This document shows positions 1-64,000 of a DNA stretch of 64,000 nucleotides, one piece after another. Every line of letters starts with the position of its first letter. The first letter of the stretch is position 1. The notes under the pieces were generated by a model. The model saw only the letters and a list, made by a program, of their open reading frames with translations, searched no databases and was not told where the DNA came from. The DNA is from an uncultured Methanosarcinaceae archaeon (lineage in GTDB: Archaea > Halobacteriota > Methanosarcinia > Methanosarcinales > Methanosarcinaceae): NCBI GenBank assembly GCA_963833425.1, contig CAWHXP010000006.1, positions 32,001-96,000 of the forward strand. The letters are read 5' to 3'. A program made the translations under genes and the position numbers.

Positions 1-575
1 ATCAAAAACATTTATGGCCTTGTAACTCCATGCTCGAAGATTCTATGACCGCCCTGCAGGACCATAAATTGGAAATTGCCGAAGACGTAATCCAGAGAGA
101 TGACGATGTAGATCGCTTTTATCTTTTTGCTGTCCGCCAGCTCAAAGCTGCAATTGAAGATATTGAACTCTCTGAAAACATCGGAATTCAGCATCCAAGA
201 GACTGTCTGGGATACAGGCTTATTACAAAGATTATTGAACGCATAGGAGACCACTCTGTCAAGATAGCTAAAAACGTCCTAATAATGGGTGCAGTATTAA
301 ATGCTAATGATCCTATCTTTAAAATGGCTGAACTTTCACGAAAGGTTTTCGAAAGGTCAATAAACTCAATGACAGAAGAAGACCTTCAGACTATCAACAG
401 AATCGTTGTGGAAGCAAAAAAGGTTTCTTAGCCAGGATTTTTCCTGGAGGCACATGCATGTGGGAGTCCAGATAACGTTGAAATTAGTATGATCCTGGAG
501 AGCCTACGTAGGGTAGCCGAATATAGTGCCGATATTGCAGAAGTTTCAATCAATATAAATGTGAAAAAGATCTGA
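1..575 (+). pseudogene. phoU: PhoU-domain phosphate uptake regulator, 3' part; in-frame TAG at 429-431 and probable -1 frameshift near 27-29
   Basis: PhoU motifs DDDVDRFY and IERIGDHSVKIA. After TAG(429-431) the same frame continues 47 codons with a second PhoU-type helix SMILESLRRVAEYSADIAEVSIN to TGA 573-575. Bases 1-27 read IKNIYGLVT in a different frame from MLEDS. Confidence 0.8.
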
Positions 576-832
576 GTCTCAGATGTCTAATTCTTAAAAG
601 AGCTCTCATTCTATATATTAGGTTGAATTCACTTTATGTTGTGAATATCAATGCTATGAAGATCAAATGAATCGTCGTTCACAAATGTAATGAAGAAAAT
701 ACCTCACTATAGTGAAATCCATGAATCTCAGCTCTCCAAGCTCAAAGGATCCCGAAGGAATAACATTATGCGTATCTGGAACATCTATTGGCCCGGATCT
801 TGGCCGACCAAAAAAACACAAGATGATATGAA

Positions 833-2115
833 GCCAACTACCGCACACTAAAGCTATAGTCTTGCCAGTCCCTCGAAGTTAGCAGTTCAATTTAGTAGAC
901 TCAAAGCTAATCTAAGTTTATTTGGTCTATTGACAAGACTTTATCAGTTATCGTTCCCAAAACCGAATCTTTGTATATTAATTGCTACATTAATATCGAC
1001 ATTGATTAACTTACATACTTAACCTTTGTACAATCCTCTTTGAATTCTTCGTGATCTACTATATTCAGATTTTTCAATCGGATCTATGCAGAGAATCCAC
1101 TTGACTTGTATATGTTTCACTTATAAGTTAGTACTTAATACCGCAAAAATACATTTGCTTTCTAATTTACCGTTGAATATACCAAATGGAATTTGTACAA
1201 AGTTTTAATTATTACTTTTACTTTGCTTGATTCCTTGTTTAATTCCATTTAATTCTCCGGTTAGGACATCGTTTATATTATTTTCGAGCTTGTGTTTAGC
1301 CAGATAGTTGCCCTGCTGATTCATTAACTCCGTAATTCTATTAGACAGTTAAACTAACATTCTTATTTGCTGGGTAGTTATTTCTCCAATTTTCTATAAA
1401 TCTTTGATGCACTGCAATCTAGCATTTTTACTTGTTATACCATTGGTTGAGAGATCTTAGTATACTTGCAATCAACGATTGAAACAGTTCCATCTGTATC
1501 AACAAATGTAGCAAAATTAGAACTTTTAAGGTCTATGAGAAGGTAATTCAAAGAATCAGGGTTTAATATTTTCCTTTTTTTCTTGATAGATATATTTAAT
1601 TTTGAAGTATTTTCCGTCATAATCAGAAGAATATGTATATTCTTAATTGAAAATTTTTTTGATTATAAGAATATTTGAAATCTTAAAGGTTAAAAGTTAT
1701 TTTGCATTTGGAACTTTTGTCATTAACTCTTTGAAATTTATATTGTGGAATTTTTATTTTTTTAATAGAAAAAATATTTTTCGGAAACGATATCATGAAA
1801 TATTCTCCTTGGCCAAGGTAACGAGGTAGATTTGATTTATCGAATCGCTCATTTTTATATAGTTTTAACGATCCAAACAACTTCTCATACTGCTCTCAAC
1901 GTATTTAAGAGATCGTTTACCCGATACAGGCTGAATTAACTTATAGTTCTCCTTATCTTTACAGAGCTGATAATTTGACGGATATTTCAAAAGTTGTTCT
2001 GAAAAAAGGACTTTCTTGCATTAATACAACCTTAAATTATATCCATTTTTCGAGGTTCTGCTAAGCGTTATTATGACTCCAAAATTGTTTCTGATCTAAT
2101 CGAAGGTTGTTCATA
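833..2115 (-). mobile_element. tnpB: Decayed IS200/IS605-family TnpB gene with right-end remnant
   Basis: Manual minus-strand translation across stops and frameshifts gives LKYPSNYQLCKDKENYKLI, NLPRYLGQGEYFMISFPK, YDGKYFKIKYIYQ, IDLKSSNFATFVDTDG (RuvC-I-like), NFVQIPFGIFNGKLESKC and RIQRGLYK...LINVDINVAINI (RuvC-III-like). Right-end-like gctttagtgtgcggtagttggc at ~833-854. Confidence 0.8.
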
Positions 2116-2631
2116 AAACTTAGCATTGTGTCAACACAATGCTTTGTAAAAGTATGTATTCCATGCTAAAAGGTGAGGCTACGATCCATCCTGGCGCTAA
2201 CTCAACCGAATTTTTCCATTCTGTGCTCCAAACTCCATAAATATTTATAACTCTTCAAGGAACAGCTACCAAAAAATAAAATATCATGTTTTTAACTAGT
2301 GTCGGCTAAAAGTTGAAGAACAACAAAGTACTTTTGAACTATTACGAAGTATTCAAATCAAATGTCACAAATTACTCTTCATTTCTTTTAAAAGTGTTAA
2401 TCTGTCCTTCGAAAATAATTTGCCTTTGGGGGATATATATTTCTAAACAAAGCTGTATTACAGAGATTTTATGAGTCTTAAAAGTGAATTAGAATCCTCA
2501 AAACTAAACCAATCTGAATACTGCGTTTAACAACAGCTCTGGGAATCTATCAGCTTATATAATTAGCCGGCAGTTTATGCCTAGAAAATCCTCTAATTCG
2601 ATATACACGTGAAATAAGGGTGCATTTATAA

Positions 2632-3861
2632 ATGAAAGTTAATAGACCAAGAGGGACTCGGGATTTTTTACCTGAAGATACTGCTCGGAGAAAATATGTG
2701 GAAAACATTATGCGAAATATTGTCTACAACTGGGGATACAGTGAAATTATTACACCCACATTTGAATATCTTGATCTTTTTACTCTGAAGTCCGGGGAAG
2801 GAATTGAAGGAGAACTTTATAACTTCATGGACAAGGGTGGAAGGCCGATGACTTTAAGGCCGGAACTGACTGCTCCAGTCATGCGCCTGTATGTAAACGA
2901 ACTTCAATCATTTTCGAAACCTTTAAATCTATTTTATTTTGAGAACTGCTTCCGCTATGAGAGACCACAAAAAGGTCGTTTCAGGGAGTTCTGGCAGTTT
3001 GGAGTTGAACTTATTGGAAGCGGAAAATCAGATTCAGACGCTGAAGTTATCGCTCTTGCCGACGCCCTGATTAAAGCAATTGGAGTCACAGGCTACATAA
3101 AAATTGGGAACCTTGGAGTAATACGCACACTTTTAAGAGAACTTCAACCCGAAATAGTAAGCAAGATCATGCGACTTGTCGACAAAAAAGAATATGCAGG
3201 CCTGGAAGCACTGATTGAAGAAATTGGAGTAGAAGATCAATTGAAATTCAAACTTTTCAAGCTGATTAAGCTGGAAGGCAGGTACATCCTACCTCAGGTA
3301 AGGGAAATAATTGGGAATAACCCTGAGCTTGTGGCCTTTGAAAAGACCCTTAAACTCCTCGATGCATATGGAGTGGATTACTTTCTTGACTTCGGAATTG
3401 CGCGAGGGCTCGATTACTATACAGGTATGGTTTTTGAGGTCTATGCAGACGGGCTCGGCGCCCAAAAACAAATTTGTGGAGGAGGTTCTTACCAGCTCAT
3501 CCAACTTTTTGGAGGTGGAGACGTACCTTCGACTGGTTTTGGGATAGGCTTTGACAGAATAATGGAAATATGTCCTCTAGTAAATCCTGCATCTAAAAAA
3601 GTTGTGCTGCTATCAAAGCCTGAAACCCATCTAGAGGCCATAAAATTTGCAACTGAATTAAGGAAGTATCTGCCAGTCCACATAGATCTAATGGAACGCA
3701 ATTTCAAAACCCAACTTTCCTACGCAAATGCCATCAATGCCGATTACGCGATTATAGTCGGGGAGAAAGAACTTGCGGCAGAGAAGCTTACTCTAAAGGA
3801 CATGATATCCGGAAAACAGGAGCTTCTGACTTTGGATAAAATTATTGAGAAATTTTCATGA
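2632..3861 (+). CDS. hisS: Histidyl-tRNA synthetase
   Basis: [44 protein letters not shown] and GGGSY motifs; 409 aa. Confidence 0.98.
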
Positions 3862-4050
3862 AGCTAATATTATGTAGATGTAGACACATGGCGCCTACAC
3901 CCTTTCGCGAAAATGTGTGGAATCCATGTTTTACGAAAAGATTGTGATCCCAATCTTAAAATGTTAATAGAAGCATTATGATCTCTATCGAGAAGAAGAT
4001 CCACATATGTACAACTGTGCATTATTTTTGATAGATCTTTTTTAACTATT

Positions 4051-4202
4051 GGTTCCGTTGCAAAAAATCAGAACATTTTACAAAACCGTTGAAAAACAAT
4101 CACAATAAGGAGATTTGAGTGATCAAAATTGGGTTAAAATCGCATTTAAAGGAAAGAAATAATGGTCTCAAAGCACATAAAAATTATTTTTGCAACATAA
4201 CC
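4051..4202. mobile_element. IS6-derived MITE, 152 bp
   Basis: Ends GGTTCCGTTGCAAAAA ... TTTTTGCAACATAACC match the TIRs of the IS6 copies in this window; no transposase; interior co-linear with 10174-10324. Confidence 0.75.
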
Positions 4203-5015
4203 AACATAAGTAACCCTTCTACTAATATAACTAGCACAAGTAGCTCTGATGATACTACTAATACAGGTCAAATAACAAAGTCAGCTGACTCGTATGTGAT
4301 CCAAAACACAAATAACGTTAATAATGAACACAGAGAAGTCGGTAAAAATGTACATACTCCTAGCCAAACTTTTAGCCCCGTTACTCCTAATCCCAATACA
4401 CCTAATTCCACAACTCCTAGTCCCATAATTCAAGTAGCTACGATAACAATCGTTAAGACTGTAAAAATAAACCCCGATATAAATATATATTTTCAGTATG
4501 CTCAACTAATATTCAAACATAATGATAAAATGAAACTCGGTAACACTACAACTGTAAAAGAATTTATCACCAAAAATACTTCTAAAGATTTTTATAAAAT
4601 ACTTGAAGATAATGCTTCCAGCGAAAAACTTCAGTCTAAGAATATTAAAGTAACAAAATTTATGAATGTCACATTAATAAAAAAAGATAAAGATTCCTTC
4701 ATAATCACTCCACTATCATGATGACGTCCAACTCGTATTAGGAGAACCACCAACTACGTAGCTATGGGATGTAGTACCACAGAAATCTGGAAACAAAATA
4801 CTTGTGCTAAATATTCGTTATACAATCCTTTTAGATTACGCTGGAAACATTCAATTGAAATATATGAGTTACCCAACAGAACAGAAGGAGTATGTAGAAG
4901 TAAAATCAGATCCCTAGTATATATTAAAGTCTAATTGGAAATAGACTGTAGGGACTATAGGTGCTGTAATATCAGGATCTTTTGGGCTCTATTTTCAGTG
5001 GAAGAAAAAAAATAA
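4203..5015 (+). pseudogene. Decayed secreted/membrane-anchored hypothetical protein (Ser/Thr/Asn-rich stalk, C-terminal TM plus basic tail)
   Basis: 5' end of ORF 4119-4721 lies inside the MITE. After a frameshift near 4718 the reading continues HDDVQLVLGEPPTT*LWDVVPQKSGNKILVL...KSDP*YILKSNWK*TVGTIGAVISGSFGLYFQWKKKK, with three internal TAGs. Confidence 0.55.
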
Positions 5016-5936
5016 TTAAATAATTAAGCTGTTAAAAAAATATACTTTTGCATGGATAAAAATCCCCACCTAGCTAGTTTATTTGAAAGGCATGAAAAAC
5101 TTAACTTGAACTTGTCAGTGATTTATCCCATTTTTATATTTGCGATGATAATGTATGATATCCGCATTTGAAGCTTTGGGCACCCTACATTATAGTCCTG
5201 ACAATGATAAAACAGCTACTATCAAACTTATAGACATAAAAGTGAATTAGACTAAAAATAAACTGGTTCATTTAACTTAAATTAAGTATGCGTTTTTCTA
5301 TTCTTTTTATTATGTGAGTTAAAGTGGGTACGAATAATAAAATCATCTAGATAATTTGCGTTGAGAATATACATAGCTTTTTGTGACAAAACCTATGTAT
5401 TCTCATAGTTTCCAGCCGAAATTATAGGACGTTTTTATCTGATTATGCCGGAAATGTATAATTTTTATTAAGATATATGTAATGTTAAATAGCCGAAAAG
5501 TTGCTATATCCATATTCTTAGTGTTTTACAAGTACTTATCAGAGTAGAATCCATCATTTTCATATTTTTTTATATCCTAAAATTAATATTAACTAAATGA
5601 TAGAAAGCGACCAATTTTTCAGATCAATTATGAGCTACACGAACAGACAAAATGAGATTAATAGAATAATTCGCATATTTCTTCTTTTTTAAAAATATAG
5701 TAAAGTGTATAACTCACAAACTCTTTGATTCTATATTACTTGCAACAATTTTTATAAAGACAGAAATCTTCAAGTTATCAAAGTCCATTTATAAAATGCT
5801 TTCGATAGGTATTGATTTTTTAATCAAAAATAAATGAATGAATCAGAAGTTAATAAGATCGATGAATATCAATACCAAGATAGATCTTGTTATAATTTTT
5901 TTCAAATGATACTATATGGGAAAAGGAGAAAAATGC

Positions 5937-6484
5937 ATGATGAATAAAAAAAATCTTATTCGATAGCCTTAGTTTTAATAGCTTTGGTTTTTATGCTAGT
6001 GGGTATCACAGGTGCAGCGCCATTTGCATATATTCCAAACTTTGACAGCAACACCATCTCTGAATTAACACAACCACAAATACTGTTACAGCCACGGTGC
6101 CTGTAGGACTCAATCCTTCTGCCTTCGGGAAGTTTATAGGTAATATTCCAATGACTCCAGGTAATAATATGCCAATGACTCCTGCAATTACCTGGAGTAA
6201 CCCAGCCGACATATGTCAGAGAATGCCATTGAGCTATGATCAATTGGATGCATGGGCTGGTAAGACCTGGATTACCTGGCACTTACTACTATAACCCAGA
6301 CGTAGGCACTGTATTACGTGAAGGTAAATATCAGCCATTGAATGTTAATTTCGTACTAGCTGATAGTATAAACTACACTAACACATCAAAGACTGATTAT
6401 ATTAATGTAAACCAATGCCCAGAAAAACATGGATTCAACCACGAGTCGGAGTATAGCACATTTCTTCCCTTAAATTGGGGATAA
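5937..6484 (+). pseudogene. YVTN beta-propeller/MBG-like cell-surface protein, frameshifted and internally deleted
   Basis: Signal-peptide-like LVLIALVFMLVGITGA-APFAYIPNFDSNTIS, then TTNTVTATVPVGLNP, TPAITWSNPADI and PGTYYYNPDVGTVL in different frames; typical Methanosarcina surface-protein motifs. Confidence 0.75.
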
Positions 6485-6500
6485 AACTTCAATATAATCT

Positions 6501-6600
6501 GAAAAATAAGGAGTCAAACAACTCCTTTTTCTAATCTGTTACACTCATAGCCCGCAAAATTAGCTACGTATACTGCTGCAGGGACATCGGGGCAACCCAA
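6501..6600 (+). repeat. ~100-bp dispersed element with terminator-like hairpin; inverted copy at 9898-9997
   Basis: GGAGTcaaacaACTCCttttt hairpin followed by ctaatctgttacactcatagcccgcaaaattagcta...ctgcagggacat; aligns to the reverse complement of 9898-9997. Confidence 0.8.
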
Positions 6601-6643
6601 CAATTAAGTCCAAGTGATGCTAATACTAATTAGTTTAAGTTAG

Positions 6644-7496
6644 GGTTCCGTTGCAAAAATCTCAGAATAAGCACGTAAATATATGGATGATGAACAAAAA
6701 TCAAAATATCCGAGAAGAATGTATCAATATTACAGAACTATTCCAAATAATTGATTGGTATATTTAGCTTCATTAAGACCAGAGTAGTTTAAAGTCTTGA
6801 TTTGTCCTTTATTGATCATATTCATGGCTTCAATTCCTTTTAAAGTCTTATTAGCAGATCGAAAAGACTGAAATCCTAATATTGGATTAACGATTCGTTT
6901 GATAGATCTATGATCTTGTTCTATAATGTTATTCAAATACTTGATTTGTCTAATGCCTACGTTTTTAGGTAATATTTTATCATTTTTCAGTTCATCTATA
7001 GAAAGTGGATAAGCTGGATTCTTATCAACGGTTATTACTCCTGGAATTTGATTATGATTAGAACTCAAAACTTTCTTAAAGAATCTCTTCGCTGCTTTTC
7101 GATTTCGTTTTGCACTTAACATGAAATCAATTGTATCTCCATTTGAATCAACTGCTCGGTAAAAATATTTCCATTTACCTTTTACTTTGATATAGGTTTT
7201 ATCAACTCCACGAATCGTTTGTTGGTCTTAAATGTCTTCTTATCTTCTTTTCTATTTCAGGAAAATATTGATACACCCATCTTATTATAGTACTGTGATC
7301 AACTTGAATTCCTCTTTCTATCATCATTTCCTTTAAATTTCTATAGCTCAATGGGTATTTTAGGTGCCATCTTACGTTTAATAAGATAATTTCTCCTTCA
7401 TAATGCTTCCATTTAAAGGAATTAGATAGCATATTACTATCTTTGGTTTTCTTTTTAATCTATTTATCATTAGAAAGGATTTTTTGCAACGGAACC
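6644..7496 (-). mobile_element. IS6-family element, transposase frameshifted
   Basis: TIRs GGTTCCGTTGCAAAAA at both ends. ORFs 7202-7432 and 6730-7122 are halves of the transposase seen intact at 39278-39982; frameshift at WRVDETY. Confidence 0.95.
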
Positions 7497-7636
7497 ATCA
7501 AAAGAGAATAAATTGAGTATTAACTTTGCAACACACAGAATAAAATAACATATAGTTATATAAATGTTAAAATATTTTCATATTAAATGAAAAAATTTCA
7601 GCGTAAGTCTTTATTGGAATTTATGGTGTTGGTTAA

Positions 7637-9700
7637 TTGATAGACCAGGTGGAAATTCACGATCAATGTCTAAGCGATGATCAAAGAAAGCGTATCAAGG
7701 CGTCAGAGCAATTAAAATCTAATTTTTCATTGTTGGCAGATAAGCAACAGGCTTGGAATGATTTAGTTAGACTGACCAATGATGAAGACAGTTGGATAAG
7801 ACATAAGGCTGCCAATGCTCTTGGTTTTGCGTTTTCTAAAGTCCCAGATAAACAACGGGCATGGGATGATTTACATAGACTGATCAATGATGAAGACAGT
7901 GATGTGAGATTTTATGCAGCCAAAGTTCTTGGTTCTGCGTTTTCTGACATCCCAGATAAACAACAAGCATGGAACGATTTACATAGACTGACCAATGATA
8001 AAAACAGTGATGTGAGATTTTATGCAGCCGATTCTCTTGGTTCTGCGTTTTCTCATGTGACAGATAAACAACAAGCATGGAACGATTTACATAGACTGAC
8101 CAATGATGAAGACAGTGATGTAGGGCGTCTGGCAGCTTACGTTCTCAGTTCTGTGTTTTCTCAAGTACCAGATCAACAACATGCGTGGGACGATTTACAT
8201 AGACTGATCAATGATAAAGACAGTGCTTTGATATCTTCTGCAGCTTCTGATTCTGGTTCTACATTTTCTAAAGTGCCAGATAAACAACAAGCATGTAACG
8301 AGTTACATAAACTGACCAATGATAAAGACAGAAATGTGATATTTCATGCAGCTGCCGCCCTTTGTTCTGCGTTTTCTTGCATACTAAATAAACAACAGGC
8401 ATGGAACGACTTACATAGATTGACCACTAATGAATACAAGGCTGTGAGATCTAGTGTAGCTGATGCTCTTGGTTCTGTGTTTTCTCATGTACCAGATAAA
8501 CAACAGGCATGGAACGATTTACATAAACTAACAAAGGATAAAGACAGATATGTAAGAACCTATGCTAAGTACTCTCTTGGGAGAGTTTCCATATTCAAAG
8601 CTTCCCAGGCAGAAAAAGATGAAGATTACAAAAAAGAATTAGCACAGGCAATTGAATTTTTTGAAAAAGTAGCACAAGATTCAACTGGAATAAGCTGTAA
8701 ACCGGCTCAATTTTACCTTCCTTTTTATCGCTCATTCTATACAATAATTTTCAAAAAACAGGACGAAGAAAAAGATGAAATAAATAAATATTTAGAAGAA
8801 GCTAAAGCTGCGATCGAAGGTTCAGAAAGTAAGGAACAACTTTTTGAAGCCGTTGAAAACCTTGCGAAAGCATTAAAAGAAGTCCAGAATTTGGGATCTC
8901 TGGACTTGCAGATGATGAAAGATGAGCTTAATTTCCATAGGCAGTATTTGGATAACGTAGCAGAACTAATGAACGATAATAGTGAAAGGGTACCATATGC
9001 TACAGAAGTTTTAAGAAAAGGGAAGTGGTTGCTGGACATAAATATAAACAAGCTTTTTGAAGAGATCCAAGAAAAAGCAAAGACAGCATGTAAGGTATCT
9101 GAAGGAACTGCTGCTGAAGAAATTTCTTGCGCTGTTATTAAAGAAATCCAAAAATGGGAAGTCGGCAGTAAGGAAGAAATGAAACAAAATATTGGAAATC
9201 TGATTGAGACTCTCAGGCTTAAAATACCACATTCAAAGGGTTATGAACACCTTTATATGGAAATTGAAGGGATACAAGACGAAAAGAACCTAGAAAAACA
9301 ATATATGAAAATTGCTCGACTTATTGGCTTAATACCAATGGTTAGCTCAATGTCCAATCATTCAGTACAAGATATTAAAGATATCAAAAAGCAACAATTC
9401 CAACCTTAGACGAAGTGAAAGAATCAAGAGAATATATGGAACTGCAGGCCCCACAGCAATACTTTGATACTCTTCAACGATATTTGGAAGAGATTCAGAT
9501 TGATATCCCTGAAATGAAGGAAAAGATCGATAAAAGTACTCGATGAATTAGATTCTCCTTCTTTAAGTACAGAGTATAAACTGAAAATTGTTATTCCGAT
9601 GATTCCGTCACTTGTGTTTTATGAAACAGAAACAAATGTTCCAAAAAGTGTGGCTGATAAAATACATAAGTTAATGAATCAAATATCGAATAATCGATAA
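7637..9700 (+). pseudogene. Methanosarcina-type HEAT-repeat protein; ORF ends at 9409 but the C-terminus continues through two A-run frameshifts
   Basis: About seven to eight 39-aa repeats (PDKQQAWNDLHRLTNDEDSDVRFYAA..LGSAFS). Downstream frames read ATIPTLDEVKE...MKEKID and VLDELDSPSLSTEYKLKIVIPMIPSLVFYETE to TAA 9698-9700. Confidence 0.8.
7735..8580 (+). repeat. 117-bp intragenic tandem repeats encoding HEAT units
   Basis: Recurring cagataaacaacaagcatggaacgatttacatagactgaccaatgat at 117-bp spacing. Confidence 0.9.
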
Positions 9701-9897
9701 AAAGTTTTGAGTTTTAAAGGTCTATAAAGGCTTCGGCGGCTAAACAACTATCTCGAGCCTATTTAACTTGGAAACAACTCTAATTCCTTGAAGATTTCAC
9801 AGATTCGACAGGGTACGAATGTTCTATAAAGTCTCAATGGTTCTGTACCCTTTTTTTCTTTACCGCAATAAGCAGGATTTATTAACTTTCCTGATTC

Positions 9898-9997
9898 TTG
9901 GACTGCCTATGTCCCTGCAGTAGTATTCTTAGCAAACTTTTGCTGGCTTATGGATGTAAAAGATTAGAAGAAGGAGTTTTTTGACTCCGTACTTTTT
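9898..9997 (-). repeat. Inverted copy of the ~100-bp element at 6501-6600
   Basis: Reverse complement reads aaaaagtacggagtcaaaaaactccttcttctaatcttttacatccataagccagcaaaagtttgcta...ctgcagggacataggcagtcc. Confidence 0.8.
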
Positions 9998-10173
9998 AAC
10001 TGTTTTTATGCGCTTTGGATACTTATTCCAAATAATACCTACTTATCTAACTTGATTGCTTTAAACATCAATTACAGTAATTTCTGCATCAATGGACCTT
10101 TTTTCCTTTGCCACTTAGATGCATGCATAGGTTTAATCACAAAAACTGTGCATAATGTAATTATACATATTCA

Positions 10174-10324
10174 GGTTCGGGTGCAAAAAAACTTGTTTAG
10201 TTACAAAATCAGTGCAAACCTTCACAATTAGTCAAGTCACTCTTGCTCATAAACGAGAAAAATGGTACATAAAGGTAAGAATTACAGTATCAAATTGTAG
10301 AAATATTGTTTTTGCAACAGAACC
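10174..10324. mobile_element. IS6-derived MITE, 151 bp
   Basis: Ends GGTTCGGGTGCAAAAA ... TTTTTGCAACAGAACC; same length and co-linear interior motifs as 4051-4202. Confidence 0.7.
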
Positions 10325-10676
10325 GAAAAACGACCAATTTTTCAGATCAATTGTTATTGTCAAAATAATTATGGACTAATGAAAAAGTAAAATAAGGTTA
10401 ATCAAATATATCTAGCTCTTTTTTTTGTAACAAAATAAATTTCTAAGCAAAGTATATAATGCTTTAACTATCTAGATATATTGTCAATGTATGGCGGTTT
10501 TTGAAGTGTCTATAGCATCTAACTTATACTGCGCTTTCAATAATTAACAACTTTCGTGGTTATAACCAAAAAGAGTTAATTTGATATCAAGAATTAGTGG
10601 TCCTACTGTTCAAAGAAGAAAATTGATAACTATTCTATACAGTAGAAAATATTCAAACTTTTTAATAATTAATTTT

Positions 10677-11810
10677 AGAGAATTTCGATAACCTCCATGC
10701 TCTTGAGCATGGTTGACTTTAAATTTGTCAATATTTATGTATATTCATGAAAACTTTTACTGATTTTGCTCTTAAAGAAGAGTATAAACGTCTTGAATCT
10801 GTTGGAGATAAGCTTGCTGAAATTGATTTCTTAATTGATTGGAAAACGTTTCGTATTATTCATGAGCCTATGTATATTAACAAACCCTTTTCAGGAGGGA
10901 GACCTGAAACTGATGTCATTGTGATGTTCAAAATGCTTGTTTTACAACAATGGCACAGGCTTTCTGATTTTGAACTTGAGAAACAGTGTATAGATTGAAT
11001 TTCTTTTAGAAAATTCCTTGGATTTCCGGAATACATACCTGACAGTACTACTGTATGGCTATTTAGGGATAGAATTATCGAGAATTTCCAAGAAAATATG
11101 GGTAAAGTTGCAAAGCCAACTTGCTGCTCTGGGTTTACAGATAAAGCAGGGAATTATTCAGGATGCTACTTTTATCCATTCAGATCCAGGACATGCAAAA
11201 GCAGAGAGATGAGGCAAAAACAAGAAGAAGCAGAGACGGTACTTGGACAAAGAAGGGAGGTAAGTCTCACTTTGGATATAAGTTTCATAATATAATAGAC
11301 AGAGATTATGAGCTGATCAGAAGATTCAAACAACAACTGCGTCAGTACATGATTCGTATGTAGATTTGACAGAGGAAAATGAAGTGGTTTATAGGATAGA
11401 GGATACTTTGGAGCAAAAACTAAAGGGTATAATGCAACATTGAAAAGAGCAGTCAAAGGACATACGCTGGGAATAAAGGATATATTAAGAAATAAGAGAA
11501 TTAGCTCAAAAAGAGTCAAAGGGGAAAGAGTTTATTCAGTAACGAAAGAAATTTTCAAAGCAGGAAGAGTTTTTGTTACTACTGTTAAAAGAGTAAATCT
11601 AAAAATGTTGTGTACGGCTTTTTGTTATAATCTCCATCAATTGAGGAAATTGAAAATAAAAAAAGTATATTGAAAATAGCGGAAGATATCTTTAAAATCA
11701 AAGAATTGAGAATAAGTAAAGCCAAAAAGAGGAATTAAAGAGAGAAATTGAGGGGAAGATATGAGAAATCCCTGCTAAGAAATAAAATCCGAAGTTTATC
11801 GAAATCCTCT
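10677..11810 (+). mobile_element. IS5-family element with inactivated transposase
   Basis: TIRs AGAGAATTTCGATAAC / GTTTATCGAAATCCTCT. Fragments MKTFTDFALK..GGRP..KMLVLQQWH, IQDATFIHSDPG, DGTWTKKGGKSHFGYKFH and RVKGERVYSVTK. TGA at 10996-10998 plus frameshifts. Confidence 0.95.
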
Positions 11811-11959
11811 ATACTTTAAGCCACCTTCGCAATATAAAATTGAACTATTTCATGTAATTTATGTATATATAATTGAAATATCAAATAGCTTTTGTTTATT
11901 AAGTAATGGATAAAATTTATTTTAGACAATAGCTGTCTTTTATAGATATAACCCATCTA

Positions 11960-12520
11960 AACTTCTTCTTTTTTTGCTTTATTTTCCTGAGTTTATCGCC
12001 TTTTGCTTGTCCAGGGTCTGAATGGTTAAAACTAGCGTCTAGAATCTTTTCCATTTTTATTTCCAAACCAAGATAATTAAGCGGGCTTTGCAACTATTCC
12101 CATATTTCCTCTTCTTTACAGGAATCACTAATTCTTTTTCTGAATGATCAGATTGTGGACTACAGGGTATGCACTCAGAAACCAAGAAATTACCTGAAAA
12201 AAATCAATCAATACATTGTTTTTCAAGTTCAAAATCAAAAAGACCATGCCATTGTTTTAAAGAAAGCATTTTTATCATAATGATGAAGTCGGCTTCGAGC
12301 CTGCTAGGGAACTATTCTGTTTAAATATATGGAATAAAAATGATACTAATATATCTCCAATCAATTAAGGAATCAATTTCAGAAATTTTGTACCAAACAG
12401 ACTGAAAAAAGTTGCATTTTTCTTTAAGAACAAAACTAATAAGAGTTTTCATGAGTGAAAATTATTTTAAGACATTTAAATTCTCCAATACAAATGAATA
12501 GTAGTTTATCGAAATTCTCC
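11960..12520 (-). mobile_element. Older IS5-family fragment (left end plus 5' transposase half)
   Basis: TIR gtttatcgaaattctcc at 12504-12520. Minus strand reads MKTLISFVLKE..., KMLSLKQWHG and LDASFNHSDPGQAKGDK, paralogous to the 10677 element. Confidence 0.75.
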
Positions 12521-12980
12521 TAATTATCTTGAAAAAGGTAAAGTCAAGGCTCGTATTCACATCAAAACATGAGTCGTAGTTGAATATTATTGGAAGCTTC
12601 TTCACAAAATGAATGGAAGCTTTCTAAAGTCAACATGAGTAAAATTAGTGGGAAATTGAAAAACAGAATTTTTCAATATATCTATTTATCAGTGAGGAAC
12701 CCGTACTATTTATGTGTAAAAATTAAGTTGAAGAATAAAATAATATCCAAAATGGAATTAAGTTATGAAGAATATGTAATTAATTTGAAATTGATACATT
12801 AGTTTAATTTTTGTAGTTTCGCTTCGCTCAAGGAAACTAATTTGAAAATACTTGCACATTTTTCTTACGTATCGGTATTTTCTGTGCTCATGAAAACTGA
12901 AGTGAGTTAATCAGGAACATTGAATTTTTGACTCCGAAAGCTATATTGAGAGGTAAGTTAATTACAAAGACTTCAACATC

Positions 12981-13796
12981 TCATGTTCCAATTTTAACTT
13001 GATTCAAAATTTTTTTTAGGGTGGATACTGCAGAGAGAGCTGCAAGATAGCTGGTTTTAGGGTTTTCCGGGGAAGGAAGGTTTTCGACTCTTGTGAAAAA
13101 ATTGCCGAATTCTCCTTCTACAGTAATCTCATGCACGTTTCTGGCCAGGGCAGGGTCAACAACTATTCTCACTTTAGTTCGCTCAAAGCCTATACCTGCG
13201 AGGCTTATTGTTGCTGCCACGTTTACATTTGTCGGAAAGGCTTTGACAGCGTACGAAGCAGAGCCTTCAAAAATTACAGTTTCTGTTTTGATCTTTTCAA
13301 GTTCGATTCCCATATTTGCGATATATGGAGCCCCTGAGAGACCTGAAGGAGGTTTTTTGGTGGTCAGGGTAATTGATGAAATTCCAGCTGCTGAAGCAGA
13401 ATTTATACCGTCAATACCAACAACAGCACCAGAAGGAAAATAGAGCTTGCAGTTATTCTGTTTTGAAAGTCTAAAAAGTCTTTGTCTTAGTTTCTTGTCT
13501 ACCAAAGCACCTACACTCAGGACCATCACGTCACGCCCTGCTTCAAGAGCTTGGGGCACTATCGACCTGACAGCATCTTGCGAGGCACTTTCTATGACAA
13601 GGTCTACGCTACATAGCAGTTCTTCAATCTTCATATAAGCTGGACTGTATCTTTTCAGGGAAGCTATTAGTTTAAGAGCTTTAATCTCAGAAAAGTCAAA
13701 AAGAGCATGAAGCTCCACATCAACAGCCCCATTATCAATAGCCCTGCAAATCTGGCCACCAATAAATCCGCAACCTATAATTCCTATTTTCAGCAT
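12981..13796 (-). CDS. nadX: L-aspartate dehydrogenase (NAD biosynthesis)
   Basis: Rossmann GIIGCGFIG, SVGAL, PSGAVVGID, FPTNVNVAAT, NPKTSYLAALS. Confidence 0.95.
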   Translation of the reverse strand: MLKIGIIGCGFIGGQICRAIDNGAVDVELHALFDFSEIKALKLIASLKRYSPAYMKIEELLCSVDLVIESASQDAVRSIVPQALEAGRDVMVLSVGALVDKKLRQRLFRLSKQNNCKLYFPSGAVVGIDGINSASAAGISSITLTTKKPPSGLSGAPYIANMGIELEKIKTETVIFEGSASYAVKAFPTNVNVAATISLAGIGFERTKVRIVVDPALARNVHEITVEGEFGNFFTRVENLPSPENPKTSYLAALSAVSTLKKILNQVKIGT

Positions 13797-14206
13797 TCCA
13801 AACTCCGTATGAATAATAAATATGTTTGGCCATTATTTTTAATACCAACTTTCATAATTAAGGAGATCTTTTTTCTGGGATTTTGATTTTTGCAGTCTTT
13901 GGATGAAGTAAATGATGACGAATTTTTGCGATCCCAGAAAATACTAAAAAATTTCCAATTTAGATGTCGGAGTACTTGTATTCTTTTCCCCTCCTTAAAT
14001 ATTTTGTTGCTGAGCATTTTCATCCATTCATTACTTCTGGAGTGTAGAGGATCCAGAATCCCTGCCCTTTAGATTGGAAATTAGTAAACCTTCAACTCTT
14101 TTTATTTTAGTCCAAACCTCTAAATCACGTCTCTTTATAAAGTGATTTTGTTTTTGGTACAATTGTCAGAGTGTAATATGCATTGAAATTTAATAGCTTT
14201 AGCCAT
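13790..14206 (-). pseudogene. Decayed hypothetical gene immediately upstream of nadX
   Basis: Protein-like fragments in shifting frames (MAKAIKF, RVEGLLISNLKGRD, RSNEWMKMLSNKIFKEG, YKYSDI*IGNFLVFSGIAKIR). Confidence 0.4.
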
Positions 14207-14833
14207 GATTATGACCAGGTAATCTATACATGGTATTGACGCCTAAGTATCAATAACAATATATACTGCAACAATAAAATTAAAAGTGATTTATAGCGTC
14301 TACCTTTGCCACCATTTGCACGTAGCAGGGCTACAAGGTTCAAGGTATGGAAGTTTGTAGATGATAATGTTCACTGACTCCTGGAACTCCATCCAAGAAA
14401 CTCTTTACCAGAGATAGTTCATACTTGAAGGAGGTAGTTATCACATACTTTTTAAATATTATCCTAATTGGAATAACTATATTTTGATGGGGTCCTATAA
14501 TCAAATAGTACGCCTTATCCACCCTTTTGAGATGTGACCTCTGACAAAATAATAACATCATATTATGGAATCTCATCGAGAGCTGAAAGTAGAGCTATAA
14601 GTCATCTTGATTAAAGGGAAGTGGTCAAAAAAGAAATAAGGATTTATGAGTCTATGTAAACCTAGATAGGGGCTTTAAGAATATTCTTTTCTTTAGATTT
14701 AGGTGACTGCACGCAGTTTGACCCATAAAGTTTCCCCAGCTCTTTGTTTAACTCATGTTAACATTAAAAGTATGTAGAAAAACATCCATATACTTTATGA
14801 ATTTGAGTAGCATAAAGTAGCTGGGTAACGTCC

Positions 14834-15658
14834 ATGTTTATCAAAGATGTTGAAAACTTTATCGAAGAAGATATGGGGTACGATGACGTCTCGTGTACTA
14901 TTGTGCCGAACATATCTGCGATAGCTATTATTTCTACAAAAGAGGATTGTATTGTTGCCGGGATTAAAGAAGCTGAGTCAATTTTCTGCTATTTTGGAAT
15001 TCAGTCTGAAACAACCCTTCAGGATGGAGATAGTCTCAAAAAGGGAGATATAATTTTCAAGCTAAATGGAAGGGCAGTGTCCATTCTTAGGGCAGAGAGG
15101 CTTACATTGAATTTCCTTAGCCATCTTAGTGGGATCGCAACTCTTACCCGGGCTTGCGTGGATATAGTAAGGAAGCATTCAGACACTACAAGGGTGGCAT
15201 GTACTAGAAAAACCACACCAGGCTTAAGAAAATTCGAAAAAATGGCTGTAGTTGCGGGTGGGGGTGATCCTCATAGGTTTAACCTTTCAGACTTAGTCAT
15301 GATTAAAGACAACCACTTAAAACTAATGGGACTTGAAGCTGCAATTAAAGCGTCCAGAAAAACCAGCTTCACTCGTAAAATAGAAGTCGAGGTGGAGTCT
15401 TCAGAAGATGCTTTGCTTGCCGCTAAACTCAGAGCTGATATCATCATGTTGGATAACATGCAACCTGAAAAAATTCTAGAAACTCTCGAGCTACTTAAGG
15501 AAAAAGGTCTTAGAGATTCAGTAATTATTGAAGCATCTGGAAAGATTTCTCAGGCAAACCTTGAAATTTATGCCAAAACAGGGGTAGATGTTATATCTAT
15601 GGGTTCTCTTGTCCATAAATCAAGATGGATAGATATTAATCTGGAAATGCTAGATTAG
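14834..15658 (+). CDS. nadC: Nicotinate-nucleotide pyrophosphorylase (quinolinate phosphoribosyltransferase)
   Basis: AERLTLNFL, TRKTTPGLR, HRFNLSD, IKDNH, EVEVE, IMLDN, EASG motifs. Confidence 0.97.
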   Translation: MFIKDVENFIEEDMGYDDVSCTIVPNISAIAIISTKEDCIVAGIKEAESIFCYFGIQSETTLQDGDSLKKGDIIFKLNGRAVSILRAERLTLNFLSHLSGIATLTRACVDIVRKHSDTTRVACTRKTTPGLRKFEKMAVVAGGGDPHRFNLSDLVMIKDNHLKLMGLEAAIKASRKTSFTRKIEVEVESSEDALLAAKLRADIIMLDNMQPEKILETLELLKEKGLRDSVIIEASGKISQANLEIYAKTGVDVISMGSLVHKSRWIDINLEMLD

Positions 15659-18223
15659 GAATCATTATTAGAAAACATTAGCCAAGAAAATCCCAAGTTT
15701 ATTTTGCTTAAGAGCATTTCAACAAGACTCTTGTTTTCCAGAGTCACTTATATACTGGTAATAAACATATGACGAAATTAGAGAGTTGATTAGATTCTCT
15801 TCAAAAATTTGCTTTCGATTGATTAAGCAAGATTTTCTGTAGTCTCACATGTTTATTTTTATTATATTCTAAATTTTCCTAAACATTTAAGAGAAAAAAC
15901 ATCATCTACAACCTTATTTTCATTTTTGTAATCTCTTCCACAAAATTTAACATCTTAGAATTCGCGAATAAAAATTATGCATAATCTCCACAAAACTATT
16001 TCGTAATCTTTTCTGAATATATTTTAATTTAGATATTTCTTAAATTCATTTCTTGTAGCATTTTCTGTTACCATGCCGTTTTTTTCTCGGGTTATGTGGG
16101 GCAGCAATAACTCATAGATTAAAGAACTTAAGCTTTCTAATTAAGGATTTTCATACCAATTTTGTTTGATACATAATATTATTTGCATCTGTTTGTTAGA
16201 ACTGGCATAAATACCTACACTGTTTACAATTATCGTTTGCTATTAGTTCGAAATTAATTAAGATTTCTATCTTAAAATCTCAAATATGCTATTTCTTCTG
16301 TGCCCCTACAAGACGTTACTGGAATTTTATGAAAAAGTTGTAATTTTCTGGATTTGGCATATAAATATTGAGTTTTTGGTTCTGTATAGCCTCTTCTATG
16401 TGGTCTTCGGAGGATATTATATTTTTTATGAAGTATAAAAACTCAAATCTATAGAGCACGTTCAGGTTTATTGTAGTAAGCTTTTTACATTGACCAATCA
16501 GGTACTATTGCGCTCTGAGCATCCAAATTTTTGTAAAAATAACCGTTCATTTTCAATACCTTAGTTTTTCCTAATGTCAGACTTAATTGATTAAAGTTTC
16601 AATATTTCAATCCTAAAAAGACATCAACCCACTTAGTATCTAGGCCTTTCTATCCAGCTTACTGTCACCATTTCAAATGTGCAATAGCTAAAATAAACCG
16701 GAATCGGCCACTTATAAGCTCAAGGTAAGGTTTTCATAGATGGATTGGAGAAGCTAGCTACCATAAAATCGACCCTAACGTCGCTAAATTAATTGGATTT
16801 TACAAAAAACAGGGTGTATTTAGTTAGATTAATGGTTTAGACTGAATATTTGGTAAATGGTTGAGTGATCTGAGAGGGATCTTAATAGTGATTATGATTG
16901 TGATAAAGAACAGGTAGGTTTCTGTCGAATGTTTGGGAGTAGCTGTTTATTTGATAATTTCCCGCTAATTACGACCTTTTTCCACGAATTATTTGATTTA
17001 TTTCGGAATTATTTGGCACTATTATTCCGTTTCTTGATTTAATTTTGGTATTTATTAGTCATTTATGCTTATATTAACAATTATTCGAGAATTAATTTTG
17101 AAGAAAACAAGTAAATTTGTACTGATCTAAAAAATAAAAACGCCCAAGTAAATGAAAAAAAATTAAAAAAGCATAGTAAAACTTAATAAATATTTTTGAT
17201 ATCAACTTTTGATTTTTGCAGTGTATCTAAAATTTCGTAATTTCCTATTAACCCATACCCTTTTCGTTACCACAAAAAATAAGATTTACTTTGTTTACTG
17301 ATACATATATTTTATAGAAAAAAACCTATGCGTGTACAAAAAATAAAAAGGTTTTTTAATCCATGATTTAAAGAGAAATAATCGTTTTTGTGTCAAAATA
17401 TCAGCATTTTCTCAGCTTAATCCAAATGAACATTTTTAGCAATTTCATTGGAGTTATCAAGTACTAATTTATCTCCAAATCTCAAACCAACTTCATTCAT
17501 TTATTCAAATATTCTCTTCAAGAGTGTGGTATTCGTTGAAAAACAATGGTGAATCCGTGCCTTGAATTCACTATCAATAATCGAACCCATTCAGTAGTAC
17601 CCAATAACTTCATAAAATATATCTTGACGATACATTATTATTTTATCAAATTAGTTGTAAGGTTTCATGTTAATGAATTCATTTTTAATTTTTTTGATTT
17701 ATAGTCAAGTATGTGCATTATTTATAGTATATTTAACTCAGATAATATATGAAATGCGTGTAAAAAATAAGATATGTGATTTAACTGAAACTTCAATTTT
17801 ATTTGCATGTTCCTTATTAGTAAAATTGTAAGCTTGTTTTTCGATTAAATAATAGATATTATAGGAACTTTTTAGAATTTGCCTATGGCTTCAAATACTT
17901 TTTTGCATTTATTTGGATGTAATCGATAGAAACTTGTATATTCATATAAGCTGTGAAATATCCTAGTTTTCAAACAATCGACAGAAAAAAAAAAAATGCT
18001 AAAATATTATTTACTTCTCATAGCACTACCTATCAAAATCCTATAAAAATGTGATTTCTTAAAAAGCAGTGAATTTCTAACTAATATAACATTAGTTATG
18101 GGAACGGCTCAATCAATGGCAGACTGGAAAATCTCGATTATTCTAATTTTTACTTCCGGCCCTAAGTAAGTTTTTTTGCAAATATTTGTAAGTACTATTC
18201 AGAGGTTTACGAAGTATACACAG

Positions 18224-19360
18224 TTATTTCATGCACTTATTTAGAAATGCAAATACTTTCTCCATATTTTCAGCAGTTCCGAATGGAAATCCACTGTAGC
18301 GTGTTCCGTTAAGTAAAGTAACTGGTACGCCCCCGTGGCCTGCTCCGTCAAGTAATGAAAGGGTTACTTTATCCTGTCCGATTTTTTTTATGATGCAGCA
18401 GCAAGGTCAATAGATTGCTGTGTTGGAATTATTGAATCCAGTATGCTGTGCTGAATCAAAATGGGGGACACTCTGTAGTGATATAAGTTGTAGGGTCTGC
18501 CTGTTTACACAGGTTAGACACCTCTGAGAGATTTTGCCCTAAATATTTTGATGGAAAAGAATATTTAGTATTGTAAATTTGAACCCCCTGTACTTTTTCT
18601 CTAATTCCACTTTCTTTGAATTGTTTATCCATAACACAGAAATTTGTAGGCCCATACCAATCGACTACTGCTGTGACATTATCGGAAACTTTTGAGTTGC
18701 TGAGAGAGGTATCATAGCAATTGTTTGTGCCACCAGTTGTGGCCTGTAAGGACAGCAAGATTCCCACCTACGGAACTGCCCCATAGGGCAATCTTATCAG
18801 GATTTAAATTATATTGAAAGGCATTAACTTTACTAAAACGAATAGCTACTTTTGCATCGTTTATTGCCGTTGGGAATTTAGCTTCGCTACTCAAACGATA
18901 ATCAACAGTCACCACTGTATAACCTTGATTTAAGCCGTGAAGCATATGAGCTGTATATTCTTTACTCTTAGTGCCCTCAAAAAATCCCTCTCCATGAAAT
19001 GCTATAATCACAGGAAAAGGACCTTTCCCTTCATTTGGCAGATATATATCAAGTTTTTGTGTCTCTGATTTAGTAGCATAAGCGATATCAGTGAATTTAT
19101 TTTTAATGCTTGGTGGTCGTGATGTTTGGTCTCCGCATTCACATGTTTGTTTGCTAACGTTCAAGTTGCTTTATTGTCCCATTTACGAAACCACGATCTG
19201 CATTTTCATTATAGTTTTTGTTGAAAGCCTCCTTATTAAAGCTCTCTTTTCCATCCCAGTAATTAGCTGTACTTACTGTAATCGTTACGGATGCTATAAC
19301 AAAGACTGCAAATAAAATACTCAGTGTAATTTTTATTCTGCCAAAGATTTGTTTTCCCAT
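18224..19360 (-). pseudogene. Secreted alpha/beta-hydrolase (HSL-like esterase), multiply frameshifted
   Basis: Signal peptide, QKLDIYLP, HGEGF (HGGG), VDYRLS, GSSVGG nucleophile elbow, VVDWYGP, PPF*IQHS and GAGHGG spread over three or more frames. Confidence 0.85.
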
Positions 19361-19915
19361 TCAAAGACCCACCACAAAAGTGCAAGAATTTAAATATTCG
19401 TAAAAATGGCTAAATTTTTAGCGAGTACAATTTTACGACTGTTGAAATTTTAATTCGCTTATCAGTGGTAAATGAACTACAAAAATGCGATAATCAAATT
19501 TGGAAATCTAGATAGAGTTCTTAAAGATAATTACAATTATAAACTCGGAAACTAGGAGATATATTCAAATAATTGTTATTTGATGTAGATATTATTCAAT
19601 TTAATATCAAATTATATAATCTATAGGGAAGTGTGTGTACTTATCTGTATTTAGTACCTATAAACAAAACAGCAGTGCACTGAACAGTTCTGCAAATTCT
19701 AAATGACTCTGTATCCTTTTTTCCACTACACAGATATGATGTAAATTATAATTACACTAACAGAAATTATTTGTTTATTGTTTTTATTGATGCATAGTTT
19801 TTGTAAGAAAAACGATGTATTTTCTCATTTTTCGGTCGAAATATATATTGCGACGGAAAGCAAAAATCTTGCTACATTTATCCAGCGAAGGATAAAAATA
19901 ATGAAAATTATGTAA

Positions 19916-20269
19916 CTATTTAACCTGCAAATCATATCTATTTAATCTATTTAGAGTAACACCTTTACTTTTCAAAGCTTCTGAATTCCGGGGGTTAATT
20001 TCAATTGCTTTATCAAATGCTCTTACTGCTTCATTTAATTTATTTAATTTATATAGAGCGAGTCCTTTACTGTACCAAGTTAGTGAATTCTGCGAGTTAA
20101 TTTCAATTGCTTTGTCAAATGCCGTTATTGCTTCTTCATGCTTGTTTAAAATAATTAGAGCAAGTCCTTTACCATACCAAGCTAAGGAATCATGCTGTTT
20201 GGTTTCAATCGAGTTGTGAAACGCTTGTTTTTGCATTAAATACCCATCACAAGTTAGTTTTTGAAACAT
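19916..20269 (-). CDS. Short TPR-repeat protein, probably truncated
   Basis: 34-aa TPR units AWYGKGLAL..LNKHEEAITAFDKAIEIN. Confidence 0.75.
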   Translation of the reverse strand: MFQKLTCDGYLMQKQAFHNSIETKQHDSLAWYGKGLALIILNKHEEAITAFDKAIEINSQNSLTWYSKGLALYKLNKLNEAVRAFDKAIEINPRNSEALKSKGVTLNRLNRYDLQVK

Positions 20270-21075
20270 ATTGTGTTGTAAATTCTCTTCTTTTTTACTT
20301 GCTGATGATGAACATATCTATATGTATTTATTTTTGTCGCGAGTTTGACGAATTCATGGAAGGAATAAAATCCATCGAAAATTTTCGGCTTAAAACGGCA
20401 ACATTACCACCCAATCAAGCTCATTAAAAAAATTGGATGAAAGGGTGGAAGAGTTGTCTCTACTGTTCGCCCAAATGCAATCACTTCGAATATATACCAG
20501 CACAAGTATGTTTTAATTCGAAATAAGACAAACACCTTCCAAGCAGTCCCACTTTATCGTTTATTGATCTCTGTTTATGGTCTATTCGGTCTACTCTACG
20601 ATATACAATCATCCTCGTAGTTATTTTAAATTAATTACGCAAAAAATAGTTTCTGAACGAAAAATAATCCAATATAAAAATTTTCACAATCAAATAACAA
20701 TTAAATATTAATAATGATTTTTTATTATTTCCTAAATCTTCAGGATTTAACATTAACTTTTTCCTAAAACAGCAAAGAATATTGGATCCTAGATTAAATA
20801 TTAAATTTGAAAATTTCAGAATATAATTAGAACATCATTAATATAAAATGATTTTTGGATTTTAAAATATACTATTTGGGAGTAAATTTTATCCAGTAAC
20901 TATTTTTGGCATAATTTATTTAAATGACTAACAAGCTCAGTGAGTATCATAGTTCATTAAAATTTGTTGGTGTAAGAATGATAGATATCAACCAACTAAT
21001 TTTTGGTAACTTGAATTGATTTAGCCTCAAAATGTAAATTTAAACAATACTATCGATGAAGGGAGATATCAAAAC

Positions 21076-21300
21076 ATGTGTGAAGAACATTCCATAGTAG
21101 GCAAGGGTCCAATAATGCAGACTGCGATAACTGATGTAGGAACTTCTGACTGAAGAACAGAAAAAGAAAGTTTCAGTAATGAGAATGGATATGATAATAC
21201 AATGGATGGAAGTAAATATCCATGATATGGAAAAGATCATCGAAATAAAAAAAAGAATATATAGATGATATTCAAAAGGGTAAGGAAATGATTCGACAAG
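21076..21300 (+). pseudogene. Small Met-rich helical protein pseudogene (copy 1)
   Basis: MCEEHSIVGKGPIMQTA, frameshift, then M*ELLTEEQKKKVSVMRMDMIIQWMEVNIHDMEKIIEIKK; preceded by an RBS-like gggagat. Confidence 0.6.
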
Positions 21301-22227
21301 GCAAATACGTTCATTAAAGAATGATATCATAATTTAGGCTATAAAGAAATTATCTAAAATAACAAATTTCCATAATTAATCAATAGCCTTCAAATATTAC
21401 ATTTTTCTATTTTTGGGGAAATATTGCATATTAGTTAAAGATATCTATTAAAAGACTAACTAATTTGATGCACAAGTTCGTCTTCCAAAAGTTAAAATTG
21501 AGACGTTGATGGCCCTTTGGCAAAACAAATTCAAAATTTATTCGCCTTTTTTGTGATTATAGCAACCTTGGCAGCATCGGCAGCAGTGACAGCAGCAGTA
21601 ATTTGCAAGATGAAAGAATACTATGCTAGTCGTAAAAATAAAGACAAGAACAAAATGATATAGATTTTCCATACCTTCCTATACTTTTAATTTTGAAGTT
21701 TGAGCACTTGGAATCAAAAATCAAGTGCAATAGAGATTTCTATTTTAAGTCAGTGGTATACTATTTTAAGATTTCATATAATTTCAGGTATAAAGATCCA
21801 TATCATTAGTTCGATCGCATGAGTCCGATTCAATGATAATTGCTAAATGCATAAATTTTGTTATAAACTCTCTGATTTATGAGAGCTGAATCTATTCATA
21901 ATTGTATGATTATAACGAGAATTCATTCAGGTTCTTCAAAACGGGCAGGATATTCTTCTTCCAATAGAATGAGAAGCTCTTCACCTAATTTTGTTTAGGA
22001 GTCAATATTTACCATTGTTTAGAATTATAATATATATTCGGTTAGAATACCTTAATATAGTATATTAATTTATTATAGTCTGTATAGATTAATATAACCA
22101 TATATATTTAAGATCAGAATTTTATAGTTTTATAATATCGATTTAAATTGGGGTCTAAAAGTCCGAATTTATGAAAAAATGTATAAAATTATCAATTCTA
22201 AAATTTAGTTATAGGAGTGAAAAATTA

Positions 22228-23190
22228 ATGGTTGAAAATTTTTATGTTGATAGAAAACAAAAATCAAGTGATAAAAATATGGTATTTGAAGAATTTAATA
22301 AATTATTTGAAAATTTCATTGGAAAAAGTAGTAATGTTCAGGATTTAGAGCATTTTGAAATCTCTGGAACTGAAAAAATTGCCTTTGGCAACGTAGTTAC
22401 AACAGAAAGTGGTGAATACACCGAAAAGCTACAAGAACAATATAAGAAGCATAATCAACTTTACCAGAAAGTGATAACCGTCTCTCAACTGAAAGGACCA
22501 GGAAAAGAAGAATTTATAGAAAAAGCTCTTGACTTTGCTTGCAATATTCAATATGGAGATTTAAGGGCCCAGGTACTTTCCATGCTTGTTCCGATTCTAG
22601 ATGGGCCAAAAAAAGTAGAATTTATAGAAAAGGTCCTTTATTTTTCGTCTAATATTCAAGATGAAAAAGAAAGATTCCTTGTTCTTTCTTCACTTGTCCG
22701 TCATTTTAGTGAGTATGACAAAGAAGAATTCATTGAACATATTTTGGACTTCTCTTCTCAAATTCAATATGATGATGCAAAGTTTCAGATTCTCTCTTCG
22801 TTTGTTCCGCATCTTCACGGATCAAAGAATGAAGCAATTATGGATAAAGCCCTTGAGCTAGTATCCGGGCTTATGTCTGAATATCAAAAAATAGAGTCTT
22901 TTTCTCTCCTTCTTCCATATATGGATGAGCAAAGAAAAAAAGAAATTTCAGAACAGGCTCTTGAATTAGCTTTCAATCTTAAAGATAAAGGCATGAAGGT
23001 ACAGGCTCTCTCAGGTATTATTCCTTATCTGGATAAATCCAAACAAAATGAAATTAGTGCGAAAGTTATTTATCTTAAATGCATGGGTCGATCTAAATAT
23101 CTTCAAAGGGGAGCCGCTGCTCTTCTGCGAAGATTAGAGACTCTTTCTTCTCTGGCTCCATATTTGGATGTCTCTTGCACTGTATCCTGA
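22228..23190 (+). CDS. Alpha-solenoid (HEAT/ARM-like) repeat protein, likely C-terminally truncated
   Basis: About 36-aa repeats EEFIEKALDFACNIQYGDLRAQVLSMLVPILDGPKK; RBS aggagtga upstream of ATG 22228; an out-of-frame repeat fragment follows the stop. Confidence 0.7.
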   Translation: MVENFYVDRKQKSSDKNMVFEEFNKLFENFIGKSSNVQDLEHFEISGTEKIAFGNVVTTESGEYTEKLQEQYKKHNQLYQKVITVSQLKGPGKEEFIEKALDFACNIQYGDLRAQVLSMLVPILDGPKKVEFIEKVLYFSSNIQDEKERFLVLSSLVRHFSEYDKEEFIEHILDFSSQIQYDDAKFQILSSFVPHLHGSKNEAIMDKALELVSGLMSEYQKIESFSLLLPYMDEQRKKEISEQALELAFNLKDKGMKVQALSGIIPYLDKSKQNEISAKVIYLKCMGRSKYLQRGAAALLRRLETLSSLAPYLDVSCTVS

Positions 23191-23657
23191 TAAACCAGGA
23201 AAAGAAACATTAAAGGCTTAGTTTACTGACTACACAGTTCTCCATCGAATAATTGATTTTGATGATAAAGTAAGCAGATTGAAAGATTCAAAATAATTTT
23301 CTGTCAGAAAAATTTGATTCGGAAGCGTACAAAAAATTTTGTAAAATATAATCGGAGAAGAATCAATGGTTATAACAACGCTTCTTTCTTTTTTATTTTC
23401 ACTGATATATAGTTTTTGTATCAAAATCTATATTTTTTCTCATTTTTAAGCCGAAATAGTACACATTTACCTGATTGTGCAGGGAAGCATTATTTTTTTA
23501 TTAAAATATATTTTATGTTAAAAAGCCAAAAAATTGCTATATTTATCCGAAAAAAATTAGCCTTTGTAGGCCTACATGAATGATTACAGGAATTTGCTAT
23601 TTGAGATAATTTGTACAGGACCAAATTTTATTTCACATTCTGTGTAATTTATTTTTG

Positions 23658-23880
23658 TTATTCGAGCATTTCATAAACTTTTTTAATATCAGCTATATAT
23701 TCTTTTTTTTATTTCGATCATCTTTTCCATATCATGGATATTTACTTCCATCCATTGTATTATCATATCCATTCTCATTACTGAAACTTTCTTTTTCTGT
23801 TCTTCAGTCAGAAGTTCCTACATCATTTATCGCAGTTTCCATTATTGGACCCTTGCCTACTATTGGATGTTCTTGCACAT
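23658..23880 (-). pseudogene. Small Met-rich helical protein pseudogene (copy 2)
   Basis: Inverted copy of 21076-21300 with the same internal TAG; ends IADIKKVYEMLE*. Confidence 0.6.
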
Positions 23881-24511
23881 GTTTAAATATCTCCTCCGTT
23901 GATAATATTTTTTGAATTTACACTTTATGAGTAGCCAAAATATTAGTATATTTCAATCTCCGATTTCAATAAATTGTTTATAAAGGCTATATAAGCAATT
24001 TGTCGCAACCAGATGTTTATTACTCCCCAATATTATTTTTAACTAATTATACAATAATTGTTTCTAAATAAAATTTACGTTCCAATAAAATATTTTAAAA
24101 CAAAAAAAATTATAATTAATATTTAATTAATTTTTTGATTATGAAAATTTTTATATTAGATTATTTTTCTTTTATAAATTATTTTTTGTATAAATTATTT
24201 AAAATAATTGCTGGGATAAATGTATATTGTAGAGTAAACCGAATAGACCATAAACAGAGATCGATAACCGATAAAGTGGAATTGCTTGGAAGGTGTTTGT
24301 CTTATTTCGAATTAAAACATACTTGTGCTGGTATATATTCGAAGTGACTGCATTTGGGCGAACATTAGAGACAACTCTTCCACCCTTTCATCCAATTTTT
24401 TTAATGAGCTTGATTGGGTGATAATCTTAGAGCTTTAAGCTAAACCCCCCTATACCCCCCTATGGATCTTAAAAAAATGGAATGAAAAAATAAATATGGA
24501 GTACGTATCTA

Positions 24512-24811
24512 ATGGTAAAACAAGCATACGACAAAAAAATTAAAATTAACCCGCATGATGCAAAAGCTTGGATAGGAAAAGGACTTTCTCTAATTATTTT
24601 AAACAAGCATGAAGAAGCAATAACGGCATTTGACAAATCTATTGAAATTAACCCGCAGAATTTAATAGCTTGGTATGGTAAAGGATTTGCTCTCAATAAT
24701 TTAAACAAGCATGAAGAAGCAATAACGGCATTTAACAAAGCAATTGAAATTGACCCGCAGAATTCAATAGCTTTGTACGGTAAAGGACTTGCTCTAAACG
24801 AATTAAATTAA
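24512..24811 (+). CDS. Short TPR-repeat protein
   Basis: TPR units with a 102-bp DNA repeat (ttaaacaagcatgaagaagcaataacggcattt twice); paralog of 19916-20269. Confidence 0.75.
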   Translation: MVKQAYDKKIKINPHDAKAWIGKGLSLIILNKHEEAITAFDKSIEINPQNLIAWYGKGFALNNLNKHEEAITAFNKAIEIDPQNSIALYGKGLALNELN

Positions 24812-25004
24812 TCCTATCCAGAAATCATATTACTTTTAAATATGAGACAAAAGATTTGAGAAAGAATCATGAAAGTTTTTTTGTTATTTATTCCTATGCA
24901 CAGTTTTTTGTGCCAAAATCTATGCATTAATAAAAGTGATAAAAGTCTATTTTTTGTGGCAAAGTAAGTTGTATAGAGTCAATCAAAAATTATGGAACTT
25001 TAGG

Positions 25005-25790
25005 TTCGCCGCCAAAATAGTTACTGTTCTTTAATAATGTCAAAGACCGCCACAGCAACTGCAATTGCCAGTTAGAAGTTGTTACTTGCCGCTGTAAAAG
25101 CAAGAGATGGCGCCTGTGCATAGTTAATACCCATTTTTTTAGAAACCAAAAATGAGATACTAAACATAATTACAAAATAGATTAATAGTGGAATCGCAAT
25201 CCTCACGACATCAAAAGATAAAGTAACAATATATTCACCTTTTAAAGAAAACATTACAATAATCGTAAATAGTAGAGCATAAAGTGAAGTAGGACCTACT
25301 TTAGGAATGAATTTGCCATCGTACCATTTGGCTCCTTTTGAAGGACATAGGAAATAACGGATTAAAAATCCAGCTGTAAAAAGAATCCAAAGGTATATTG
25401 CAACACTTTGAGCTACCTCTTTCATAGAAACATTTACTACCATGCCACCAAGTCCCAACCGTTCAGGTAGCACAGTTATAAAAATATAGGCAAAAACGGA
25501 GTAAAAGACTAGCTGGAAGATAGAATTGAAAGCAACTAAGGCTGCAGCATACTCATTGTCCCCTTCTGCTAGAGTATTCCAAACAATCACCATGGCAATG
25601 CACCTAGCTAGGCCAATTAAGATGACACCTGCCATGTATTCCGGATATGTTCTCAGAAATATAATCGCCAGGATGAACATTAAAATTGGACCAATTACCC
25701 AATTTTCCAATAAGGATAACTCCAATACCATATGAAGCTTTATACAGAAAACTGGAAGGAAAAATAGGTTCCCTTATATTCGGTACTTCT
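25005..25790 (-). pseudogene. acr3: ACR3-family arsenite efflux permease, 5'-truncated and nonsense-interrupted
   Basis: [35 protein letters not shown], then [18 protein letters not shown] (TAA in place of Glu of ELAIAVA); N-terminal helices missing. Confidence 0.9.
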
Positions 25791-26243
25791 TATGCTTGCA
25801 GTTGTAACAAATATAGAGCCTTTTTGTAGCGATAAGTTTTACATTTCTCAAAGTGCCAATTCAGGAACCTACGCTTAATGTAGGTTTTGTAACATTTATT
25901 ATGGTTTTTTTTGCGGAGCAATAATAGGATATAAGTTAGGTCACTTCTTGGAATTGAAATAGAAATTCTAGGCGGCTTAATCTTTCTAGGACTTGGAATA
26001 TGTTCATTTGTATTTAATAATTGATTCAAACGATCATCATACACATAGGGATGCACAATTTTTTTAATAAAATCTCTGAATTTTCTAGGCTCTATCTGAA
26101 GTAGGAAAATATTGTAGATCTATTACTCATGGAGCTTATGGGCCTCATAGAACATGTGGGGCTCATGGAACACTTGGAACTACTTAACCTAAACAACCAT
26201 CATAATAGAAAAATAAGAAAAAATAGAATCAAATCGAAATCCT

Positions 26244-26732
26244 CTAAAGTTCGCAATTAATCTCTTTTCTTATTACTTTTATAGCCTCATCGACACCTTT
26301 AATGACTTCAGGGCTTATCTCCAAAGTAGCTTCAGTTACTCTGGCGCCAATTTCGATCCCTATGACTACAATTTCGGGAAGGAGTTGGATTTTATCCCCG
26401 ACACGTAATACATCAGTAATTGTAAGATCGTGAACTGAGACCAGGTTAAAAGGTTCAGTATCTTTTTCGATGAGATCTTTACCTTCTATACGGTGTACAG
26501 AACCTACAGGACTGTCTGCAAGAATTGCATCCACTATAATAATCTTTCTGGCTCCGTCAAAAATATTTAGAAGATCAAGCCCGCATACCCCCGCATCCAC
26601 TATATCAATGCCTTCGCTATTTTTAAGTTCCGTTTTTTGAAGAGTCTCAATGACCTTCAGACCGATACCATCATTTCCCATTAATAGGCTTCCACATCCT
26701 AGGACGCGGACAGGAGCATGTAATATAGACAT
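26244..26732 (-). CDS. vhtD: Hydrogenase maturation protease
   Basis: GCGSLLMGNDGIG, IIVDAI, SVHDL; last gene of the vht operon. Confidence 0.93.
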   Translation of the reverse strand: MSILHAPVRVLGCGSLLMGNDGIGLKVIETLQKTELKNSEGIDIVDAGVCGLDLLNIFDGARKIIIVDAILADSPVGSVHRIEGKDLIEKDTEPFNLVSVHDLTITDVLRVGDKIQLLPEIVVIGIEIGARVTEATLEISPEVIKGVDEAIKVIRKEINCEL

Positions 26733-26814
26733 CTTCTCATCTTACTAAGGCTTATACAGAGCTAACATGCCTATATTACCTTTCTCCATTTATTTTGCTT
26801 AAATGACTTTCGAA

Positions 26815-27591
26815 TTAATGGTTTCGTCGTCCTTTATCAACAAGATTGTTTGGAGTTTTGACAACTTCTACGTAGTGAGTATCTTTCAGATCTTCTTTTC
26901 CGGACCAGAAGATAGCTTTGTAGTATTTAAAAACATTTGGATCAAACTCCAGAATACAAACATGCACTACCAGTTCGAAGACAAACCAGTAAGTCATCAG
27001 CAAATGAAGAGTCCTCAGAAATGCCAGAGAACTCATTCCGAAAGAAGGTGCGATCAGACCTCCTGCTGACAAGATCCAGGACGCTATAGGGAGTCCAAAT
27101 AATGACCAGTTAAGACTGTACAGAACAATGCCTGTAAGAGCAATGATGACTATAGCTACACCTTCCAGCACAATCAAGATTTTCATCAATGGGTGCAGCT
27201 TGGTCTTATAGTGTCCAGATGCCTCATCATAGATGGTAAATGCTGGATATTTGCCCTTCCCAAAAAAATTACCAATTATTCCTGCCATGCGTGATGCATC
27301 TCTGGGACCAAAAACATAATGATCCAAAAAGTGTGAAAACTTTTCCTTAATCCCACCCCCAGTAGCAAGAACAATGGAAACAGGAATCAGGAACCAATTC
27401 ACCACAAGTAAGAAAGGAACCGCGAACATATGGAGAGCGCGGGCTGTATGGAAACTCATAAAGTCCCAGCCAAAGTGGATCTTTAATCCGGTGATAATGA
27501 GCGTCAGCATCGCAGCGGCATGGACAATGTGTACCACTCTATCGAGGAGACTATAGCGCTCAACAATAGTTGAATTGCCATTAGCTTTCAT
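26815..27591 (-). CDS. vhtC: Methanophenazine-reducing hydrogenase cytochrome b subunit
   Basis: [16 protein letters not shown] and VHV heme-ligand His pattern in TM helices. Confidence 0.93.
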
Positions 27592-27625
27592 TAGGGATCA
27601 TCTCCTTATAAGATTCATCATTGTT

Positions 27626-29413
27626 TTACAATATTCTTAAGGTCCTTGGAGCGTTTTTCCCTGTCATGTCAATGGTATGAACGGCGCATGAGATGCAAGG
27701 GTCATATGATCTGCCGATATGGAAAATTCCAACAGGATTGGCGTAATCGACACCAAGAATATTCCCAACGGCATTGATTTTTGATCCGAGGAGGGATTGT
27801 TCAAGAGGACCAGGGATACCCGCGGTATCTCTCGGGGACATATTCCAGGTACCTGGAACTATGCACTGATAGGTGACAACCTTTCCTTTACTGTCAGTGG
27901 ATACCCAGTGCCCAAGGGCTCCACGTGGAGCTTCCCATAAGCCCATACCATGGGAATCGTTACCTTTAGAAAGGTCTAAAGGTACTGCGATCTTACCGTT
28001 CGGATCAAGGTCAACTGTCACCCACTTTAGGAGCTCATTTGCGATAATAGTGGTTTCCTGCATACGAGCCAGCATTCTTGTATAAACATTAGCTGCAGAG
28101 TAGCCATTCTCATGAAAAGCAAGGGCCAATCCAGTTACTAGTGGCTCCTTTATTGCAAGCATACGTGCAAGAGGACCTACTTCACAGGGAATTCCGCCAT
28201 ATCTCGGAGCTTTGTCCCAGCTGTACCTGCTATTCGGACCCTGGTCGTATACTATTTTCCCAGGATCTGTAAATGGAATGGTCTCACCTTTTGAGGGAGG
28301 AAGGTTGTCTGCATTATCATAGAAAGAATGAGCAATGCTTTCCGTAACCTTGCTAGGATCAAAGTTATCGTGCTCGAGTTTTCCTGTTACGATACCTGAA
28401 GTCATGAATCTGTTTCCTGCAGGACTGCTCGGGTCGTATCCATCTCCATTTTCGGGCTTGTAGAATGCACCATATGACAGGAAGTTAATCTTTGAGGGGT
28501 CGCTGTACCCGCCTATTTTATCGTGTTTAAGGCTTGCAGGAAGGTGAAGGAGAGTTTCCCCTACTAATTCGGAGCCGAAAGCTGCATAGAATTCAACATC
28601 TCCCCACCCTGCTGCTCTGGAAAAGTCATTGGTACTAAGTGATTTGTTAATAAGGCCCTGGAGGTGTTCAACCACAAAATTTACTGCTTTCTTAGGTGAG
28701 CTTGCCTTGTAGGTATTCGCAATCCAGGCATCAAAGGGCACTTGGAGAGTGTACTTTGATACAAAATCCATAACCTGCAGATAATACGTGGAAAGCTTTA
28801 CAACATCTGCAACTGTCGGCTGATAGAAATATCCTCCAGGGTATGGTGTGACTGGCCCTGGCATTCTACCGCCAATAATTGCAATGGCTTCCTGTAAACG
28901 TTTCTTTTCAGGAATTGCTGCCAGCCAAGAGGTTCCCGCAGGAATAGGGACACCGTCTATCTTGTAGCTAATTGGAGCAAATCTTCCAACCATTTCTTTC
29001 CAGACTGCGTTTCCAGTATCTCCGAGTGTTGCAAGGACATTTCTGTACGCAGGATTCGCAAGGTCCGGGCCCCACAGAACGTATATATGAGTTGCATGGC
29101 TTGCAATAGTGTTTAGAGCCTGAAAAATGTTCCTTGTGACAAGAGCATCTTTAGGAACATGTTCGGCCACTCCATAAAGATTGTCAAGGGCATTTGTAGC
29201 TGTCAAGGAATGAGAAATAGGACAAACACCACATATTCTTTGGACAAGCTGTCCTGCATCCCTTGGATCCTGATTTTGTAGTATGCGTTCAAAACCTCTG
29301 AACATCAGAGACGAGCTCTGTGCATCTGTAATAACACCATCAGCACCTACTTCAGTGGATACACGAAGATGGCCTTCAATTCTTGTTAAGGGATCAATTG
29401 TAACATTTACCAT
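27626..29413 (-). CDS. vhtA: Methanophenazine-reducing [NiFe] hydrogenase large subunit
   Basis: [16 protein letters not shown] and DPCISCAVH with C-terminal extension. Confidence 0.96.
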
Positions 29414-29420
29414 TATTCAC

Positions 29421-30569
29421 TCACTCTCCTTTCATTCTTCTTACAGCATGCACACCCGCAGCAATTGCAGCGGCGCCGATCGCAACTTTGGCTACCGTAC
29501 CGATATTCTGTCCTAGAAGTACTCCCTTGTCTTCAGCTTGTACATAAAGGGGTCTTGAAGAGTCCGGAAAGCCAGGTTCTACGCAGGCAATGCAGGGACC
29601 TACCTGTGGACACACACTCACAGAACCATTCCACTTGCGAACTGCACAATCTCCATGAGCATACGGGGCTTTACACCCCATTTTCCACAGACAATGTGGC
29701 CCACCTGCCCCATCTTCGAACAGTCCCTGGTCATAATATCCACGTCGAGGGCAATTGTCATGGACAACATGATCTGGAGGGAAGAAAACCTTTGGCCTGT
29801 TATACTGGTCCAGAATGACCGGAAGATCATCAGGAACCCTAATCTTTCCAAGGATTATTGCGCCTATTGTGAGGAGGATCCAATCAGGGTGAGGAGGACA
29901 GCCAGAAATATTGATTACTGGTTTATTGATGTTAAGTTCACTAAGTATACCTTTTGAAGCATCAGTCTTTAAGAAACCCGTTCCTCTGTAATCCGTATCG
30001 TGGACAATAGCACTTTCTGCAGAGGTAATTCCTCCCCAACATGCACAAGCTCCGACTGCAACAATAGCTGCGGCATTCTTTGCAGCTTCTCCAACGGTAT
30101 CCTTGAAAGTCTTGTTCCCAACAACTTGGTAACGACCTGAACCCTTAGGACCATTTGCAATAGAGCCCTCAACAACCAGAACATATCCACCTTCTTTGAT
30201 AAGATCGTTAAGGAGAATCTCTGAGTTAAGCTCAGAGGTGTTTGAAAGCTTATCGTTTACCCATATACCTTGCTGGGCAAGAAGAGTTTCATGGTAAGCA
30301 AGATTGACATTGAGCTTAGTGAGTGCCTGTATAATGTCAGGATTGCCTGAATTCAAAAGGGATTCGGAGCATCCAGTGCATTCGGAGCCATGGAGCCAAA
30401 CGATCTTTGTTTCTGCAAATTCAAGAGCGTTTACGATCTCAGTTTGGAAGCTGCTGAGGAATGTACTTGCTCCGAGAAAGCCTACTGCTTTCATGAAAGT
30501 GCGTCGATCCATTTTTAAGAAGTCAACACTATCCAGTGTTTGAACAAGATTTTTTATTCCAGTACTCAT
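29421..30569 (-). CDS. vhtG: [NiFe] hydrogenase small subunit with Tat signal
   Basis: DRRTFMK twin-arginine motif, ECTGCSES, GCPPHP, HDNCPRR, CLWKMGCK, CIAC; start placed at MSTGIKN. Confidence 0.95.
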   Translation of the reverse strand: MSTGIKNLVQTLDSVDFLKMDRRTFMKAVGFLGASTFLSSFQTEIVNALEFAETKIVWLHGSECTGCSESLLNSGNPDIIQALTKLNVNLAYHETLLAQQGIWVNDKLSNTSELNSEILLNDLIKEGGYVLVVEGSIANGPKGSGRYQVVGNKTFKDTVGEAAKNAAAIVAVGACACWGGITSAESAIVHDTDYRGTGFLKTDASKGILSELNINKPVINISGCPPHPDWILLTIGAIILGKIRVPDDLPVILDQYNRPKVFFPPDHVVHDNCPRRGYYDQGLFEDGAGGPHCLWKMGCKAPYAHGDCAVRKWNGSVSVCPQVGPCIACVEPGFPDSSRPLYVQAEDKGVLLGQNIGTVAKVAIGAAAIAAGVHAVRRMKGE

Positions 30570-30764
30570 CTCTACCACATCTTCGTTTAAATAACAGAAT
30601 AATACATTTGAAAACAAATACAAATTAAATATTCACTAAAATTATATAAATGCGAACATAAACCTATCGCTAATGTTTTCAATGAGGGAATAGTATTTAA
30701 GGTTTTTTACTTTTAATAATATAATACATAATAGGATAAAGGAAATTCAGAATAGTATATGAAG

Positions 30765-31225
30765 TATCACTCAGCTGAAGACTAAGTGGCTTCGTGATTC
30801 ATTCTTTTTTCTTTTGAGAACAATTCCCCAAGTCCATCCACCGCATCCCACATGTATAAAATTCTAATTAGATTTAGATCAATGAGAGCAAATTTTTTGA
30901 TATTAATTGCAGCATTAATGTTTTTATCAGGTTTTGTTTTGCAATCAGAAAATTTGAATTATTATCTCTTAGTATTAGTTCAGAGTTATGGCATCTACAA
31001 AAATTACAGCTTTTAGATGATGGTTTAAATATATATATCATAATAATTTTTTTCTGACCATTCTGATTTATACTAATTTTGTTACAAACTACTCAACGCC
31101 GAATCTTCTATAGACTGTGCTAAATGTAATTCTTAATCATGCTTTAACATTCAGAGTTTCAACAATTATTATTTGTTTCTCGCAACAAGTTTATAAGAGA
31201 ATTGTTGAAAATAAGTTCTTTGATT
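30765..31225 (-). mobile_element. tnpB: TnpB 3'-half remnant with right end (IS605-type)
   Basis: Minus strand IVETLNVK..MIKN..LAQSIEDSA, KPSSKSCNFCRCHNSELILRD, DCKTKPDKNINAAINIKK and RMNHEAT*SSAE. Confidence 0.8.
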
Positions 31226-31229
31226 TGTT

Positions 31230-31665
31230 ATTTTCTAATGAAGTACACAACAAGTTTTTGTTAATATACGTTATCTTTGTGTGCAAGTATCGAAAAAGAT
31301 TCTATAATAAATTGAAGAAAAACCAAAATAATAATTAATTACATTGAAAAGGAGGCCAATTTTGAAATACTAGAAATGGAGACTTGCAAAGACCACATCT
31401 ACAAACTTGTTAAAGTCGAGCCAAAAATCAGCACACTTATAATTATTCTAAAATTGAAGCAAGAGACAACAATTATGCTATGGAAAACTCAAAAAGAGTA
31501 TTTGAAAAAAAACACAATTGGAAAGAACATATACTAAGAGTAATGGATATTTCGTATATTATATAGGCAACGTTAGCAAAGAATCAGCCGAAAATATATT
31601 CAGAACCAGAGTTGGAGTTGGGGCTGACATCCATTGGGCTGAAAACCAAGTGATTTTTATGCTTT
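31230..31665 (+). mobile_element. tnpA: IS200-type TnpA (HUH) pseudogene, divergent from the TnpB remnant
   Basis: NKFLLIYVIFVCKYRKR, FEILEMETCKDHIYKLVKVEPKIS, KLKQETT..LWK, SNGYFV..IGNVS and YIQNQ across frameshifts. Confidence 0.8.
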
Positions 31666-31984
31666 GTACTAAAAAGAAAATTAATTGTGGAATTTAAGAG
31701 CACTAAATTTTAATGTACAAAATAAATCAAGTCAGACATTATTTAGTCTGTCGAAAATTAGTTGATAGATAGCTATTACTGATGCTAGATACTTCTGCTC
31801 ACTAACTAATGGAAAATAAAATGGATGATCAATAGTTAATAAAATAAATCCATCAAAATTTGCTCATCGAACTTTAGTAAAGAAAGCTATAGATATTGTT
31901 TCTTAAAGACATGATGAATAGTTGCCAATTATAGTAAAAAATTAGAGGATCAGTGATTTGGATAGAAAAATAATTTAGAATTAA

Positions 31985-33118
31985 AGAAGATTTCGATAAA
32001 CTTCGGATTTTATTTCTTAGCAGGGATTTCTCATATCTTCCCCTCAATTTCTCTATTTAATTCCTCTTTTTGGCTTTACTTATTCTCAATTCTTTGATTT
32101 TAAAGATATCTTCCGCCATCTTCAATATAGTTTTTTTATTTTCAATGTCCTCAATTGATGAAGATTATAACAAAAAGCCGTACACAACATTTTTAGATTT
32201 ACTCTTTTAACAGTAGTAACAAAAACTCTTCCTGCTTTGAAAATTTCTTTCGTTACTGAATAAACTCTTTCCCCTTGGCCTCTTTTTGAGCTAATTCTCT
32301 TATTTCTTAATATATCCTTTATTCCCAGCGTATGTCCTTTGACCGCTCTTTTCATTGTTGCATTATACCTTTCGTTTTTGCTCCAAAGTATCCTCTGTCC
32401 CTATAAACCACTTCATTTTCCTCTGTCAAATCTACATACGAATCATGTACTGACGCAGTTGTTGTTTTGAATCTTCTGATCAGCTCATAATCTCTGTCTA
32501 TTATATTATGAAACTTATATCCAAAGTGAGACTTACCTCCCTTCTTTGTCCATGTTCCGTCTCTGCTTATTCTTGTTTTTGCCTCATCTCTCTCCTTTTG
32601 CATGTCCTGGATCTGGATGGATAAAAGTAGCATCCTGAATCATTCCCTGCTTTATCTGTAAACCCAGAGCATCAAGTTGGCCTTGCAACTTTCCCCATAT
32701 TTTCTTTGAAATTCTCGATAATTCTATCCCTAAATAGCCATACAGTAGTACTATCAGGTATGTATTCAGGAAATCAAAGGAATTTTCTAAAAGAAATTCA
32801 ATCTATACACTGTTTCTCAAGTTCAAAATCAGAAAGCCCATTCCATTGTTGTAAAACAAGCATTTTGAACATCACAATGACATCAGTTTCAGGTCTCCCT
32901 CCTGAAAAGGGTTTGTTAATATACATAGGCTCATGAATAATACGAAATGTTTTCCAATCAATTAAGAAATCAATTTCAGCAAGCTTATCTCCAACAGATT
33001 CAAGACGTTTATACTCTTTTTAAGAGCAAAATCAGTAAAAGTTTTCATGAATATACATAAATATTGACAAATTCAAAGTCAACCATGCTCAAGAGCATGG
33101 AGGTTATCGAAATTCTCT
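31985..33118 (-). mobile_element. IS5-family element, near-identical inverted copy of 10677-11810
   Basis: Same TIRs, same internal TGA after EKQCID and same small deletions. Confidence 0.95.
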
Positions 33119-33396
33119 AAAGTAAATATAAACTTGACAGCTAAAGATATAAAATTGATAATGAAATACATATATATATAAGTATATATTTACATACAAA
33201 GATACGTACATCATAATTTAGTTATATTTTAGATAGCATGCATAAAAATTGTAAAAAAATCATAAATAGTCTGATGATATTCAATATATTATTTCACTCC
33301 ATATAGATTTTGCATAGAGATTTTGGAGAGGAAAGTTCAAAAAAATATTGAGAAATACTTTTTTTTTGAATGAAGATATTTAGCAAATCAAACTTG

Positions 33397-33488
33397 AGAG
33401 TATATCGATATACCCTTGATTTTCAAGAATTATTTATACGCTGTTTATAAACATATGGCGAAATTTAGGGGTTTTATCGAAATACTCT
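33397..33488. mobile_element. IS5-TIR MITE (~90 bp)
   Basis: AGAGTATATCGATA ... TATCGAAATACTCT; interior matches 37969, 51866 and 60832 copies. Confidence 0.75.
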
Positions 33489-34053
33489 ATTAATTGAGCG
33501 ATATATTAAGAATCAGCCTGTTCCAAATTCAGATCGAAAAGAGTTTAGAACAATTGTAAACAATCTTCGAATCAACTTATAAGCTCAGAAAAAACATTTT
33601 TAAATTATTCCGGAGAAGTGAGAAAACGCAAAAGATATAAAATAGAACTATAGAATTGCGAAAAGCAATTTTACCCTTGATTAATTTCAAAAGATCGGAA
33701 TCTAATTCTAATCATTGAATCTGTACTTTTTTATTCGAGGAACTAGAGGAAATAAAAAGCGACTATTTAAAACAGCGATCAAAAGAAAAAAGTGGATATT
33801 AATCATACTTATATCTAGCGCAAGGGTGATAAGATGACTAATTATAGAAGTTAAACGAAAACCGGAGTGGGGATGAAACATGTTTATTCAGTAAATGAGA
33901 GTAAATAAAGGTTTTTTGCGGATTTAAAAACACAACCTACTCCTTGCTATAACAAAATTCCCGTAAAAAAACTAACTCGAATACGAAAAACGGATCTAGA
34001 ACAGTTAAACGGCATAATTAAACCATATTTTGAAAGAAAATAGTAGAGGTAAC

Positions 34054-34314
34054 ATGTGTATAGCTATTCCTGGAAAAATCACTTGTATAGTGAATGAAAA
34101 CACTGCCACTGTGAACATGGGGGGAATCTGTAGAAATGTAAATATGGATCTACTGGGAGGGGCCAGTGAATCTATGCTAGGGAAACATGTCCTCGTCCAT
34201 GTTGGATATGCGATAGCTGAAATATCGGAAGAAGAAAGTGAGGAAACAATGCACCTTCTCAAACAGATCGCAGGTCTTGAAGATATAGATACCTTTGAAA
34301 GTGAATCTCAATGA
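34054..34314 (+). CDS. hypC: Hydrogenase maturation chaperone HypC
   Basis: MCIAIPG N-terminus, VLVHVGYAI. Confidence 0.96.
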   Translation: MCIAIPGKITCIVNENTATVNMGGICRNVNMDLLGGASESMLGKHVLVHVGYAIAEISEEESEETMHLLKQIAGLEDIDTFESESQ

Positions 34315-34321
34315 AGAATGG

Positions 34322-35452
34322 ATGCTGATTAAAATGAAAAATGGAAATCCTCCTTCAATATCAGCGATTACTAAACTTGAAAAAAAGCTACTGGAAAGAA
34401 TTGGGAATTCAAAGGTATCGCTTCGCATAATGCATGTCTGTGGAACTCACGAGAGGACTATCGCAAAAAATGGACTTAGAAGCGTGCTTCCAAAAAATAT
34501 TGAAGTTATTAGCGGCCCCGGATGCCCAGTCTGTGTCACTCCTGAAGAAGATATAGATATTGCAATCGCCCTATCAAGAAGCGGAATGACAATTGTAACC
34601 TTTGGAGATATGATGAGAGTCCCGGGTTCATCAGAAAGTTTGCTTGACTCAAAATCTGAAGGTTCGGATGTAAGGATGGTCTATAGCATTGAAGATGCTG
34701 TTAACCTTGCAAAAAAAGAGCCCGAACTCGAAGTGGTCTTTTTGGGGATAGGCTTTGAAACCACGGTCCCTGCAAACGCGGCTTCTCTCTTGAGAAATAC
34801 TCCCGATAACTTTAGCCTCCTCACATCTCAGAAGCGAACACCTCCTGCAATAGATATACTGGCCAATGATACAGAAGTTGATGCCTTTATTGCTCCAGGC
34901 CATGTAGCAACAATTATAGGCACAAAACCTTTTGAACCTCTTGCAGAAAAGGGTTTTCCTGTTGTAGTAAGCGGGTTTGAGGCTCGAGACATTTTCCTTG
35001 GGATTAACATGTTACAAATGCAGGTAGAGGAAGGATGCTCAAGAGTGGACAACGGCTACCCAAGAGTCGTAAAACAGGAAGGAAACCGAGTAGCTTTGGA
35101 AATGATGGACAAAGTATTCGAAACTTCGGATTCTGAATGGAGAGGTATCGGGAAAATAAAGAATTCAGGACTCGTACTCAGGAAAAAGTTTGAAGAAAAA
35201 GATGCAGCAAAGAAGTACAAAGATTTTTATGCCTCTTTAGTTAAAGATATTCGAAAAAAAGCCGAAATAAAGGACAAAAATTGTTGCATTTGTGCAGCCA
35301 TCCTCACAGGGAAAGCAAAACCTCCCCAATGCCCGAACTTTGGACAAACATGCACTCCAAAAACCCCTGCTGGGCCATGTATGATCAGCCAAGAAGGAAT
35401 GTGTTATAACTGGTTAAAATATTCTATGAACGGAGGTAATAGACTTGCATGA
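34322..35452 (+). CDS. hypD: Hydrogenase maturation protein HypD (start uncertain, 34322 or 34334)
   Basis: MHVCGTH, GPGCPVC, GFETT, PGHVA and C-terminal Fe-S Cys motif. Confidence 0.96.
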   Translation: MLIKMKNGNPPSISAITKLEKKLLERIGNSKVSLRIMHVCGTHERTIAKNGLRSVLPKNIEVISGPGCPVCVTPEEDIDIAIALSRSGMTIVTFGDMMRVPGSSESLLDSKSEGSDVRMVYSIEDAVNLAKKEPELEVVFLGIGFETTVPANAASLLRNTPDNFSLLTSQKRTPPAIDILANDTEVDAFIAPGHVATIIGTKPFEPLAEKGFPVVVSGFEARDIFLGINMLQMQVEEGCSRVDNGYPRVVKQEGNRVALEMMDKVFETSDSEWRGIGKIKNSGLVLRKKFEEKDAAKKYKDFYASLVKDIRKKAEIKDKNCCICAAILTGKAKPPQCPNFGQTCTPKTPAGPCMISQEGMCYNWLKYSMNGGNRLA

Positions 35453-35861
35453 ACTTTCAATTGCCTGCGAGATCCTTGAACAAGTAATTGATTCAGCTAC
35501 ATCTCACAGAGCAACAAAAGTAAAGCAAGTGACTCTCCAGATTGGAAGGTTGACACACACTAATCCTGAGCAACTGAGTTTCTGTTTCAAAGTCATTGCA
35601 GAGGGAAGCATTGCAGCAGATGCAGATTTCATTGTAGAAATGCTACCCCATTCTCTTGAATGCGAATGTGGATATGAGGGAACTGTGGACAAATCACAAA
35701 TCCGAAAAAGCAGCGAACTCAAAAGCGAACTTCTTACTTATATAGAAGCTATGGAATGTCCAATTTGTGGAAAAGAGGGCCACATTGTAGGCGGAAGAGA
35801 ATTGATAATTAAAAGCATTGAGATCGAAACAGAAGACGAAGATTTAACTGAAGATAGATGA
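35445..35861 (+). CDS. hypA: Hydrogenase nickel metallochaperone HypA (TTG start)
   Basis: MHELSIA, CECG...CPICG, GRELII. Confidence 0.95.
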   Translation: MHELSIACEILEQVIDSATSHRATKVKQVTLQIGRLTHTNPEQLSFCFKVIAEGSIAADADFIVEMLPHSLECECGYEGTVDKSQIRKSSELKSELLTYIEAMECPICGKEGHIVGGRELIIKSIEIETEDEDLTEDR

Positions 35862-35885
35862 AAATAAACCATTAAGTGATATATT

Positions 35886-36554
35886 ATGTTAATGCATGTA
35901 ATCCATATGGAATACGACGTTTTCAAAGCAAACGATAAAATTGCTGAAAAAAACAGAAAACAGCTTGACAAGCATCAGGTCTTTTCAGTCAATGTCATGG
36001 GGGCAATCGGATCTGGAAAAACGACTCTAATTGAGGAAGCGATCAAAAATCTCAAAGAGAAGTACAGAATAGCTGTGATCGCAGGAGATGTAATCGCGGA
36101 AATGGATGCTTCACGCTTCAGGAAACTCGGAGTACCGACAATTCCTGTAAATACTGGAAAGGAGTGCCATCTAGATGCAAATCTATTGGAAAAAGCCCTT
36201 AATGAAATCGACCTTGAAAACACTGATCTCCTTATAATTGAGAATGTAGGCAATTTGATATGCCCTGTGGACTTCAAACTAGGAGAGCACCTGAGGATAG
36301 TAATCGTAAGTGTAACAGAGGGAGATGACATCATCTTAAAGCATCCGATGATTTTTAAGACTGCAGAACTTGCGATCATAAATAAAGTTGACATTGCATA
36401 TGCAGTTGACTGTAATACCAAGAAAATGCAAGAGGATATTCTTTCCTTAAATCCTGATATTCCTGTTATTTTGACTTCAAAACACGACCTTAAAAGTCTG
36501 GAAACCTGGATTAGCTTTATTGAGCTTCAATTAAAGAAAAATGCGGAGAAATAA
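35886..36554 (+). CDS. hypB: Hydrogenase nickel incorporation GTPase HypB
   Basis: GAIGSGKT, GKECHLDA, ENVGNLICP, NKVD. Confidence 0.96.
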   Translation: MLMHVIHMEYDVFKANDKIAEKNRKQLDKHQVFSVNVMGAIGSGKTTLIEEAIKNLKEKYRIAVIAGDVIAEMDASRFRKLGVPTIPVNTGKECHLDANLLEKALNEIDLENTDLLIIENVGNLICPVDFKLGEHLRIVIVSVTEGDDIILKHPMIFKTAELAIINKVDIAYAVDCNTKKMQEDILSLNPDIPVILTSKHDLKSLETWISFIELQLKKNAEK

Positions 36555-36596
36555 GATATATTAGGAGAGCAAAAAACGGAAAAAAAGGAGGCGGAT

Positions 36597-37643
36597 ATGA
36601 AATCCAATACCATTTCTCTTGAGCACGGTGCAGGTGGAGAAATCATGCAGGCACTGATAGGAGATATAATCCTTAAAAACTTCCGCAACAAAAGTGCAGG
36701 TTCTGTTGGGCTCGAAAACCTTGATGACGGATCCACGGTAAGGCTTGAAAATTTTAATCCTGCATCCGAACTAGTACTGACTACTGACAGTTATGTGATA
36801 ACACCCTCCTTTTTCCCAGATACAAATATAGGAAGACTTGCAGTTGCAGGCACAATCAATGATCTCTCTGTTATGGGAGCACAACCACTTGCTCTTACCT
36901 GTGCTGTCATAGTTCCGGAAGGCTTTTCACTTCAAAAGTTCGAAGAGATAATCAAAACAATGGATGAAACTGCTTCAGAAGTTGGCGTGCCTATAATAAC
37001 GGGAGATACAAAGACCGTCGAGAAAACAGCACTTGATTCAATCATCTTGAACACTGCAGGGCTGGGCATTACTGATAGCCCAGTCAGAGATTCGGGGCTC
37101 AGCCCAGGAGACAGAATTCTTGTCACGGGCACTGTTGGAGACCATGGAATTTCTCTTATAGCCCACAGGGAAGGTTTTGATTTTGATACAGACTTGGTCT
37201 CAGATTCTGCACCCCTATGGAATCTTATAAAGCCTATTTTGAAGCTTAGAACACTAGAAGGAGAGCCGGTAATAACAGCAATGAAAGACCCAACACGTGG
37301 GGGGCTTGCGAACTCCCTAAACGAAATGGCAACAAAATCCAGAACAGGTATCCTTATTGAAGAAGACTGGATTCCCTTCAAGCCTGCAGTTTCCGCGACC
37401 TGTGAGATGCTGGGTCTTGATCCTCTTGAGATTGCAAACGAAGGAAAAGCAATAATTGGAGTAAAATTGGGCTTCGAAGAAGAAGTTCTCTCAATTCTCA
37501 GGCAGCACCCTTACGGCAGAAATGCCGCTATTATAGGGGCAGTTACTACAGAAAACAAGGGAGAAGTAATCCTGAGAAACCGTTTTGGCGGCATGCGCTA
37601 TGTAGATATGCCTTCCGGAGATCCGATTCCACGCGTATGTTAG
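36597..37643 (+). CDS. hypE: Carbamoyl dehydratase HypE
   Basis: HGAGG, TTDSYV, GTINDL, GDTK, MKDPTRGG, ANEG and C-terminal PRVC. Confidence 0.97.
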   Translation: MKSNTISLEHGAGGEIMQALIGDIILKNFRNKSAGSVGLENLDDGSTVRLENFNPASELVLTTDSYVITPSFFPDTNIGRLAVAGTINDLSVMGAQPLALTCAVIVPEGFSLQKFEEIIKTMDETASEVGVPIITGDTKTVEKTALDSIILNTAGLGITDSPVRDSGLSPGDRILVTGTVGDHGISLIAHREGFDFDTDLVSDSAPLWNLIKPILKLRTLEGEPVITAMKDPTRGGLANSLNEMATKSRTGILIEEDWIPFKPAVSATCEMLGLDPLEIANEGKAIIGVKLGFEEEVLSILRQHPYGRNAAIIGAVTTENKGEVILRNRFGGMRYVDMPSGDPIPRVC

Positions 37644-37968
37644 CCTAGTTGTGCCAACAGAATTGAGATTCGGTATCTGATTATCCATTTAGCTCACTCA
37701 AGTGAACTTATTTTTTTATTTGTTTTTTATTTTTGCGATCTATTAACTTTAAATGATCAACAAAATTTTGGAGACAAATAACTTATCAGTGTACCATAAC
37801 TATGCCGAATAGTATAGATTTTAAGTTTTCAAAGATTTGTAATTGTAATTCATACAAAACTGATAAACACAACTAATAGTCAATAATTACAGAAATGAAC
37901 TCAAAAAAAATTCACACACTAATTTGTAATAGAGGATTAATTATTTGTTTTACGAGTTGAATAATTAC

Positions 37969-38059
37969 AGAAAATTTCAATAAACCCCTAATTTTTGTTA
38001 TATGATTAGAGGTTATATACAAAATAATTCGTGAAAATAAGAGGTTTATTGAAATCGAT
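37969..38059. mobile_element. IS5-TIR MITE (~90 bp), degenerate
   Basis: agaaaatttcaataaacccctaa ... gaggtttattgaaatc. Confidence 0.65.
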
Positions 38060-38584
38060 GTTTATCAAAATTATATATAGAGTTTAGGTAAAGAAGGATA
38101 TACAATATTAAGCTCAAAAGCACTAATTCCTATGAATAGTATATAAATAGAATTAATTAAAAAAGAGTTAAGGGGTGCTTTCCAGAATAAAAAATGGGCA
38201 ATTTAACGGATTTGCCAGAAATTCAAATTTAAATTCAGCAACTGTATATTTCTAGGTTTTTGACATGTGATTTCCGTTCTCATAACTTTTTAAGCTGTGA
38301 AATTTTACAGAAAAATAAGAATATTGACGCAAAAAGGAACCAGTGTAAATTTTTAGATTTTAATTACGCAATTTTTTGATCCTAAGTTTTTAGTATTGGT
38401 AAGAGGGAAGAACCGTACTATAAATAACAAAAATGACGGGTAGATAAGAGAAAAAAAGAAGAGAGAAAAAAGGGAATAAAATAGAGGGAACTGAAAAAGC
38501 AAATAAAATGAGCATAAGTGATAAAAAGATAAAAAGAGTATTGAAGAAAATATGATGAGCCATAAAAACCAATGACGAAAATAT

Positions 38585-39088
38585 ATGACAAAAATTCTCA
38601 TCCGAAAAGCCAAGAAATCAGATATGCAGACAATTCAGAGGCTTCTATCCACTTACTTTCTTGACATGGAAGATCTTGACCCAAAAGATTTCTTGCTGTA
38701 TGAGATTGATGGAAAAATTACAGGATGCATTTCCCTTATAAAGATTAATCTACATGGGAAAAATATTATGGAAATTCATTCCATTGCAATCCATCCGAAC
38801 TTTCGGGGAAAAGGGATCGGAACCAAGTTGGTAAAACACCTTTTGAAAAATATGGAGAATTATGCATTCGATTTTTATGTAAGGACAACTGCTCCTAGAT
38901 TTTTTGAAAAACTTGATTTTGTGAAAATAGAAAATTCTGAAAAGTTTTTTCTTTGGGAAGATTGCAAAAATTGTGAGTATTTTGAAAAATGCATTCACTA
39001 TGCTATGAAATATTCTTACAACCCAGTAAAATTCTACCCATCACAATCTCTACAGAAAAGTAATGTTGATGTCGAAGGCGAGGAATAA
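38585..39088 (+). CDS. GNAT N-acetyltransferase (short ArgA/N-acetylglutamate synthase-like)
   Basis: IHSIAIHPNFRGKGIG acetyl-CoA motif, RFFEKLDF, WEDCKNC...C tail. Confidence 0.8.
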   Translation: MTKILIRKAKKSDMQTIQRLLSTYFLDMEDLDPKDFLLYEIDGKITGCISLIKINLHGKNIMEIHSIAIHPNFRGKGIGTKLVKHLLKNMENYAFDFYVRTTAPRFFEKLDFVKIENSEKFFLWEDCKNCEYFEKCIHYAMKYSYNPVKFYPSQSLQKSNVDVEGEE

Positions 39089-39212
39089 GGTTCCAAAGTT
39101 TTCGATTGAAAAGCTTGGAACCTCATAGTTGGATTATTTTTGACTCGAAATTCTATAAATTCCCTGATGCGATTCTTTTGCTTTACTGATTCTATATACC
39201 TAGCAAAATTTC

Positions 39213-40067
39213 GGTTCTGTTGCAAAAAATCCTTTCTACTGATACAATAGAACAAAAAGAAAACCAAAGATAGTAACATGCTATCTAATTCCTTTAAATG
39301 GAAGCATTATGAAGGGGAAATTATCCTATTAAATGTAAGATGGTACTTAAAATATGCATTAAGTTATAGAAATTTAAAGGAAATGATGGCAGAAAGAGGA
39401 ATTCAAGTTGATCACAGTACTATAATAAGATGGGTGCATCAATATTCCCCTGAAATAGAAAAGAAAATAAGAAGACATTTAAGACTAACAAACTATTCGT
39501 GGAGAGTTGATGAAACCTATATCAAAGTAAAAGGTAAATGGAAATATTTTTATCGAGCAGTTGACTCAAATGGAAAAACAATTGATTTCATATTAAGTGC
39601 AAAACGAAATAGAAAAGCAGCGAAGAGATTCTTTAAGAAAGCTTTGAGTTCAAATCACAATCAAATTCCAAGAGTAATAACAGTTGATAAGAATCCAGCT
39701 TATCCGCCTGCTATAGATAAACTAAAAATTGACAAAATACTACCTAAAAACGTAGGCATTAGACAAATCAAGTATTTGAATAACATTATAGAACAAGATC
39801 ATAGATCTATAAAGCGGATAGTTCATTCAATGTTAGGATTTCAGTCTTTTCGATCTGCTAATAAAACTTTAAAAGTAATTGAAGCTATGAATATGATTAA
39901 AAAAAGACAAGTCAATAATTTAAATTACTCGGTTCCTAATGAAGTCAAATACATTAATCACTTATTTGGTATAGTTATATAATGTTGGTACATTTTCTTT
40001 GAATATTTTGATTTTTATTAATTACTTATAGATTTACATATTTTTTTGAAGTTTTTGCAACGGAACC
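39213..40067 (+). mobile_element. IS6-family element with intact transposase (CDS 39278-39982)
   Basis: TIRs GGTTCTGTTGCAAAAA / TTTTTGCAACGGAACC; WRVDETY, VDKNPAY and NNIIEQDHR DDE motifs. Confidence 0.96.
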
Positions 40068-40151
40068 AAATTTAGTATTCACTCACCAAGGCTACCTGAG
40101 CAGTTACCTTTTTCCTACTCTTGTGTCCTCAAGTTTAAATTTTTTAATGCC

Positions 40152-41156
40152 TTATTTTTGCTTTCCTATTTCGATTTTTTTTACAATTTCCTTTAAAATA
40201 TTTTCTTTTGAATGCAGATAAAAAGAAGCTGGAAGTCCTGTATTTGAGATCATATAGAGTAAGCTCATAGCCGTCCTATTAAGTATCGGGGAGCAGTTTA
40301 AAAGAGAGCTCCTTGAGATCCTCACCATTGCATCCAGAGATTTTATCCCTGTAAGATAGCTTTTTATACCTATACTTCTCTGGCTTTTTTCAAAAATAAG
40401 ATCTATCCATGTATTCATTTCATCGATTAATAGTTCCCTTGTAAGGTCTTCAGTGACAATGTAACTTTTCCCATTTTTGATATTTTTAAAAAACTTCCTG
40501 AAATTATCACCCTTTGCAAGAGTGTAAACCTGCCCGAGCTTTCCTGAATGAGTGTCTGTTGTCGCAGCAACGCCTTTGTCGAATCTTTCAGCAAGAGCAA
40601 GGGTAAGTTCATTTTTTTTCTTTAGCTCATGCATATTATACTCAAGTACAGGGAAAAACTTTGCAAGCCTTATTACTGTAGATGGCTGAGGTTCCCGATG
40701 GAAGTCAAACCAGAAAGGATGATTATACATGAAAGGCAAACCTCGATTCTTAAGGTATCTAACAAAACTTTTCAAATCTCTTTCTATTTCTGCGATCTCT
40801 CGAAGTTCGAAGAAATCCTCCCTATCAAGCTCGAAAACATTTACATGTAACTCGTGTCCTGCAAATTTAGGGTCAGCAACACTCATTTCAACTCCAGAAA
40901 TAAGCTTTTCCCGATCCCATCCAAGAATCTTGTATGCTCCGATGGTATTGTGGTCTGTAAATGTAATATAATCCATTCCCATCCCTAGCGCCTTCTCATA
41001 AAGGCTCTCTGGATGCAGATTCCTTGCAGGAAGCACATCAAAGGAGCAGGTTGTATGCACGTGCAGGTCTGCTCGCCTCCAGCCCTCTCCTATAAGCTCT
41101 GCTGCACGTTCCGAAGTTATTAGTCTCTTCTCGAAATTTCTCTTTCTTCTCCTCAT
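40152..41156 (-). CDS. PHP-domain metal-dependent phosphoesterase
   Basis: DLHVHTTCSFD, FTDHN, GVE, NHP and TDTH motifs. Confidence 0.85.
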   Translation of the reverse strand: MRRRKRNFEKRLITSERAAELIGEGWRRADLHVHTTCSFDVLPARNLHPESLYEKALGMGMDYITFTDHNTIGAYKILGWDREKLISGVEMSVADPKFAGHELHVNVFELDREDFFELREIAEIERDLKSFVRYLKNRGLPFMYNHPFWFDFHREPQPSTVIRLAKFFPVLEYNMHELKKKNELTLALAERFDKGVAATTDTHSGKLGQVYTLAKGDNFRKFFKNIKNGKSYIVTEDLTRELLIDEMNTWIDLIFEKSQRSIGIKSYLTGIKSLDAMVRISRSSLLNCSPILNRTAMSLLYMISNTGLPASFYLHSKENILKEIVKKIEIGKQK

Positions 41157-41547
41157 AAGTGTTAATCCATTTATTTTAATTTTTTTGGATTGTTTTAAAT
41201 AAGTTTAAATTTTTGTCTAGTATAATATATCCTTTTTTAGATTAAGGTTTTTACGGAAAACTTTTATCAATATTTAAAAGTTATCCAACTCCAAAGTGAA
41301 TTTTTAAGCTTTTTTCTTATTTTAAAACCATATACGCTTGTTCCTTGCCCATAAGATCATATTTACAAATATTTATAAATAAATAAAGATAGTATTATTT
41401 GTGAACATAAATAAAAATTGATAAAATACAATCTATTTAAAATTTAAAGAATATAATCCACATAATTTTTGAAAATTAAATGAGAACAAAAAGAGATACA
41501 GGTTAAAATTTATACAATGTAAATTTTTGATATAAAACATTGATTTA

Positions 41548-41995
41548 CCCTAAATTTGACAAATGAGTAAAGAGAATTGCTTTTTATGTGAAATTCTGTC
41601 AAATGAATACAAACACAAAACAGAGGACATTCCTCACAATTTCTGAATAGAGATATATTTTCCCATCAAATCTATCCTTGCTGTTCAATCTTTTCATGAA
41701 AAGCTTAATTTTTGCGAAATTTTATCAAGTATAAAGAAAAGAGTTAAATCTCAATAACTTATTGGTAATCTTGTTGAGCTATTAGCTCACAGATAATTTT
41801 AGCATAGAAGAAGTTGGAAAATTATTGAATCAATAAAAAATTATCGACACGTGATTCTTGAAATATTCAATGAAAAAGTTCTTTACAAAATGCTTGAAAT
41901 TTTTGAGAATAACAATAAGAGAAGCCTCTTTGATATTCTGAGCAGTCCAGTTTCTGTTTATGATATCGAACAAGCTGATCTAAACTTGTATTGAA
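41548..41995 (+). mobile_element. IS1634-like transposase 5' remnant
   Basis: TKQRTFLTI..FPIKSILAVQSFHEKLNFCEI, LTDNFSIEE and FNEKVLYKMLEIF resemble the Methanosarcina IS1634 N-terminus as recalled. Confidence 0.55.
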
Positions 41996-42060
41996 CAAAT
42001 ATGCACTTCACCATATTATATATAAAATTAGAGAAATAAAGATATAGTATGACACAGTAC

Positions 42061-42290
42061 AGCGAATTTTGATGAACTTCGATACATTTGAGCATTAAAG
42101 AGTTTGATTCTCTTAACAGTAATTCTAACTCATCAAAACTTTTACTGGTTTTGGTCTTAAAGAATAATCGATATTTCTTCAGTTAGTTGAAGGCAACATA
42201 GCTGAAAATTATTCGGCTATTGATTGGAAATAGTTTAGTACCATTTTTTTAGTCCATATAATTAACAAAACAGTTATTTAACTGAATTAT
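42061..42290 (+). mobile_element. IS5-family left-end fragment
   Basis: agcgaattttgatgaac...tgagcat resembles the IS5 left end; KTFTGFGLKE parallels KTFTDFALKE. Confidence 0.6.
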
Positions 42291-42299
42291 TTGTATTAT

Positions 42300-42815
42300 A
42301 AGCTACCTTTCCACAATAAAAAGGAACTAATCATGCAAAATATTGTGTCTATAGAACAAAAGATCATATGTTTTTTTGTATAAAGTATCGGGAAAAATAT
42401 TCTTAGAAAAATACATCATCAATTATTTCAAATTAGTATACCTTAAAATTGGTACACAGTACTGCTTTGAGTTTGATCAATAGATATTGTTTCGTCATAT
42501 AAATCTTTTCGTTTGTGCTGAATCAAGGAATTTTCCTCTAAGAGTGAGAATGATTATAAAAGTGATCACAGTAAGAAAAAAACAGAATAATGCTCTAAAA
42601 TCAAAAAAGATCTTGACAAAATTGTGGAGTTATAGATGTTAAATCGGAACTGGGGTGATGATATAAATTCCAATTAATTAAAAGCCATATTGAAAATCAG
42701 GGAAACCATGAAGAAAAAGAACCATATAAGCAAGTGGAAATTTTAATTTAGAACAATTCTTTTATATAGAAAGTCGGGTGTGAACATGCCCAGTTACTTG
42801 CAGCGGGGTACATAA
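42300..42815 (+). mobile_element. tnpA: IS200-type TnpA pseudogene with right-end hairpin
   Basis: ELNHAKYCVYR..HMFFCIKYR, YCFEFD, LFVCAE and IENQGNHEEKEPYKQ; right-end-like atgcccagttacttgcagcggggtac; same family as 62686-63170. Confidence 0.7.
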
Positions 42816-43279
42816 CCATAAATTTGAGTTTTTTTGTAGAAGAAACATAGATGGTCATAATAATAAATTGACATTTTCCAGAAAATTCACGTTATTGCAC
42901 TCAGCATACAATTTCGTGCTTTGAACATTAGGTTTCCTGTGCGCAGAAAATATTAGAAAAAGATTGCAGTTGACTAAAGTGTATTCTAAGATGATACCTT
43001 GACCAGCTATCGAAGCACAACTGAGATATATAGAATGTTAAAACCAAAAAAGCTAAAATGCAGTAAAAAGTTATTTATTAAAAATTTAAAAAGAGCTTTA
43101 TATATATATATATCACACAATTGATTTATTTTATTAAAATCCTGACTTCAATACCCAAATGAGCTCTCATTCAAAATTTAGAACCTATCTTACCACTGAT
43201 CTATGTAACATTTCAAGTTCCGCTTCGGGAAACATGATTTTATAGCCAATGTTTTTCAACACCATTCAACAATATACAA

Positions 43280-44419
43280 ATGGAGCAAGTTCCCTTGACC
43301 AATAATGACATCTTACTCTGGGATGAAACATTATTTAAAGACCTTTCCGTTCTTGAGCCTGACTATCTACCCGAATATTTCCCTCATAGAGATTCACAGT
43401 TAGATGCGCTCAAATTCGCTCTTAGGCCAGCTCTGCGCAGCATGCGTCCTTTGAATTGTTTGCTTGTAGGTCCTCCTGGGACAGGAAAGACCAGTGCAGT
43501 TATGAAAGTTTTTAAAGAAGTTGAAGTCTATGCTCCTAATGTGGTCGTTGTAAAAGTCAATTGCCAGATTGATTCCACACGCTTTGCAGTAATCTCGAGA
43601 ATTTACAGGAAAATTTTTGGAATTTCGCCGCCTAATTCTGGAATTGCATTTCGGAAGATTTTTGAAAAAGTTGTTAATTTCCTTATATCTTCAGAAAAAG
43701 TGTTGCTTGTTGCACTAGATGATCTCAATTATCTTTGTTATGAAGGGGGGCATACCAATGAAGTGATGTATTCCCTGTTGAGGGCTCATGAACAGTACCC
43801 CGGAGTGAAAATAGGAGTAACCGGAATCGTAAATGACACATCTGACCTCTACTGTATAGATTCCAGGGTGAATTCAATTTTTCTGCCGGAAGAGATACCT
43901 TTTCCGAAGTATGAGAATGCGGAAATTCTTGACATTCTCAAGGACAGGATAAAATATGGATTCTATCCAAAGGTAATTTCGGATGAATTACTGAAACTTG
44001 TTGTTTCATATGTAGAAAAGACAGGAGACCTTAGAATTGGAATAGATCTTCTTAAGCGCTCCGGATTTAATGCAGAACGCAGGGGAAACCGTACAATTTC
44101 CTCTGAAGATGTAGAAAAAGCATATGAAGCAACCAAACTGCTCCACCTTTGCAGGGGCATAAGCCTCCTTTCATATCCTGAAAAACGTTTACTCGAGTTA
44201 ATAGCAAGAAAAGGAGAAATACAAGCCGGTGAGCTCTACAAGTCCTTCCATGAACTGCTGCATCTAGGATATACCCGTTTTTACGGAATTGTAAACAGAC
44301 TCCAGGTGCTTAACTACGTGGATGCGGATTTTTCTGGTAAGGGGCAGAGAGGTAGAACACGAATTATAAAAACAAAGTATGATACCAAGGATATACTTAA
44401 TTGCCTTGAAAAGAGCTGA
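43280..44419 (+). CDS. cdc6: ORC1/Cdc6-type replication initiator paralog
   Basis: YLPEYFPHRD, GPPGTGKT Walker A, VALDD Walker B, GDLR..DLL, C-terminal winged helix GQRGRTR. Confidence 0.95.
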   Translation: MEQVPLTNNDILLWDETLFKDLSVLEPDYLPEYFPHRDSQLDALKFALRPALRSMRPLNCLLVGPPGTGKTSAVMKVFKEVEVYAPNVVVVKVNCQIDSTRFAVISRIYRKIFGISPPNSGIAFRKIFEKVVNFLISSEKVLLVALDDLNYLCYEGGHTNEVMYSLLRAHEQYPGVKIGVTGIVNDTSDLYCIDSRVNSIFLPEEIPFPKYENAEILDILKDRIKYGFYPKVISDELLKLVVSYVEKTGDLRIGIDLLKRSGFNAERRGNRTISSEDVEKAYEATKLLHLCRGISLLSYPEKRLLELIARKGEIQAGELYKSFHELLHLGYTRFYGIVNRLQVLNYVDADFSGKGQRGRTRIIKTKYDTKDILNCLEKS

Positions 44420-44537
44420 ATTGATAATTTTAATCCTCATAGATATATAAAATTCTTGAAAATAGAGATTTGCATAAATTTTGATGAAAAGCTAAATAGA
44501 TTATTTTCCAGACCTTAATTTTAATAGGCTAATGTTA

Positions 44538-44566
44538 AAAGCACAGCCCTAAGACTGTGCCTTTCC
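44538..44566. terminator. Hairpin between convergent cdc6 and thermosome genes
   Basis: aaaGCACAGccctaagaCTGTGCctttcc inverted repeat. Confidence 0.5.
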
Positions 44567-44605
44567 TTAATCAGCCCGAATTAATCTTGGGATTTATTTT
44601 AGGAA

Positions 44606-46267
44606 TTACATCATTCCGGGAGGCATTCCACCCATTCCAGGAGGCATTCCTCCACCCATTCCTGGGGGCATTCCCATCCCCTCTTCTGGGCCAGGAGATG
44701 CACGAGTAGAGGCAATGACATCGTCTATTCTAAGGATCATAACTGCAGACTCGGTGGCAGCATTAATGACCTGGGTCTTGACTCTGAGAGGTTCAACGAC
44801 AAAGTCCTTCCACATGTCAACAACCTTGCCTTCGAAAACGTTCAGCCCTGCAGTTTTCACTCCCTTCTCATGTTGAGAACGCAGCTCCATGAGCATGTCA
44901 ATAGGATCGAGTCCGGCATTTTCTGCAAGAGTTCGTGGAATGACTTCGAGAGCTTCAGCATAGGCTTTTACTGCGAGCTGTTCTCTGCCTTCAAGGGTTG
45001 CTGCGTATTCCTGGAGTCTCAATGCAACTTCAACTTCAGGAGAGCCACCGCCTGCAACGAGCTTGCCATCCTCAATTGCAACTGCTACCACGCGAAGTGA
45101 ATCTTCAAGAGCACTGTTTATACTTTCAACTACATGCTCGGTGCCACCACGCAGCAGGATGCTTACAGCCTTCGGGTTGTGGCAACCTGTGACAAAGGTC
45201 ATTTGGTCGCCGCCGACCTTCTTCTCCTCCACGAGTCCTGCGTATCCAAGGTCCTCAGGAGCAACCTCATCTAGGTTAGTAATGAGTTTGCCACCTGTTG
45301 CTCTTGCAAGCTTTTCCATATCGCTTTTCTTAACCCTTCGAACAGCAAAAATTCCTGCCTTTGCAAGGTAGTGCTGGGCAAGATCTTCAATCCCCTTCTG
45401 ACAAAAGACAACATTTGCCTTGCTATCGATAACCTTCTGAATCATCTTTTTTAACATCTGCTCTTCCTGGTCAAGGAAGGACTGAAGCTGGTCAGGAGAG
45501 GTTATAGAGATTTCCGCATCTACTTCAGTATCCTTGAGTTCGATTGCGGTGTTAAGGAGCATGATCTTTGCATCCTTAATCTTTTGAGGCATATTAGGGT
45601 GAATTCTTTCCTTATCAATGATCATGCCCTGAATAAGTTCGGAGTCTTCCACCTTGCCACCGACCTTCTTAACAACATTGATATTTTCTCTATCGATGAC
45701 GTTCTTTCCATTTGTGTCGACAATGCTTGTGACAGCATCAACTGAAATTTTAGAGAGAAGCTTTTTGGAGAACTCTGCAGCCTTTCCAGTCATTGCAGTT
45801 TCAGAGATGCTAATTAACAGGTCCCGGTCAGAAAGTATCACTGGCATTGCCAAGGAGTTCAGAACATCCACAGCTTTTTCGGCTGCAAGCCTATACCCAG
45901 ATGCAATAATCGTCGGATGAATTTCCTGCTCGATTAAGTCTTCAGCTTTTTTCAAGAGTTCACCTGCAACTACAGCTGCACTGGTAGTACCGTCCCCGAC
46001 TTGTTCATCCTGTGTTTTGGCTACTTCTACTACCATCTTCGCTGCAGGATGTTCGATGTCCATTTCTTTGAGAATGGTTGCTCCGTCATTTGTAATGACC
46101 ACATCTCCCATTGAATCAACGAGCATTTTGTCCATACCCTTAGGGCCGAGGGTTGTTCTGACCGCTTCAGCTACTGCCTTTGCAGCCATTATGTTGTTAC
46201 TTTGGGCATCCCTGCCTCTAGTTCGCTTACTTCCTTCTTTTAAAATGAATATTGGCTGTCCTGCCAC
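44606..46267 (-). CDS. ths: Thermosome (group II chaperonin) subunit, GTG start
   Basis: [25 protein letters not shown] and GGM-rich tail. Confidence 0.98.
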
Positions 46268-48119
46268 GATTTACTCCTCCATTAATGTGAGTTTGGAATG
46301 GCTCTTAATTAGAATCGCAGTTTACATGTTTGTACTTCTATATAAACTCATCCCACTGATAACCCTGATATATATGGATCTTGAGAATGGATTTTCTCAA
46401 AGGCCAGATGGATAAATTAGTTTTGCACTAATTTTTTTTCGCAGAATTTTGAATTGCTATCCATAAACAAACCCGATTAAAAAATGTTAAATTTTACATC
46501 AGGCCTATTGTTAATATTTAACGTTTTTAGAAAAATTAAACTCATAATAAATGGAAACAGATAAGTTACGGGAATTACATTATACTAATATAACACGTAG
46601 AATTTTAAATAAAAATTTATGAGGATATGAATTAAGCTAAGATATACAGTATTTACGAATTTTGCCAGTTTAGAAACCATTCCTATGAATTAGAAAAAAA
46701 AAACCATTTTGTAATTCTTTTTGAGAAGGATTATAAAAATATGTTAACCTATCAAGAAACGTTAAATTTATTTCTTGCTTAAATTTCATTAAATAATTCA
46801 GAAGCAATTTTACTGAAAGATTTTGTAATGCCTCAACTCCCTTGTTCCAGTTTAATAATGTCCAAACTGATTACTGATTTATTTGATACGCTCTAATCTC
46901 AAGAAATTACCTTAATACATTAAAAATATCATATAAAATAAATAGTATTACAAAAAAAATAACATCATTGAAACTGATGATTTGGAACATATCAGAATAT
47001 TGAATATTTTTCACTACACATCCAGTTTATACATTTAATATTTATCCGTATTCACAGGGAATTTGCTTGAAAAATTTATTTATAGAACCCACTTTTTATT
47101 TGTTGTAATAAGCTGTACTCTTTGTCCTGATCCGATACTACCACATATTGGAAACGGATCTATTGCCCTTAAACATTTAATCAAACACATTAGAAATATT
47201 TTAGTTCCCACCCTTATGATTTTCAAAAATTTCCTTAATTCTTTTGTTGGATCTAGTTGCAATTAAAAATTCCAACTTGTTCTCATACATTATTTAGATA
47301 ACTCCCCTGTTAAAAATGATCTATCCATGTGTAAGAGGACCCCACTTTCATTCTCATGATTTCAATCCTTCAAAATAAATATATAATAAAATTAGACTAT
47401 TCTGTGCTCAACACATTTATGTCGATAACATCAAATGATAACTTAGAGTTTCCAGTCATACTATGTTGCAAAAGGAATATTCCATAAAGTTTCATTTTTC
47501 GCTTTTAATCTCAATTATATATAAAGTGCCTAAACTTTAATAATGTGGAATATAAAAAATGTTATTAATGTAACGGATTTCATATAATTAAAAATAGCAT
47601 CATCGAAAGAATTCTTATTTTCCTATTCTGGATCTGAGATCATTGTTTACAAATTCAATAAAATGAGTATAGGATATTTCAGCATTAAATAAAGTATTTA
47701 GACTTCTTAATCGCTATAGTTCGTCTCATTATGCAAATTTCTTATATCAACAATATTACATGATTCAGAAAATATATACCAAATACAGAATGAAGATATA
47801 TGAGAGATTAAATCATTATTCTTTGTACTAAACAACTACTTCATTACTTCAAATAACCCTAGTATATTTTTTGATTTATAGAAATTATTTTGAGACTAGG
47901 TAAATATGGGAACCTTTAAACTCAGATTTATTTGAGACGAAACTGTGGCCCAGAAAATTACTGCACTTTTAACACAACATGAGATCCTCTTAGAATTCAT
48001 GAAAATAAATCATGCAATAGAGGAATAATATAATTTTCTAAAAAAGGATTTGAAATAACGAATAATAAAAAAAGAAACTATCAGCACTTGTGTACTACAG
48101 ATGTCAGCCATAAAAAGAA

Positions 48120-48758
48120 TCAGCGCTCCAGCACTTCATGAAGCAATTTCATTGCCCTTTTCTCATTTTCTCCACCGCACTTGGAAGCTAAATTTGCATA
48201 ATGCTGAATCAATTCGAGGTATTTTTTATCACCTGAGAGCTGGTAGCGGGTTGCATGAACGGTAGCCTCAAGCACCGCATTGAATCCTCTGTTTGGAACC
48301 AGAATATTCTTTTTATTCATCTCATTGAAACCTGTATTCATGGGAATAAGATCTGCTATCAGGCTTTGATCTGTATTAATAACACTTATGCATTTAAAAA
48401 CGATCCAAGCTGCAGCTTCTTTCAGAATTGGAAAATTGAGCCTGTGAGCAGTCACATAGTCAAACTCTGAAGGTTCAAGGTCGAAAAAAGTTGAACGCAC
48501 AAAAAGTAAAGGATTGTAAACTATGTTTGCTGCCATATATCCTTCTTTAAGAACGTTTGCCCATGTATGGCTGCCTCTGAAAAGCCTGACAAAAAGCCTT
48601 CCATCCCTGACGATTAATCCTATCGGAGCAGCATTAGGATATTCCAGACCTGTGCTTACAATTGTTTCGGAAATTCCTTCCAGGATTCCAAATGTGGAGA
48701 TATCTACAGTGGAAAATTTACTTCCGTATTTTGTATATTCAGATAAAAGTTTGGTCAA
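48120..48758 (-). CDS. DUF447-family FMN-binding split-barrel protein
   Basis: ETIVST..PNAAPIG, GSHTWAN and NRGFNAVLEATVHATR; overlaps the citG stop. Confidence 0.8.
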   Translation of the reverse strand: MTKLLSEYTKYGSKFSTVDISTFGILEGISETIVSTGLEYPNAAPIGLIVRDGRLFVRLFRGSHTWANVLKEGYMAANIVYNPLLFVRSTFFDLEPSEFDYVTAHRLNFPILKEAAAWIVFKCISVINTDQSLIADLIPMNTGFNEMNKKNILVPNRGFNAVLEATVHATRYQLSGDKKYLELIQHYANLASKCGGENEKRAMKLLHEVLER

Positions 48759-49777
48759 AAGCGCAGTCCTCCCAAGAGAGCAATGAAAATTCCGGCAATA
48801 ACAATATCCGCTGTTGAACCTGGGTTGATTTTCTTTTTAAGAAGTTCGATATCAAATTCCTTTACTGCAGGAATCATAGACGTAAAGTCTATGATTCCAC
48901 TGTCTGAAGATTCTTCATAGGCCAGTAGAATCTCACATGCCCTAGTTGATACGTAATCTGCAGTGGCTTTATCGAATTTTGTCTGGATAAAAGTGTCCCT
49001 GTGCCTAGAAAGCAATTTCAAAAATGTATATACTATAGCTTCGTTGATACCTGAGTCTGAACAATTCAAAACTGGGTATTCTACTCCTGAATTTCTAGAT
49101 TGCATGAACTTTGTGATACTATTTGCTCCTTCAAGGCAGCAACCAAATCCTGAGACCCATTCACATGCAATCATATCATATCCTTCTGCCATCACCATTA
49201 GTTCGTAAAGCGTAACTTTTTGTCCTCTGAGTTTGACAGTTGATTCGGGATCTCCAAGGCTAAATTCATCTACACTGTTTACCCTGGCTCCTGCCATGTC
49301 AAAAGCCCTATAAAATTCGACCGCATCCTCACAGTCTGTTGCTCTGACAAAAAAATGAGCACGTGAAGCGAGATTTTCAAATTCTTCTGATGAAAGCTTG
49401 CAACGGACTTTCCCGTATGAATGTAATAACTCTCCCGCAGCCATTGAAAGGGGAATCAATAATAGAAGAGCCCCAAAATGAGTATTACCACCCTTTTGCC
49501 AGGCAGAACTCTCACAAATTGCATTTCTGAAAAGTGTCCCTATCCCACTCCTGCAACTTGCAGCCATTTCAATTGCAGGGTAAACACTCACTGAAGAAGC
49601 TATAAAATGCTCAAAACATGTATCAGGATAGTTATGTTCACGATCTACATTTCCTGGCTTGGGAGAAGCAGAGACTTCCAGCAGCATAGCAAGCTGGGCA
49701 CAACGAGCAATAAGACTTGTGATCTGTGGGTCTTCTGCCCCATCAGGACAGGAAAAACCAAGATTAATGGGATTCAT
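48755..49777 (-). CDS. citG: Triphosphoribosyl-dephospho-CoA synthase-like (CitG family) protein
   Basis: LLEVSASPKPGNV, NTHFG..LL.PL and NPGSTAD. Confidence 0.9.
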   Translation of the reverse strand: MNPINLGFSCPDGAEDPQITSLIARCAQLAMLLEVSASPKPGNVDREHNYPDTCFEHFIASSVSVYPAIEMAASCRSGIGTLFRNAICESSAWQKGGNTHFGALLLLIPLSMAAGELLHSYGKVRCKLSSEEFENLASRAHFFVRATDCEDAVEFYRAFDMAGARVNSVDEFSLGDPESTVKLRGQKVTLYELMVMAEGYDMIACEWVSGFGCCLEGANSITKFMQSRNSGVEYPVLNCSDSGINEAIVYTFLKLLSRHRDTFIQTKFDKATADYVSTRACEILLAYEESSDSGIIDFTSMIPAVKEFDIELLKKKINPGSTADIVIAGIFIALLGGLRF

Positions 49778-50903
49778 TTACAGAGATTCTGGCATTATCC
49801 AGCAAGTATTCAGCCAGTTGCTTTTTGAGTTTCATGTAATCTACATCAGAGAGACCAATTGTGTTTAATGCACCATCCCTAAGCCAGCAAGGCTTGGTAA
49901 TTTTGCAACACCAAACCAGGCTCCCGAAGCAAGTATCTCCTCCAAACTCCAGCATAGTTCCCTTCGCAAAGTCAAACTTCGTCTTGGAAAACTCTTCTGC
50001 TGTATAACCCAGTTTTCGGAATTTTTCATGCACAGGACAGGGTTTAACAGGAAGACAACAAAAAGCAAGAGCTCTGAAGTTACCATCACTGCAAACATGC
50101 TTAGGGACATTATACCAGCCAATGGATCGCTGATAGGAACTAACGCTCTCTACCAGCTCCCCTATAAGTTCATGATTCTGCATAACTCCCCTGGCAACAG
50201 ATACCATGTCAACGCCGCGGGAAAACATATCCTTTGCTCCCTCAAAATCAGTGACCGAGTTATTACCTATAAGGAAGAGCCTTGTAGCATCCCTGTAATT
50301 ACTAATCGCATCAAGGTCAGCCCCAAAACCATTTCGGCTAGCATCAACGTGTATTATGTCAGCACCCGACTTATCTATGAGCCTGGCAAGCTCTATGTCA
50401 TTAACAACATTTGACCTCACTTTTACTGAAAGTATGACTCCAGTCTCCTTTATCGCCTTGATCCAAGTAGAAAGTCGCGGAAAATCATGGAGTAGAGCTT
50501 CCCCTGTTCCAACCTCGAGCATTTCTGGTTGCCTGCAGTGGGCATTTAGCTCGAGGATCGCTCCTTCTTCTTTTAGAAGTTTTGCAGCTTCGATAAGAGG
50601 TTCAAGTTTAGTACTTCTGACATTTACCGCGACTGCACTTTCGGAAATTATTTCCTGAATTTCCTTTTTAAGAAGTTCCATTGGTTCATCGGAGATGAAC
50701 TCTTTTCTACCCATAGCTACTAGATCTGATGCAACAGTAATTGAGGCTTTATCCAAATTGAAAGCTCCAAGAACTACCAGACCTGCATTACTTGCATACT
50801 TGTTAGCAAAACAGCTATCTACAACCCCTGCAATTGAAGCTAGTGCGATCGGATTTTTAAAACGGACATAGCCAATATGCAAATCAAACAGACAATCACT
50901 CAT
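49764..50903 (-). CDS. MJ0144-type DUS-like TIM barrel fused to methanogenesis marker protein 9 Cys-rich domain
   Basis: ELNAHCRQPE, IGNNSV and VSVARG; C-terminal HVC..G.FRALAFCC.PVKPCP and TCFGSLVWCCKITKPC. Confidence 0.88.
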   Translation of the reverse strand: MSDCLFDLHIGYVRFKNPIALASIAGVVDSCFANKYASNAGLVVLGAFNLDKASITVASDLVAMGRKEFISDEPMELLKKEIQEIISESAVAVNVRSTKLEPLIEAAKLLKEEGAILELNAHCRQPEMLEVGTGEALLHDFPRLSTWIKAIKETGVILSVKVRSNVVNDIELARLIDKSGADIIHVDASRNGFGADLDAISNYRDATRLFLIGNNSVTDFEGAKDMFSRGVDMVSVARGVMQNHELIGELVESVSSYQRSIGWYNVPKHVCSDGNFRALAFCCLPVKPCPVHEKFRKLGYTAEEFSKTKFDFAKGTMLEFGGDTCFGSLVWCCKITKPCWLRDGALNTIGLSDVDYMKLKKQLAEYLLDNARISVNESH

Positions 50904-51253
50904 GTTTTACCTCTTAAAAATAAGCTTGGAAGCTGACAAAAAATAATATTCATTGTCAGAGATCAAAAAGTAATGATAATTTTCTTTCGACGATCCTTGA
51001 AAAATGGAAAAATCCATCTATAACTTACGGACAATAATACATATATATTAATATTTTGATGCATTCAAATTCATAAATTTATATAAATTTATATCAAGTA
51101 CAAGGAACTAGTGCATCTTAATAAATTAACCTAATAATAAAATCGAAATATCTCAAAATTATCGTAAAAATATATTGTTTATCAACTTTTGGAAATGCAG
51201 GTTCCCAAAAAGATATATATAGCTAAAAATATCAATGCCAATTGATAAGTGAT

Positions 51254-51618
51254 ATGCGAGAGAGGCTGGACGGCTGACGGGCCTTCTGGTCTGAGGAAAG
51301 TCTCCCCACCACTCCGGACACACGAACATCTGTAAAGGATGTCGGGCGAGAGTCCAGGCTCTGGCACAGAAACGAGAACCATGCCTTGAAAATGCGATGA
51401 TACGTACGTTGAGGTCTCAGGGAAAGTGGATGAAACGGCGAACCCTCGTGGGTGCAAGTTGAAAATCGGGAATTAAGAGCAGTCCGGAATCTCCCGGTTA
51501 TTTTGGAAACGCATAGCTGAATGCCGTCACTGCAAGAGTCCTCAGGACCTTTTCCTCCACTGATGGGTGGCAGAAAATTTTGCAGGAACAGAAGGGAGCT
51601 TACGAGCCTCACTCGCAT
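51254..51618 (+). ncRNA. rnpB: RNase P RNA
   Basis: GAGGAAAGTCTCCCC and AACAGAAGGGAGCTTA P4 signatures; terminal P1 pairing atgcgagagaggct / agcctcactcgcat; GC-rich island. Confidence 0.96.
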
Positions 51619-51865
51619 AAAATTATCCTAAAAATCATTAACTATGTTCTAATAACCTTAGAACTCATTATTTTTCCCCATCATTTACATGCTATAGCTA
51701 TTTTGAATAGGTAAGATGCTGTAGTATCCAATTTAACTGTGAATTTGAAGTCAATTTTTTTGTGTACTGTTTATAAATAGGTCCTTCGGATTAGGAGGTA
51801 TATCTACTTTACAACTTATTAAGAATTTTGGCTTCAAAGAAAATTGTGCACGCTGCATAATTTAT

Positions 51866-51956
51866 AGAGGATTTTGATAAACCCCTAAATTTAGTCATGT
51901 GCGTATAAACTGAATATAAATAACTAATGAGAATCAGAGGTTTATCGAAACCCTCA
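51866..51956. mobile_element. IS5-TIR MITE (~90 bp)
   Basis: AGAGGATTTTGATAAACCCC ... GAGGTTTATCGAAACCCTC. Confidence 0.8.
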
Positions 51957-52126
51957 ACAGTCACTTCCTTAAATGAGAATGCAATACATATAAATATTTA
52001 AAAACAGAATAGTAGAGCATCATATTCCAGTTCGAGATCTATCCTGTTGTATGCTCATTTTAAACTGAATAACTACTTTCAATCACATAAAACAGAGAAA
52101 AGCCATTTTTTTCAGTTTTAACGATT

Positions 52127-53266
52127 TTATTTTGGAGGCAGGTTCAGCCAGAAAAAATTAAGCAATAACCATTGGACATAGCCCTTATAGTCCCTATTGA
52201 TCACTACTTCATCCAGATATTTCTCTAGAATTTCCCTGTTGCTAACAGCCAGTTTGAAAGAGATTTCTGGAAAACGATGCATTACCTTCTCCAATTTAAG
52301 AGAATTGGTAAGATAGTTTCCAAAATCCTGCCTACAACTCGATTCGTATTTTTTAATGTCATTTAACTTTCTGCCATACATCATAATGCCTGCAATCGTC
52401 TCTGCAGCGAGTTGTCCGGATCTAATAGCATAGGCCATACCTTCTCCTGAAAAAGCTTCTACAAAACCCGCAGCATCCCCGCTTAGAAGAATTCTTGAAT
52501 TTATTGTTTTTCTTGCGATTCCACCCACAGGGATGATATGGGAACGAATAGGAAAAGTGCCAGCAAAACCATTTTCCTGCAAAAAATCCAGCATCACTTT
52601 TTTCGGATTCTTAAAATATTGAGCTATTCCCATGACCCCTACAGAATAATATCCAGCATGAGGAAAAATCCAGCCATATCCTCCTTGAGCAATCCCGAAG
52701 TGAATATCTAGAGTGCCAGGACACTGAATCTGTATAGCTCCACTCTCATCAGGTATTTCTGACACAAGCCCAAGACAGTATTCTGTTCGTTTATCTTTTG
52801 ATCTAACTTTGTATTTAAGAGATCCACCTGAGCCTTCTGCGATCAGAACAAATTTCCCAAGATAAGTATTGTCCGTGGTCTTTACCTCAACGAAATTTTT
52901 TCTCCCAGTACAATCCAGAACCCTTTCTCCGGTATGAACCTCAATTCCAGTTTCTTTAGCTTTTTCAAGCAGAAAATAGTCAAAAACCGTTCTTGAAACT
53001 AACAAGGCTAGATTACCTTCTTTTTCTGCCTCTACAAAACCATCCATAAAATGAATTTTTACCTTTGAAATATATCTCTCAACCACATACCCAGGAAGAC
53101 TGAAATCTAAGCAAGATAAACCATATGAAGAAAGAGCACCCCCGCAAGATTTGTACCTCGGAAAATGTTCTTTCTCAAGCAGAAGGGTTGAAAGCCCCTG
53201 TTTTCCAGCTGTTCTTCCGGCAGATGCTCCTGAAGGTCCTCCTCCTACTATAATCAAATCATACAT
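52127..53266 (-). CDS. Geranylgeranyl reductase-family FAD oxidoreductase
   Basis: VGGGPSG, PRYKSCGG, GYGWIFP and GDAAGFVEAFSGEGMAYA. Confidence 0.92.
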   Translation of the reverse strand: MYDLIIVGGGPSGASAGRTAGKQGLSTLLLEKEHFPRYKSCGGALSSYGLSCLDFSLPGYVVERYISKVKIHFMDGFVEAEKEGNLALLVSRTVFDYFLLEKAKETGIEVHTGERVLDCTGRKNFVEVKTTDNTYLGKFVLIAEGSGGSLKYKVRSKDKRTEYCLGLVSEIPDESGAIQIQCPGTLDIHFGIAQGGYGWIFPHAGYYSVGVMGIAQYFKNPKKVMLDFLQENGFAGTFPIRSHIIPVGGIARKTINSRILLSGDAAGFVEAFSGEGMAYAIRSGQLAAETIAGIMMYGRKLNDIKKYESSCRQDFGNYLTNSLKLEKVMHRFPEISFKLAVSNREILEKYLDEVVINRDYKGYVQWLLLNFFWLNLPPK

Positions 53267-53299
53267 ATTTAAACACCTGCTTAATTATATGAGTTTAAA

Positions 53300-54290
53300 T
53301 TTAAAAGACAATGATGGAGATAGTATTTATGAGTAAGACTGAAATTTATAAGTTCAGAGTACTTATAATCTGCCATTTCAATGGAAGTGAAGACTTTGAA
53401 TATTAAGTCCGGAAGACGATTCATTATCTCGGAAAAAAATCAGCGAGTACTTAAGATGAGTCCCGCACTCTTCCTGGCAGAGAGATTTATGTATATCTAG
53501 ATCTTTGAGATTCCCACAACACAGACAAATTCCCGAGATCATTTCAGAAGCAAATTGCCCTGAGATAATGGAATAGGGTAATCCATTACATGAAAAATAA
53601 TCCACAAATCCGGCAGCACATCCGACTAGAAGAACTTTAGAGCCATTAATTCTTCTTTCAACTCCACCTCTCGGGATTTGATGTCCATGAATTTCATATT
53701 TACCGGAAAAAACATTTTTCCTTAGGAAATCAAGCATATATTTTTTAGGATGTGAAAAATTCTTGATAACCCCGCCAATTCCAACAGAATAATAGGTTTC
53801 GTGGGGAATAATCCAGCCACATATATCTCCAGAAATTCCAAAATACAGTTCTAAATTATTACTCAGACACTCTTCAATTTTGTTTTTTTTCGCAGGTACT
53901 TCTGCAACTACACACAACTAATATTCCCCCTGATATCTGCAGATTACACACATTTTTTGACTACACTCTGGATTCCTTCGGCAACTAGCGCAAACTTTGC
54001 ATTGTATACCGTCTTGTTAGTCTCCACTTCAACATAGGTGGGCATTTCCTCGCAGCAGAGAACTTTCTCCTTTGTCTGGACTTCGATTCCTGTTTCTTTT
54101 GCCTTTTCAGGAAGAAAAATATCAAATTCTTTCTGGAGATCAGAAATCGCATGTTTTGAAAGCCTTCACCACATAGCTTGTATCTATGAAATTTATCTTT
54201 CTCAAACATTTGTGTATTCAGGCCATGCTTCCATCTCCACCTCTGAACCGAGACGGAAGGACCACCACCTATAATAACTAAGTCATGCAT
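53300..54290 (-). pseudogene. Second GGR-family paralog, frameshifted and internally deleted
   Basis: MHDLVIIGGGPS, HRYKLCG, GWIIPH and LVGCAAGFVDY in different frames. Confidence 0.85.
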
Positions 54291-54731
54291 GAGAGTAACA
54301 CCTAAAAATATACACAAGTTTAGAAATTTTTAATTCTTTCCTGAATTTTAGATCTATCGCAGTCAATTGCAATAGAAGTAATGATAAATTATAGCGCTTC
54401 CTTAAGATATTAAAAGTATCCAATTTTATCTCAATATCACATATATCTAAAAAGAGCTAATTTAAAGTGTTGGTATCAGTTCAAAATTTAGATAAAATAA
54501 GGATTCTGGGAAAATAACATCAATAAAAAGCATTAAAGGGCTGAATAAAAATTAAATTCTAGACGTATAAAAGACACACAGAGCAAAAAAAATCTAAACT
54601 CTGCTATCCAGGACCCAGATGAAGGTAAATTTTGTACAATTTTACACATTACTGAAATGTATTTAACAAGTATCTATATCTATTTTGTTCCAAAATAACT
54701 ATGCTTTACCTGACTTTTTTGTAAAGAGACC

Positions 54732-55352
54732 TTAGTTCTTAAAAGTTTCAAAAACATCCAGAACCTTCTGATAATTTACTTCTGTTCCGAAGCAGCCGTC
54801 TCTTTCCGTAGGAATTCCGTAACTCACGACTTTTCTACCTTTGAGAGCACGCATAACTTTATTGATTTCATAATCACAGGCAATTAGAAGGACACCATCG
54901 GCAGTTTCCAATTTAAGGATATTTTTTATGTAAGAAGAACCTGTCAGAATAAATAATTTATATCCATATTTTTCGGAGTCTTTCTTCAAATTGGTATAAA
55001 CACATTTGCCACAGTAGTTACACTGAATTCCTGTCTGTATCGTGGGGGCTATGCAGTCAAGGTTCCGCATACAATGGGGAGCCAGTATAACCCTTTTTTT
55101 TGTTTTTGCAAAAGCAGATTTATATGCCCTATTTTTCAAAGATGACATCCATTTATCCAAAATACGCGTATCTGAAAACTTGAGGAAAAACTGTCTTAAA
55201 GGCAGATAAAAAAAATCGAGTACATTTGAAAAAAAACCTGCTAAATAAACGCTCCTTTTAAGACTTTGTTTGCTGACGACTAGAGCAATGCTCGAGAGGA
55301 TAAAGGATATTATTATAAAAAAGAAAAGTACCTTACCGATGGTGCTATACAT
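54732..55352 (-). CDS. DUF116-family membrane Cys-rich protein
   Basis: N-terminal TM, LAPHCMR...C..CGKC, GSS and ACDYE; start MYSTIGK overlaps the upstream stop. Confidence 0.85.
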   Translation of the reverse strand: MYSTIGKVLFFFIIISFILSSIALVVSKQSLKRSVYLAGFFSNVLDFFYLPLRQFFLKFSDTRILDKWMSSLKNRAYKSAFAKTKKRVILAPHCMRNLDCIAPTIQTGIQCNYCGKCVYTNLKKDSEKYGYKLFILTGSSYIKNILKLETADGVLLIACDYEINKVMRALKGRKVVSYGIPTERDGCFGTEVNYQKVLDVFETFKN

Positions 55353-55986
55353 TGCACATCTCCATTTTTTGAATAATCTCCTCAACGTTAGCTTTGGTAT
55401 TGAAACATCCATCTTTACGAAGAAGAATGCCATGAACAGAAACAAAAGATACAGCTTGCATGCTTTCAGCAAGCTCGTTATAACAGGCAACCCCCAGGCA
55501 AGCTTCAGGCATATATTCCTTAAAAATTTTTTTGATAAAACTCCCCCCTGGAACTACAAAAACCCTAAAGTTACATCTACCAGCAGCATCGCAGAGTTTC
55601 GAGATATCACATAGTCCACAACGCTTGCACTCATATCCAAAAACTGGATCACACCTAGCCTTGCAGCTGGGATGCCGCAAACACTGTGGAAGAAGCAAGA
55701 TTCTCCGGCCTTTTGTATGCAGAAAATCATCAAACATAACAGCATTCCGGATATCAATGAGTATATCATCAACAAGCGTATCCCTGATCCAGAAAACTTT
55801 ACATAGCCATTTTGCAGGAGAATAGAAAAAATAAAGTGTGAACAACACAAATCCCGGAAAAATGATCTTGTGATTTTTAAAAGAGTAAGCTCCTACTAAC
55901 AGGGCAATTCCCATACCTGCAAGAGCAAAGAGTATAAAGTATACGAATATTTTTCCAAGAAATTCATAAGGAATCTCCATATTCAA
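55345..55986 (-). CDS. DUF116-family membrane Cys-rich protein
   Basis: LLPQCLR..CKARC, CKRCGLC, PGGS, GVAC..EL and DGCFNT. Confidence 0.87.
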   Translation of the reverse strand: MNMEIPYEFLGKIFVYFILFALAGMGIALLVGAYSFKNHKIIFPGFVLFTLYFFYSPAKWLCKVFWIRDTLVDDILIDIRNAVMFDDFLHTKGRRILLLPQCLRHPSCKARCDPVFGYECKRCGLCDISKLCDAAGRCNFRVFVVPGGSFIKKIFKEYMPEACLGVACYNELAESMQAVSFVSVHGILLRKDGCFNTKANVEEIIQKMEMCNV

Positions 55987-56868
55987 GGGGAAGAAAGTAT
56001 CGCTATTTAAGCTTTACTATATTAACCTTGTTTAATAGTATGAAATTAATTTGGAGTGAAAAATCAGATTTTAGTCAAAAATTATTTAATAAAATTCAAA
56101 AATTAATTACTTACAATAGATTTCTTCATTCTTCCAAAATATGAAAATGGCCCTTCAATATAGAACTCAACTTGACAAATTAGGGATATAATTTAAAATT
56201 AATTATAGCCAGGCAACTATAAAAGTTCTAGATTATTTTCAAACTTACTTTAGACAATTTGATAAGGTAAACTCTGATTTCGGCTTGCTCTACGATTTCT
56301 GAACATAGAGTATTATCGAACCAGCTGTCTAACCTATTGAAGTTTAAAAAGTCTGTACGAACTCTCTTCTTTAAAGTATCGAATCATATTTGATAGAGAA
56401 TTTCCGATGGAATTTCATTAATAAATTAACGTGATCTTTACCTATTCCTATATACTAATTTTGTAGCCTTTCTCAACGCAAATAATGATAAGGATCTAAA
56501 TGAATCCTTTAATTTACTTATTGTAGAGAATTTAGATAAACCTCCAGAGTATATCTATACTTAGGCACCGACACTATGGGATAGACGACTTGACCATAGC
56601 AATGGCTAAATCTGTTTAATTTTAATGAGTATGATATCCCTGTAACATATGGATGCCACCACCTTTGACCATGGAAGCAAAAATAAACTCATTTTCAAAG
56701 AAGCTATGATTTAGAGAATTAAACGAAAACAAAAAGAAACGAGAGTCCATATCATTCCTACCTATGGAGTAGAATAGTTTTGACCGTCCGCACACCAGAA
56801 GCATAAAAAATAAGCCAAGACTATTTATTAAAAGAAGGACTGGAGATCCAGCCTTCGTATTCTTTTGT

Positions 56869-58102
56869 TTAATCCAGTTTCAGACCTAAAGCCTGTGCAA
56901 CTAGCTCAATGACATCTTCAACGTCGATGTCAGCTTTCATAGAGTCACGGCCATCCATCAGGTTTCTCTTACAAAATGGACATGCACTTGACAGGATATC
57001 TGCTTTGGTTTCGAGAGCATCCTTAACTCTGGACTGTGCAACACCATCTGCAAGATCAGGGATACCAGCCTTTACTCCACCTCCGGCTCCACAACAGCGC
57101 TGAAATTCTTTGATCCTATCCATTTCAACGAACTTGACACCCGGAATGTGAGTAAGAACATACCTAGGCGCATCATATACGCCTACGTGACGGCCTAGGT
57201 GACAGGGATCATGGTAAGTAATTGTCTTATCAATAGACTTTTCCCATTTAATTTTTCCCTGCTTTATCAGGTCTGCAAGGAACTCAGTGATATGAACAAC
57301 CTCAAAAGGCAGTTCTTTGCCGAGAAGTCTTGGCCAGTCTACTTTTGCAGCACGGAAACAGCCTGAACATGCGAATAGGACTTTTTTAGCACCTTTTTTC
57401 ATGATGGCTTCTACATTGTGTTTTGCAACTTGAAGGGGCATCATATCATTGACATGTGCCTGCCCTGTCCTGATCAGGGCAGAACCACAGCACCATTCAT
57501 CTTCCCCAAGCATAGCAAACTTAATGCCTAGCTTGTTAAGCACACGAGAGGTAGCAAAGGCTAGAGTGAGCTGCTTGTACCCTGCAGTACAACCAGTGAA
57601 ATAGACAATGTCTGATTTGTCTTCAATTTTCACATCATCTGGAACCCAGGCAAGCCTGTCTTTCTGGTCAAGAAGGTAAGGGTTATGGTACTGCCCAATA
57701 AGCTTCGGGAACATATTTTGCTTTCCGTACGGACCAATACCTTTCTTGACAAGGTTTGCCCTCAGGGCTTCCCAGAGTTCTACGGTGTTGATGCCGGATT
57801 CACAGACAGTCCCACATATACCGCAGGTTGTGCAGCTGTGAACATCATCTTTAAACTCCTCAAGTTCCGACTGAGGAGATTTCCTGCGGACCAAAGAGCT
57901 TTGCTCTGATCCCATAGGATTTGTTCATGTACTGCCTCCAGCGTAGGATCTTGTCTCTGGGAGCTAAGCCCGGTTTCCCATCGGTGGCAGCATAAGTTGG
58001 GCACCATTTGACACATTCACCACAGCGTGTGCAGGAGTCGAGTTCCATAAGTTGAACTGCTGTAAGATTCTTCGTATCAATTGAAGGGGTACGTTTTGCC
58101 AT
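56869..58102 (-). pseudogene. hdrD: Heterodisulfide reductase catalytic subunit HdrD; one +1 frameshift at ~57875 (real or sequencing error)
   Basis: Two CxxCxxC ferredoxin motifs and CCG domains ([27 protein letters not shown]); start-to-stop length 1234 = 3n+1. Confidence 0.93.
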
Positions 58103-58106
58103 TTTT

Positions 58107-58897
58107 TTATTCGCCTCCTTTGTTTGCAAGAATTGCAAGTGGCGTAGCGATTACATGAATGTATTTACTGTATGGAACATATGCGATGCAGAAGAGAAGG
58201 GAAATTATGGAGTGGAACAGTGCTGCAGGCGGAGCTGATGCTGGATTTAGTCCAAAGCCCCAGATAATATCGTTCCTAATACCATCGGCAATAAAGCCGG
58301 TGATTGTGATTATGAAAACTCCTGCGAGAAGAAGCCAATCATACATTATGGAAACTTGCCTGATTTCTGTAACAAAAAGTCTTCTCACTATTGCAATGAG
58401 GACTCCGATAAGTAGAATGTACCCGAAAACATAGTTTGGGAAAGATAGGATATCTCTAAATTCAGCAGGTGGTGAAAGGAAGCTTGAGTCCTAATCTTTT
58501 CGGTCATTTCGACTGTAAACATCATCCCTGACATAGCAAAGAGGCTCATCCAGCCTGCAAAAATACAGAAGTGCATGAACCAGCGAAAAGTACTCCTTTT
58601 GAGAATTCTTCTCTGGAAGAGAATATCAAGAATTAGAACCTCTAAGATAGGCTTTCCGTGTCCATGACGAGACACCTCAGTGACCTGCCTCCACCAGGTT
58701 TTTAAGAACCTGATAGCACTCCCCTTCTGCCCTACCTGAGGTTCAAGGGCATAACCTGTTACTCCGGACCCCCATTTCTGGAGGTTACTTATCATACCAT
58801 ATAAGAAAATCACAATAGCTATTGTGCTGAATATCATTATCTGAACAAACGTCATCCTCATTGTTTCTGAGAGCCCAGAATAGTATGCGTATGCCAT
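58107..58897 (-). pseudogene. hdrE: Heterodisulfide reductase cytochrome b subunit HdrE; two +1 insertions at ~58493 and ~58471 (real or sequencing error)
   Basis: RWFMH, ALFHS and [10 protein letters not shown]; length 791 = 3n+2; removing two bases restores KIGLKLPFTPAEFRD. Confidence 0.92.
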
Positions 58898-59254
58898 TTC
58901 ACTGCTAATAGTCTATTCCTCCTATATATAGTCAAAAACTAAGAACTAATGTTACTCCTAAAATTAACATGTTATAAAGTGTAAATAACAGTAAATACAG
59001 AGTGATAACCGTAACAACTGTCTGCATAAGGTTTGAATAATCTGTTAGACTTTGTATTTATTATATTTAAACGTTATCTTTAATTTGCAATACATCGAAA
59101 AGCTTGCAAGAGCCGCGAAAATTTTTGCTTGGAACTAATCGAACAGAAAGAAAAAAGAAGGAGAATAAATAAGGATAAGAATTAAATTATAATATCATCA
59201 TATATATATCATTATGAAATTTTTCTCTAATGAATATAAAAAATAATTTATAAA

Positions 59255-59672
59255 TAAATCACAATCAAATGCCGAGAGCAATAACAGTTGATAAGAATCT
59301 AGCTTATTCTATTGCCATACATGAACTGAAAAATGAAAAAAAGTTGTCTAAAAGGATTGAAATGAGATCAGTAAAATATTTGACTAACATTGTAGAACAA
59401 GATCAGAGGTCTATCAAGCGGATAATTGCTCCAATGCTAAGCTTCGGTCTTTTCGCTCTGCAAGTAAGATTTATAAAAGGAATTGAAGATTTGAATATGG
59501 TTAAAAAAGGACAAATCAAGAATCTAAACTACTCTGGTCTGAATGAAGCTAAATATACCAACCAATTATTTGGAATAGTTCTGTAATATTGATAAATTTT
59601 TCTCGGATATTTTGACTTTTGTTCATCACCCATATATTTACGTGCTTATTCTGATATTTTTGCAACGGAATC
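59255..59672 (+). mobile_element. IS6-family 3' fragment with right TIR
   Basis: PRAITVDKN, KYLTNIVEQDQR and TTTTTGCAACGGAATC end. Confidence 0.88.
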
Positions 59673-59847
59673 ATTCTTGGTATTGTTTGAATATATATAG
59701 TATACAAATACGATTCAGTGAGGATCCCTGTTTTAATATGCTCGCCTGATAGCTGTAAAATAATACGAAAAAATATACCGATTTTTAAATTAAACTTGTC
59801 CTTCTCTTGAATTCTTGGAGCATTTCAAGTTAGTCCTACCCATCTCC

Positions 59848-59882
59848 ATAATGCATATATTAAAATATAATCTATGTATTAT
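59848..59882. promoter_or_regulatory. 14-7-14 imperfect palindrome; candidate recombination or autoregulatory site
   Basis: ATAATGCATATATT-aaaatat-AATCTATGTATTAT, 12 of 14 arm positions complementary, ending 19 bp before the recombinase ATG. Confidence 0.45.
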
Positions 59883-59901
59883 ACTTCGTTGGAGATTCCT
59901 T

Positions 59902-60510
59902 ATGGAAAAATACAAAATGTCAGGATACAGAAAAGATCCTGAAGTTCTACACCTCTACGTAAAGGATATTAGGATTTTGACACCGAAGGATTATGAAACC
60001 TTAAAAGCTGCTATTCCGAAAGACTCCCATAGAGCAGTACTCGACATCCTTTTAATCACAGGTATGCGGTATGCTGAGATGCTCAGGCTTTACAACCACA
60101 GAGAGTGGTACAATGATAAGCGGAATATAATCCACCTGCCTGAAGAGGCTCAGAAGAAACATAAAAGAAGACAGCTTGAAAGAACTATCCATCCACTACC
60201 TAGCATGTTTAACTACATTCTCAGAGATTTTTGGGAAGGGAAAAGACCACCTCTAGAACCTACATGGAACAAGAATTTTCAAAGATGGGCTATGAAAGCA
60301 GGCATCAACCCATATGGATTTTCAGTTAAAACTACAAGGAAGACTATAGAGTCATGGATGATAGCCGCCGGAGTGATTGAATCCACTGTGTGTTTGCGCC
60401 AGGGACACGACTCACTCACTTCAATGCGCCATTATCAGGGGCTCGCTTTTTCTGATGACGAGATGAGAGGTATCAAAAAGCAGTTAACAGCTTGGGGATT
60501 AATGAGATGA
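59902..60510 (+). CDS. Minimal tyrosine recombinase (catalytic domain only)
   Basis: LLITGMRYAE (R1), K-rich beta region, VKTTRKT (KxxR), RQGHDSLTSMRHY (H...Y); RBS ggag upstream; 202 aa. Confidence 0.88.
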   Translation: MEKYKMSGYRKDPEVLHLYVKDIRILTPKDYETLKAAIPKDSHRAVLDILLITGMRYAEMLRLYNHREWYNDKRNIIHLPEEAQKKHKRRQLERTIHPLPSMFNYILRDFWEGKRPPLEPTWNKNFQRWAMKAGINPYGFSVKTTRKTIESWMIAAGVIESTVCLRQGHDSLTSMRHYQGLAFSDDEMRGIKKQLTAWGLMR

Positions 60511-60686
60511 CAACTAAAAATACAGAGGCATTAGAATCTGTGATTCAGCCACCTAACCAAAAATTGTGTATGAGATTAAATCAAGATCAGGAACTAAAAC
60601 CTCGAATTATGAAAGATGGCCATATTGCCAAAAATTCGCTGTTTCACAATCATGCAGGAGAGAATATTGGAATTATACAAGTGTAA
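60507..60686 (+). CDS. Small hypothetical protein coupled to the recombinase (ATGA overlap); possibly AbrB-like
   Basis: 59 aa; PRIMKDGHI...AGENIGII resembles a swapped-hairpin pattern (inference). Confidence 0.55.
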   Translation: MTTKNTEALESVIQPPNQKLCMRLNQDQELKPRIMKDGHIAKNSLFHNHAGENIGIIQV

Positions 60687-60831
60687 ATCAAATTTTACAA
60701 TTCCAAAGATAGAGATAAAAGAGCGATCTACAAATAATAGATTGCCAAAAGGGTTGATTAAATACGTTAAATGCCCTAAAAATGACGGATTTAAGCCAGT
60801 TAGGGCTATAATAAAGCCAAGAGAATACTTA

Positions 60832-60910
60832 AGAAGATTTCAATAAAACTCTATTTTCACGAGTAATTTATATTCCATATATAATATATGAGAGCTTATC
60901 GAAATCCTCT
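60832..60910. mobile_element. IS5-TIR MITE (~80 bp)
   Basis: AGAAGATTTCAATAAAAC ... GCTTATCGAAATCCTCT. Confidence 0.7.
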
Positions 60911-61050
60911 TCATGATCAACCAATCAAATATTGGATCTTTGGGAAATTTTCTTGTAACTCATGAGCCAGTTAAATTTTTCAGACTGGACAGGAAGGGGA
61001 AAAAGAATACCCTAATATATTTGAATTTCTTAATGAAATGATTTTTCGAG

Positions 61051-62244
61051 TTATGCTCTCATTTTCTGAGCCAACTGTCTACCTATTTTCTCAACCTTTT
61101 TTAAATCTTCGTCGTTGGCTCTACCTCTCACTTGGAAGTTTCCCACAATCTCCAGTTTTGAAGAGATAAGAATCTCTCCGGCTTGTTTGAGTGCTCCTCC
61201 GCCCCAACCAAAGGACCCAAGTACAACACCATACTTTGCCGGTGGATTGAGAGCTTTTACTAGATAAGTACCATAAAGAGCAAGCGGATGCATACCTCCA
61301 AGAACTGTAGGTACTCCGATAACAATCGAACGGGAGTCAACTAGTTCTCTTGCAACATCTCCAATATCTGAGACTGCAAGATCATACATTTTAACATCTA
61401 CCCCTTCTTTAAGAAGAATTTCTGCAATTGTCCGAACCATATCTCGAGTGGATCCCCACATACTCACATAGATGATAAGGGCTTTATTCTCTGTTTTCCC
61501 TGCAGTCCATTTAACATACGGACCGATAATACGGTTTGGATTTGTGTAAATCGGCCCATGACTCGGCGCAATTATTTTGATATTAAGATCCTTAATTTTA
61601 TCAAAAGCTTTTACCCCCATTTTCCCGAAAGGCATCATGATTTCCCCATAATAACGTTTTGCAAAAGGGATCAGTTCTTCGATATCTTCATCGTAGATTC
61701 CCTGAGCTGTATGGGCCCCGAAAAAATCGCATGAAAAAAGAATTTTGTCCTCAGATAAGTATGTGAACATTGTCTCAGGCCAATGAAGCCAGGGAGCTTC
61801 TATGAAACGGAGGGTCTTTCCACCCAGATCAAGGTTGTCTCCGTCAGCGACTATTTTAATCCTGACTTCAGGCAGCTCGTGATAGAGCCTGGCCATACTT
61901 ACTCCTTTTTCGGTTGTGACAAATAAGGCATTTGGAGCTTTTTCTAGGATAAATTTGATGGAATTGGAGTGATCCGGTTCTGCATGGTTCATGATCAAGT
62001 AATCAAGCTTTTCCAAATCAGAGATCATATTGATTTTTGCTTCAAGTTCCTCTTCAAAACCCGGATTCACTGTATCTATTAGAGCTGTTTTCTTTTCACC
62101 TTTTACGTAGTATGAGTTGTAGCTCGTGCCATCTGGCAGAGGAATTAAAGCATCAAACATTCTGCGTGTCCAGTCTTTTGCCCCGACACTGAAAACATTA
62201 TTAGAAATCTCTGGAATATTATAAGTTTTCATAGTTTCCTCCAT
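61051..62244 (-). CDS. fprA: Flavodiiron protein (FprA/A-type flavoprotein)
   Basis: GTSYNSY, NHAEPDH, HWPETM, SCDFFGAH, PSHG and flavodoxin SMWGST/GSFGWGG. Confidence 0.96.
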   Translation of the reverse strand: MEETMKTYNIPEISNNVFSVGAKDWTRRMFDALIPLPDGTSYNSYYVKGEKKTALIDTVNPGFEEELEAKINMISDLEKLDYLIMNHAEPDHSNSIKFILEKAPNALFVTTEKGVSMARLYHELPEVRIKIVADGDNLDLGGKTLRFIEAPWLHWPETMFTYLSEDKILFSCDFFGAHTAQGIYDEDIEELIPFAKRYYGEIMMPFGKMGVKAFDKIKDLNIKIIAPSHGPIYTNPNRIIGPYVKWTAGKTENKALIIYVSMWGSTRDMVRTIAEILLKEGVDVKMYDLAVSDIGDVARELVDSRSIVIGVPTVLGGMHPLALYGTYLVKALNPPAKYGVVLGSFGWGGGALKQAGEILISSKLEIVGNFQVRGRANDEDLKKVEKIGRQLAQKMRA

Positions 62245-62685
62245 TCTACATGATGGAATTTAAAAACATAACTAAATTTTGAACTATTTTTATCAATCTA
62301 ATAACTATTCATCAAAATTTTCGTTTATCTCAGCACATGAACTCAATGCTAAAATTCAGCACAGTGATTATCTGACGTGGTAGATTTGTAGACTTGAGAA
62401 TATGTGCTTAAAATATAGGTTACATAATTTGTTTGATGTATATTTGGCATTTTTAAAATATCTAATTATCTCAATATAATAACGCCTTATTATATTTAGA
62501 TAATTATATTAATAGAATAAGTTACGCTCCTCCTTTACACACGATATTTCCAAGATAACTAATAGTTCCTACGGAAAAATGAGCGGAATTACCTCAAGAT
62601 TCATTTCAGTAGAGATCACACAGAGTGTAGAGGATATGGGAAACTTTCCAGAGAACCATTATTAACTGACAAATTTGTATTTCAA

Positions 62686-63170
62686 GCTACCTTTGAATTA
62701 TATAAATGGAACTACGTGATGAAAATCATCAGTCTATAAAAATATTATATTATACTGTTTTTGAGAAGTATTACAAAAAACTCTCTTAAACAATGACTGC
62801 ATCAAAGTTTGAAAGACATATAGTCTGAAATTGATAAAAAGTACTGTTTTAAGTTTGATGCAATCGGTACTTTGGTAATCGTGTACATCTTTTCATTAGT
62901 GATGAACCAAAAAATATCTTTCAGAAATGATGCAAATTACAAAGAATATCGCTGCAAAAAAAAATCATTCAAGAATACTATGTGATTAAAAAAGTTATTT
63001 GGTGGCAAGCTGAAAGTGATTGAGACAACATCAAGCTGTTTGTGGTGATACAACTTCCGATGATACTAAAAAATAAATTTAGAATCGGGAAACAAAAAAG
63101 AAAAAAAAATCATAGAAACAAATGAAAATACTAAATTTGGAATGATTCCTTTATATTCGGAGTAGGGGCT
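62686..63170 (+). mobile_element. tnpA: IS200-type TnpA pseudogene
   Basis: MELRDENH, YCFKFDAIGT, RVHLFISDEPK, MMQITKNIAAKK and KESxKQMKILN across many lesions. Confidence 0.7.
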
Positions 63171-63316
63171 CAAACTTACACATTGTTTGGAGTTGCGTAC
63201 GTTCTCACACCAAAATTTTGAGATTAAGCGAAATATTTAAATCCAGCTAACAGTTTGTTAATAAGTGTACACAAAATGTAAAGATGGATTGATTCGGAAT
63301 ATAAAAAATTTTCAAA

Positions 63317-63388
63317 TGGACTCGACGGGATTTGAACCCGTGGCCTTTACGTTGCGAACGTAACGATCTTCCCCTGATCTACGAGCCC
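63317..63388 (-). tRNA. tRNA-Ala (anticodon CGC)
   Basis: GGGCTCGTAGATCAGGGGAAGATCGTTACGTTCGCAACGTAAAGGCCACGGGTTCAAATCCCGTCGAGTCCA cloverleaf with G3:U70 pair; CCA not encoded. Confidence 0.96.
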
Positions 63389-63451
63389 TTTAAAAGAAGG
63401 GGGTGATATAAAAATATTTATCCGGGTATATTGTCCGGCTCTTTTTTCTGT

Positions 63452-63721
63452 TCAGAAACGATAGAGTTCCAGAACCTGAATGTTTTCGACGCCTGGGACT
63501 TTTGCGAAAGCCTCTTCTATAGCTTCGGTTCCACCTTCTCTGTCATTTACAATTAAAGTAGCTATAAGGGCCTTCAGCCCGAAAGCAATGGGTTCTTCAA
63601 TAATATCCCCATGAAGGTCAGCACCTACTGGAATTGCACCTTTTATCTTTTCTTTTAGCTCTACAAGGTTAGTATCAACACTTTCAGGCATGATTTTCAT
63701 TTTTGCCGCAACTTCACCCAT
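63452..63721 (-). CDS. ef1b: Archaeal elongation factor 1-beta
   Basis: KIMPES, EEPIAFGLKAL, EGGTE. Confidence 0.96.
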   Translation of the reverse strand: MGEVAAKMKIMPESVDTNLVELKEKIKGAIPVGADLHGDIIEEPIAFGLKALIATLIVNDREGGTEAIEEAFAKVPGVENIQVLELYRF

Positions 63722-63817
63722 TCTGATACCTCTGATCTTTTAGCTTCTTCTGTTGATCAAGTTCATTTTTGATTTTCTTATTAAACGTTTCTATATGATT
63801 CAGAACTTTGCCTTAAA

Positions 63818-64000
<183 letters not shown>

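Follow-up and report, generated by a model that had tools for sequence, protein, structure and literature searches.

The TnpI recombinases of the transposons Tn4430 and Tn5401 work with a multi-motif internal resolution site that lies directly upstream of their gene and overlaps its promoter, and binding to this site also regulates expression. The E. coli recombinases FimB and FimE are ~200 residues long, lack a separate core-binding domain and have short inverted sites near their genes. Simple two-domain tyrosine recombinases are described as a core-binding domain of ~100 residues joined to a catalytic domain (PMC8138268), and SSV1-type integrases are characterized by an R...KxxR...Y signature and by an att site inside the integrase gene, which is split on integration (PMC8371274). 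In REP/RAYT systems, a lineage-specific burst of short extragenic palindromes accompanies a RAYT gene that is described as single-copy, conserved and immobile-looking, with the same palindromes beside it (PMC2817692).

Here we describe a compact recombinase gene of an uncultured Methanosarcinaceae archaeon, located in a 64,000-nucleotide stretch of DNA (the window, from whose first letter positions are counted), and the family to which it belongs, whose members carry two upstream dyads, a distal one (site I) and a promoter-proximal one (site II). Like TnpI, the protein is a tyrosine recombinase with a multi-motif site upstream of its own gene over the putative promoter; TnpI, however, is a two-domain protein within a Tn3-family transposon, whereas the family described here comes without a transposase, has two full dyads, and has solo and dispersed sites elsewhere. 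The R...KxxR...Y signature is shared with SSV1-type integrases, but the gene is whole and its conserved dyads lie upstream rather than inside it.

Results

A tyrosine recombinase reduced to its catalytic domain

The recombinase gene (positions 59,902 to 60,510, forward strand) is an intact ORF of 202 codons. The Pfam profile PF00589 covers residues 26-181 of the 202 (39.3 bits against a cut-off of 27.1), which align to profile positions 3-168 of 172, and R56, K86, K88, K143, R146, H169, H177 and Y178 are invariant in 38 aligned family sequences, the lysine of K143-x-x-R146 standing where the HxxR motif has its first histidine. The AlphaFold2 model (pLDDT 90, pTM 0.88) has as its top Foldseek matches the archaeal XerA structures 5hxy and 4a8e, Tn1549 Int and XerH; 17 PDB entries match at E ≤ 0.001, all of them tyrosine recombinases among the matches listed. 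The SSV1 catalytic domain ranks only 34th in the fold search. Profile score, catalytic residues and the fold of the predicted model thus all place the protein in the tyrosine recombinase superfamily, but it lacks the N-terminal core-binding domain that defines the simple two-domain enzymes. Only 25 residues precede the catalytic domain, and in 37 full-length family loci the frame is stopped no more than 231 nt upstream of the position aligned with residue 1, leaving at most 77 codons (in 34 of the 37, the in-frame stop lies within 108 nt). A homologue search found no relative of at least 355 residues, and 143 of the 150 best profile matches are shorter than 250 residues. An initial sequence-only reading of the locus had proposed a minimal, intact tyrosine recombinase with R/KxxR/H/Y residues and no room for a core-binding domain, and both points hold.

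At E ≤ 1e-10 the family comprises 307 clusters (50% identity). A sequence search of solved structures returned nothing relevant, and phage records contained no match to the recombinase. The recombinase of plasmid pC2A, named ssrA (PMC9569500), was considered as a relative and rejected, since it has 314 residues and gives a BLASTP E value of 5.1 against the 202-residue protein.

The gene is syntenic in the records of five relatives, where its dN/dS is 0.067-0.100 against the window's copy (0.03-0.13 over all 15 pairs), which indicates strong purifying selection at one fixed chromosomal place. It is flanked by hdrED-like and flavodiiron genes, and the only tRNA gene between positions 50,000 and 64,000 is a tRNA-Ala at 63,317 to 63,388. 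As had been noted from the sequence, the gene stands among insertion-sequence debris with no mobile genes or tRNA adjacent: a C-terminal fragment of an IS6 transposase (59,269 to 59,586), found by profile search, is the one mobile-looking feature beside it. Contigs from public RNA libraries cover the gene from position 59,803 on, for which DNA carry-over is a possible source.

The family is patchy: of 151 genomes examined in the taxonomic family, it was found in 49, with up to seven matches per genome, many of them broken. Copies lie on five Methanosarcina plasmids and in a provirus-like island that also encodes a second integrase, an ATPase and a rolling-circle Rep. Outside the syntenic relatives we found no conserved neighbour genes; 72 of 109 flanking ORFs have no Pfam match and the others are mixed, although glycan genes recur beside family copies.

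The downstream reading frame is not conserved

The stop codon of the recombinase overlaps, in the sequence ATGA, the start of a 59-codon ORF (60,507 to 60,686, forward strand), and the frame is indeed open in this window. In five distinct close relatives, however, it is reduced to 7, 7, 18 or 25 codons or begins with ATA in place of ATG, and their DNA over this stretch differs by 1-bp indels and a 58-bp deletion. A tblastn search with the 59-residue product (E ≤ 10) drew a blank in the remaining 36 of 43 family loci, profile searches assigned it to no family, and the homology between recombinase copies that are 70-80% identical stops at the recombinase stop codon. We judge from these comparisons that the ORF is not a gene. 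The proposal that it is co-conserved with the recombinase and supplies the second component of a resolvase or invertase therefore fails.

A conserved dyad over the putative promoter

Site II (59,848 to 59,882) is a 14-7-14 palindrome with arms at 59,848 to 59,861 and 59,869 to 59,882 around a spacer at 59,862 to 59,868; the arms are complementary at 12 of 14 positions, and the element ends 19 nt before the recombinase ATG at 59,902 (59,903 would be one base off), as the sequence-only reading had it. The genome has 103 palindromes of this form with at least 12 of 14 matches, or 0.025 per kb, and the window has three, for which Markov simulations give a mean of 0.66 and a maximum of three. Because such elements are not rare in the genome, the palindrome alone is weak evidence, and it is conservation that carries the weight: in 24 aligned loci, 193 of 264 cells are complementary at site II, compared to 22-44% when the partner column is slid. 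As a single strand, site II folds (z = -3.96). The centre of the dyad (59,860 to 59,870, forward strand), 31-42 nt before the ATG, is TATA-box-like with near-invariant columns, and by analogy with archaeal promoters it would be a core promoter element.

Site II is thus conserved and co-varying, and a binding site of the recombinase itself is the best explanation for it. That much of the original proposal stands, but its other half, that the palindrome is the crossover site, is less well borne out. Site II is more likely to be an operator or another regulatory or accessory site, as it sits over the TATA-like box and as homology breakpoints, solo sites and dispersed sites share the geometry of the distal dyad. 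A genome scan recovered no second copy of the whole 35-bp palindrome at up to six mismatches, save for a half-like place on contig 15.

Two co-varying dyads define a compact unit

In relatives, site II is preceded by site I, and the order of the unit is site I, ~83 bp, site II and gene. Site I consists of arms of ~11-13 bp with an A/T tract around a 5-nt centre, and the arms of site II lie 2 bp nearer each other. Both dyads can be aligned across the 24 loci, which encode proteins with 59-100% identity to the query recombinase. At site I, 203 of 261 cells are complementary, compared to 19-44% when the partner column is slid. Changes on both sides occur in 12 of 23 pairs (at most six when slid), and the covariation score is 0.190, as opposed to no more than 0.081 for slid columns. 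For three of five measures, none of 500 shuffles attained the observed value; for the other two, 28 and 22 did. Half-sites vary by protein clade and, within one copy, are common to both dyads. We conclude from this pattern that the half-sites are clade-specific and maintained through compensatory changes.

Of 64 loci, a script could pair the dyads in 22, and in 20 of these the dyad centres lie 82-84.5 bp apart, the same script yielding five pairs in control regions, two of them at 81.5 bp. A spacing of ~83 bp corresponds to eight helical turns. In the window, the position that aligns with the distal dyad of relatives (59,776 to 59,799, ~77 bp from the centre of site II as read from the alignment) is degenerate and shows no fold (z = +0.58), and it is degenerate in close relatives of this gene as well. 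The window retains an intact gene and site II beside a decayed local site I.

Comparison of copies at different places indicates that the family moves within the Methanosarcinaceae as a compact unit of ~750 bp. Pairs of such copies resemble each other as far as the stop codon, the likeness beginning at about -125 to -140 or, in the clade with a short N-terminus, at -73 to -81. When one copy (locus L017) was compared with 41 genomes of the genus, the six matches extending to its upstream dyad began at positions 1,368-1,388 of that locus, and full-length matches ended at 2,096-2,120, its stop codon lying at 2,109. Two copies that are 99.95% identical over 2,232 bp differ in their left arms and have unrelated left flanks, and homology between copies breaks at the distal dyad. 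Sites also occur alone: of 11 sites in five genomes, five lack any trace of a recombinase within 3 kb, whereas a reversed-pattern control found no sites. The site type of a second clade is found almost only beside second-clade genes.

A model in which the unit moves as a circle with a single site was considered and rejected, because the right border falls at the stop codon and no site follows it; this simple scheme fails to explain the copies. The right end of a 14.5-kb island common to two genomes is likewise without a site. Our search for an occupied and an empty version of the same site found no such pair, the flanks of the five solo sites and of L017 matching no other locus.

Distal-type palindromes are dispersed in the genome

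Searching for the distal-dyad pattern, we found 88 palindromes in this genome and 43 in its closest relative, compared to 0-14 in other genomes of the genus, none in 110 genomes of 14 other genera, and 0-1 in controls. The window contains three matches where 0.01 are expected, among them those at 10,125 to 10,151 and 19,792 to 19,818, and the sites nearest to the recombinase gene are ~40 kb away. Only 2 of the 88 sites lie inside an ORF of at least 120 codons, as opposed to 188 of 400 random places, and of 62 interior ends of repeated segments, 9 coincide with a site (1.6% expected). A GCTAT/ATAGC centre is common to 26 of the palindromes. For two palindrome-rich islands, synteny comparison with the closest relative gave mosaic matches only.

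Among genomes of the genus, 24 have both recombinase and sites, three the recombinase only, two sites only and five neither, a cross-tabulation that overstates the link because related genomes are not independent. In two genomes, with 14 and 11 sites, the matching clade is present as broken copies only. An association of the sites with the ten full-length tyrosine recombinase genes of the genome was tried and discarded, only one of these genes lying less than 2 kb from a site. An integron-like polarity was likewise set aside: sites follow the 3' ends of genes in one island, but genome-wide the tendency is weak, the nearest gene end being 3' for 53 sites and 5' for 35, and centre orientation relative to gene side splitting 14 to 6.

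Public sequencing runs carried at most 22% of the sampled words, all in contigs of relatives, and the four compared in detail yielded no joints. Rfam has no family within positions 59,000-61,200. A literature search on extragenic palindromes and intergenic repeats, made under the genus name, gave no paper naming Methanosarcina among those listed.

Discussion

On balance, we favour the view that the locus belongs to a site-specific recombination module that regulates itself and has target sites throughout the genome. In such a module, each half-site would be bound by one recombinase monomer, and occupancy of site II would switch off the gene's own promoter. Being in phase with site I, site II may also assist in building the synapse. 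Strand exchange would take place at sites of the site I type, and the likely substrates would be the ~88 extragenic palindromes of this type, where duplicated or mosaic segments begin or end. The fold, the catalytic residues and the missing N-terminal domain are well established, and dyad conservation and co-variation, the borders of the module and the dispersal and extragenic position of the sites emerge clearly from the sequence comparisons; recombinase binding, autoregulation and the choice of cut site are what we infer from them, and the label of resolvase or invertase is unproven. Counting against this reading are the failure to find joints in the four runs or an occupied and an empty version of one site, the right border without a site, the two genomes in which the matching clade is broken, and the small share of loci in which the script could pair dyads. 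In addition, site I is degenerate beside the window's own gene and in close relatives, conservative recombination alone does not multiply sites and leaves their spread to 88 copies unexplained, and a recombinase that lacks a core-binding domain may need a partner protein.

The most serious competitor, which we nevertheless regard as unlikely, is that the gene is a relic integrase or resolvase of a lost plasmid or provirus, with the dyads serving only as operators for self-repression and the dispersed palindromes being an unrelated REP-like repeat spread by other means. The plasmid-borne copies and the one in the provirus-like island speak for this idea, as do the many broken copies, the decay of the window's site I and the absence of any mobile-looking feature beside the gene other than the IS6 fragment. 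A dead relic is argued against, however, by the strong purifying selection at one chromosomal place in the records of five relatives. Also against this rival are the half-sites that co-vary with the protein clade, the dispersed sites, whose half-site is that of the local clade and which are confined to genomes with that clade, and the borders of repeated segments that fall at sites. Far less probable is a Fim-like invertase that flips a segment between two inverted sites and so switches neighbouring genes on or off. FimB and FimE resemble the present enzyme in size, in the absence of a core-binding domain and in having sites near the gene, and in four genomes of the M. barkeri group two full sites with reverse-complementary centres, CCTAT and ATAGG, enclose a segment of ~970 bp that separates the recombinase gene from a cluster of glycan genes. 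Glycan genes also recur beside family copies. Yet this segment, bounded by the only inverted pair of sites found, points the same way in each of the four genomes (assemblies reporting the majority form only), the stretch between the dyads has one orientation in all 24 aligned loci, and the window has no second site within ~40 kb of the gene; the family also differs from the Fim enzymes in the full palindromes that serve as its sites and in its archaeal hosts.

We give very little credence to chromosome dimer resolution, with the gene as the cell's Xer and the palindrome as dif. The archaeal XerA proteins of Pyrococcus abyssi (4a8e) and Thermoplasma (5hxy) are the nearest solved folds to the predicted model, in XerA/dif a single recombinase likewise works on a dyad-symmetric site, and some Xer genes adjoin their dif site. 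The protein scores only 19.4 bits against a cut-off of 220 for the XerA model (NCBIfam NF040815), however, and differs from XerA in lacking a core-binding domain and in its lysine in place of the first histidine of HxxR. XerA is further expected as one conserved chromosomal copy in nearly every genome, whereas the family is patchy, often multi-copy, frequently broken and in part plasmid-borne, with two dyads at a constant spacing of 83 bp. Just as hard to sustain is the two-component scheme, a resolvase or invertase whose 59-residue partner would provide DNA binding or directionality and whose crossover site would be the 14-7-14 palindrome: the ATGA overlap and the open frame in the window speak for it, but none of the five distinct close relatives keeps the frame intact, and the ORF has no counterpart beside other family members or in profile searches and lies beyond the stop codon at which homology between 70-80% identical copies ends.

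The self-regulated module that we prefer shares with REP/RAYT systems a multitude of lineage-restricted palindromes, 86 of the 88 here lying outside ORFs of at least 120 codons, as well as a conserved, immobile-looking enzyme gene, present once, that has such palindromes beside it. RAYTs, however, are HUH (Y1) transposases that act on single-stranded hairpins, IS200/IS605-like and flanked by REPs, whereas the enzyme here is a conservative tyrosine recombinase of the PF00589 type with both dyads upstream of its gene. With Cre/loxP and integron IntI/attC it has in common arms around a short centre that would set compatibility and direction, and, as in integrons, sites follow gene 3' ends in one island; it differs from both in lacking an N-terminal domain and in weak genome-wide site polarity, and, in contrast to an integron, it has no adjacent cassette array, its nearest sites lying ~40 kb off.

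As a more speculative extension, to which we attach only tentative weight, the protein may be a domesticated recombinase that services ~90 REP-like extragenic palindromes, is restrained by the site copy that covers its own promoter, and recombines compatible palindromes, such as the 26 with a GCTAT/ATAGC centre, so that gene segments are shuffled, duplicated or imported. Whichever role applies, a whole family of recombinases without the domain that clamps DNA is conserved, each member with a co-evolving pair of sites in fixed helical phase, and provides a small, defined system for asking how a bare catalytic domain recognizes and synapses DNA. Tools could also come of these short, orthogonal recombinase/31-bp site pairs, which belong to a genetically tractable genus of methanogens. 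The burst of palindromes at the borders of mosaic segments points to a candidate enzyme for archaeal REP-like repeats and, if the reading as a domesticated recombinase is true, the family would be an archaeal counterpart of REP/RAYT or integron-type platforms that uses a different enzyme.

A short tyrosine recombinase family

The gene at 59902-60510 (+) encodes, by ORF translation, a 202-aa protein in which Pfam recognizes a phage-integrase (tyrosine recombinase) catalytic domain at residues 26-181 (39.3 bits versus a cut-off of 27.1). R56, K86, K88, K143, R146, H169, H177 and Y178 show no variation in a 38-member alignment, and with the Pfam match this bears out the recombinase and catalytic residues named in the sequence-only reading. 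Since K143 is unchanged across these members, the replacement of the first HxxR histidine by lysine is a family trait, shared with the SSV1-type integrases, for which a review gives R...KXXR...Y as the hallmark (PMC8371274). The missing room for an N-terminal domain was likewise real: in 37/37 full-length loci an in-frame stop lies no more than 231 nt before the position that aligns with residue 1 (no more than 108 nt in 34 of the 37), so no copy can accommodate a core-binding domain of ~100 aa.

A word-indexed search retained 232 relatives out of 274 candidates. Among the 120 matches listed, lengths are 185-273 aa and those with names are site-specific integrases or tyrosine-type recombinases of Methanosarcina; no relative of at least 355 aa was found, which is weak evidence. 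A profile search of 1.84 billion representatives returned 753, 307 and 79 proteins at E <= 1e-3, 1e-10 and 1e-30, respectively, with 143 of the 150 best matches shorter than 250 aa. These proteins already carry integrase labels in databases, and a limited literature search turned up no publication about the family or about the palindromes described below. Among the six genomes formed by the window's and five close relatives, dN/dS of the recombinase is 0.03-0.13 (15 pairs), with dS of 0.25-0.32 between the relatives and the window; these relatives share its neighbours, so the gene has been kept intact at a single chromosomal location.

The downstream 59-aa ORF

A 59-aa ORF (60507-60686, +) had been proposed as a coupled microprotein. 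Its ATGA overlap with the recombinase stop exists, but the frame is broken in five close relatives and absent beside other family members. Pfam and other family models give no match. By tblastn, matches are confined to the closest relatives (five locus records, one a duplicate), where the recombinases are 94-95% identical and the ORF only 45-60%; a sixth closest-relative record matches weakly and partially, and the other 36 of 43 loci have no match at E <= 10, so that the ORF is not co-conserved. The DNA alignment of close relatives contains 1-bp indels, a 58-bp deletion and an ATG changed to ATA, leaving frames of 7, 7, 18 and 25 aa from the homologous start in four relatives and no start codon in the fifth. 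In copies 70-80% identical, homology ends at the recombinase stop codon. From these alignments, we judge that the ORF is not a gene.

Two dyads upstream of the gene

The 14-7-14 palindrome (arms 59848-59861 and 59869-59882, spacer 59862-59868) has 12/14 complementary arm positions and ends 19 nt before the ATG. The window has three palindromes of this type with 12 or more matches and the 4.07-Mb genome has 103; in Markov simulations of the window their number averaged 0.66 and never exceeded 3. The palindrome alone is thus not more than chance would give, and the case for it depends on comparison with relatives: it is not rare, and it is conserved as a dyad in 24 family members. An alignment of the 170 bp upstream of the gene in these members (proteins 59-100% identical) contains two conserved dyad-symmetric elements, a distal one with a consensus near CACAGGTTTT, a few bases, AAAACCTGTG, and a proximal one, the palindrome just described, with a consensus near ACATAGGTT, TAAATAT, AATCTATGT. 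The arms of the proximal dyad are 2 bp closer together than those of the distal dyad.

Complementary cells number 203/261 in the distal and 193/264 in the proximal dyad, compared with 19-44% after a shift of the partner column by 1-3. By pair-counting, both partners have changed in 12/23 pairs (no more than 6 after a shift), and the covariation score is 0.190 versus at most 0.081 after a shift. Percent paired, both-side cell changes and covariation were each reached in 0/500 shuffles and two other pair measures in 28/500 and 22/500, figures that are not probabilities because the aligned sequences are related. Distant clades (46-55% identity) have dyads at equal places with different half-sites, the half-site being common to both dyads of one copy. 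A script found such half-site-sharing pairs in 22/64 non-duplicate loci, with centres 82-84.5 bp apart in 20 of the 22; control regions further upstream gave five dyad pairs, two of them at 81.5 bp. The centre of the proximal dyad resembles a TATA box in the window's clade, and in a clade with a short N-terminus this dyad abuts the start codon; we infer that it overlaps the promoter.

Borders of the unit and sites apart from the gene

When copies from different places are compared, their similarity begins at the outer edge of the distal dyad and extends to the stop codon (for example, 96% identity over -140 to +3, 90% over -127 to +1 and 91% over -81 to -6). The flanks of L017, a 3.6-kb locus, were never matched in 41 genomes of the genus; in the same genomes, its six matches that reach the upstream dyad begin at 1368-1388 and full-length matches finish at 2096-2120, with the stop codon at 2109. 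In one pair of copies, 99.95% identical over 2232 bp, the left arm of the dyad differs and the DNA to its left is unrelated; another trio shares the right arm and all rightward DNA and differs in the centre and left arm. Such differences would result from exchange within the distal dyad, although alignment cannot place a crossover inside a palindrome. No site follows the stop codon in the compared copies.

A strict site pattern occurs at 11 places in five genomes (reversed control, 0), five of which have no remnant of the recombinase gene within 3 kb. The half-sites of a second clade follow another pattern, which is almost confined to places beside the recombinase genes of that clade. Four M. 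barkeri-group genomes (loci L085, on contig 1 of genome G116, and L086-L088) have two further full sites behind the gene, the nearer at 274 bp (503 bp in one genome) and the farther at ~1.1-1.35 kb, with reverse-complementary centres, CCTAT and ATAGG. They enclose ~970 bp of non-coding DNA ahead of a glycan cluster of PIG-L-like, ATP-grasp and glycosyltransferase genes. At L085, the outer site together with a half-site repeats the two-dyad promoter region in inverted orientation.

Palindromes dispersed through the genome

A pattern of the distal type with at most two mismatches finds 88 sites in the window's genome (80% complete), 43 in its closest relative (recombinase 95% identical), 14 and 11 in two further genomes of the genus, 0-7 in the remaining ones, 1-2 in the three recombinase-bearing genomes of a second genus and none in 110 genomes of 14 other genera; a reversed control pattern finds 0-1. 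Within the genus, 24 genomes have recombinase and sites, three the recombinase only, two sites only and five neither, the genomes being related and not independent. The window contains three of the sites (10125-10151, 19792-19818 and a weak one at 26053-26079), versus 0.01 expected, and others are on contigs C2-C20 of the same genome.

The repeat unit is the palindrome alone, ~31 bp, with arms near ATGCATAGnTTTT and a 5-nt centre that is often GCTAT (this or its complement in 26/88). Sites are clustered, in regions with ordinary genes, and only 2/88 fall inside an ORF of at least 120 aa, versus 188/400 random places. Segments of 0.5-3.5 kb that recur at 92-98% identity stop precisely at a site. 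Interior ends of such matches fall within -5 to +32 of a site start in 9/62 cases, versus 1.6% expected, and several matches to the closest relative's genome likewise begin at a site. Polarity is weak, the nearest gene end being 3' at 53 sites and 5' at 35, and centre orientation against gene side splitting 14 to 6.

Ten full-length tyrosine recombinase genes of the genome (open frames of 350-411 aa, near-identical in score, for example C6:1326-2156 and C8:240819-241649, several at contig ends) are not near dispersed sites; they probably represent a mobile element in multiple copies that has no relation to the palindromes. A ~205-bp repeat in two loci (L089 16743-16950, L092 11238-11452) recurs at 94-96% identity in many places of the closest relative's genome, several at contig ends, and is likely an insertion sequence end.

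Genomic context and distribution

Upstream of the recombinase gene lies a C-terminal fragment of an IS6 transposase (59269-59586, +), standing where close relatives have ~430 bp of other DNA; an intact IS6-type ORF is at 39278-39982, and the first 70 bp of 59600-59670, probably an IS end, recur at many genome places. Beyond the fragment are split hdrE/hdrD-like genes. The hdrE-like, hdrD-like and DUF116 genes (56869-58897 and 54732-55986, both -) each consist of two ORFs that overlap or abut; these frameshifts may come from errors in the assembly of the 21-contig genome rather than from decay. A flavodiiron gene lies downstream on the opposite strand, and the remaining genes of the window are ordinary chromosomal ones (histidyl-tRNA synthetase, NAD synthesis, NiFe hydrogenase with hyp genes, orc1/cdc6, thermosome); tRNA-Ala (63317-63388) is the only tRNA within 50000-64000. 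The orc1/cdc6 gene (43280-44419, +) is 16 kb from the recombinase, and a palindrome-rich island on contig C10 holds a second orc1/cdc6 gene and a fragment.

A recombinase match at E <= 1e-10 is present in 49/151 sampled genomes of the taxonomic family and 27/34 of the window's genus, with up to seven matches per genome, many with stop codons. Five Methanosarcina plasmids carry one copy each, and phage records gave no match. A 14.5-kb island common to two genomes (G071 and G104; loci L076/L078), 98% identical and holding a copy of the recombinase gene, begins exactly at the distal dyad. It encodes an archaeal-type ATPase, a lectin-domain protein and a second integrase, of 334 aa and with a zinc ribbon, alongside large unknown ORFs; genes for a rolling-circle Rep and an Abi protein lie just outside. 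The island looks provirus-like or plasmid-like. Beyond syntenic relatives, family copies have no neighbour genes in common: 72/109 flanking ORFs have no Pfam family, and the others are nucleases, transposases, glycan genes and ordinary genes.

A proposed self-contained recombination module

The best-supported reading of these comparisons is that recombinase and dyads constitute a self-contained site-specific recombination module. The bare catalytic domain would bind four half-sites, which make up the two helically phased dyads; the proximal one would also act as operator, and DNA would be exchanged at sites of the distal type. An Xer-like resolvase was weighed against this: the AlphaFold2 model of the recombinase is confident (pLDDT 90, pTM 0.88) and its best PDB matches are archaeal XerA (5hxy, 4a8e), Tn1549 integrase, XerH and an integron integrase, with the SSV1 catalytic domain at rank 34, and the protein falls far below the cut-off of the archaeal XerA model (19.4 bits versus 220). 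A Fim-like invertase would flip DNA between inverted sites, as the paired M. barkeri-group sites could permit; the ~970-bp segment has one orientation in 4/4 genomes, with no inversion seen.

The two-component resolvase/invertase of the sequence-only reading would draw on the 59-aa protein, whose frame is broken in the five close relatives. As for an operator-only relic, in which the dyads would now serve regulation alone, the window's own copy has gene and proximal dyad intact and has lost the symmetry at the distal position (~59776-59799, no fold), a dyad already weakened in the records of five close relatives; the strong purifying selection on the gene at one location argues against a dead relic. 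Conservative recombination by the self-contained module gives no account of how site number grew. In the window's lineage, the recombinase gene looks to have become fixed in place while its site type multiplied through the genome.
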